Notes under the pieces: model-generated | Database searches by the model: none | What the model was told of the DNA's origin: nothing | The model's input: only the letters and a program-made list of their open reading frames with translations | Shown here: positions 1 through 64,000 of the stretch, piece after piece | Layout: the number at the start of each line of letters is the position of its first letter | How positions within the stretch are numbered: position 1 is the first letter of the stretch | Origin: Antedon mediterranea | Taxonomy: Eukaryota; Animalia; Echinodermata | Assembly: GCF_964355755.1 (NCBI RefSeq) | Contig: NC_092676.1 | Location: 28,724,871 to 28,788,870, forward strand | Direction of reading: 5' to 3' | Length of the DNA: 64,000 bases | Translations under genes and position numbers: made by a program

Positions 1-9799
<9,799 letters not shown>

Positions 9800-11090
9800 C
9801 CTGTATATTCAAGTTTCTCTTTGGAGTTTTTAAACGCTGTTGCATAATATGAATGTTTATTAAGTGTGTTGCATATGACGATTTTAAAGGAGGAAAGTAC
9901 GAAAGATTTAATTCACTCAATGGTTTCACCATTTGTGATTAACTCCTAAACCCACGCATCTTCTTTCTAGATAAAAACAAATCTATGGAAAATAGTTTTC
10001 AAACAATTTGTTAAACCAATTGCAAACGGTTTCTACATAGAATTCTATGAAAAAAATCTGTTTTTCCACAAGGCCATTGGTGGCATATTATTCAACGTTT
10101 AATAAGCATCATCAAGAAGTTCAACCCTTTGCAGACAATGAAATAAAGCTTTGGAACTATGTTCATTAAATGAACTTCAAATTGCATGAAGTCAGAATGA
10201 GATGTTTACGTTGTTGAAACTTCCACCAGATGTATGTTAGCATCTTCAAGTCAGATGTACTGCTGTAGTACAGTTGTTAGAGCTGCCCTTGTTAATTAAA
10301 CAAATAAAGAGGATGTTTTAGCTAATTTGCAAAGTCTTTAATTTGAGGTTTGCGATTCACAGTGGATTGTTTCCATAGATGACCAGTTTTTAGACGGGTC
10401 TAAAATTAAAATGACTAGTTACTTATAAGGTCTAGTTTTTAATTTGAGTTCTGTAATTTGGGGTTAGGGTTAGGTTGTGTCAATGATTCAAAATATTATT
10501 ATTATTTTGTGGAATTATTATAATTTACTAAAATAAATTTTATGTTAAATAATATAATGTTATATATTTATATAGTTTTGTTTAAAATCTATTTTATGTT
10601 TCATATATCAAAAAGTAGTTGTTGTTGTGTAGTAATATAATTTGTAAACTTAAATGCAAAGAAAAATGTAATCTATTTTGGTAATTGGGGCAAACATTTG
10701 TAATTATAAATTAGAGATTTATTTGTTGTTTGTACTTAAGGTATTATGATATTGAAAACATATCAAGAATTTTATTATAAAAAAGGAAAATCATGATTTT
10801 TAAAAAAGCATGATTGAAGTTTGAAAGCAACTAAATGCATCTTAAAAAAATAAATAATTCTTAAAAAATAATAAATTTTAAAGATTATTTCTGGAAATCA
10901 ATAACAACATTATTTATGTTATAATTCTTGTTTTTATGCAATAGATTTATAATAATAGTATTTCTATACCAGCATTTAAACATACAATACTGATTTGGAT
11001 ATAGGCCCTCTGTTAGTATATTAAGACGCCACCTGAAAAGTTAAGTGCACCTCCTGAACTTGACATTGCCTACGAGGGTGGACTTGGGCC

Positions 11091-11184
11091 TGAGCCAGTA
11101 AGTGAGCGGGCTTATGCTCGAGCCAGTAAGTGAGCGGGCTTACGTTCGAGCCAGTAAGTGAGCGGGCTTATGCTCGAGCCAGTA
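11091..11184. repeat. 28-bp GC-rich tandem repeat (gagccagtaagtgagcgggcttatgctc) x ~3.3
   Basis: Directly visible within AT-rich DNA downstream of the MYRF stop. Confidence 0.9.
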
Positions 11185-14100
11185 TTGTTTATTTGTAAGA
11201 TTATTTTTAATAATTAATCATCAGTTTTTATGATAATTGTACTATTATTATTTCTATTAATATTGTTTTGTCTGTAATATTCTTTGTATAAATATTGTAA
11301 ATAACCCAGAAAGTTTGAACCAAAGTTCATTGAACTTTAACTAATCAAGCAAAGTGAATATGTAAATAAGGTTGACCTCCGAAAGTCAATGTTTCCTAAT
11401 CTTGATATGTTGAACGAATGCAAGGAAAAATTGACTAAGAATTTGTATATATGTTTAAGCAGAAATAGACTGAATTGGAGTGGTTGTATGGTTCTTGTGT
11501 GGGGGTGTGTGCGCTTTTGTGTATGAGTGAATGTTGCCATTTTACTACTTATATAATTCTATTTTCACAATTTTGATCTTTTTTAAATGGAAATGTCTGT
11601 AAAAAAAAAAATCTATGCAAATTAAATTTGGATTTTATTAAATTTTTATATTCCTGTGTGTGAGAGAGTTGAATTTACGAGTGTGAGCAATAATACTGTA
11701 ATTTTTAAAAAGTCTACTATTGATAAAAATTGTATTTTTACAAGAGCGCTATTTGACATTTTAAAAATGAAATATGTTTTAACTAAACATACTGAAATTG
11801 TGTATGCATATATTATGTATGCGTACTGTATATTTTGATCAAATCTATTGGAATACATCATTAGACATATCTAATTACGGTATATTTGCCGTCTTTACCT
11901 GAAATACATTCACAAACAATGCACAAATCAATGTGAATTCTGTATTCATCGAAAATTATAAATATGCAAATTTGTTTTAAGGTCACAACCTTTCAACTAT
12001 CACCTTGTTTAATGTTTTTCAAAAGCTGTGAAATTCAGTATACATTATATACAAATATATTATAAATGTATATTTATACCAATATGCTGAATTTATACTT
12101 AAATGATACTCTGCAGAGATAACATAATTATACAAACACATTTTATTTAGTGTATTATAACTGTGATGTTATATAAGGTCATCATGTTTTATTATGTAAT
12201 TTAAAGATCTAAGCATGGGGGATAAAAAGTGTGTGTGTTTGTGAACAGTACTTCGAGGTTTTTAGGGAGGGGGAGGGGAGAAGGGTGGGGGTTGACAGAT
12301 GGAGTATGGTACTAAGCTACAGCTGGTTAGCACATATCTTCCATATAAAAGTCCCTGTTTTTTGTTACATGCATTTGATTTGTCAAATTGAATATTATAA
12401 GAGGTTGGCATAAATGTTTACCACAATGGTATCGTTGCATTACTGTATCCTTAAGTTGCTGTAAATTATATTACTGTATCCTTAAGTTGCTGTAAATTAT
12501 ATTACTGTATCAGTTGTTGTAATTTTTTTTTAATAAGTAACATGAAAAGGATGCTATTTGGATAATGCATAGAGTATTGTTTTATATGGAAAGTGCTTAA
12601 ATGAAGTGAAATATTTTTATTTTAGGTAGGTAAGGATGAAACTTCTCTTTATCACAGACATATCATTATATAGAATGAGATTATATTTTTGATAACGTGT
12701 AAAAAAGGCAAATATTTGGGGATAATTTTCTATTATATTTGTATCATCAGGATTGTTGTATATAAAAGCATGTCATTATTGAATGTTGCCAGCTTCTTGT
12801 TGTCATGGCAATATATTTTCCTAATTGCCATGACATGTTTCGGTTACCAAGACAATAACATTGTGTTTTCATAACACTGTCACCAAAAAAATTAACTAAA
12901 ATGCTGAAAATATTTTTTCATTTCTTAAAAATTAATCATCATTAGTATTTGTATGGGGATTATATTGTGTACAGTTGTTCTATACCAGGCTGATTCGTTT
13001 TTAATTTTGACTTAAATAATATAGTGTTTATTTTATATAACATGCAATGACTTTAAGCGGATACCTTTGTCGATCTTAAGACAATATTTCAATAAAGGCA
13101 TTACTCAATGTTCGTTTAAGTAATTTTTTTGTCATTGTCATTATTGTAAAAAAAAATTATTAATTTAAAAAAAAGGATTAATGGCCAAGCATTTGATGTT
13201 TTCATTTTCTTATGCATATCCATTGTCCTAACATTAGTTGAGTATTGTTTATTGTTTTTTTCAAATATTTATTATTGCTACAATTTTTTAACGCACGCGT
13301 CAAATTTTCGTCTAATCGTCTGTGCATGGATTAATGAATATTCATTAATCCATGATCCGTGTCAGTTACTTGTAAGGACCTTTCGTTGTGAGGACCTTTC
13401 GTGACGTCATAAAATCCTTATCCAATCAAATATCTTCTTTGCTAATTACCTAATAACTGTTTAATTAATTAATGAAAGTTCACTTTGTAACGAAAACAAG
13501 TTGTAATCTTTAATTGTATACAAGTTTACAGTATGTAACTCTAGAAACTGTATATAATAGGTAACGCTGTTTTTCTGTAATGTGACTCTAAACCTCTATT
13601 GAAGGTTTACTTTTATTGTAACCGCTTACTTTTCTGCAACGTTATTAATGTGCAGACGGCGGCTTGAGCAACATTATTAATTTTGGTATTATAAAATGTT
13701 AGATTACAAATGTAACAACGTCACGTACAACAATTCCTGTTAATTCCCAAATCACTCTTACAAAATCACTCAGATTACATGATTTAATAAAGTTTTGATC
13801 TTTGGCAAACATTCAATAAATCATCTTTTTTTTTTAAAGAATAATGTTATCACTTTGAATAATAAATAATTGTAAGCTGATCAAATAATGAATTGAAATA
13901 CCTTTAAAAACTAAATATTACTTAAAACGTTTGGCAAACTTGAACTACTTTTCGTTTTACTTCATTGTGTGTCAGCGGATTCGTTGTCGATGTCGAAATA
14001 AAAGAGTTTATTTTTGGCGATTTGCCTCGATATTTTGATTGAATCTGAAATCGCAGGATTATTACATGATCGTTGGTAACTATAAATAAACAGACAAACA

Positions 14101-17100
14101 CAAATTAAAATACACTCGGCTGAAAACAACTAAAATGAAACAAGGTTTAAATCGTAGGGCTATTGGTGTACGTGACTATGTCCTTTGTAAAGTTATAAAG
14201 CATACAATAACATTTTAGTAATAATAAAAGGAACCGTATTCTAACGTACGTAACGTCTCTTTTGTACGGAGGCCCAAACCGTTCCGGCAAACTTTACAAT
14301 TATAATAATATTAAGGAAAACTGTAGTAGTGACAATGACTTTTCACTATGACCGGACGGCCACCATACTTTTGTTTATCTTTTGTTTGCAGGGCACATAT
14401 TTTTGTTTCTTCCGTGTTATAAAGTGGCTTCCCCTTTTTGGGGTATCTTGGTGGGCACACGTTTTGTTTTTTAAAGAACTTGAGATCAAGCATATTTCGC
14501 ACCAGACTTCTGATTTTACCGTAACACAATTTGTATCTGCAGACGTACCATAGGCGTATATACTGTATGTACTTATGAGTGGGAAATTATTCGCATAAAA
14601 TAGTCCAATAATACTCATTCTAAACTTAGAGCTTAATCTGGCGGCAACAACAGCTAGTCTTGGGTGCAAGTTCTAAAATAAAATAACTGTAGTGTCCAGA
14701 TTGTGGCTTTATCATTATCTTGGTTTCACCGTGTGGATTTATCGAATTACCTAATTCTGCTGACGTGTTCCAATCAATATCTCATTAATTAAAAGATTTT
14801 TTTGATATCTGTATTTTTTGAATTTTTTTTTTAAAGGTTTATGTGTGAAGCCTATTTTTATACGTTTCAAGTTAAGCGAGTTTAGCTAATGCATAGTGAA
14901 ATTCTTATAAAAACTTAATTTAAATTGGCGATTTTCTTCCTTTTTTGGATTAAGAAAAGCCAACTAAAGAGTTGGTAAGCGAATATATGTAAAAAAGTAT
15001 CTATCTGTTTAGGCCTACCATGATTTAAACCTACCCCTGAAAATCAACTTCAACCCCGAATACGCGAAAATGGGGTCAGTGTTAGAAAAAAGTGGAAACT
15101 GCTGTCATGTTTACCCCCTGCGGCTGTATCTAAAACGAAGACCAACCAATAGATCCGCAAAAACATGATGGGATTAATAATATTTTTGTCACCGTTCGTA
15201 TTATTTCATTTTGACTTTTTAACAGCGAATATTTACGTTAGCTGTCAAAGCTGATTAATGTCTTCAAATGATGTTCCTCTTGCGGTCTGGCTCGATTTCC
15301 ACAACTGACGATTACCAAGCTTTTCATGTTTTTCTAAGCAGTTGGTGGTTGTCTAAACCTTGCTTTATCTGTATGATTGATGCTTTGATTGACAGACTGG
15401 TCTTCGGATGAGGACGTCACGGTTAGTTTCGTACTTTATTCTAACTTCACAAAGTCCCCTAAATTGATAAATTTAAAGTCACTTAATTAAAGCAATTACC
15501 GGTAATGATAAATATCATATCATAACAATCGTTGTTAACAGTAAAACAAGCACTTTTGGAAATGCTTGAGGCGCTACTAAACAGATAATTAATTAATAAT
15601 TGATAAATACATATAGATGTACTGATTATGTTTGATGTGTGGCTAATTGTTTATATATCTCATTTACATAATCTATGCATAGTATAGTTATAATTGTCTG
15701 CCTTTGGAATCCATGTTCATTCCTGATGATGATCAGATCAAAATGTTGAATTATGACTTTCCTCTCGTTATTTAGTGTCAGTTTTATACAAATAATATGC
15801 AAATATTAATACACATCTATAATAATATAATGTAATATTATATCTAATTAGCTTAAATCTTGTAACTTCTGTAATGTTTAAATCACTGTAATGTTTCGTT
15901 TCTTTCAGCTCTTCATTTTTTTGTCTAAACTACATCACTATCCGAACGAGAACCAAGTCTCTTCTCCTGGGGTTTGCGTTAAGCATTGCATCAGTGTCTG
16001 GCTGTAAGCATGCTGTAAGTAGCAATTAAATAAGATTGAATACTATATTGTTTTCTTTTGTATTACTATCATAATATTAGGCAACGCCATCAAATCTAAT
16101 GACACTTTTGTTCATTGTCTACACTGAAACAAACCCACGAAATGTGTCTTGTATTTTAACAATATATAAATATATCCTTCGTGGTTTTATTGTTTATTTG
16201 AGTGATGGTATATTTCACCATTAATGATCTCTAGCACGTTTACAAGTTTGAAAACGAAAGTAATGGCATGTTGCCGAGACCAGTAATCCTGTTAACGGGG
16301 TTTAGCGAATCATGATCAAATAAACACATCAAATGTAGTATAAACAAACGAGAAATATTATGGGTTTCCTTATGGGGTTAACATCTCAACCACTTTCCAT
16401 TCTCTGATGAAACAATAAAAAATAAATAGTTCAGTAAAGATTACACAGTGACTTGCAGTGGCATCATTGTATCATCACACAAGATGTTATGCTCGTCCCT
16501 GGTATCACATCATAACCATCATCACCATAACTACGTCCCTGGTATCACATCATAACCATCATCACCATAACTATTTAAAAAAAAGTCTAATTTATATTAA
16601 TAATATAATCATATGCATTGAATCCAAATTATTTCATTGATTTTCAATTCGCAAACGGATTTCTTTGTATTTGGAAAGTTTTAAAATATAACTCTATTTT
16701 AGTTTTAGTTTATTTAATTTAATCGTTTTCCACGTTGGCCCCTCAGTCTCATGACCAATGTAAAGACTCAGTCACAACATCGAATACCACTTCTAGTCCC
16801 CAAGTTCGCTCCATTTTACATCCGTACCACATTATTTCCAAGTCCAATTAAAAAGGGATAAGAACTTTAATGTGGATTTAATGTTGTCTTCCGTTGAACT
16901 AGCACCTCACCGCTGCCGCCGTCCTTAACATATCAACGACGCGGTATTTATTTTGAATCCCCTCAAGTTCAACCATTATAAATACATTATTGTCTTTGTC
17001 GCCGTTTAAGGGGATCTGAAAATCCTTATTACTTTCATTTTACATGATTTATCGGCCATTTTGCCGTATCTGTTATGCATTGTTTGTGTTCGCATTCTAG

Positions 17101-17874
17101 TGGTTTATTTTCATAGTTTAAACGCAAAATGTGCCGTATTTCATGTTTTCTTCACACCTCATTTAAATCCGCGACGGAAATGCGCAAGCCTTGAGATAAG
17201 AGGTATTTTTTTAGTAAATTAGCAAGCAGGGTTACTCCTGACCGTAGTTGCAAAGAGGTGCTTAGTTTTTGACAAGGTCTATGCGAATTTATACATAGTA
17301 GACTTTGACATTTTGATTGGCGCGTATAAGTTTGTTGTCTGACAACGTCAACCAATCCCAGGAGAGCATCAGCCAACTATTCGATAGGGTTTCGTCGTAT
17401 CACTGGCGTAGGAGAGCATTCTGTACAACCACGCTACTCAAACCTCGTCATTTTTTAGATTTGACACTTAAGTGATAGGATAATTACCCTTAGGGAGTGT
17501 CAATTGTATACTGGAATTTTAAACAAACATCATGCTATGTCACTGACAGCCCTAACTGCTTTTCGAATCATATTCAAGTCGATTTCTATTGCTTTCGTTC
17601 AATCAAACATTGATATACAACCATGCTGGAATACATATTGAGATTGGTGGAAATAAGCAAGTATTTGTGCATACGGAAGTTTGTCACAATCGAGTGTTAG
17701 CCAAGATCTGAGCCACTTCAAAAGATGCTTAACATAGCTGCAATCAAGTTATCAAAACGACTTATTTCCGTTGTGTAAACACGTGTGAAGGCTTTATTAG
17801 TAGGCCTAGACAACTGTGATATTACTACACATTGATATTTAAGGATGCTTAAAAGTAGGACTACATTTTCCAAC

Positions 17875-17926
17875 ATGGGTTGTCACAGTGGCTTATTTTC
17901 TTTGAGCCTTATAATGCTTATTACAG
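17875..17926 (+). CDS. Signal-peptide first coding exon A (MGCHSGLFSLSLIMLIT-), probably SCUBE long isoform
   Basis: caacATGg context, hydrophobic stretch, consensus donor cag|gtaagt in phase 1; joins in frame to 22360 to give MGCHSGLFSLSLIMLITVLLPSTSS-RREP. Confidence 0.65.
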
Positions 17927-18859
17927 GTAAGTGTATTATCTTTGTTTGTATGCGATTCACCTTGCATACCAACTTGATTACACATAAACGAAGGTGCTCA
18001 CTCCTAATTTTACGCGCGCGTTCATAAGCTGATAATAAAGTGACGCGCGTGTCAACATTGTGTTGATTTCCTCACGCACTGATGTGGTAAATATGGCCGT
18101 ACTGTGCGTAAAATACTGTTCTCTTTTTAAATCCATTACATTTTTTATAGATAGAATTATGTATTCCCAACATGCAATCATGATTGAGTCCTTACGATTA
18201 CATTTGCAAAGTTGTTTTCGTTGAATTTTTTTTAAATATTTTTTTAGATAAACAAGTTATATAATTTTAACAATAAGGCTGCACTACGTGGCGGGTGGCG
18301 TCATTGCGTTTATCCACCTTAGGTGTTTAAATAGTCAGTGAATTTATACTGGTAGTGATTCGGATTATATCGGATTAATTTTTTATTTGGGGCTAATCTG
18401 TGCGATTGTTAATATATTTTATAAGAGATTAGGTGATGTTTAAGAAATTAACCCACTCAGCGTGGAGCGCCATGAGGGTAGTAGTTGACCAATGGATACA
18501 TAATAGCAAAGTTACATAACCGCTGAATTTTTACAATATGTCTTGTTTGACGTTCCATAACTCACAACTTATAATCCATAACCCAATTCTCAGCCTACTC
18601 GTTGCGTAGGCCATGTTGTTGTGAGTGTGTACTGAGTAGGCCTTAATCGACAAATTCTAAAAACTGTAAATTTTATATTTATTTACAGTCTTTTGTATTG
18701 TTAATATCTCATTTTAATTGCGTAGTTGTTTACCGTAAATCATCAATTTTGATTTCATAAAACTATTTTCACCTGAATTATTTAGCTTTGCCAAAAGCCT
18801 ACTCGATTTTCGCTCATTTAGTTGGAAGATTAAACAAATTTAAAAGACGTTACTATAAA

Positions 18860-18997
18860 AGTTGCTACCCACTCTAGGACGCAACGCAAGGATGGAACAG
18901 CGCAAGCGAATTGACCAATCAAAATCGATGGATTATTTAAATTGTTTCTTGTGATTGGTCAATTCGCTTGCGTCGCGTCCTAATGGGAACCAGGCTT
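18860..18997. mobile_element. MITE family B copy
   Basis: gacgcaacgcaag..ttgaccaatca..ttgtgattggtcaa..gcgtcctaatgggaaccaggct palindromic layout. Confidence 0.75.
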
Positions 18998-19347
18998 AAA
19001 GGTGGTTTACGCGTTTATAAAATTATGTTGACAAGGAATAACAAGAGGGGCACATGTTAGCATGGGTAATCAGCGTGTATCAACCCCGTGTAAGAATTGA
19101 CTGAACCACCAAGCAGCAGGACCCTAACCACTAGTAATTTGTTAGCTATGACGTCATCAATCAATCAAACGTATACTCCATGTCTTGGAATTATGTATTA
19201 TGACATGTCATGTTGTTAATTTGACAAGAGCATGTTGATGGGTCGTCAACGTATTTCCGAGGTCTGTCAATAGATCAACCCTAATACATTTAAAAAGTTT
19301 GTACGTAAAGTAAAGTTTAAAATGCAATGGGGAAATTTTATTAAGAA

Positions 19348-19656
19348 TTTTTATTTTATTTATTACACCTTATTTATAGAGGGTGACCCTAAACAGCGTA
19401 TGCTGGCAATCAAGGGGCCCTCTTGATGAGTGACAGTGGCTGTGTACTAGTAACCCCCTACTTGTCTCGAAAGATGTACTAGGTTCTTTAAAGTGCACAT
19501 GAGCCAGATGTGTACACTGGACCTACGGTTTATAATTCTTATCCAAGACTCGTTCTACCACCAGAACCATGGAGCGAGTTAGGCTCGAACCCTTGCCGTT
19601 GTTAATATGGCAAGGTATTACGGTTCCACTGTCTTAACCGCTTGGCCACTCACCGC
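19348..19656 (-). mobile_element. tRNA-derived SINE with Deu/Nin-like central domain
   Basis: Minus strand: A box tggccaagcggttaag, B box ggttcgagcc, body ggataagaattataaaccgtaggtcc..ctttaaagaacc..ttcgagacaagtagggg (recalls the Deu/Nin domain), A-rich tail aataaataaaataaaa. Confidence 0.75.
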
Positions 19657-20894
19657 GAAGTAACAGATCAGTTTCTTCAAAATATTATTGGGCAAAACAA
19701 AATTAAAAATTCAACACTGACGCGCGCGCCTTACTATCCACTAAACTTTTGAACGCATGCGTCCTAAATCCACTGAGGTTTTGAACGCGCGCGTCAACTT
19801 GTTCATGATGCCACTGCCGATTAGTGTTACAATGAAATATTTAACCAAATTGAATGTTTAATACGTGATAACATCTCGTATACTCTTGGGTTGTAAGTTG
19901 CAATAACTTACGACTTCTCCTTTGTGTGAGGGTCATGTACATACAATACCAGATTTTGATTGATAGATTCTGTTTGACGTATTGCCAATCTTAAGGACAT
20001 TCCTTTATTGAAACTGAATAATATAATTTTAACATATTATTAGTAGAGTTTAGATAAATTAATCATCCATTAAATTCAAACTATTTAAAACTATCGTGTA
20101 TTCAACTATTATTAAATAATACGAATAAATGAAAATGTAAAATTGTTTTTGTATTGTAGTAGATCTGCACCGATGGTGGTTAGCCTCGTATAGACGGAAT
20201 TAGAAGTTCTCATTGGGCTATTGAATAATTCAGCTACATTTATCTTCAAATTAAATGAATTTTAACGGTTGTTTTATCATGAAACGAAACGAAATAACAA
20301 AAATTAGTGACATTTATCTTCTTAATTAAAATGATAATTAACCAAAAGAATATTTATTGCGGTGTAGTAACGACGTGGTTCTTGGAAAGGTCGACGTTGG
20401 CTCGATATTTCATCAAATAAATTATAATTTTATATCTTAGGACTCTATATTCGTCGAGGAAATCTTGTTAACATTTATTACATAGTCAGAGTAGAGGGAA
20501 TTCATTGTAAAGTCTACTAAATGTGACTATTCCCTGGTTGCATGTTTTTATTTAAGCTGTACTGAATGTTTTATTTTCTCTCTTAAAATAGCTCAATATA
20601 TTAAGTTTCTATTCATATAACAATTATAATAATAGTTCCAATAATTTCTTGCATATTTGCAGCAACTGCTTAAATTCTTGAATTATTTTACCCACGTTGG
20701 TAATATTTTAATAATTTAACACTCTCTTCGAACCTATCCCAACATTTTTGGAAATAGTGTTTCGTAGATTGTCAAATGTTACTGTAACCACTGGACCTAT
20801 ATTTCATTTTAAAAAAGTGTCTAGTATTTTGACGCATGGTTCTTAAACACGTATGCACGTATACTGTGTCTACTCTCCTATGCTATGTCGGTTG

Positions 20895-21363
20895 TTATTG
20901 GTCAAGTTTAAGTTATTTGCGTGTTTGCGTTGCGTCCTAGTGTGAAACAAAGCTTAAGTTAGTTGCATGTACGTGTTTGCGCTGCGTCCTAATGTGAACC
21001 AAGCTTAAGTTAGTTGCGTGAATACTTCGTCTTGCGTTTCGTCCTAGTGTGAACCAAGCTTTATTATGTTGCGTGTCGATATCTGCGTTTCGTCCTAGTG
21101 AGAACCAAGCTTAAGTTAGTTGCGTGTACATGTTTGCGTTTCGTCCTAGTTTGAATCAAGCTTAAGTTAGTTGCGTGTACATGTTTGCGTTTCGTCCTAG
21201 TTTGAATCAAGCTTAAGTTAGTTGCGTGTACGTGTTTGCGTTGCGTCCTAGTGGGAACCAAGCTTAAGTTAGTTGCGTGTACTACCGTTTCGTCCTAGTG
21301 TGAACCAAGCTTAAGTTATTTGCGTGTACGTGTTTGCGTCCCAGTGGGAACCAAACTTAAGTT
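20895..21363. repeat. ~51-bp tandem array (about 9 units) built from the right end of MITE family B
   Basis: Unit agttagttgcgtgtacgtgtttgcgttgcgtcctagtgggaaccaagctta contains the family B TIR. Confidence 0.9.
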
Positions 21364-21982
21364 AATGCTAATGAAATTCAAACCGGAAATATTCAGGTAG
21401 CCAGATTATTTATTAGTATAGGCCTAAAATGAAATTTCATAACTCGGAAATGTCAGAGTAAATCAGTCAACAAGTTTTCTTTAATATTTATTGTTTAATA
21501 TTTTATGGCAGTACACTCCTTTAAGAATGTGACTACATACTTGTACACACATAATGCATAATGTATCTTATCTACTGTTGAAGGTCACTGATTATTATAC
21601 ATTCCGTGATTTTCGTAGACTCCCATCTGACTAATGAATGATGACTTGAAATGACATCGCGTAAACTAGGGCATCTTTGTGTAGTACACTCCAGTTAGTC
21701 GTCGTATGCTGGTTATAATTAAATTTTTTCGTGCATTTCTTGCCTGGCCGGATGATGAAAGATTAACAAATATTTAAGGAGACAAAAAAAGACTTTCTAA
21801 TAAACTTTAAAAAATATTCTATTTGAAATTATAAACTTATATAGGCAAGTATTGATTTGCAGAAAGTCGTACTAAATGGAGAGGTTTAAAAAACCACAAT
21901 AACTCGTCATTTACCGTATGTAAAAAATGGAATGTATTCCTAGCAAGTCTACATCTTTTTCGTTGCTATACTTGTCGTAGTC

Positions 21983-22119
21983 TTACCCACTAGAGACGCA
22001 ACACGTAACGCAACGTAGTGATTTGACTAATCACGAGCGATGGATTATTCGAACCGTCTTGTTTGCGTTGCGTCTACGTTCTTGTGTTGCGTTTCTCTAG
22101 TCTAGTAGGAACCAAGCTT
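21983..22119. mobile_element. MITE family B copy
   Basis: cccactagagacgcaac ... ctagtaggaaccaagct. Confidence 0.75.
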
Positions 22120-22359
22120 TAAGTTTATAATATGTTAAATCGACAGTAATGGCACGCGCACGCATAAATACACATTGAAGTACGGTACACTATTTACAAG
22201 CGAAGAGTGGTATTGTAATATAATCTCATTCTTTCCTAACTGTACTAATATTAATACTGTAGTACCAACTGAATCATTGTTGTTTTAGGTAGGCCTACCA
22301 ATTATATTCTTATTAATCACCGTTTTTTATCTTCATTCATCATTTTTATTTTCATAAAG

Positions 22360-23007
22360 TGTTACTACCAAGTACATCGTCTCGAAGAGAACCAGGTGTA
22401 AAGTTAGACCTACGGAGCGGCAATGTAACAGGTTCAAGTGATTGTATACAGATAATCGTGCCCCCAATCCCGTCGAACAACGGACTATGTGACTCCCAAG
22501 CTGTAGTAAAGGTCGACTTCTCTGGAATATGCAAATCTGTCAAGTTTGTCTTGATGTACGGTGATAATCCTACGTTATGGACAGTAGATATATCTGACTC
22601 GCAGACAGGGGACGGGTACGGGGGAAGTCGAGATCAAGTAAAAGCGTCAAACATCGCTGAAACGCAAATATTTAATAGACAGATGCGTATTTACAGCAAC
22701 AGTCTCCCGGGACACACAGACGCAACAATCGACGGGGGATTACTGCTTAAAGTTATTGATAATATTGCAGAAAAAGGAAGTAGATTAACTTTACAAATAA
22801 GTGATGAGAGGATACAGTGGAATAATCACAAATCTGAGAAGGGTGTGATGAGGAACAAGTACCTCTACACTTTAAGCGGACAAGAACCTATATTTGGGGA
22901 TGAACTAGAGTATAATATATATGCAGGATTTAATAGAGTTCCCGGAGGAACGTTTCGGTCGGGAACTGGTCTCTGCGATGTTAATATTTATCCAATAACA
23001 AATGAAG
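22360..23007 (+). CDS. 648-nt phase 1-1 coding exon for an uncharacterised extracellular globular domain; probable SCUBE N-terminal extension
   Basis: Longest non-TE open frame in the 10-34 kb interval; pyrimidine tract + AG at 22358-59; donor gaag|gtaagc; 4 Cys; protein-like motifs WTVDISDSQTGDGYGG, LYTLSGQ, IYAGFNRV..RSGTGLC; no stop, so it must splice downstream. Confidence 0.8.
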
Positions 23008-23082
23008 GTAAGCTCCATCATTTTACTTTTTGTACAGATGATAATAGTTACGTTGTTACAGCAAGTTAGATTGCTTTGTTTA

Positions 23083-23261
23083 AGCTTGGTTCCCACTAGA
23101 ACGTAACGCAAGGACGTAAACGCAACGCAAGTGAATTGACCAATCACAAGCGATGGCTTATTCGCTTGTGATTGCTAACTGTCTATAACTTCGCTTGTCA
23201 TTGGTTGAAACGCTTGCGTTGCGTTTACGTCCTTGCGTTACGTTCTAGTGGGAACCAAGCT
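23083..23261. mobile_element. MITE family B (PIF/Harbinger-like), intact reference copy
   Basis: Long near-perfect TIRs AGCTTGGTTCCCACTAGAACGTAACGCAAGGACGTAAACGCAACGCAAG; TTA duplication at 23080-82 and 23262-64. Confidence 0.9.
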
Positions 23262-23312
23262 TTAGAGTGAAAACTCTCAGGAAAAACCACGCAAGAAAAC
23301 TTATCTTTGTTA

Positions 23313-23480
23313 AGCGCGGTTCCCACTAGAGACACAACGCAAGGTTGTATGCGCAATGCAAGTGAGTTGACCAATGACAAGCCACTGTTCTAATGCTAAT
23401 ACTCCATCGCTTGTGATTGGTCAAATCACTTACGTTGCGTTATGTCCTTGCGTTGCGTCGCTAGAGTGAGAACTAAGCTT
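23313..23480. mobile_element. MITE family B copy
   Basis: agcgcggttcccactagagac ... ctagagtgagaactaagct. Confidence 0.8.
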
Positions 23481-26400
23481 TAATGCGTACGCGCAGCAGC
23501 ACAAGTACACGCAATGCGATTATTTATCGTCGATTGTGATTGGTCAAATGATTTTGTTACTGGTCATACATTGTGTCTTACAACAAGCTTAAGATTCCAG
23601 TAGGACTACATTGTATGAGGTGCGGTTATGTGTGCGAAAGAAAGGGGGATGTTTTTGTTTTCAATAATTATACCACGGTGTTAACCGCTGACAATTAATA
23701 TATGATTGATTGCGGTGGTTTGACCAGCATGTTACCCTAGCGTACCAAATATGTTCATTGATTGTAAAAAAAGTGTTGCTGTTGATAGGTCTATGACCGA
23801 ACTCTTTTTTTTTTACGTTGAAACATTCTTTACTGAACTAAGGTAATAAAGTATACAGGTGAGACACTCCTAAACCCGAATAGGCCTACACACCTAAAAA
23901 CACCCCGATCTACGGAATTCCAATAAATTATTAAAAAGCAGGAATGCAGGTAACAACTGGAACTTGAGATTCAGTTCTCAAATCTCATAGTATATCATGT
24001 TGTTGAAATATTTGTCGGTTTTTAACAAAGCTAAATTTTATGAAATATTCCAAGTCAATCGAGTATGTAGGTCACAGATTCGATTCAACGTTCTATATGG
24101 TCTTATTATCGTATGAGGGCGTAATTTAAGTGTAACGACGCTCGGCGACGGTAATTTGACAGATTTAGTCACATGATTTTGGTACCGTTTAAAAAATGTA
24201 AAACACTATTTATACAGAGCGCCAACTACGTTCCCTTAATCTATTCTTGAAATACTGAAGTCCGTGTCCTCAATTTAATTCCAGAAATTGTGAATGTAAA
24301 TATTGTCTTTTTTATGATTTTAGTTTATTTCGTTTTTTTCTCTCTTTCTATTTTCTTTTGATTGATTATATTTGTTTGCATGGTTACAAGTAGTATGAGT
24401 TCCAGACGGAGTTTTGACTTAATATCAATTAAAAGATAAATATTTTGGCACATATGGCGCTTCATACGTATACTACTTGACAAAAATCTAAACTTCGACT
24501 GGTGGACTAACATAAAAAAAGACAATAAATACAGACTTGGAGCAAGCATAGGTTACAATGTATAATTCACGATTTACCCAGTAGTAACAAGTTCTAAATG
24601 TAATGATCCAAGGGACTTGTCTCAACAGATCTAGGAAACAATGTATTCAGCCTCGACATAAATTGTTATTATGATGTTTTCAGTGTTTATTTGACATGTG
24701 ACTGGATAGGAATTTATTGCCATCACTTTATTTACTATACAACTAAATTCTGTTCCAGTTTGATTTATCAAGCAGTTACCGTCAATTTAAGCTCAATAAT
24801 AATACGGTATAAAAGTTCACTTCCCAGCCTGGTTCTAACAAATGGAGTACATATTGAAAGTGTAGTCAGACTAAAATAGGACAAATCAATTTTAAAAATT
24901 AAAAGGAAAAACAGTAATAAATAATAATAAATGAATGCATTATTGGTAGAAATAGCTTTTACGAACGATCGTGTATATTCTATCAGTTGCGCCACCAAGT
25001 TGCCGGGAATCTATCTTCGGTGAATTCCTAGGTTTAAATTCGATTCTAAAACTGTTGATTACTAAATAAACTTTAATTACGACTTAGGCCTACTACACTA
25101 TTAATTATCGTATCGCAGGCTACCGCTTGTGATTGGTCAAATTGCTTGCATTGCGTCCTCTAGTGGGAACTACGCTTAATCTTTGCGACAACTAAAATGC
25201 AGCACATCAGTAACATTCGGATTGTTTTTACGTTGAGCTGAGTGTGTATATTGATAAAACTCGATAATGACGGACTTTAATATTAAACATCAATAAAACG
25301 AATCGCAAACACCGTGTATGTAAACTGTTTTGATTTTAAATTCTCTAGGTCACTAAAATAACATCACTCAACAATTACATCTCTTTGAAAGTACCGTAAA
25401 ACACTTTAGAAGACGGCGATGAAAGGTGGCTGTGGTATATTTTGTTTTAAGTGATGGGTCAGCTTAGGTGTTTGTATTACAGTTTCTCAATTCTTCCTGG
25501 AGGCTAGAAAACATAAACAATATTGTACCTGGATGAGATGAGAAACCTGTCAGACGATAGATTGTTATTTATTGTCTGCTTTTACATCCATAATTACAAC
25601 ATGCGCGCCAATTTCCATTATCGTGTCTCCGCGCCGCGACATTTATTCTCGCATAAACAATATTTATTCATGACGTCATTTCCTGTGTTTATGTTATTTT
25701 TAGCCTCTTAAATTCTAATAAACTGATTTACACTCTTGTTGTCAATACATCGCCTTAGGATTCGTTAAAGTGGCATCGGTGGTAATTTGAGATTGTCCAC
25801 CAAATGTGTTGAAATATTTGATCATCTCTTTCCTATTCAAACAAACCGATTTATAGAGCGACTTTAAATAAACCAATAACAACATTCCTTTCGCTAAAGG
25901 ACAATCTCCAACACCACTGGGGAGTTTTTGTTTTTTGTGACCACTTCACTTCTTCAATATCTGATTTTATTTTAGTCTTCGTTCATTTCAAACATTTAAC
26001 AACTAAACTTTATTTAAAATGCTGTGAACTATTATTAATAAATTAATATCTTTCATTCAGTTCATACAATCAATGTAGAATATTATTCTTTTGGTTAAAT
26101 TTTTCCAGGAATGTTTTTTTTTTCTTTTATACCAACATTTTCAGAATTCGCTCACATATCTTTCTTTTTTATGTATCTACATATTGACAGTTATTCTTCT
26201 TCGCTGATGAGAAGCTTAGAATTAAATCAAAAGGAACGTCGGTATTAGCCCCGAGCCAATTGGTATTAATTCGAGCGTTAGTAGCTAGCTTTATTCGCTG
26301 TAAAATTGTTTAGCTGACAGATCTCAACGGGACCCCAAAACAGAATGATTCAAACTGACATGACATGTTTAGAATGTTCATTCAACAAGCCTATGACAGA

Positions 26401-27039
26401 TTGTTTTTGTAACACCAATATTGCTAAGCGTTTTTTCTGTCGAATATAATTTTCATTTTATGAAACACAATCCATAATTTGTTGTCATCATCTAAACATT
26501 TAGGCCCAGTAATATTTCGTGAAACATAGCCTAGTCAAAGCGGTATTTATATTGCTGTTTTTGGAATTTTTTTTATGTTTGTGACGTTTTAGTATGTCTT
26601 TAAAGTAAACGTCATTTTCTTGGTAAAAAATAATTAAGGGTTGCGAACACTATTATGTTATTGTGTTTTGACGTAACCCCTTGACCAATTCAATCGAATA
26701 AATATATGAAAAATAAATCCATGCAATTGCTAGATTAAAATTTAATTGGATTTCATCAATTGCAATTTGGAGAAGGGAGGAGTACTCACATATCTAGTTT
26801 TTTGTCTTGAACAAAAAGAACCGTTGTTATTGATATTACACGGATATATTTAATTTTTTTTTTAAACTAGATTAGAAAAGTAAAAACAAAACCATATGTT
26901 ATAATTAAACTCTTATGTTTAATTATACTTTTACAAACGATTTAAGATTTATCAGTTGACTGTGTCGTAAAAGTTTATTTGATTAGCACATGGGGTAACA
27001 CGTTCAATCGTGAAGTAACTTGGAAATACCACTTTATAT

Positions 27040-27199
27040 AGCTCTTTCTACACTATCAAACTAGTTTGAAAAAAAAGTGTGATGTGCCGAAATATGATAG
27101 TGATATGCCCAAATATGGTAGTGGTATGACATCATCATGCCCATATATGGGCACATCACATTTTTTGTCACATAAAACCTTGATAGTGTAGACAGAGCT
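27040..27199 (+). mobile_element. MITE family A, full copy
   Basis: Both TIRs and the internal gatatgcccaaatatggtagt repeats. Confidence 0.85.
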
Positions 27200-28276
27200 T
27201 AAAAGAACATTTGGCATCAAAGAACAAAGCTAACATTCACAATTCATACAAATTGAAACATAATTTAAAACAGAAATGAATCCAAATGTATCCTATCTTT
27301 TGGAAATATGTACATACGGAATTCGAAATGGTTCTGGGTTTAGGCTATTTCGTTTCTTGTTGACTTATCATCTGATATACCTATTATTTGGGTATCTCTT
27401 CTGGTAAGTGTAAAACCTTTCTGAATCTAAGTAACTAGTAATATTTTCTTCATAAAAAATCATGATTATACAGAAGTAGAAAACTAAAATGTGTATTTAT
27501 CCATTTTCCCATACTCTGTGATGTATTTTGAGACTTTTAAGATATATAATATATCTTAAAAGTATAAAATAACAGAGACCGGTTTTCAAAGTGCAGAAAT
27601 GGTTTCCCCACAGTACTGTACCAGAAATCAAAGATATGCAATTAAATAAAAGGAAGTTTATTTATTATTTAATCTCTGGTATTTCATCTATATGCACGTA
27701 GTAGTCTGCTGCTAGTCAGTGTTCATTATATATCCGTTAGCGATTCTCTTGCTGAAATGAATCCGACACTAATTCCAAATTAAATACAGGTGATCGGCGG
27801 TAATATTTCCTGCAAAATTCGACGTTTGCACCGAGAAAAAGTCGTCTGCAAATGTGTCAGATTTGACATAACTTGACCGGCAGACTTTCTAAAAGGTGAA
27901 TATTAACTCAATAGTGTTAAACAAAAATTGAATCAATTGAATGAAATTTACTATTATTATAGTATAGTATCTTAGTATCGTTTGTATTTACTTTATGCAA
28001 CTTATGACTTTGGATAGTTATTACGTAAGTTGTGTAGCAATGATGGGCTGTACCATTTCTTTATTTTCACCTGTTGAGAAAATGGTAGAATCTTATTGAT
28101 AGACTTTGTTCACTCCCTCTTTGTGATGTAGAAAACCTTGCCAACTTTTCGACGGAAGAAGAGCGGTATATTTTTACCTGAGTGTGGATTTAAAGTATAA
28201 AATATAGTATGCATGTTGGACGATACGACGACGCAATCAGTCATCGCGCCTTTTTCATTTTATTGACTATAAAACG

Positions 28277-28337
28277 ATGAAGACTATTTGTCTGTTTCAT
28301 GTTATGTGTTTTTTTCTTACTTACAACATCTCTCAAG
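28277..28337 (+). CDS. Signal-peptide first coding exon B (MKTICLFHVMCFFLTYNISQG), probably SCUBE short isoform
   Basis: ATG, basic residue, hydrophobic core, SQG end; consensus donor aag|gtaagt in phase 1; TATAAAA at 28196 and Inr-like TCAGT at 28237 upstream. Confidence 0.6.
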
Positions 28338-30179
28338 GTAAGTTAGATCGTCATGAAATACAAACTATCTTTTTCAAATAACTATTTAATTTTTGCATCA
28401 GCAGCACATATACCACGGTGCATCCAAAGAAAGAAGTTAAAGCTAAGCATACACTAATAATAATTAAACTAAATAATGATCGGTTACCAGCGTACATTGA
28501 TTAGTTTGATATAACAAATCTGAATAAAATTAGGCATACCATTATGATTCAAAATGTCGAACTTTATTATTGTTCATCTTCAGTTTGTTAGCTCTTAAGA
28601 TTTGTCTTTCTGTATTTACCACGAGATCGTTGAAGATGTCGGTGTATTTTCATCAAAGTTTCTCAAATTGTTTATTAAACTACTAAGTAGAGTTGCCTGA
28701 GAGTTGCCCAACAATTATTATGGTTGTTTTATACATGCTATCTTAAACATTATAATGAGCTAAGAAAGAGGCCACGGTACTTTTATGTAGAATACTGACA
28801 GATCACAAAGGAAATGATTGGGTAGGTTTATGGAGAATTTCCGTGAGAAATATGAGAATTGGTACAAAGTGGTATCCAACGTGTTTAAACTCGTTTATTT
28901 AGCCTCGTAAGGGCCATTTTGCTATGGGTACAGAGGCTGTGATGATCGTATTCCCCGCTGTCAGTATTTGTATTGTAAAACACGGCCCTTAATCCACAGT
29001 GGCAGGCAACTGCGCGGCTCATTGTTGATAAATAGGCCGCTTAGTGAGCTTGCGGGGACATGTGATATTTCTAAGTCTGTATAATTATATTACGTTAAAA
29101 GTCACATTTGGTTAAAAGTGAGTGCATTTCGCACTGAATTCGTCCTGACATTTTGACTCCTGTTTGACGCATTGGACGACGGCTGCACAGTTTGACGCAC
29201 GTGGGAGTAGTGTGTGCATAAATGCACGCAATCCGTCGCGTACTTGTTGGTAACGCGCGCGTGCACTTTGTTAACGCGAGCAATTCAACTGTCTCTGTGT
29301 TGTCTCACTTGAACAGTTCATTAAATACCGACAGATTTAGCTTGATCATCCCATAGGCCCAAACAAGACCTTGGTTTAAATCAAATTAAGATTGTAAGTT
29401 TCTCAAGAGAGATAACAAGGTAATTGTATTGTTATTTGTTACATGAATTCGGAATTATGAGCATCCCTCCATAGTTACGAGTTATCAGACAACGGAAAAC
29501 TTTAATTATCAACAATAAAAAACAAGCAATTACAATGCAACACGTGCACATTTACACCTAATTAACAGATATATACTAATAATCATGTCTGGTGATGATT
29601 GGTCACTTCCGGTCACTGTTCTTCCTTTCTTACATCGTAAAAGCAAACCGTGAATCGCCATTGTCGTCATCTTCGTTGTTATCATGCTTATGCTGAACGT
29701 CATAATCATCAAAGTTAAAATCGTCATTAATTATAAAGTAGGCCCTACTTCGAAAGTTACAGCATAATTTCACCTTAATAATGGATGTCTATAAATGGGT
29801 ATAAAATGTTGCCACATCAAACTATGTTCCAATCCCAGACATGGTTCCATCAAATGTTTACTTACAGTGTCGCTCTGTAACTATATTTATCATTAGATAA
29901 TATTTGTGCATCCTCCCAGAGGTTTGCAAAATGTACCAACATTAGCACTCATCGTTAAATATAGTTTATCAATCTCACGAGAATTCTTAAATAAACGTTT
30001 GTTTTACATTATGGCGTTTGGATAAGACTTCAATTACGTCATTAACATGCTTCATTATGTTATGATTAGTTCAAATTTAACATTTTTAAATTTATGTGTT
30101 GACACTTTAAACAGGTTAAATTCTCTGCTGATTCTTTTTTTAGTTTCGTGACTTCGATATCTATAAATGTGCTAACGTA

Positions 30180-30310
30180 ATGCTTGGTTCCCACTAGGAC
30201 ACAAGCAACGCAAGTAATTTGACCAATCACAAGCGATGGACTATTCGAACTGTCTTATTGGTCTGCACGCTTCTATTTCCTTGCGTTTCGTCCAAGTGGG
30301 AAACTAACTT
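30180..30310. mobile_element. MITE family B copy
   Basis: gcttggttcccactaggac ... gtccaagtgggaaactaact. Confidence 0.75.
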
Positions 30311-32004
30311 AATTCTCGTGAGTTTCATACAGAGCCTGGCAAACCTTTTGTATTGTGTGCGATATGTTTAATATATTTTCAACGACGCATGCGTATACTG
30401 ATTCTACCGGCATGTTTCAAATCAAATTCAGACTATAATTGTATCACTATTTATAAATATGTTTCCTTGTTATCGTAGGTTAGAACTAAATTGGATATTA
30501 TATATTCCATCCATGCCCCACGGACAAAGTAGAAAATAAGTTGTTCGTTGTTCTTGTTCCTTAAAGATGTTTTGTCCCCCAAAACATGAAAATGAAAGTT
30601 ATTAAAAAGACTTTGAATAGGTAATTTTGCAGTTTTAATCAAGTTAATCACTTTCGTAGATACAAAATTAAAAAAAATAAATGTGTCACTTATAAAAAGT
30701 AAAAATCAACGGTTAAATTCAATCAAAGTAGACTTCCAGTCAATTTTACAATGTTATGCTTTCAATTAGTTTTTTAGGTAAATAATTTATTTGTCTATCC
30801 ATGGAGGTATTGATAACTCCATGGTCTATCCAATTTTTGGTCCAAATGAATAAATATTATGTTACATTAAAATATGTTTTTATTTTAATGAATGTTTTTA
30901 AAAAAAGAATATGTCGAAGTGATGCTTACTCAGTTTGAGATATAAAATATGATGGTTGATGTAGTCATTATCAGATACGGTTGTTTTACAATAATTTAAT
31001 AAAAATGTAGGTCTATTAAGATTGCCCTTGTAATAATAATTATAATAACCGCATATTAGTTCTTAGAAACCTAGTTTTGGTATTCATATATATGATTACA
31101 GATTCACAGCACCAGCAAACCGATTATGTTTGACTTTTGGCCAACTTGTTGTTGGTGTAGGTTTGTACGCGTAGTTCCAGATCTAGAAAAATTCAGTCAG
31201 ACAAAAAAAAAATCAGTCAGTCTCCGTTCTTTTTTTTTAATTGGAAATAAATTTAAAAACTAGGAGAACAACAGCAGCTGGACATTAAAAAGCGACAATT
31301 AAAAAGTAAAAGTAACTCATTTGGAAACTAATAGTTTTTAAACTTTGAAGAAAACGAAATTCACGATTGAGAGCGGTTCGGTAAAATGTCGTTTCATTTT
31401 TGTTATAAGTTCAGAACTTGTTCACGCGTCAATAACGCAAAGGTGCATTTTGAACTCGTTAATTGATTCGCAGACGGTAACAGCCGCTTTCTCAACATGC
31501 GTTTGCTTGTCTCTGCAGTAGCGTTACTTTGAGTACAAGCGTTTTGACACGATATGCTCTTGCTCTGTCTGTAGTTGTCAATGTTGATTAACCTTAGCTA
31601 GACTCTTCAGTGTAATTATCATTCTCTTTCCCTCTATTAAATTGTGTTGACATGGTTCCTTCCAGCAAAATAAAAATCTATGGAACGTCAGTATATAGAA
31701 AACTTAAAAAAAAAAACGTTTAAAATATGTATGTTAAAAATTTCTAAACGTTTTCGTCTGCCTTTCTGCTTTTTCTTTCTGCGTCAGTTGCGTGTATTCC
31801 GTCGGTTGTTTTTTCAACATCTTCGTGTACGTAGCCTACGTTAATAATACTCTTATTTTCTTGTAGGCCTATACGAAACAGCTTCAACTTGCTGTTTATT
31901 ATAGTTCAGTTACTTATTAAATAGGTCAACCTTAATGATATAATAGTTAGATAAAATGTTTTCCATTTATTTATCTTGATGAAACGCATTAACATGTCAT
32001 ATCA

Positions 32005-32437
32005 AACATCGGAAGTGTGACGTATCGCCTGACTCGTCGCCGTTCTGGCTAACTGACGTGCCCCCGCTGTTTTTGTCGGCGCACTTGCTCTCAGTCGTAC
32101 ATCTGGCACGATTTTAGCGTCAGCGTGTTTTAACACGTTTATTCGACCAACGTCAAAAGGCCAAGTTGGGGTTTAAATTATTTTCAAAGATAATTAGAAC
32201 AAGCAGCACGAGGGTTGAATGCCAATTGTGTTTGTTGGATGATTCGATGAAGTAAAGCAGACGACACTGATTGAAACATGGAATCAGGAGGCGCGCGGAT
32301 GCAGCATTTAATTTGTCACTTGGGTTGGTGCGCGCAGAGTCGCATACGCAGACCAGACGCTAGGAGGAATTGAACCAGGTTACTCTCGGTCCACAACCAG
32401 ACAAAATGTCACGTTTCTCTGGTACAACAACCAAAGG
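32005..32437 (+). promoter_or_regulatory. CpG-rich promoter-like segment with a possible third first exon
   Basis: cggaagtgtgacgta, tgacgtg, Inr-like ctcagtc near 32090; short MSRFSGTTTK-G frame ending at a phase-1 donor aag|gtgaaa (32437). Weak. Confidence 0.35.
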
Positions 32438-33407
32438 TGAAATTTCGATTAAATCGTCACATGCTTTGTCAATCAAAATCCCTGCTAATGAAATCAACCT
32501 TTTATATAAATAACATATATAAAGGGGGTACAGTGTCGTGTACATGGAATGGCCATTAAGACCTAAACTTAATTGAATTAGAACCTTAGAAACAAAGGTA
32601 GACTGTGTGAATATAGGACGCCAACTATCATTAACTTTGTCATAAATATTCGTTATTATTGGAAAGGTTTCTTAAACTAAACTAAACTCAAACTAAATGG
32701 AATGGAATAAGAATCTTATGACGAAATGAGGTTTATATGAATAGAGCTCCTTTCGTTGATTTTTCATATTTCATATAAATTGTTCGAATTCAATTACTTG
32801 TTAAGATCTACTTACTAAACGTGTCATTTGTGTGCTTTTGTTTTATTACCAGTACCAGTACGTTTCAGGGTCAACATCCTGGTGCCTCAATACAACAAGT
32901 ACAATCGATGGAATAAATCATTGCTCCCATGTGCAAATTAATTACCACATGTTACGGCGCTTGTAACTAATTTAAAACAAATCGAATTTGTAAATCAATC
33001 AACATAACACCTTTAGTTTATTTTTGGCCTTTAAATGTGTGACTGCAACCATGAGGCATCACTTGTTTGTGCAGAATAATTGTCAGGAAGTGAGGGCGTA
33101 GAACGAAGATATTGATTGGTCAAACTTTTGGCCAATCATTGTGTATAAAATCTTATCTTGTTTTCAGCGCGTTAGAGTTATGCAAATGAGTTGTTTATAC
33201 GTTTGGATTTTTTGTTTACAGATTTTGTGTAGATTTTATATACATTATTACTATTACCTTTCATTAGCATAAACGTTCGGAGGCTACTTTTTCTAGGCTA
33301 CTGTAGCCTTGGCGTCCAGGGAAACGAGATTATTTTCTAAGGCATACATTATAAATAATGTTTTTTATTCAAATTAAAATGTAAATTTCTGTCTTTTTCG
33401 TCTTTAG

Positions 33408-33452
33408 GATCAGGAGGTGGTGAGGTTACTACCTACACCTCCATTTTTCCTG
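33408..33452 (+). CDS. Putative 45-nt phase 1-1 cassette exon (GSGGGEVTTYTSIFP) upstream of SCUBE EGF1
   Basis: Pyrimidine tract + tttag acceptor, ctg|gtgagt donor, open in the phase of the EGF exons. Confidence 0.5.
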
Positions 33453-33994
33453 GTGAGTAACAAGCAGCCAATCAAAAATCTCCATTTCAATCACGTGCTG
33501 CCATTATGCAAATTATTATTATTATTAAATTATAAATACACTTATTATATGGCATTGCTTGTGCACAATTTATTGTCAATAAAAAAAATCATAGCGTTAT
33601 GCTTCACATCATTTAATTTTTAATTCATTTTTTTTTAAAATGTTAATTTATTTTTAGCGATGCAATGAGGCAAATATGTAAATAGTTAATCACCGTGTGG
33701 GCAGATAGTTTGCACAATGATGTGAAACTGCATGTTTTTATAGCAAATATGAAATTAAGAAACTTTTGAGTCTTATCATGGTTTAGGCCTAAAGGAAGTT
33801 AAATAAATTGTTTAAAGGAATAAAAAAAAAAGTTACAATTTATGTTGCTTGAAAATGTATTGTTTTGTATATATATATATATATATCCTGTGCAACGTAG
33901 TTTTGTACTCATTGCTAATGTTGTAAATTACATTTCATTGGTGTAACTTATAATGAGTTTTTTTCTTCACAGTTTTTCACGAATGCATGCATAA

Positions 33995-34197
33995 AGCTCT
34001 GTCTACACTATCGAACAAAACAAAAACATTTGTGATGTTCCCAAATATGGTAGTGATATGACGTCATCGCGTCCGTATATGGGCACATTACATTTGTTGT
34101 CACGTGTTATAGTGTGTAGAAGCTAGTTTGTACAAACAAAAAGTGTGATGTGCCCATCACATATTTTTGTCACATGTTTGTCAGTGTAGACAGAGCT
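33995..34197. mobile_element. MITE family A, rearranged copy
   Basis: Both TIRs with a duplicated interior. Confidence 0.8.
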
Positions 34198-34451
34198 TTA
34201 CCCTGAGCCATACATCAATGCATGATTTTTTCGGAAATATATTTTTCTACAATTATTTTTTTTTTAAATACAGTAGGCCTAAACCATTTTTTATTTATCG
34301 AAGTTATTCATCAGTTTACTATCATATTCCTAAATATTAAGATTTAATTCCATTTTATTGAACAATATGTTATGCATGTACTTTTATGATATCAAGGAAG
34401 ATTGTTATACATTGCAAATACGTATAATAATGCACTTCATATTATATCTAA

Positions 34452-34600
34452 AGCCCGGTTCCCACTAGAGATGCAACGCAATGACGTAGCAGCCACAACG
34501 CACGCGAGTTGACCAAAGCGACAGTTCGAATACTTCATCGCTTGTGATTGGTCAAATCACTTGCGTTACGTTGCGTCTCTAGTAGTAATCAATAAGCATT
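34452..34600. mobile_element. MITE family B copy
   Basis: agcccggttcccactagagatgcaacgcaa ... gttgcgtctctagtag. Confidence 0.75.
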
Positions 34601-34634
34601 ACAAGGAATACAAATTGTTTAATTTTTGTCACAG

Positions 34635-37600
34635 GTGTGGACGAGTGCAATGTAGATACTAATGAAGGGTGCTCGGAAAATGAAACCTGCATCCCCACAA
34701 GTGAGAATCAAAAATGCTCGTGTAAACAGGGCTTCAGACGGACTCATTTAAACTGTCAAGGTAGAGTATACGTTTCTGGTTTTCTTGTTTTGTAGAATCA
34801 ACTATAGTTAAAGAATTATTTTGTAGGGATTTTTAGAAATTTAATTTCATATTTATCTGATTGGGTTATTTACTTTTGATTTTCAAGATATCGACGAATG
34901 CAGTGGTAGCCTGGGTGAGGCGTGTGTCCACAGATGCATCAATATACCTGGTAGTTATCATTGTTCCTGTTTTAATGGCTTTGTGTTAGACATTGATGGC
35001 ACAAATTGCATTGGTAAGTGAAACATAATCTTAATCATATCATAATCATAATCAACTAGCCTACATTATAATTAACGATCTTTCGATACGTTGCTCTTAT
35101 TTTAGAACATCTCCATATCTCTCATTTCTTTTATTCTTAAAACTTATCAGTATGCGTATTATCCACCAGTAGCCGTATTCACCAATCACACTTAAGTGAG
35201 ATATTTCCCTTAAATATTAACTATTTCACTTAACTCAATAAATATTTAAGTATTTCCCTTAAATTGTTTTCATTTAGATAGGAGATTTTTTTGTTCATTT
35301 TAAGGGGTAAGTGTTTCTCCCTTAGCCCAAGTGAGGATAGTGAATACGGCCATTGTAATATTGTATAATTCTTGTTTTTATCGTTTTATTTATTCAGATA
35401 AGGACGAGTGTGCATTAGGTGAACATAGGTGTGAGGGCCAATGTGTCAACACAGTTGGTAGCTATGAATGTATTTGCATTCATTCGTACTTGAATGAAGA
35501 TGGACTGACATGTTCAGGTGAACTGCTTTTTAATGTTTTTAAATTTATTTTATCTATTTAGGCGCATGTGGCCATGGATTGCCAATAGTAAAATAATCAC
35601 CTATCAGATAGGAGGTAGTCCCCCTGAATAGGGGCTATTTGTGAACCAGTTCACCGGGTAACCCCCTCTACAGTTTTTATGGGGAACCCTCTATTGTATA
35701 CTATTACAACCTCTTCAGTTATGTTTTAGACAGTGGAGTTGTACTTTAGGTCGACTCTAGCCTATTGCTGTACTAACTGGTCCAACTTGTTCTTTCTTCA
35801 GATGACCCAGGGTGCGTAAGTCATGACCTGAACTGCGTACACTACTGTGTGGACACGAGTGCCGGATCGATATGTCAATGCCGCGCGGGATACTCACGTT
35901 CGATAAACCGGAACAACTGCATTCGTAAGTGTTTCAGATTAATTCTTGAAAGACCTTTTCTTGAATTACTTTTTTTACACCCAGACTAAAATTGTAATCA
36001 TTTTTTTTTCAGCTAAGTGTTCCCTTGGTAACGGAGGATGCCAGCACATATGTGTTGACTCGCCTCCAGGTCCCATCTGTAGCTGTCGTCCTGGTTTCAA
36101 CCTTAACACAGATGGCCAGACATGTATAGGTGAGTTTTACTAAAGCCTTCTAAAGATGCCGTTTTAATGAATATTCTAGATAGTGTATGTTTGGCACATA
36201 TGGCGTATCATACCTATATTTAAGTTGCTGGAACCTAGTAGACAAAAAACGTCCGCTGGTCTGGTGGTGCCAAAAAATAAATAATTAACTTCTTGAGACT
36301 TGTGGCAATCCTCAGAAATTGTAAACTGTTGATTTGTACTGGGACACTTTGTATGGACGCGAGTCGTGTATTATTGTTTCTGTTTTAAATGCGTTCGGCG
36401 TCTCTGAAATATACCAACGAAGCTTAAACCAATCACGGCGCGATGGAGGATAACCAATCGCGTCGTGATTGGTCAAATTACTTATGGTTCGTCCTATAAA
36501 ATAGGTAAAACCAAGCTTTACTAAAACAAATCACTAAACCATAACACTTTGCCTGTATTGTAAATAATTGTGTATAATACTGTTTCACTTAATAGTACAA
36601 TGCTGTGATGTAGCCCATAACATAAGTTGCAATTTCTGAACTTGTTCTATCGACATGTGTTAATTTGTTACCCGTATGTTAATGTGTTAAGATAACAATT
36701 GTTGCATGTTTTTGATTTAATTTTAACTTTTGTTTAATGCTTTTAGTAACACCAGTATAACAACTGGGGGTTCTTTACTTAATTACATATCAAAATAACT
36801 AAACATTAATTAATTTATAACAAAAATTTAGAAAACGTGGACTATTCCATTATATGTAAAAAGGGGTAGAACCTTGGCATGTTTGCATGATGTAGTGTAT
36901 GTTTATGCAGTGCTAGTTACTGTATATGTCGATTTATATAGTTGATGAATCTTATCCAGAGACATGCGGACTGAACAATGGCGGTTGCTTAGGGAAATGT
37001 ACAGATACAGACGATGGCGTGGAGTGTAGCTGCCGTGCAGGATTCTGGCTCCAACTCGACAATCGCTCTTGTAAAGGTAAATGTGACAATGTTTCTTCTC
37101 GTAATACGTAGTTACGAGATTTATTTGCGAGGTTCGAGCCTTGCGCATGCGTATATCAGTGAGAATCTGTAAAGTTTGCTGTTGACTTAAAGATAATGTT
37201 CGTGCTCCTACCTAAGTTTGGATGACAGAATATTTAAGTTATGGGGACATCAATTTGTTGGTGACAAAACGTTGCTGGTTGGTTGGAAATTGTCATTGTC
37301 TATAAACTTTACGTAACAAAAATGTAATGTGCCTATATATGGACAACATGATGATGTCATATCACTACCATATTTGGGCATATCACTACCATATTTGGAC
37401 ACATCACACTTTGTCAAACTAGTTTGATAGTGTAGACAGAGCAAGGTGACATGGGGCAGTAAGTAGTGACAGAGCAATCGAGAAGTACGTAATTACAGCT
37501 AACTGAAAATAATAATATTATTTATATGTATTTTTTAGACATCAACGAATGTTTAAATAACAGAGGAGGATGTACCAATGAATGCAGGAACAAGATCGGA

Positions 37601-40600
37601 GGATATGAGTGCTTGTGTCCAAAAGGCTATACACTATCATCTAATAAAAAAACATGTGTTGGTAGGTATTTAGACCTGATGAATATGTTCTTTCTTCACT
37701 AAAGCGTGGTTCCCACTAGCGACGCAACACAAGGACGTACCGCAACGCAAGTGAATTGACAAATCACAAGCGATGGCTTATTCGCTTGTGATTGCTAAAG
37801 GCCTGTGCACACCGAACGCGAAGCCGCGAAGCGTCATGCGTCACGCGTCATTCGACGGATCGCTTTGAAAGTTGAATTGTCATGCGTCTATTAGTTTTTC
37901 TTGTCGGTTCCCACTAAACGCGTCACGATGTGCTGATTCGTCGCGATTGCTAGGCCTAGGAGATAGTGGGTTGGCCAATACAATGCTACATTTAAAATAA
38001 GATGACTGAAGTATTTCCTATGTAAGTTTAACCAGAGAAGAGTTAAATTAAAATGTAATTTAACTCTTCCCTGGTTACACCAATCACAGTGTTTGGTTTT
38101 GGTGGGAAAATGTTATCCGTTTCCAAAGCCTGAAATGTGCATGATTGTATGTATATATCACAAGGACAGAAGAAGATGTATCCAATATCAATACAGTTAC
38201 AAGAATTAAAGCATTTATTGCATGTTGATTACACGTACATGTGATCTGCTGACTGTATTTATTAGTGGTGTTACAAATATCTTTCAACAGAGGTTATTAT
38301 AACCATATAAAACATTTCATATAAACACGAACTGGGAATCTTCCTGGGTTTGTCATTTTCAAATATAAACTATAGGCCTAATATTAATGTAAAGTTTTCA
38401 CATTCATTTTCTAATTATTATTAAATATTATATTATTCATGACAAAACATACAGTTTTTTTCTCATTAGTTTAAATGTAATAAATATCCCAAACTCATAT
38501 TTACACTGTATATTATCTTATGACTTTTTCACATAAATACACTTATTGAAATAGTGAATCATTGTTTTTAAAAGGTATCATTAAATATCAACCAGATTTT
38601 CTTTTTTACTACTCCTGAATACTTTCGCAAAATAATATCAAAATAATAAATTTAAAATGTATCATCCCAAAAAAAATGAAAATTGAAGAAATATTATTAT
38701 TGTTAAAAGTGAATAACTAACCCTAAAGTGTTATACTGTATTACACACAACGAAAATGTTTTAAATTATATTTTCAGGAAGACAATATAATAATCTTTTC
38801 CAAAAAATGACACTAAACTTAAAGATGTATTGTCCCATAGAATCATGAAAAATGAAGATGATTAAAATCAAATTTGAATAGGTCATTTTGTAGTTTTAAC
38901 AAAGTTAATCACTTGCATAGAAAAAAAACCCCAAAAAACTTATGTTTTCACTTATAAAATGAAAAAAATTCCATTAGCTGGCTGCCAATTTGACTATTTT
39001 TTTTAGTATTGGAGTATAACAAAACATATACATATTATATTTCCATGTGTTCTCTATTGCTAAAAAAAGACATTCAGTTCAGCTTTCCTTCTATAACCAC
39101 TTAATAAATACTAGTTACAGTCCAACTCCTCCTTAATCTCTTCCATTTTCTAAAAAAAAAAAATGAAACAAGTATTAATAAATTGCTATAGTAAGGCATA
39201 TTGCTCAAATCATTTTTTCTGGCCAATGTATGTCACCAACTGACATACCCATTTGAAAAAAGTCTATACAAACCTGTATCAGCCTCATAATTGCCAGTCC
39301 ACATTTTTGAGGAGCAATTGCTCTTAATTCCATGGCAATAATATACTGGCCGCTTAAACTACTATCTTGGTCATTGGTGGAGTTTGTAACGCTGGTAATA
39401 GCCTGAAGGATTCCATTTATCAATGTTCATCTAATTGACCTAAAAGAAACAAAAACAACAGTATTTATGTATTAATATTACTACTAGGCCTATCCTAGCC
39501 TTACAACACTAAATCAACTAAATATTAGGCCTATCAATATTAATTAATAATAATAAGTAGGCTAGGCCTAGCTAGGCCTAGAGTAGTACTGTACTCATAT
39601 TTAGTAGTAGGCTTAACCTAGGCTAGGCCTGGCCTAGCACATAGTAGACTAGTAGGGATTAGTAAGTATTATGTAGGCCTATAAGTACTACTTGGCATGG
39701 CCTAGCCTACTAGGGTATATGTAGCCTAGGCTAGGTAGGCCAAGCTAGCTAGGCTAGGCCCTAGTATTGCCTAAACCTAGGTACGCCTAGGCCTAGGCCT
39801 AGGCTAGAAATAGGCTTGTCAACTCACTTTACAAATTGATCTCTGACGCGTTTTAGGCCTAGTTTTTCTGGCATTCTTCTACACAGATGTTTGTCTGAAA
39901 TTATTGTCTTCATGCATTAATCCTTATGTTTCTGTCTGTGTATGACTTACTTCCCTTATCGTAAAGACAAGAAGGGTAAGTATTTCCATAAAGACCTCGC
40001 TCGTCAGCCACCATTTTTTTGCCGTCGGTGTCGTCGTCGATGAAATGAGAGATATTCCTGACTTCTGATTGGTTGACGAACGCAAACCGCGCTCGCGACG
40101 CCTCAAAAAGTTGACCAAGGTTCAACTTTTGAAAATTCGCGTGCGAAGCCTTCGCTGCTGTCGTTTTCAACGCGTTGAAGTTGAAATTCGACTATCGTAC
40201 ACTGTTCGCTTGTATGTTCACACTGGAAGCGTCCTTGCCTGCCGCGTGCGTCACTTTTTAACGCGAAATTCGCGGCTTCGCGTTTGGTGTGCACAGGCCT
40301 TAACTGTCTATAACTTTGGTTAAAACGCTTGCGTTGCGTTTACGTCCTTGCGTTACGTTCTAGTGGGAACCAAGCTTAAAGTGTAATGTTTGGTTTCCAC
40401 TAAAACAAAGTACCTATTGTAAGCGCAACACAAGTAATATTCATCATTTGCGATTGGTCAAATGTTTGCGATGCGCCTACGTCATTTCGTTGCGTCTTAA
40501 AGCTTGGTTCCCACAAGGAAGCAACGCAAGCGAGTTGTTGACCAATGACAAGCGAATAATATTCATCGCTCGTGATTGGTCAAGTATCTTACGTTGCGTT

Positions 40601-43600
40601 ACGTCGTTGTGTTGCGTCTCTGGTGGGAACCAAGCATTAATGGGAACCCAGGTTACGTAAAATGATCGTAAAATTTAAAAGCGGTTTTTTTTCGGTTTTT
40701 TTTTCAGATATAAATGAATGTGAGGAGCGAGACGCTTGTCAACATACATGTGTAAATACAGATGGAAGCTACCATTGTTTATGTAACCAGGGTTATCAAG
40801 CGTATGGTATCACACATTGCGGAGGTAAGGTATTTTTTTCATAAATAATTTAGTTAAGGTTGTTTAAATTAAGATGGATGCCAATTTTTTTAAACAAAAA
40901 TCAACATAAAAAAAATGACGATTATGATATAATTAGGAAGATGATGATAGTGAGTAATTATTCAAATACACTTTTAAATCCTAAATAAATACATCTTTCT
41001 ATTGTGAAACATTTTCTTCTTCAGATATGGATGAATGCTCTGTAAACAATGGCGGATGTGAACACAATTGTATCAACTTCCCAGGAAGTTACCGCTGTAC
41101 TTGTAACAACAACTACAAGTTGCATCCAAACAGCAAAGACTGTGTCGGTAAGAATGACGTCATTCAGAAAGTCTGCTGATAGTATTCCAGTTGTTTCCAA
41201 TCCTAGTTTTCCACTAATGACGCGTTCAATGACGCGTTCAAGTCGCGCGAACAAATTCGCCAAGTGGGCATGGAAAATACACTGAAGTACTCCATGAGGG
41301 TTTTCTCGGCATTCCTGCTTTCTGTTCTCCTTTGGTTTCCATTGTAGTGCCCTTTAAGTGATATAGTCTTTTATTTTTGTATTTCAATATCTGACTACCA
41401 TCATTCCTGTCTTTAACTTAGAATCGACAAGTTGTCTGAGGTTGCGACCGCCACCCAAAACGATCGTTGATTGTGACAGCAGAGGACTTGTATGCACGAT
41501 CACCTGCAATTCAAACTCACATTTCTCAACGTCTATGAAAGGCCGTAATATGTTTGTTTATCGTTGCAATAAGAGCACACAATTTGAGTGGTACAACAAT
41601 GATCTCAATCAGACCATGCCTTCCTGCTCAGGTACATGATTTTCTAATCAACTTCACTTTTTGTTGAGTAATTGCATGGATTTTATATATATTTTTTCCT
41701 GTAGTTATAAGACCCTTCCTTTAAAGCTCTGTCTACACTAGCAAATTTTATGTGACCATATATGGACATGATGATGTGTCATATCACTACCATATTTGGG
41801 CATATCACTACCATATTTGGGCACATCACACTTTTGTCAAACTAGTTTGTTAGTGTAGACAGAGCAGTACAAAGAAAGCAACGAAGTGGTACTATGGCTT
41901 GTTGACATGCTTGCTTACCAATCATATTTTCATTGCTGTGTGATGTTCTCTCTTTACCATTATCATCCATTTATTTAATTATGCTACTTTTTCCAACCTA
42001 ATCATAGTTTTATTAATTTATTTTTCACATTTTTATTTCTCCCTTTTTCGAGTAGAGGCCATTGCGGCACCAACGTTCCAGCGAAAGGCAACGTTTTCTT
42101 TTAAAGCCGATAAGTGCCGGTCAAAACCAAGAGTCAAAAATCGTTTTCAAGAAACTTTAAATAAGAAAATTTCAGGTACAAATGCTGTTCTGCTTTTTAA
42201 ACTCACCCCCTCATTATCATTTCATTTGCTTACTAACGTACTGCAAACTAAGAGCAAAGAGTTTTTCCCAAATATAACTTATCATTTACAGTAATTTGAA
42301 TCATGTTGTGTACAATAAATTTCATCAGAGTCTTTCTATATATTGATAAAGTGTTTTAAGTATGTCATAAAAAAAATGCACTGAATAGCCATTTGGAAAC
42401 CTTTTAGATTTCCATAAAACTGATCATTTCTATAAAACTTTTCATAGAAAAACACATTAGGAAACGTTTAAGACCATTTTTAGAATTTCGATAAAACTAT
42501 AAAATATTTAAATATTTATTGAATTTGTAAGCACATAGGTTAAACCCAAGGTCCAAAATATACAGATTTCCATAACAATTACGGTGAATTTAAAAAAAAT
42601 CAATATTATAATCTAATCATTTTAAACATGTTTGACTTGTTGTTTTCCACAGAAATTGAAAAGGGTTCATGTACAAACCAGTGCCAAGTGAACTCAGTTG
42701 AATTGCGTTGCAAACACAACAGAAGCAAAAGAGCACGCCGAGCAGACTCCAATCGGTCGCTGGTTATAGAGGCAGATTTTGAAATACAAATTATCCCCGA
42801 AGAGCCTACAGGTAGGCCTACACTCAACCAATCACTCCTTCCTTCCTTCACATACATTCATTTTTTCATTCATTCATTTTCTTTCATTCTTTAATTCATC
42901 ATTTCATTAACTGAAAGTTTGCGTACTAGATCGTGGTTGATCGAAGTTTCAATTACATTTTAGTTTTATTGTATCGTTTTGTCCTATTTTCTCAAAGACA
43001 ACTGTAACATACAATGTGTTTGTTCACTCAAAAGCCAGAATTGGCTGGTCTTGTTTTAAACAAGAGTGTGATTAAATAAATAAATAAAATAAATAAATGA
43101 TAAAAATACAATAGAGAAGTAAACAATAATTATATCTGATGGTTTTTATTTGTTTAGCTTCCTGTAATATCGAATGCGTAAGGAAACATAGCGAGAGAAA
43201 GTTGAGACGAATGGTAAATGAGCTTCGGAGGTCAATCAACAGAAAGCTCTTCTTCGTTGACTTTAATGGCAGACAATATGAGGTCAATAAAAGGTCATTG
43301 TTAACTAAAGAAACGGAAATGATTTGCACTGTGGGAAAAGTGATGGTTGCTGGGAAATGTGGTAAGTCACTTAATTTTAAAAATCTATTATGTTCATTAT
43401 TATTTTTAGTATTGCCATCATCACTAAAGTAATTATTAATCACAAAATGACTTTATTTTCTTTGCATTGCTCCATTTGCTTCTTTGTAACTAACAAATTA
43501 CTAAATAATAAACGTAAATTAAATTTGCAACAAAGTATATTAACTAGATTGATTTATTTTATATAAATATAGTTGCTTGTAGCATGGGTACATATTATGA

Positions 43601-46043
43601 CCAGGTAACCACACATTGTGTTCTGTGCCCAACTGGAATGTACCAAGATATGGAAGGCCAATTGAACTGTAATCCATGTCCATCAAGGAGCAACGATTTT
43701 GGCATTGTTGGCGCCAGGAATGTAACTGAATGTGGAGGTATTATATAGTATTAAGTTATGTTACTATACATCATATTAATTGGTAAAACAAGTTATAATG
43801 TCAGAGTTTGTTAACATAAATTCTTTGAAAGATTAAAGTAATGATTGTTTAATATTATATGGTTATTAATCATTTCAGGTCAATGTAGACCGGGTGATTA
43901 TTCTAAAGATGGCTTCCATCCATGTAGGCCTTGTCCTGTCGGTCATTTCCAGCCTGAGCCAGGCAGAGCATCGTGTCGGCCATGTGGGGGTGATTTAAGC
44001 ACTGCAGACGTTGGTTCAGCATCATTCCAGCTATGCCAAGTCAAAGGTAACTTTACTTATAATAACTTTCTTACACAATTTTTAAGTTATTTTTCTGAAT
44101 TTGTTTTTAAGCAACCCAACAGACCATGCCTATTGAATTTCAGAAAAATCGGTACATTGCTCACGTCAGAAAAGCTTATTAAAATCTCGAGTAATCTGTA
44201 TCTTCACTATGGCCGAAAGCACGCCCTCTTCATTTTGTCAAAGATCTTAACAAGTTTTTTGCTCAGCAGCGCTTAATTATAGTAGGAAAATATATTTTAA
44301 AAGGAAAAAACATAAAACTACACATAGTGCGGATAACCAAATGTAAAATGATATCAATTTTATTATTTAGTTTTGTAATTTTGATTTAGATAATTGCCAA
44401 ACTGGAAAGTACTACGATACAGGATCGCACCAATGCCAGCCTTGTAAAAAAGGATTTTATCAAAATGAAACTAAAATGAATTATTGTATTCGTTGTCCTG
44501 GCAACACTACAACAGACTCAGTCGGTGCTGATGATGTTAGTTTATGTAAAAGTAAGTGCTTATTTTTTTGTTTTCAAAACATTACTTTGTTTGAATGTTT
44601 TGGTGAGGTTCTTATAAGAAAGTGTCACCAAAAAAAAACCCGAAATTACTACAATAGTAACTATAGGTTTATCTTGACTTAAATGTTTTAGGTCACAGGT
44701 GTGGTGGTGTTATAAGTGCAGGAAAGGGTTTTATTGAGAGTCCCAATTACCCAGGCAACTACCCAACGGACGTAGAGTGTGTCTGGACCATAACGCCACC
44801 TTCAAACCGACGTATATTGATTGTCCTTCCTGAAATTTACATTGCAAATCAAATAAGTGATAGGTGCGAAGATTTCTTAGTCATGCGCAGAACAGGTGAG
44901 TGAAAATAATTTTTTAAATAATTCCTACTAGGTTTATTAATGTTATAATCAATTTATGTCTTTGAATGTTTTCCTTGTTTGTGATGTAATATTTTCAGAC
45001 TTGTTCTCCATTTGGTAGTACACACTAGACTATTACAACTAATGAATGGAGTTCCTCCAATATTCATAAATGATATTATCATAATTATCATAATTATTAT
45101 ATCAAATTTGGATTAGCGGTTTATGTCTTTATTAGTTTTTCCAAATAATATATTTGTCTTTATACCGTTTTTTAGAATCTCCACACTCCACAACAACCTT
45201 TGAGACATGTGAGACATACAGAACTCCGCTTGCATTTACAGCAAAAACGAAGAAACTATGGATTCAGTTCAAGTCAAATGAAGCCAGAACGGCAAAGGGA
45301 TTTCGAATTCCTTACGTAACTTATGAAGGTAACATATTTTTGTTTTGTGCTTTTTAGAATAAATTACACCATAATCGTACAGGCCACTATAAGAATGATA
45401 TGAGCTAAAACGTAATATGAATTAAAGTTTAGCTAAAATGGAATGTATTCAGAAAAATGAACTAACAATAGAATTCGATAAAGAAAATAAAGAAAGCGAT
45501 TCTGTAAAAAGTGTATTCTGTGTGTCAGGTGATGTCACTAGGCGTGGTTACGTGACGTGACGTTTGTGACGTACAAATACGGTTACGCAACAAATATTAA
45601 ATTATAATAATTTAGATTACGTCACATGTGTGTACTCATGTATCTTACAGTTATTCATTGAATTGATGGTTTTTTACTTTTTTAGAAGATTATGAATTTC
45701 TGATTGAAGATATTGTCCGTGATGGCAGGCTTTATGCCTCTGACCAGCATCAGGCAATTCTACAGGTAAACTTGATTTTTTTAATTTTTTGTTCCAAAAA
45801 ATAAATTTTTCTCTTAACTAATATTATTATGATAGACAATTAGGTATAATCATTATTTTCATATTTTATTTTCAGGACCAGAAAGTTGTCTCAGCTCTGC
45901 TAGAAGTTTGTGCAAATCCACAAAAATATTATCAATACAATACTGAATATCAGTCTATTTTACCAGACTCCTTTGTAAAGTTTTTAGAAACAAAAATAGA
46001 AATATTTCTTGGCATCCCGAAGAAAGCGCCTGGACGAAGATAG
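34635..46043 (+). CDS. SCUBE: Signal peptide, CUB and EGF-like domain-containing protein (core exons)
   Basis: EGF exons 34635-34760, 34888-35013, 35398-35517, 35802-35924, 36013-36129, 36942-37076, 37539-37661, 40708-40824, 41025-41147; spacer 41422-41631, 42056-42175, 42653-42811, 43158-43361; Cys-rich 43573-43737, 43879-44046, 44390-44551; CUB 44692-44895, 45176-45328; C-terminus 45686-45765, 45876-46043 (TAG). Diagnostic motifs [30 protein letters not shown] and [26 protein letters not shown]. Confidence 0.95.
35172..35352. mobile_element. Small inverted-repeat element (third MITE-like family)
   Basis: gccgtattcac..cactt ... aagtgaggatagtgaatacggc termini; a related left end occurs near 46384. 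Confidence 0.55.
37300..37442 (-). mobile_element. MITE family A, inverted copy
   Basis: catatcactaccatatttggg interior and tttgatagtgtagacagagc end. Confidence 0.8.
37799..40300 (-). mobile_element. Non-autonomous PIF/Harbinger-like DNA transposon (2502 bp)
   Basis: 32-bp TIRs AGGCCTGTGCACACCGAACGCGAAGCCGCGAA with one mismatch; TAA duplication at 37796-98 and 40301-03; carries a decayed MADF/Myb-like gene. Confidence 0.88.
39205..40014 (-). pseudogene. Degenerate MADF (Myb/SANT-like) + BESS-like gene inside the transposon
   Basis: Exon ~40014-39828: [22 protein letters not shown] ..VEECQKN* ..RDQFVK|gtgagt, with stops at the expected Trp positions and frameshifts. Exon 39439-39205: [38 protein letters not shown]. 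Confidence 0.7.
40385..40639. mobile_element. Two adjacent MITE family B copies
   Basis: ttggtttccacta.. (degenerate) and agcttggttcccacaagg ... ggtgggaaccaagcat. Confidence 0.75.
41725..41865 (-). mobile_element. MITE family A copy
   Basis: agctctgtctacactagcaaa ... tagtgtagacagagc. Confidence 0.8.
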
Positions 46044-46969
46044 CCTAACAATTGTAATACTTGTATATATTAAAGCACAGAATATTTTCTGTATATTTTG
46101 AAGTTGTACATATTTTTTTTAAATAAATGTTTTGTGTGCAAAACCTTGATATGGTGGGGGCGTGATGAAATCATGAGTATGGGAATTATTTATCTTGAAA
46201 TGTTATTGCTGTATTTACAAATGACTGATGATGAATGATAATGTTTAATTTAAATGGTGGCTTGAATCAGTTCAAGGCTTAGTTACATTTATGTTGCCAT
46301 GGTTACGTAAAGGTGTAGGTGGGTGGGGGAGGAGGTAGTGTTGTCAGTCCGTGACAGGATTTGTATGGAGATCTATTTTAGAGGGCTGTATTCACCAATC
46401 AAGCTTATGGATATTTATACTTATAAGATTATTTATCTTAATAAATATACATTTTATTAAATTATTATTATAAATTAATATTAAATATTTAAGGATTTCT
46501 TTCTATTCATTTTGAGAAGTTTTACATTTTAAGATGAAATGTTGTCGGGTGAATTATATACGACACATGTACAGATCTTTGTGCAAGAATCTTTCCATGT
46601 CGAAATGTGTGTACCCAAGAGAGACATTTTGCGTGACGCCTGCTATCCTGTGTATAATAGTGCTTGTAAATGCTGACGTAAATGTGATTAGTTGTAATTG
46701 CACTGTTATCTTGTAGTTACTTTATCATGAATGAAAGAAATTATTTAAGGGTACTGGACTGTTTAAATATTAAGTCAAAAGGGGAGTCCTACACAACAAT
46801 GTCGATGTATCCATCAATGTGGAGAGACAACTTCACCCATAATTGGACAATAAAGAATTGGTTGTTGCAGAACTCGATGCCAAAAGGGTCCTCTGAAAAA
46901 AAAATATTCATATTGCAATTTCAATTTGCCTTGTTAAAGAATTGTATTCATAATATTTAACTTTAAAAA

Positions 46970-47052
46970 AAATGAATTGATTAATTATCGATATATTTTG
47001 AATTGATTAATTATCGATATATTTTGAATTGATTAATTATCGATATATTTTG
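46970..47052. repeat. 27-bp tandem repeat x3 (tgaattgattaattatcgatatatttt)
   Basis: Directly visible. Confidence 0.9.
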
Positions 47053-47371
47053 CGAGGAGGAATAGCCTGGCTCCAGGGGACACTTTATCGCTGTGCCCAG
47101 AACACTAACAGTTTTGTTCTGAAACGTTACAAAGGGTAGGCCTACAATATTGTATATAATATAGCAATTTTATATTTTTAATGTAATTGTGAACTTGTAA
47201 GTTCGACAAGCTTCCGATATGTTTTTGTTTGTATAGTCTAACTCTAATTTCTTGTTGTTTTTAGTTATAAGAGAGTTCATTTTCTCTACAATTAACATAT
47301 TCTGCATTTAGACTGTCGAATATGCCTAAATGTGCTATAAGCACTAATTTTGAACTATAACTGCGAATCTG

Positions 47372-48889
47372 GTGGCAGCGTATTGTAAGATAACAATAAA
47401 TTATGTAGATTTAATGTTTTGTTTTTTTTCGTTTCCATCTTTTAAAACTTGTTACATCGATGTTAATGTTAAACCTCTATGTCACATATTTAATCTGTCT
47501 TTAACAAAAGGAGTTTTTCCAAATAAATTGAAATTGGCAAGAGTTACTCCCATCTTTAAAGCAGGAAAAAAGGACACTTTATCTAATTACCGACCGATCT
47601 CAGTCCTTTCGCTATTTTCTAAAATATTAGAAAGAATTATCTATAATAGAACCTATGCCTTTATGGAAAAAAATAATATTCTATTCAATAAGCAATTTGG
47701 ATTTCGCAAACATTTTGATACCGCAATGGCCTTAATTGATTTGTCCAATGAAATAATAGATGCATTTGAAAATGATGAGTTTGCAATTGGTGTTTTTGTC
47801 GATCTATCGAAAGCATTCGATACCATTAACCATCCTATTCTTCTTTCAAAACTGTATCACTATGGTATTCGCGGTGTTCCTCTCAATTTATTTAAGAGCT
47901 ATTTATCCAACCGCTACCAATGTACCAAGTTTTGTGATTCCCAATCTGACTATTTGCCTATTACCTGTGGAGTACCACAAGGTTCATTACTAGGTCCTCT
48001 TCTGTTTCTTTTATATGTGAATGATATTTACAATTCGTCAGTATCTTTATCTTACTTTTTATATGCAGATGACACAACACTAATCTGTAAAAATCGACAC
48101 TTAGAGTCGTTATTTAACACTGTAAATACAAGTTTAATTAATGTATCCGAATGGTTTCTGGCAAACAGCCTTTCTGTAAATCTAAAAAAGTGCAGCTATG
48201 TTTTGTTTAGAAGTAGTACGATGCCGATTAAATTAGGTCCATTGCAAATTAAACTAAATGGTTCTGTTCTCCCCATGGTCAATCGTGCAAAATTTTTGGG
48301 TGTATCCATTGATAGTCGTCTGACATGGAAACCCCATGTTATTGAGACAGAAAACAAAATCTCCAAAAATATTGGTATAATTTGTAGACTGGCATCTTTT
48401 CTTCCACATCATATTCTCCGAACACTCTACTGCTCCCTTGTTTTGCCATATCTTTTATATTGCAATATCGTTTGGTGTAACACATTCCCATCTAATTTAA
48501 ATAAACTTCAAATACTACAAAAGAAAATCATTCGAATAATTTCGAATGTTTCACCTAGAACTAGTACAGATCCTTTATTTCGTTCTCTCAAATTATTAAA
48601 ATTAACAGATATTAATATTTTCCAACAATGTTTATTTATTTACAAAAGCCAAAATGCTCTTCTTCCATCTCATTTACGCGATATGTTTTCTCCCAATTAT
48701 GAATTTCACGGCTATTCCACAAGAATCCTCAATAACCTTCATATTCCTAAACACAAAAAGACTTCTTTTCAACATAATATTAGATTTACTGGACCCAAGA
48801 TATGGAACTCACTTCCTAACAAAATTACAACTTCTGCAAGCAAACATAGCTTCGTCTTTAACACTAAACAATATCTAATACAAAAGTAA
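47372..48889 (+). CDS. LINE ORF2 reverse transcriptase domain and C-terminus (N-terminally truncated)
   Basis: NYRPISVLSLFSKILE, QFGFR, VFVDLSKAFDTINH, GVPQGSLLGPLLFLLYVND, YADD, KFLGV..DSRLTW. The first ~25 aa of the ORF call are probably flank. Confidence 0.9.
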   Translation: MAAYCKITINYVDLMFCFFSFPSFKTCYIDVNVKPLCHIFNLSLTKGVFPNKLKLARVTPIFKAGKKDTLSNYRPISVLSLFSKILERIIYNRTYAFMEKNNILFNKQFGFRKHFDTAMALIDLSNEIIDAFENDEFAIGVFVDLSKAFDTINHPILLSKLYHYGIRGVPLNLFKSYLSNRYQCTKFCDSQSDYLPITCGVPQGSLLGPLLFLLYVNDIYNSSVSLSYFLYADDTTLICKNRHLESLFNTVNTSLINVSEWFLANSLSVNLKKCSYVLFRSSTMPIKLGPLQIKLNGSVLPMVNRAKFLGVSIDSRLTWKPHVIETENKISKNIGIICRLASFLPHHILRTLYCSLVLPYLLYCNIVWCNTFPSNLNKLQILQKKIIRIISNVSPRTSTDPLFRSLKLLKLTDINIFQQCLFIYKSQNALLPSHLRDMFSPNYEFHGYSTRILNNLHIPKHKKTSFQHNIRFTGPKIWNSLPNKITTSASKHSFVFNTKQYLIQK

Positions 48890-49212
48890 ATTAATTAACT
48901 AGTTATATTCTAGGTATCAGTTTTTTATTGTTTTCATATTCCGTTATGGTAATTACTTTATTCCTATCTACCATTTACTATTATTTACTAATTTAATTTT
49001 AGTTACTTTTTGTTTTGTTCAGGCACTTTCAACACAAGCTTTTGCTTTTTAGAAATTGTGCCTCCTTCATAATATTGTTTTATTCATGTTAAAGGTGAGA
49101 AAAAAAATTGTATTGTTTTAACTATCTTTCTTCTCGTCATGAATTTTGTATTATATTATTTATTTTGTATATTATGAAGGAAATAAATGTTACTATGAAA
49201 TGAAATGAAATG
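47440..49212 (+). mobile_element. 5'-truncated non-LTR retrotransposon (CR1/L2-group LINE)
   Basis: Open RT frame to 48889, AT-rich 3' UTR, AATAAA near 49182 and (TGAAA)n tail; no endonuclease region. The 5' junction is approximate. Confidence 0.92.
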
Positions 49213-49245
49213 ATAACGCTCAGGGGAAATCAATCAATTCTGACA

Positions 49246-49446
49246 TTGATAATGATGATGACACAACTGCCAATGTTAATGATGATGAGACGACTATGAT
49301 GATGACGATTATGATGATTATGACGATGATGGTGATGATGATTATGACAATGGTGATGATTATGATGATGATAATAATAATGATGACGATAATAATGATG
49401 ATGCTGATAATGATGATGATGATGATTGATGTTAATGATGATGATT
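49246..49446. repeat. Degenerate (GAT)n microsatellite
   Basis: Directly visible. Confidence 0.9.
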
Positions 49447-49599
49447 AAAAATAGGTAGGCCTATATACGGGGAGGGGGGTCTTTTGCTTTATAAATACCA
49501 AATGACCGATCAACATATTTTTGTTCATCTTTTAAAAATACGTTTATCTCCTGTTTTTATATCAAATTCCGTCGCCGTCGTCATTTTATTCAATAGTTA

Positions 49600-49766
49600 C
49601 CGACAAATGATGATTCACAAATTTGAAAGGGCGCCAACTACGAAATGAAAATGGGCGCCATGTTTCGTTTATCGAAAAAAAGAACGATGGTTGCCATTTT
49701 TCAAAAATGATTTTGAAATGTTTGATAATTAAATTTACGTGTGCCGACTAACAACTAACATTTAAG
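49600..49766 (+). promoter_or_regulatory. Probable promoter and non-coding first exon of SUV4-20
   Basis: gggcgcca twice, aaaatggg and gccattttt (YY1-like), donor aag|gtatga at 49766; the next acceptor at 50538 lies before the ATG. Confidence 0.45.
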
Positions 49767-50545
49767 GTATGAATTTTATCAAACATTTAAAAAAAATAAT
49801 CCAGCAGTCAACGAATGTTAATTTGTGTTGTTTATCTTTTGTCTAAACCGAATAAAACAATAATATCTCGAATGTTCCTGTAGTAGTAGATCGGAGCTTA
49901 GTAGGCTAGGCCCTAGGCCTTGACAGGTCGCGCCCAACAAGCAGGTTACAAAAATAACAATATTTAAGATGTTGTCATTCTTTTAAAACGACCTGGGTAT
50001 GAAGTAAAATTGTCTTGACATGTTGCAATGTTTACAGTTTTATAAGCATTCTAAATGTTACAATAATACCGCTTTTTAAAAAAGTATATGGACATTTAAA
50101 TTATGAGTAGGTAGCCTGTCTGTTCGGTGCGCGGTGGGCTAGGCCTAGGCGTAAACTCCGTGACTTCTCCGTGTGGAACACTGGAAAGGAACAACGCCAG
50201 CCTTAGGGCTAACTTCGAGTTGTTCCGCCGGTTGATATTATTTTTTTTAGATTTTAGTATATTTATACCGGTATTACACGTCAAAGTCGAATTACATTTC
50301 ATAATATTTATAAAGTGTAGAAAGGTAGTGTAGTGTTAGAGATGATTGTAATGTTATCATTTTTTATCATTTTGCCGGGGTTAGAGGGGGTGGGGGGCTG
50401 GGGGACAAAAAGGTAGACGTGACATATCTATCCTACTGGATTCTTGTACAGTATTTGTATGCCTATTGTATTTTTGTTGTTGGCTAGGCATGTATGATAT
50501 TTAATTATTTACTAATTTACTAGTTTTTACTCTTACAGGGCTATC

Positions 50546-53500
50546 ATGGTGGTGGAGGGCCCATCTGCTGGGTTGATATTGTCGTTGACATCAGCTGTGT
50601 CAATGAATGCGAGGGAGCTCAGCGAGAATGATGACCTGGCCACTAACTTGACCCTTGACCCCTACCTTGGGTTTACCACTCACAAGATGAACCCTAGGTA
50701 TGTATCTAGTAACCACAAACATATGTCCAAGGGGAAAATACATCTGCCTGTTGTGTCATATTCAACCATCCTATTCTAACATTAGCAATGATTTTTTTCT
50801 TTTAGATTCAGACCTATTGGCCCAAGGCCTGACGTTCTGCGAGCCGTTCTAGAAAAGTTTAAGAAGGACAATGACTATGAGGCGGCCTTTGACAAGTACA
50901 TGTCTGGTGAATGGGCAAAAGTGTACTTTCTAAATAAATCCAAGCAACAAACCAGAGCTACTAAACAACATGTATGTAAATCTCTGTCTACACTATCAAA
51001 CTTTACGTGACAACAAAATTTGATGTGCCCATATATGGACATGATGATGTCATATCACTACTATATTATTTGGGCACATCACACTTTTTTAGTCAAACTA
51101 GATTGATAGTGTAGACAAAGCTTTAAGGATCTTCAACAAAAAATAATTTGCGTTTTTGCAATGCCGAAATACAAACACTACTTATGAATGTTTGGTCTAA
51201 TCCCACATTTTTCTGTTTAATGTAATAAATTGGTTTTTTTCCTACACACAGGTGTTTCGTTATTTGGCTATGTTTGATGATCTTGCTGGATTTGAGGTTG
51301 TGCCTTGCTATCGTTATTCTCTAGAGGGCGCTGGTGGTAAAATAATCGCAACTAGGGAATGGTATGCATTGATTACCTTTTAAGACTTGGCTTTTATTTT
51401 AACTCACAAATCTGAGAGTATACTATAGATGAGGATATAAAGCTCTGTCTACACTATCAAACTTTATGTGACATGAGTGTGATGTGCCCATATATGGACA
51501 TGATGATGTCACATCACTACCATATTTAAGCATATCATCAAATAATTTCACCAAGAGAATTGAATGCATGAATTATATTTTCAAGACTGGCCATGTTTAA
51601 CACCTAACTCCATGAAAGTGTAAGAAAGTTCATTTAATAACCAAAATGTTTTCTTTCCAATCTCTCAAGGTGTAAAAATGACAAAATTGAGTTACTAGTC
51701 GGTTGCATCGCAGAGCTCACTGAAGAAGAAGAGAACACATGGTTGAAACAAGGAATTAATGATTTCAGTGTCATGTACTCGACAAGGAAAAACTGTGCCC
51801 AGTTGTGGTTGGGCTCGGCTGCATTTATTAATCATGGTAAGAATTCAATTGTCCCAAAGATGGGGTTATAATGTACTATGTGCTATCAACTTGTTTTATC
51901 TTTATATCTATCAAAGCAGGATGTAGAAATGTTTCCTTTGTTTAGTGTACAGTAGTTTAATACATTCATTCGTTTTGTTATTTCCTTAAAAACAAGCTAT
52001 GTGTGAGTGACCCACTTAATTTATCACCGATCTTTTTGTTTCGTTTCAACCGGCATAAAAACAACAATAACATGCAATGAAAGAACATTTTATTCTTAAT
52101 TTTTTCCCAGATTGCAGACCCAACTGCAAGGTGAGTAATCCATTGTTTTTTTTAATGATTTTACCTAAATTGTAAATATATAAGTTGAGCTGTAGCTTGG
52201 TGTTTAACATGCTTGCCTTCAAATCCCAAGGTCTGGGGTTCAATCCTGACCTAGTGCTGGGGTTGTAACTCACGATTCTTTCAACTCCACTCCCTAAGCC
52301 TCGAATGAGACCTAGTTTATAAGCATGATAAATTAAAATAGTTTATTTATCCTGTGATTGGCGAGTTACTCACTGTTAGATGCGTATGATATATAAAATA
52401 AAAAAGTATACTGTAGTTCTGGTAGTGGTCATGCCTCTTGAGTCTGATACAGTAGCTTCAATAATTGTTCTCTTACAATTTATTGGGAAAACACTATTGT
52501 CTACATTTGCCTCTATTCACTTCAGGTATCCACTCTGAGTAACTTGCAACCAATACAGACCCTCATCCCAAACAGGTGAATACAAAGTATCAACTACCAT
52601 CATTCTAATTTCTTCACAGTTTGTATCGACTAGTCGTAACACGGCCTGCGTCAAAGTTTTACGCGATATCAAGAAAGGAGAGGAAATTACTTGTTTCTAT
52701 GGCGATGGCTTCTTCGGTGAAGAAAACTGCTGCTGCGAATGTGAAACTTGTGAAAGGTGATAAACTTTTTTTGAACTTATTTATTCAATCATATTTGCTC
52801 TTATAAAATGTGACTTATTGTTAAAATATTTTTTTTTTAAATTTTCATACAAAAGGAGACACCAAGGTGCATTCAAGCGTAGCAAATCAACAGAAAAAAC
52901 GCCAGATGGAAAGAGTAGCTACCGCTTCAGAGACACAGATAATCGTATCATGCGAATGAAAAAAGAACAGCATCCAATCAGTCCAAGGCGGTCCTTAAAT
53001 GGCACGGTTAAAAAACCTATCAGTAAATATGGTATGTAATGTTGCATTAGGTTTTACTATTGTGTTTAGCCAAAGTAATTAATTGATTGATTGTGTTTCT
53101 ATTATAGGCTGTGTGAGAAACTTAAAGCTTCATTTAACTGAATTAGTAAAAGAAAGTAAAGTTGTGTATTTTTTACATTTTATTAGATACATTTAGGAAT
53201 CGAGGTGAAGTAGACGTACCAGATATGTCGACATCCCCAACGTCAAAAGACCTTGTAGATATTGTTGCAGAACGCAAAGGAATTGCACGATGCGATGCTC
53301 AACTCTTATTGGCCGAAGGATATAAATTGCCGGAACCAAAGCTTCTCATTACACCAACGAAAATGATTCCATCTGACAGTGTTCGCATCGAGGAAGCCGA
53401 CACATACCTTCGAAAACAAAATTCAAAATTAGACTCTAGGTTACAGACAGTTATGGAGCAAGATAGCGGATGGCAGTCGAGTGGCTCCGATAGCGAGATC

Positions 53501-54274
53501 AGTTTCAAATTTACCTCTTCAAAACATTTAAAGCAGCGAAAACTAAAGAAAGCAAAACATTCTCGATTTCACATTACCTACGAATCTGAAATCTCAGATT
53601 GCGAGACAAAACTTAAAATTAAAGGAATTTCAAAATTAAAATTTTATAAACCAAGTAATTCGATCGGAAGTTTAAATCAGGAATTGGGGAGGAACGACAA
53701 GTTGTTTGACGGTCACTTGGATTCTGATTGCGAATCGGAAGAGAACAACGATGTAATATGTGAAGATGATGTGAGAAAACGAGAAAATGTTCGTTACAAT
53801 GCTGAATTAATTAATCAAACCAGTACTAGAATTCCAAGATTGCGGATCACAATGAGAAACACTGACTCACAAAATAACGATAACAAACGAATTACCAGAG
53901 GCAAAAAGATTCTGACTCCCGGCATGAGAAATTTACGAAAATCAACAGAAGATTCAGCAATTGAATTCAATTTAAAAACACAGTGCACAAATAATAGCAA
54001 GAAGCGATCATCTTTTCATTTGAACTCAAATCCGACTCAAAACAACTTGGGGCGTAGCAATTCCGACGGATGTAGGCTGTCGGGAAGGACGTTAGATATC
54101 CATGAACGAAATCACTGCAACATTCGATCTCGATCAACCTCTAATGATGAGAAAGCAAAACTTGTAGGGTTCACGTATTCGTCGTCGGCTGTTGACGCAC
54201 AACGCGTCATTAAATGTTCGTTAGAATCCCCAACAACGCCAAAGAAACGAAGAGCTATACATTCGTATGAATAA
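50546..54274 (+). CDS. KMT5B: Histone H4K20 di/tri-methyltransferase SUV4-20 (KMT5B/KMT5C co-orthologue)
   Basis: Exons 50546-50697, 50806-50971, 51252-51361, 51670-51836, 52111-52130, 52620-52756, 52856-53031, 53187-54274. Motifs [92 protein letters not shown]. Confidence 0.96.
50980..51122 (-). mobile_element. MITE family A copy 8 nt downstream of a splice donor
   Basis: Both TIRs; flanked by TAA/TTA. Confidence 0.85.
51441..51540 (-). mobile_element. MITE family A, partial copy
   Basis: One TIR plus interior. Confidence 0.8.
52186..52325 (+). mobile_element. Degenerate tRNA-derived SINE head
   Basis: tagcttggtg A-box-like and ggttcaatcc B box. Confidence 0.45.
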
Positions 54275-54764
54275 TTTTATGCTTTGTGGGTTCATAATTG
54301 CAATTTAGAAAAGAATTATTTTCTTGATAGATTAGGAGTAAATTAAAAAATTGTTATATTTGCAAAGTTCACCATTTCCTTAATATTCACTATCATACTG
54401 CAATTTTAATTTAATTTCAAACAATAAATTTATTTTTTTTAAAGGAAAACGTAATTTAAATTGTTTTTTAACTCTTAAATGTTTTGGAATTTTGTTATGA
54501 TACCCTGTGTCGAATTTCCATGAAGCTCCTAAGAGTTTACTGTTTGAGTAATTCACAATAGTTGCACACTATTAATGTAGATTCTATTCTTCATCATATC
54601 TGTTAGAATTGAATATTTTTTGCCAATGTGAAAATTTTTATTTAGGCTCAAAGTCAGTCCCACAACAGAAACAATAACATCCGAACAATTATAATTTATT
54701 TAAACGTGTGCGTACACAAGTTTATCAATAATCGGATGCGCGCGCTAAAACGCAGTGCCGTTCC

Positions 54765-54950
54765 GTGTTTACGCGCGCGTACAAAAGCTGTAACATCAGT
54801 TTTGGACGCGTGCGTATAAAAGCTGTCACATCTGTTTTTGAACGCGCGCGTACAAAAGCTATAACATCAGTTTTGAACGCGCGCGTACAAAAGCTATAAC
54901 ATCGGTTTTTTAATGCGCGCGTACAAAAGCTGTAACGTATAAAGCTGTTT
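54765..54950. repeat. ~35-bp CpG-rich tandem repeat (ttttgaacgcgcgcgtacaaaagctataacatcag) x ~5
   Basis: Directly visible; related units at 19715-19800 and near 18010. Confidence 0.85.
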
Positions 54951-55314
54951 TGGTTCTTCTGGTGTTTTATTTGTGGCGTCATTGACAAGATGTGGAATAT
55001 TTTACTTATCGATCATTCCTATTTTTACTAATTTTATAAATGGGTTTTTAATTAAGGGAAACAGTCGCTTGAATATAGAAACTAGATATTTGTACATTGT
55101 ACTACCCAACCAGCATCGTCGTACGTTCCATTTAAGCAAATTATTGTTTTTAAATTCGCTATGCTTCGAGTCAGTTTAAGATTGTTTACGTTAAAATGAT
55201 TTTGAAATATTAAATAAGGAAGTAGTGCATAATGTGTCAATATAGTTTATTCAGTTTTAAGTTTTTCAAGTTTACATAACATTCTGTGTTATGTGGGTGT
55301 TGGACGGAAGCTTG

Positions 55315-55438
55315 AGCTCTGTCTACACTATCAAACTAGTTATATGCCCAAATATGATAGTGATATGACATCATCATATCCATATATGGGCACATCACAC
55401 TTGTTTGTCTTATAAAGTTTGATAGTGTAAACAGAGCT
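55315..55438 (+). mobile_element. MITE family A copy
   Basis: Both TIRs present. Confidence 0.85.
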
Positions 55439-55876
55439 TAAGTCTTTGTATTTGCTTCGTTCTTGTTTTTGTTTTGACCCACGTGACTTGTTTATAAACT
55501 TTACAATGAAGTTCGTCTCACTTCGGTGGTATTATTACAAAAGCGGAAGTTTTTTTTGTTGTTGTCCGTTTATACAAATTGCAGAAAAAACGGCATTGCC
55601 AATGTCTTTTGTTGTAAGGCCTGCTGTCTGTATTCACACGTCCGCATACCACCACCTTAATCCCTTTATGCGGATTCATATTCTGAAACGGATTGATAAT
55701 GAAGTATTCGAATCACTGAACAACAATACTACTTTTTTCAGTCCAAAAAAAAGTAGTTCAGTTAGAAATATACATATGCATAGTTGGTATTCATTAGTAA
55801 GCCGAGAGAGAATTACCATATTACAGGTAGTAGGTGTAGTGGTTTTATATACAACTTCTAAAACAAGCAGGTAAAA

Positions 55877-58800
55877 ATGCTTGGTATATGGATGTTTCTT
55901 TTTATTGGGTGCTCATGTTCTGCTGAGCATGTAGCTGACCATGCCTCCGTGATCATCATCGGGGCTGGAGCTAGCGGACTGCAGGCAGCACAAACTTTAG
56001 TGGACAACGGTATTGAAGACTTTATTATACTCGAAGCAGCCGATTATATCGGCGGCCGTGTGCGCGACGTTGAGTTTGGCGGGATACGTGTTGAAATGGG
56101 CGCACATTGGGCTCAACCAGTTGGAGGAGTTGTGCAGGAGAAGGTCTGGGAAATTGGGATGGAAACGCACCAAAATAATTGGTACTCGCTTGCTGTTTTT
56201 AACAGTACGGGGCACAATGTCACAGAAGAAGCGATTCCAGTTTTTGACGAGGTACGTTCATAATGTTTATTTAATTTTATGCAACATTGTTGACTATCAA
56301 CGTGTTTTTTAACATTAAAAACGACATAATCCTAAAAACCACATAAATCCATTTTGTTTTTATCGTTTTACCAAATTACTGAATATTTTTTAAAGGTATC
56401 CGAAAGTATTCTTGCTGCTTTTAGTATTGTTGACGAACTTTATGAGCTGAATGATCCAGATATGCCTATCCGTTCTGGTTTGCGTACAGTAGGCTGGCTC
56501 CCGGAAACCGACATCGAAAAGTTGATAGAATGGGCTAGCTTAGACTTTGAAAACGGAGAAGATTCATACGTAAGTTTAGTATTCTGAGTTTCTATCTCAC
56601 AACCGCTTCTTGCCAAATTACTTTCCGCGCGGCGTTGCGTAGCCTACTAGTCAAGTTGCGTACTGATTACGTTGCGTACTGGTTACGTTGCGTACTAGTT
56701 ACGTTGCGTAGTAGTTAATTTAAGTACTGGACTACTGTATAGTTACGTTAGAATCAAACTTTTAGTTCCATATAGTCATAATATCAACCACACAGAAGGT
56801 CCACAAATAAAAAAAACTTGGGGGCATGGAATCTAAATATTCATATTCTGATATAACATTTTCAAGTATTAAATATTAATCGGCTTGGAATCACCCGATA
56901 TTTTAGCATTGTTAACAAAATATTTATTTTTATAACTCTGTACTATTCCTTTTCATTTACAATAAAAAAAAAAGGCGTGATGGATCACCAATCACGCGTA
57001 TACTAGTGGCTGATAATATTTTCATTTGTTATTTATAAGCCACCGCACCGATTTGTTTACTGGTCATTTCTATTATTTATTTATTAGTATGCCTCACTGA
57101 AGGTTCACTCATACATAGCAGGGGAGTATGCTAAACGAGTTCCTGAAGCCGATCGTTCCACTATGATCACAGATGAAAGAGGCTATGCGTACCTGTTCAA
57201 CGCAACTATGCCGTTCTTGAGTGACGACGAGCTGAGGTATGACGACAATGATAGTCATCAAAGTATTAAACGCTTTAATCACCAGATAAATATATAGGTC
57301 AAATGGTATACAATTTATACAGTAAAACACAATAGATAATAATCGAAGGTCATACAATTTGTTTTTAAACTTTGTCTTTATCCAAAGTGATCTCAAGCTT
57401 TACAAAAAGTTTCTATTAAGTTTCTAGAATGGTTTTCAGCAATTATTGATAGTCTGAACAAATAGTAATAGTTTCGAATAATGTTTCTTAAGTCTATTCC
57501 ACACTAGCAAACTTTAGTTTACAAATGGCGAAAAGGTTTTCTAAAGTTAATTGCTATATACAAATTGGCAAACAAAAGTAGTTTGCAAAAGTTAGGACAT
57601 GGCATAAAACAATCAGAATATTTGATTATAATTTTGTATTTAGAGCCAAAATTGTACTTAACCAAAAAGTACAAACTATTGACCAATCTGGTGAGGACGT
57701 CGCTGTCATGTGTGCAGACGGCCAGATCTTCAGAGCATCACGTGTCTTAGTTACTGTCAGCTGTGGCGTGTTGCAAAATAAACTGATTGAGTTCATACCA
57801 GAACTTCCCGGATGGAAGGCGAGGACTATCAACCGATACGAGATGGCGTCTTACTGCAAGATCTACATTCAGTTTCCATCTAACTTCTGGGGCGACAATG
57901 AAATCAACCTGCATGCCAGTAGTCGTAAAGGATACTATCCATTATTTACCAATCTGGAAGCAGAAGGTACGCTGGCGGACCCACATAACATAAGATAAAG
58001 CTCTGTCTAGACTATCAAAAAATACGATGTGCCCATATATGGACATGATGTCATATCACTACCATGTTGAGACATATCACCATAATATTTGGGCACATCA
58101 CACTTTTTGTTTCAAACTAGTTGAAGTTGTTTCCTTTGGCGTTGTCACATTAAAAATACTTAAAAATACAGAACTTTTGCCGCCTGATTGGGCACTGGTG
58201 TTAGTAGTCCTGTCACCAGGTATCGAACAATAGTAAACTGTCATGTAAATTGTTATTGTACTTTACTTAACGCCGTTCGGCGAATAGTCTTCTGACTTTT
58301 CCGCCTCGGCCTCTCTGTTTATTTCTGCTGTGAAGTTTCTTCAAAGTGTTCTGTCAAATGCTATGTTTTTATTTTTGTTGGTAGTGTGGTATTTGTTATT
58401 GTCTTCGATGAAAATACAATGTGAGACTTAACTTGATATACACTGATTGATATTATCTTTCAGGATTGTACCCAGCCGGATCCAACATTCTGCTATGGGA
58501 TTTAACTGGTGACGAGGCTAGGCGAGTAGAAGGACTTACTGATGAAGAAGTTCAAGCTGAAATACTCGCTGTTTTACGGTTGATTTACGGAAGCAACAAT
58601 GTACCAGAACCTATTAATATTATGGTGTCTCGTTGGTCCAAGAATCCATTAACCATGGGTTCTTATTCAATTTGGGCACCAGCTATGGAAGAAGAATGCT
58701 TCGAGAAGATGGAGTCCCGCGTCGGAAACGTTTTCTTCGGTGGGGAGTATACAAGCGAAGATAATGGTTATGTACAAGGGGGCTTAGACAGTGGCAGACG

Positions 58801-58993
58801 AGAAGGAGAGAAAATAGCGCAATGTCAACAAGGAGGAGAATGCCCTGAATGGGATGCGGGTCAGAGCTGTTTCTGTCCCGCAGAGGAAGAAGATGATGAC
58901 GACCCAAATGCTGTTAATATTTACAAGGCTCAGCCGTTATTGTTATTGTTTACTTGTTTTATGTACTTTATATCATTGTTAAAACTACGGTGA
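55877..58993 (+). CDS. Flavin-dependent polyamine oxidase (maize PAO1-like), copy 1; secreted, probably GPI-anchored
   Basis: Exons 55877-56251, 56396-56569, 57088-57236, 57644-57966, 58464-58993. Signal peptide, VIIIGAGASGL (FAD-binding), LEAADYIGGR, EMGAHW, MASYCKIYIQFPSNFW, FGGEYTSEDNGYVQG, hydrophobic C-terminus. Confidence 0.93.
56646..56716. repeat. 16-bp tandem repeat (ttacgttgcgtactgg) x ~4
   Basis: Directly visible. Confidence 0.8.
57999..58122 (-). mobile_element. MITE family A copy
   Basis: agctctgtctagactatcaaa plus interior. Confidence 0.8.
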
Positions 58994-59699
58994 AATGTTT
59001 AATTATATAACTTAATATGTCGTTATCTATGCCGTTTAAAGTTTATTTTTATAGTAAAAATAGTATCAAAATATTCACAAGAAACTTATCGAAACCAATA
59101 ATTAATTTTAGCGTTTCTTTGTATTTTGTAATTTGAATATCTCTTATACAAATTAGAACTCAATTTACTTTTTTTCATATTGTTTCGTAGAATTTTCGAT
59201 TGTAACGAACTGCGCATGCTTACAAATCAGTTGTCGTTAGTTCATGCACGTTCTCTGTACATTCGCATTGTAAGCACTTATTTTCACGGCTCATAATTCC
59301 CTTTTCTGGCAGGGCATCTATAACGTTACATTTGTAAAAAAACAAGTTAATTCTATATATTAAACCTCTAAATAGGAAATTGTTTAATTGCTTTGTTGTG
59401 AATTACAAGCGTATCGATCTAAAATAATGTCTGACAATTCCCATTGCCATCAACAATCAAATTTGAATTTCCACTCAAATCTCAAATTTGTAAGCAATGT
59501 GTGTGCAGTCACATGTTGTATTGTTAACCAAATTATATTTCTTTGTTGATATTTCACAATCTACCATTATTATTGTAACAACATTGCAACAATCATTTTC
59601 ACGGTCATAACCCGATTATTTGACATGTTCGTGTCATCGGACTTCAATTGTCATTACTGCTGTGGGACGTAACATAAGCCTACTACTTCGCAGTGCAGC

Positions 59700-62643
59700 A
59701 TGCAGTCGAGTGACCTAGTGTCGGCCGTTTGTATTGCATTCTTTATATTGATAGTGCGGATATGTTCTGCGCCAAGCACGGATGGACCAATAGACAGTGA
59801 TGGTCAACCAATATCGGTTTTAATCATAGGGGCTGGAGCATCTGGGCTAGCTGCGGCCCAGACACTGGTCTATAACGGCGTTGAAGATTTCGTAATCTTA
59901 GAAGCAGCCGATCGTATAGGAGGAAGAGTCCATGATATTGAGTTTGGAGGAATACGTGTTGAAAGGGGTGCAAACTGGGCCCAGCCTGTGGATGGGATTG
60001 TACAGAAATTGGTCTGGGAGGAAGGCATGCAGACTCATCAAAGTAATTGGTTTTCAATGGTTGTTTACAATAGCACAGGTCACAATGTTACAGAAGAATC
60101 TCTTCCGGTATGGAACCAGGTAAGAGTTTTGTAATCATAAGATAAAAAGGAAATGTTATTATTTCCTCTATATCGGGCCGCCGCGTATAGCATATTATGT
60201 TATATATCTTGCTTCCTTAAAATTACGCAGGGTCTGCAGGAAAACTGCGATAGACGTTTGGCATACGGGTATAATTATTGAGTGTATTCAAGTTGCCGTG
60301 ATATTTTGAAAGCTAGTTACGTGTGATTATTTTAATACAGCCATTATGGGCCTTCGTACTTACGCATATTCGCCCCTGGGCTGTACTATTTTGTTTAGGT
60401 TAGACAAATGTAGCAAAAGTGCGTTCAAGCGGGCCTTATTGAATTTACCACCAAATTAGGACGTCTGACCAACAATAATATTTTATAATGTCTTATATAA
60501 TACATTAGGTCTACTATTTTAAATCTTTTCTTTCTTTAATTTAAGTCTGCTGCATGCTGTCTATACTAGGCTAAATATACATTTTGTTCATTTCTTTAAC
60601 AGACGACTGAAGCGATTACGAAAGCTCTTTCGATTGCTAGTGACTTACTGGCTTCACATGATACAGACATGTCAGTAAGAAGTGCTCTTAGATCCATAGG
60701 ATGGAACCCGATGTCAGAGATGCATAAGACAATTGAGTGGGCGCTGTTAGACTTCGAAAATGGTGATATACCCGAGGTAAAGACGCCGCCGTGCGCTAGA
60801 CTTGCCTCAAGTCTTTAGTTAGGCCTATTTTATAGCTTTTTTATGTTAGGAGTCCACCATCCGACGTTTCGATTTTTGTCTGAAAATATAAGTATTATAG
60901 TATACGTATGAGACGCCATATGTGCCCAAATATTCTTTACTAATTACTGGCTAGAACCTAGTCTAGATCCGTGTGTAGACACCATTGTACACATTAGAGG
61001 CCTAATGATAAAACTTGGTTCCCACTTTGAAATACACACGCAACGCAGGCAATTTGACTAATCAAAGGCGACTATCAGAACAGTTGCTTGTGATTGGCCA
61101 ATCTATTACGTACGTCCTTGTGTGTTGCGTTCTATAAAGTGAATTTAGCAGACCTAGTCTAAAACATCCTTTATCTTTTCTAAGATTCCTACATAGGAAT
61201 GTAGAAACATAATATTATGACAAGTGGAAATTAACCACGTGTGAATAGGCTTAATAATCCCGGGAAAACAGAATTCTCAAAAAATAAATATGAGTACGAA
61301 CTAAGACTTTATGTTCTTCTATGATAGTTTACATCTTTAAAGGAGAACGCAATGATGGCAAATGAATTTAAAAAACGTGTCCCAGACGACGAAAAACCGA
61401 CGTTGGTGATCGACCAGCGTGGATACAAGTACTTATTCAATGCCACAATGCCGTTTCTAAGTGACAAGAACTTAAGGTAGGTCAAAGTTCGAATTTGAGA
61501 ACCGATGTTACTTCTATAACTGTCTACTATGTGAAAGCATTAAGTCTTCAATATTTGTTAATGTTGATATCCGACTTAATTGTTACTCAGATCATGATTT
61601 TACTTTTTCAGTTCAAATATTTTGTTAAACAAGAAAGTACGAACTATTGACCAATCGTCTGGCGATGACGTCATCGTAACGTGTGATGACGGCCAGGTTT
61701 TTCGAGCATCCCGTATATTAGTTACTGTTAGTCTGGGAGTTTTACAGAATAGTAGAATTACATTTATACCAGAACTTCCTGATTGGAAAATTAGAACTCT
61801 GAATCGGTTTCGTATGGCCGTTTATAGCAAAATTTATCTTAAATTTCCAATCAATTTCTGGGGAGACCGGGAGATTATTTTTCATACCAGTGATCACAGA
61901 GGACGGTACCCGATATTTACCAATTTAGAAGCGAAAGGTAAGTTGCTTTTTTCAAAAATCGTTTTACTGTATAAAAAGAATAGTCTGCTGTATTGAAAAT
62001 AACTATTGCATACTATCTATATGACCGAACATTTAGCTTACGAAATAAAGACGCGACAATAATAAAGATATTATCTTTCATTCTCCAAAACTATTTTTTA
62101 TTTATTTTTTTTAAATCAGGATTGTTTCCAGTCGGTACAAATATTCTGATGGCCGAAATTACCGGCGCCGAAGCGGAACGAGTTGAATCCTTGTCTGATG
62201 ACGTAATCAAATGTGAAATCGAGGCAGTACTACGCGTAATGTTCGGAGAGGGTATTCCCAATGCCACCGACATCCTGGTATCTGGTTGGTCACGGAATCC
62301 TCTGGTGTTGGGTTCATACTCTCTTTGGCCACCGGAAATAGAGTTAGAGTGTTTCCGAGCGAAGATGAAGTCACGTGTAAACAACATTTTCTTTGCTGGA
62401 GAGTGTACGAGTGAAGATAATGGTTATGTGCAGGGCGCCCTCGAGAGTGGGGTAAGAGAGGGACTTAAGATCGTAAACTGCCGAACTAATGGGGAAGATT
62501 GTCCACAGTGGTCTGGTGGCAACCAATCATGCTTCTGTAATGCAGCAAATATATTGTCTTTTGAATTAGGAAAGTCTTTTGAATTGCATTTATTCGTCAG
62601 TATACTCTACATTGTTGTATATTTGATTGAGGAAACATTTTAA
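59700..62643 (+). CDS. Flavin-dependent polyamine oxidase (maize PAO1-like), copy 2; secreted, probably GPI-anchored
   Basis: Exons 59700-60119, 60603-60776, 61328-61476, 61612-61937, 62120-62643; same intron positions as copy 1. VLIIGAGASGL, ERGANW, FRMAVYSKIYLKFPINFW, ATDILVSGW, FAGECTSEDNGYVQGA, hydrophobic tail. Confidence 0.93.
61013..61140. mobile_element. MITE family B, degenerate copy
   Basis: acttggttcccact..gcaacgca..ttgtgattggccaa. Confidence 0.65.
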
Positions 62644-63716
62644 TGAGTATCGTACATTAATGGATGTGTTTTAACGTATATGCATATACACTATACATAC
62701 AGTATTATACTGTAGGCGGACAGTAGTCAATTATTATCATAGTTGTTTAGAATTGTCAGTAATTACATATTCTCAATTAGTTTTTGTTTGATGGTAAATA
62801 AGTACGGTAAGTTTTAAGAGCAATGGCATATATTAAATTGTAACTTTCTATTGAACATTGTTCTTTTTTATTTATCTTATGAAATCTTCATAAATAAGTA
62901 ACTAATAATATTATAGTTTTATATTCTCGAGCGCCAGGCGGTTCCACTGGGTTGCCGCGCCTCTCTATTAAAATGTGTAACGCCCTTTATAGTGTCAAAA
63001 CTTTTTCTCACGTGGAGAAACGAAGTACACACACATTCGCTAATCAGAAAAACGGAGCGAGCGCACAGATCAAAAAGTTTTGTAAGTAGGCCTAGCCTAG
63101 GGGAGATTATAAGATTATTCTGTTTGTATTAAGTAGTGTAGTTAGTGGTTTTTAGTATCTTAATTACTTTAACTAGACCATGGATGTAGTAAATTAACCC
63201 ACAGTTATGTCCATATTCTAAAATCTTTGACGACAAGTAACCTAGGCCTAGGCCTAGCCATACTCGAGTCGTAAATATGTAGTAGTAGTGGGCCACTCAC
63301 CATGCCCGTGCCCAGCCAGATCTTGTGCAGGCGATGTGGCTGGGCCTAGCTGAGGTAAATAAGGCTGGTACTTCGTGGTACATGTGTATGCTTGGTTAAA
63401 CTATTTCCTTTAATTATAAATGTGATGCATAATTGAATAAATTATATTTTCAATCTTATTTATACTAGGCTAGCCTCTAGGCCTACACAGGCCTAGGCTA
63501 GGCCTAGTTTCATAATTTAATTTAAAGGCTCGACTAGTTTAGGCCTACTCTATAGTACTAGGCTACTATTCTAGACTACTAGCTAGGTCCTAGCCATGAG
63601 GCTAATAAACTAGGCTTACTACTACCTAACTACTACATAGGTAGACCTACTCTACTAGCTTATAAATAAAGATTTTCTACACTCTAACATTTGCTGTTTG
63701 CAGTCAGCCAGCCAGG

Positions 63717-64000
63717 ATGAGTGAAGCAACCACCAGTTTATTCCTGTCGATGTCACATTCAAAGGTTGTTGAAGGTAAGGCTTAGCCTTTTCCTTACACC
63801 ATTTATATTTAGAATAAATGAATTTATTTTCTTTTCCTTTTATGTTAATTGTACAATGTTGACAATGAATATTAATTTATTTCAGAGTTTATTGAGGAAG
63901 TGAAGAATGACCATTCTGACCTTGCCTGTTGTAAAGCTTTGGAAAGACTTTGTGCATATGTGGATGATTTATTCAAAGAAAATACAACAATCGTTCCTGC
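63717..64000 (+). CDS. 5' end of an unidentified protein-coding gene (runs off the window)
   Basis: Exon 63704-63774 (ATG 63717, MSEATTSLFLSMSHSKVVE) joins in phase 1 to 63886-64000 (EFIEEVKNDHSDLACCKALERLCAYVDDLFKENTTIVP); likely non-coding exon ending near 63081 (gtaagt) after a GC-richer promoter at 62930-63060. Confidence 0.6.

Follow-up and report, generated by a model that had tools for sequence, protein, structure and literature searches.

SCUBE is known from vertebrates as a five-part protein. Vertebrate SCUBE1/2/3 (reference proteins of 988-1028 aa) consist of a signal peptide, nine EGF repeats, a spacer with a furin-type site, three Cys-rich repeats, and a CUB domain with a tail; the signal peptide and every EGF repeat have exons of their own, and release of Hedgehog is attributed to vertebrate SCUBE2 (PMC10214685). 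A 2023 review lists no SCUBE homologue in fly or worm (PMC10214685). Annelid proteins share the domain structure of mouse Scube according to a figure legend in PMC9695228, a study that draws no conclusion on a role of annelid Scube in Hedgehog or BMP signaling.

A crinoid SCUBE gene with two candidate leader exons

The window analyzed here (64,000 nucleotides of contig NC_092676.1 from Antedon mediterranea) contains a crinoid SCUBE with the full SCUBE architecture, including all of the vertebrate parts and the separate exons for the signal peptide and each EGF repeat (Table 1). The RefSeq protein of this species, XP_071955177.1, is a full SCUBE that joins exons A, D and EGF1 and is 100% identical to the window. 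Nine tandem EGF repeats were counted in it (Pfam EGF families matched), together with PF07699 in three stretches, PF00431 at residues 1007-1118 and an R-x-K-R furin-type motif in the spacer near residue 740. The predicted short Antedon form follows the vertebrate plan, with the leader running directly into EGF1, whereas the long form has an additional ~215 aa and a second leader exon.

Table 1. Coding features of the Antedon SCUBE gene (positions in the window).
Feature	Position	Strand	Description
Exon A, signal-peptide exon and coding start of long form	17875..17926	+	52 nt; ATG, hydrophobic core, CAG/GTAAGT donor
Exon D, unnamed ~215-aa domain in a single exon (predicted ConA-like beta-sandwich)	22360..23007	+	648 nt, stop-free, phase 1-1
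Exon B, candidate signal-peptide exon and alternative coding start of short, vertebrate-like form	28277..28337	+	61 nt; AAG/GTAAGT donor
Linker exon, optional, 15 codons	33408..33452	+	45 nt, phase 1-1; optional in Anneissia models of either form
EGF1 exon, acceptor common to both forms	34635..34760	+	phase-1 join
EGF2-EGF9 exons	34888..41146	+	tblastn of XP_071955177.1; nine six-Cys EGF repeats counted
Spacer, three Cys-rich repeats, CUB domain, C-terminal tail	41418..46040	+	PF07699 x3, PF00431

These coordinates and phases agree with the preliminary description, which had reported an EGF1 exon starting in phase 1, two upstream exons combining an ATG, a hydrophobic stretch and a phase-1 donor, and a stop-free phase 1-1 exon of 216 codons between them. 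Exon D is bordered by a pyrimidine tract and AG acceptor on its 5' side and by an AAG/GTAAGC donor on its 3' side. Exons A and B are separate first coding exons of the same phase that share one EGF1 acceptor; all joins among A, D, B, the linker and EGF1 are in phase 1, and all six combinations tried stay in frame (A or B joined to EGF1 with and without the linker, and A-D joined likewise). The optional linker had also been anticipated and is seen in Anneissia models, where the 15 aa are present or absent in both forms. Both A and B encode a hydrophobic core with small residues at positions -3/-1, as judged by a hydropathy scan and by eye rather than by a trained predictor.

As a chance control for the leader calls, positions 10000-34634 were scanned on both strands for an ATG followed by 13-33 codons and a phase-1 GTRAG. 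The plus strand gave four matches, the three hydrophobic ones being exon A (in-frame ATGs at 17845 and 17875) and exon B, and the minus strand gave seven matches at four places, one of them hydrophobic. By chance alone, such a leader pattern thus turns up about once in 25 kb, and comparative evidence is therefore needed for exon B. The exon A peptide matches residues 1-27 of XP_071955177.1 at 100% and, among 228 phase-1 GT-ended peptides, scored highest against the long-form leader of Anneissia, a score that none of 500 shuffles reached. RefSeq starts exon A at 17845, an in-frame ATG 10 codons upstream of 17875, unlike the Anneissia orthologue, which starts at the residue equivalent to 17875.

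Exon B has the same place and phase as the short-form leader of Anneissia and nearly its length. It ranked first of 178 candidates against that leader, by only 22 versus 21 points, and the likeness is not significant (65 of 500 shuffles reached the score). Cys5 and Cys11 of exon B are in register with the short leader of amphioxus; the Cys5 codon is changed in another haplotype. The sole Antedon model in the homologue cluster, XP_071955177.1, is the long form (1/1) and does not include exon B, at which no good splice acceptor was visible. Five sequencing runs over the locus cover introns and resemble genomic contigs, and the only joints among those listed are repeat-derived, so the runs weigh neither for nor against use of exon B. 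The motifs TATAAAA (28196) and TCAGTC (28237), 41 nt apart upstream of exon B, lie in DNA of 33% GC, and CpG content indicates no island; neither observation was counted as evidence.

The unnamed N-terminal domain

Sequence profiles did not place the domain encoded by exon D. No Pfam family matched the domain alone at E up to 1; the 29 alignment members searched against Pfam gave weak scattered matches only, with no L-type lectin, galectin or laminin-G among them, and NCBIfam gave nothing for the domain across 132 members, matching only PEP-CTERM and similar tails. A PDB sequence search returned nothing below E 0.06, and the best ESM Atlas scores (0.77 and 0.85) are leads only. The domain is predicted to fold as a ConA-like beta-sandwich (model pLDDT 94.6, pTM 0.91), and this fold dominated the best 50 rows of a structure search with the model. 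The best match was the GH32 C-terminal domain (Z 9.9, rmsd 3.0, 142 aligned), and Streptococcus PilC (Z 9.0), galectins and the L-type lectins ERGIC-53/VIP36 share the all-beta sandwich (Z 7.5-9.9, Foldseek E about 1e-5). Laminin-G, the thrombospondin C-terminus and SPRY were also among the matches, and the fold serves protein binding too. These fold matches are distant (TM 0.36-0.48, identity 4-13%), and given this low identity, the TM below 0.5 and the lack of a Pfam profile match, we treat the domain as a family separate from the ConA-like lectins and glucanases.

Many relatives occur in bacterial secreted proteins (Microcoleus, Planktothrix, Prochloron, Chloroflexota, Riflebacteria, Desulfobacterota), at up to 196 bits per domain and 38-39% identity, with the common motifs D-S..G.G.D..E and N-R..R.G.G. 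The bacterial copies differ in that the C43/C205 pair is mostly absent, and they are often in tandem and in an adhesin-like or peptidase context, being located in FG-GAP, Calx-beta, RTX, SdrD and peptidase proteins; PEP-CTERM sorting models matched 3 of the 132 alignment rows. A set of polar loop residues (D79, S80, D91, E100, Q174, N191, R192 and R199) is 84-100% conserved in bacterial and 81-100% in SCUBE rows, and one Antedon haplotype carries D91N at this nearly invariant position. Q107, R109, Y111 and L128 are invariant in SCUBE-type copies and absent from bacterial ones. The family also has stand-alone members, small secreted proteins that carry paired cysteines and are presumably of animal origin. 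In a genome scan, animal-derived patterns found no relatives among 64 stretches, and bacterial patterns found 143 of 205. The comparisons indicate a conserved, old domain, not novel to the Antedon gene, whose family is without a name and spans bacteria and animals. We found no open-licence literature on this domain or on the leader-exon switch.

Long and short SCUBE forms across animals

Comparison of SCUBE gene models across echinoderms, a hemichordate, amphioxus and a mollusc, a check proposed in the preliminary description, recovered both N-termini as isoforms in 7 of 10 invertebrate species sets, spanning crinoid, starfish, acorn worm, amphioxus and mussel, although the isoform records in these species are mostly automatic predictions. 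Long forms with signal peptide and domain, and short forms with a signal peptide of their own, numbered 5 and 2 of 7 models in Anneissia (RefSeq XP_033123915-21), 6 and 3 of 9 in Ptychodera, 7 and 1 of 8 in both Asterias amurensis and Patiria, and 3 and 1 of 4 in both Acanthaster and Dreissena; Branchiostoma had 12 and 3 among the 15 matches listed of 104, the leader being present in one of the three short models. The models of Anneissia, Ptychodera, Branchiostoma, Asterias, Patiria and Dreissena have the same domain and junction as Antedon and show both N-termini as isoforms. In 7 of 7 long/short pairs compared, the sequences become identical 1-2 residues ahead of the EGF1 motif and end in the same C-terminus. 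In these records and in those of annelid Scube (PMC9695228) the domain has neither name nor function. The alignment in File S10 of PMC9695228 holds the domain in 8 of 10 invertebrate rows versus 0 of 9 vertebrate rows, and two annelid Trinity transcript assemblies in that file join it to EGF1, a join on which its authors do not comment.

The amphioxus short leader resembles that of acorn worm (a score reached by 0 of 500 shuffles) and that of starfish (1 of 500), and by eye it has 9 of 20 residues in common with the zebrafish scube1 leader, ungapped. We infer orthology between the short leader and the signal-peptide exon of vertebrates, A and D having been lost in the latter. The short leader of Dreissena resembles no deuterostome short leader and may be separate in origin.

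All 28 SCUBE-type domains fall on one branch (SH-aLRT 100), coral, protostome and deuterostome copies forming one clade, mostly 45-58% identical between phyla. Because SCUBEs of coral as well as of protostomes and deuterostomes carry the domain, the long form looks like the ancestral state and vertebrate SCUBE like a reduced one, with only the short form appearing to be retained in vertebrates. The 26 + 10 + 8 domain matches included no vertebrate-named protein, a weak absence, with tunicates, lampreys and sharks outside the search. The two-isoform architecture proposed earlier is supported by the gene models, and the annelid assemblies support the join of domain and EGF1, but the proposal that the domain is a new module added to SCUBE is not supported, because SCUBEs in these lineages already carry it. 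The tree of bacterial and animal domains is unrooted, and an AU test did not reject a single animal-type clade (p 0.735; group picked post hoc, two stand-alone rows left out); we therefore claim no donor for a bacteria-animal transfer.

Proposed leader choice and tethering, and the alternatives

We put at about even odds (0.5) the reading that the two signal-peptide exons likely give two secreted SCUBEs, a long one that an ancient lectin-fold domain tethers to extracellular glycans and a short one without the tether. The separate first coding exons point to separate promoters for A and B. Transcripts from promoter A would splice A-D-(linker)-EGF1 and skip B, since B has no good acceptor, and a promoter lying upstream of B would place the transcript start past D and yield the short form. 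The conserved polar loop residues are predicted to bind sugar, perhaps with calcium. Such binding would keep the EGF half attached to cell coats or matrix, even once the spacer has been cut at its furin-type site. The choice of promoter would then determine how far SCUBE can present or carry ligands such as BMP and Hedgehog.

A serious but clearly less probable alternative keeps both isoforms and takes the domain for a laminin-G-like protein-binding module that either brings in a partner (a receptor, a ligand or a matrix protein) or makes SCUBE oligomerize. NELL, thrombospondin C-terminal, Gas6 LG and SPRY domains match the fold at similar scores, and the residues invariant only in SCUBE are as expected of an animal-specific partner surface; yet the core polar motif is common to bacteria, which are without such animal partners, and the top-ranked structures are glycan-related. 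We consider it quite improbable that the long form, like the stand-alone secreted members, is a sensor of microbial or mucus glycans, in innate immunity or symbiosis, linked to growth-factor signaling. The wide occurrence of the family in bacterial secreted and small stand-alone proteins and its retention in aquatic invertebrates would fit a sensor, but the stand-alone rows are only inferred to be animal. Immune lectins are expanded and fast-evolving, whereas the SCUBE copies are one slowly evolving orthologous set.

It is also unlikely that exon B is nonfunctional in Antedon, or resembles a leader only by chance, and that the long form alone is made, as the single long model, the weak likeness to the Anneissia leader, the Cys5 polymorphism and the hydrophobic chance match on the minus strand might suggest. 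Against this, B is the sole ATG-hydrophobic-GTRAG candidate between D and EGF1, has a perfect GTAAGT donor, and shares length class and Gly junction with Anneissia as well as the cysteine register with amphioxus. That A and D belong to a small secreted-protein gene of their own, with SCUBE beginning only at B, is very improbable: stand-alone family members exist and in the annotation of Asterias rubens the domain stands apart as a model of 304 aa, but the models of its sister species Asterias amurensis have the domain fused to SCUBE, models from coral to amphioxus and the annelid assemblies join it to EGF1, and the 3' end of D is a conserved phase-1 donor, not a stop.

The isoforms are already present in automatic gene models, so that the gain lies in their recognition and interpretation rather than in new sequence. 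The comparisons define an unnamed domain family across bacteria and animals. They also indicate that vertebrate SCUBE is a shortened descendant of an older protein that had one more folded domain, kept optional across several phyla by leader-exon choice. The long and short forms offer a handle on the evolution of the range of morphogen helpers. More tentatively, the ancestral animal SCUBE might have had the lectin-type domain, probably through exchange between bacteria and early animals, and a two-promoter switch dating at least to the deuterostome, perhaps the bilaterian, ancestor might choose between a glycan-tethered short-range and a free long-range SCUBE. If this is true, vertebrates deleted the tethered form, and its loss may be what allowed SCUBE2 to carry Hedgehog over a long range.

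SCUBE gene and leader exons in Antedon

Exon D, which encodes an extra domain of about 215 residues, is a 100% match to RefSeq XP_071955177.1 (1204 aa), the SCUBE of the crinoid Antedon mediterranea, which is composed of the long leader exon A, D and EGF1 without the linker. Nine EGF repeats are followed in this protein by a spacer, in which an R-x-K-R motif lies near residue 740, and then by three Cys-rich repeats and a CUB domain; this is the vertebrate plan (section 4 of PMC10214685) with about 215 additional residues. All five exons of the preliminary description are present with the features claimed for them, and 6 of 6 joins tried among A, B, D, linker and EGF1 were in frame.

Features of the window
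Feature	Position	Strand	Description
MYRF gene, upstream of SCUBE	438-3700 and on	+	NDT80_PhoG, Peptidase_S74, MYRF_ICA matches
Simple tandem arrays	6645-7000, 49209-49460		21-nt unit; trinucleotide-like run; spurious Cys- or Met-rich reading frames
Exon A	17875-17926	+	ATG, hydrophobic stretch, phase-1 GTAAGT donor
Partial MITE-like copies and derived 51-nt tandem array, SCUBE introns	20910-21366, 30178-30313, 34450-34580
Exon D	22360-23007	+	648 nt, without stops, phase 1-1
High-copy MITE-like element	23082-23262		72-nt inverted arms; starts 75 nt past exon D donor
Exon B (candidate)	28277-28337	+	ATG, hydrophobic stretch, phase-1 GTAAGT donor
Linker exon	33408-33452	+	45 nt
EGF1 exon	34635-34760	+
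Reverse-transcriptase long reading frame (RVT_1)	47354-48886	+	just 3' of SCUBE; likely a LINE fragment
SET-domain gene	50500-54300	+	PF00856 piece; putative SUV420H/KMT5B
Flavin amine oxidase genes, two in tandem	55862-58990, 59673-62640	+	both with apparent signal peptide and hydrophobic C-terminal tail (by eye), possibly a GPI anchor

A scan of positions 10000-34634 on both strands for an ATG, a short reading frame and a phase-1 GTRAG gave 4 matches on the + strand, the 3 hydrophobic ones being A (two in-frame ATGs) and B. Since the − strand control also yielded a hydrophobic match (1 of 7, at 4 places), this pattern taken alone is suggestive and not decisive. By sequence likeness, the long leader of Anneissia is clearly the orthologue of exon A (best of 228 candidates; score reached by 0 of 500 shuffles). 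A dead exon B, which the single, long Antedon model would allow, is less likely. Compared with the Anneissia short leader, exon B came top of 178 candidates by a narrow 22 to 21 points, with a local score that 65 of 500 shuffles reached, and it shares the junction glycine and a near length. It is also the only strong leader candidate between D and EGF1, and its Cys5 and Cys11 match cysteines of the amphioxus short leader; among public A. mediterranea contigs, one haplotype has the Cys5 codon changed (window 28289). We consider it likely that candidate exon B is used in A. mediterranea.

Long and short forms across phyla

The preliminary description had proposed that leader choice includes or omits the domain, and a comparison of SCUBE gene models agreed with this: when cluster members of eight long proteins were sorted, 7 of the 10 species sets contained both long and short models. 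The models are mostly automatic predictions. Isoforms of this kind usually rest on RNA-seq.

SCUBE models by species set
Species	Models	Long	Short	Remark
Anneissia	7	5	2	
Ptychodera	9	6	3	
Branchiostoma	15 listed of 104 members	12	3	leader on 1 of 3 short
Asterias amurensis	8	7	1	
Patiria	8	7	1	
Acanthaster	4	3	1	
Dreissena	4	3	1	
Asterias rubens			4	domain in a separate model
Saccoglossus	1	1		
Antedon	1	1		

In all 7 pairs tested, the two forms merged 1-2 residues ahead of the EGF1 motif and had a common C-terminus; the Anneissia linker is optional in both. The amphioxus short leader is like those of acorn worm (0 of 500 shuffles) and starfish (1 of 500), and that of Dreissena showed no likeness to these three in the shuffle test; the long-versus-short pair Ptychodera A/Dreissena B also scored 4 of 500. 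The amphioxus short leader has 9 of 20 residues in common, in register, with the zebrafish scube1 leader (by eye), a resemblance which suggests that vertebrates kept B.

It is improbable that exons A and D form a separate gene, although in Asterias rubens the domain is a model of its own (304 aa). In two annelid Trinity assemblies of PMC9695228 (File S10, by eye) the domain runs into EGF1, which is independent transcript evidence for the long form. Over the about 400 characters per row read by eye, this alignment has the domain, whole or in part, in 8 of 10 invertebrate rows versus 0 of 9 vertebrate rows, the two exceptions being a crayfish with its own leader and a truncated annelid. The Fig. 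S3 legend there equates the domain structure of the annelid proteins with that of mouse Scube, so the domain was left unremarked by the authors. We place the two-form SCUBE architecture at a probability of about 0.85, and a long/short switch in deuterostomes generally is very likely.

Public automatic models already include both isoforms, and the domain can be seen in that published alignment (PMC9695228). No paper naming the domain or the switch came up in searches of the open-licence literature, and the accessible part of PMC4729200 does not mention SCUBE. Within the known SCUBE family, the domain-bearing variant is real, ancient and apparently undescribed; its domain has no name, and its function is a prediction.

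Relatives of the extra domain

The domain had no match among Pfam or NCBIfam families or PDB sequences. With E capped at 0.001, a profile search returned 844 representatives, and 521 at 1e-10. Among the best 150 of the 844, a SCUBE-like protein of the coral Oculina (EGF, Cys-rich, CUB) has an N-terminal copy, as do proteins of two insects, a cricket and a damselfly; the domain also forms small stand-alone secreted proteins. Initially described as novel, it is instead ancient, occurring in coral, insect, annelid and deuterostome SCUBE-type proteins. The coral protein is short and the insect copies are diverged; cricket and damselfly SCUBE exist, although fly and worm have no homologue according to the 2023 review (PMC10214685). 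The stand-alone family consists of this domain only and is probably of animal origin. Among 53 proteins scanned for domains, bacterial secreted ones carry FG-GAP, Calx-beta, RTX, SdrD, M4/S8/C1 peptidase and SH3 domains. Bacterial matches in a genome scan numbered 143 (75 loci kept), from cyanobacteria, Chloroflexota, Riflebacteria, Desulfobacterota and further groups.

A quick tree was built from 92 rows picked by hand, of which 28 were SCUBE-type, 23 stand-alone and 41 bacterial. All 28 SCUBE-type rows fell on one branch (SH-aLRT 100) and 21 of the 23 stand-alone rows grouped apart from them; a single group of the 28 with 21 stand-alone rows, defined after tree inspection, was not rejected (p-AU 0.735). 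The tree is unrooted and therefore assigns no donor between bacteria and animals. Copies from Prochloron, Crocosphaera and Planktothrix had top scores against the animal profile (194-199 bits), yet nest within cyanobacteria; convergence or back-transfer is possible.

Predicted fold and role of the domain

AlphaFold2 predicted a nearly all-beta domain with a pLDDT of 94.6 from 132 sequences (pTM 0.91) and 84.8 from 29. Structure searches matched a GH32 C-terminal domain (Z 9.9, rmsd 3.0, 142 aligned), PilC (Z 9.0) and galectins (Z 7.5-8.1), and Foldseek matched ERGIC-53/VIP36 (E about 1e-5, TM 0.40-0.48, 10-12% identity); another pair of structure searches gave similar matches. The predicted model shows a ConA-like sandwich; because Z 7-8 is typical background for the search tool, these matches establish the fold class and not family or function. 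Residues common to bacterial and SCUBE copies (D79, S80, G85, D91, E100, L171, Q174, G179, N191, R192, R199, G201, G203) are polar or glycine and mostly in loops; public A. mediterranea contigs include an allele with D91N at this nearly invariant Asp (window 22632). All 36 SCUBE-type rows have C43 and C205, which bacterial copies mostly lack; the pair is consistent with a disulfide.

Beyond the gene structure, conservation and fold class shown here, we infer two promoters, one for A and one for B; the long form would be ancestral, with A and D lost on the vertebrate line. The conserved polar pocket is predicted to bind glycan, perhaps with calcium, although the domain may instead be a protein-binding module, or the long form a microbe sensor. 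Given the architecture, we slightly favour a glycan-tether role. According to PMC10214685, vertebrate SCUBE activity requires surface tethering via spacer and Cys-rich-repeat N-glycans, and furin-type cleavage divides the protein into an EGF half and a CUB half. Glycan binding by the domain would tether the long form via its N-terminus, and such a built-in lectin would retain the EGF half once the protein is cleaved and give the whole protein a shorter range.
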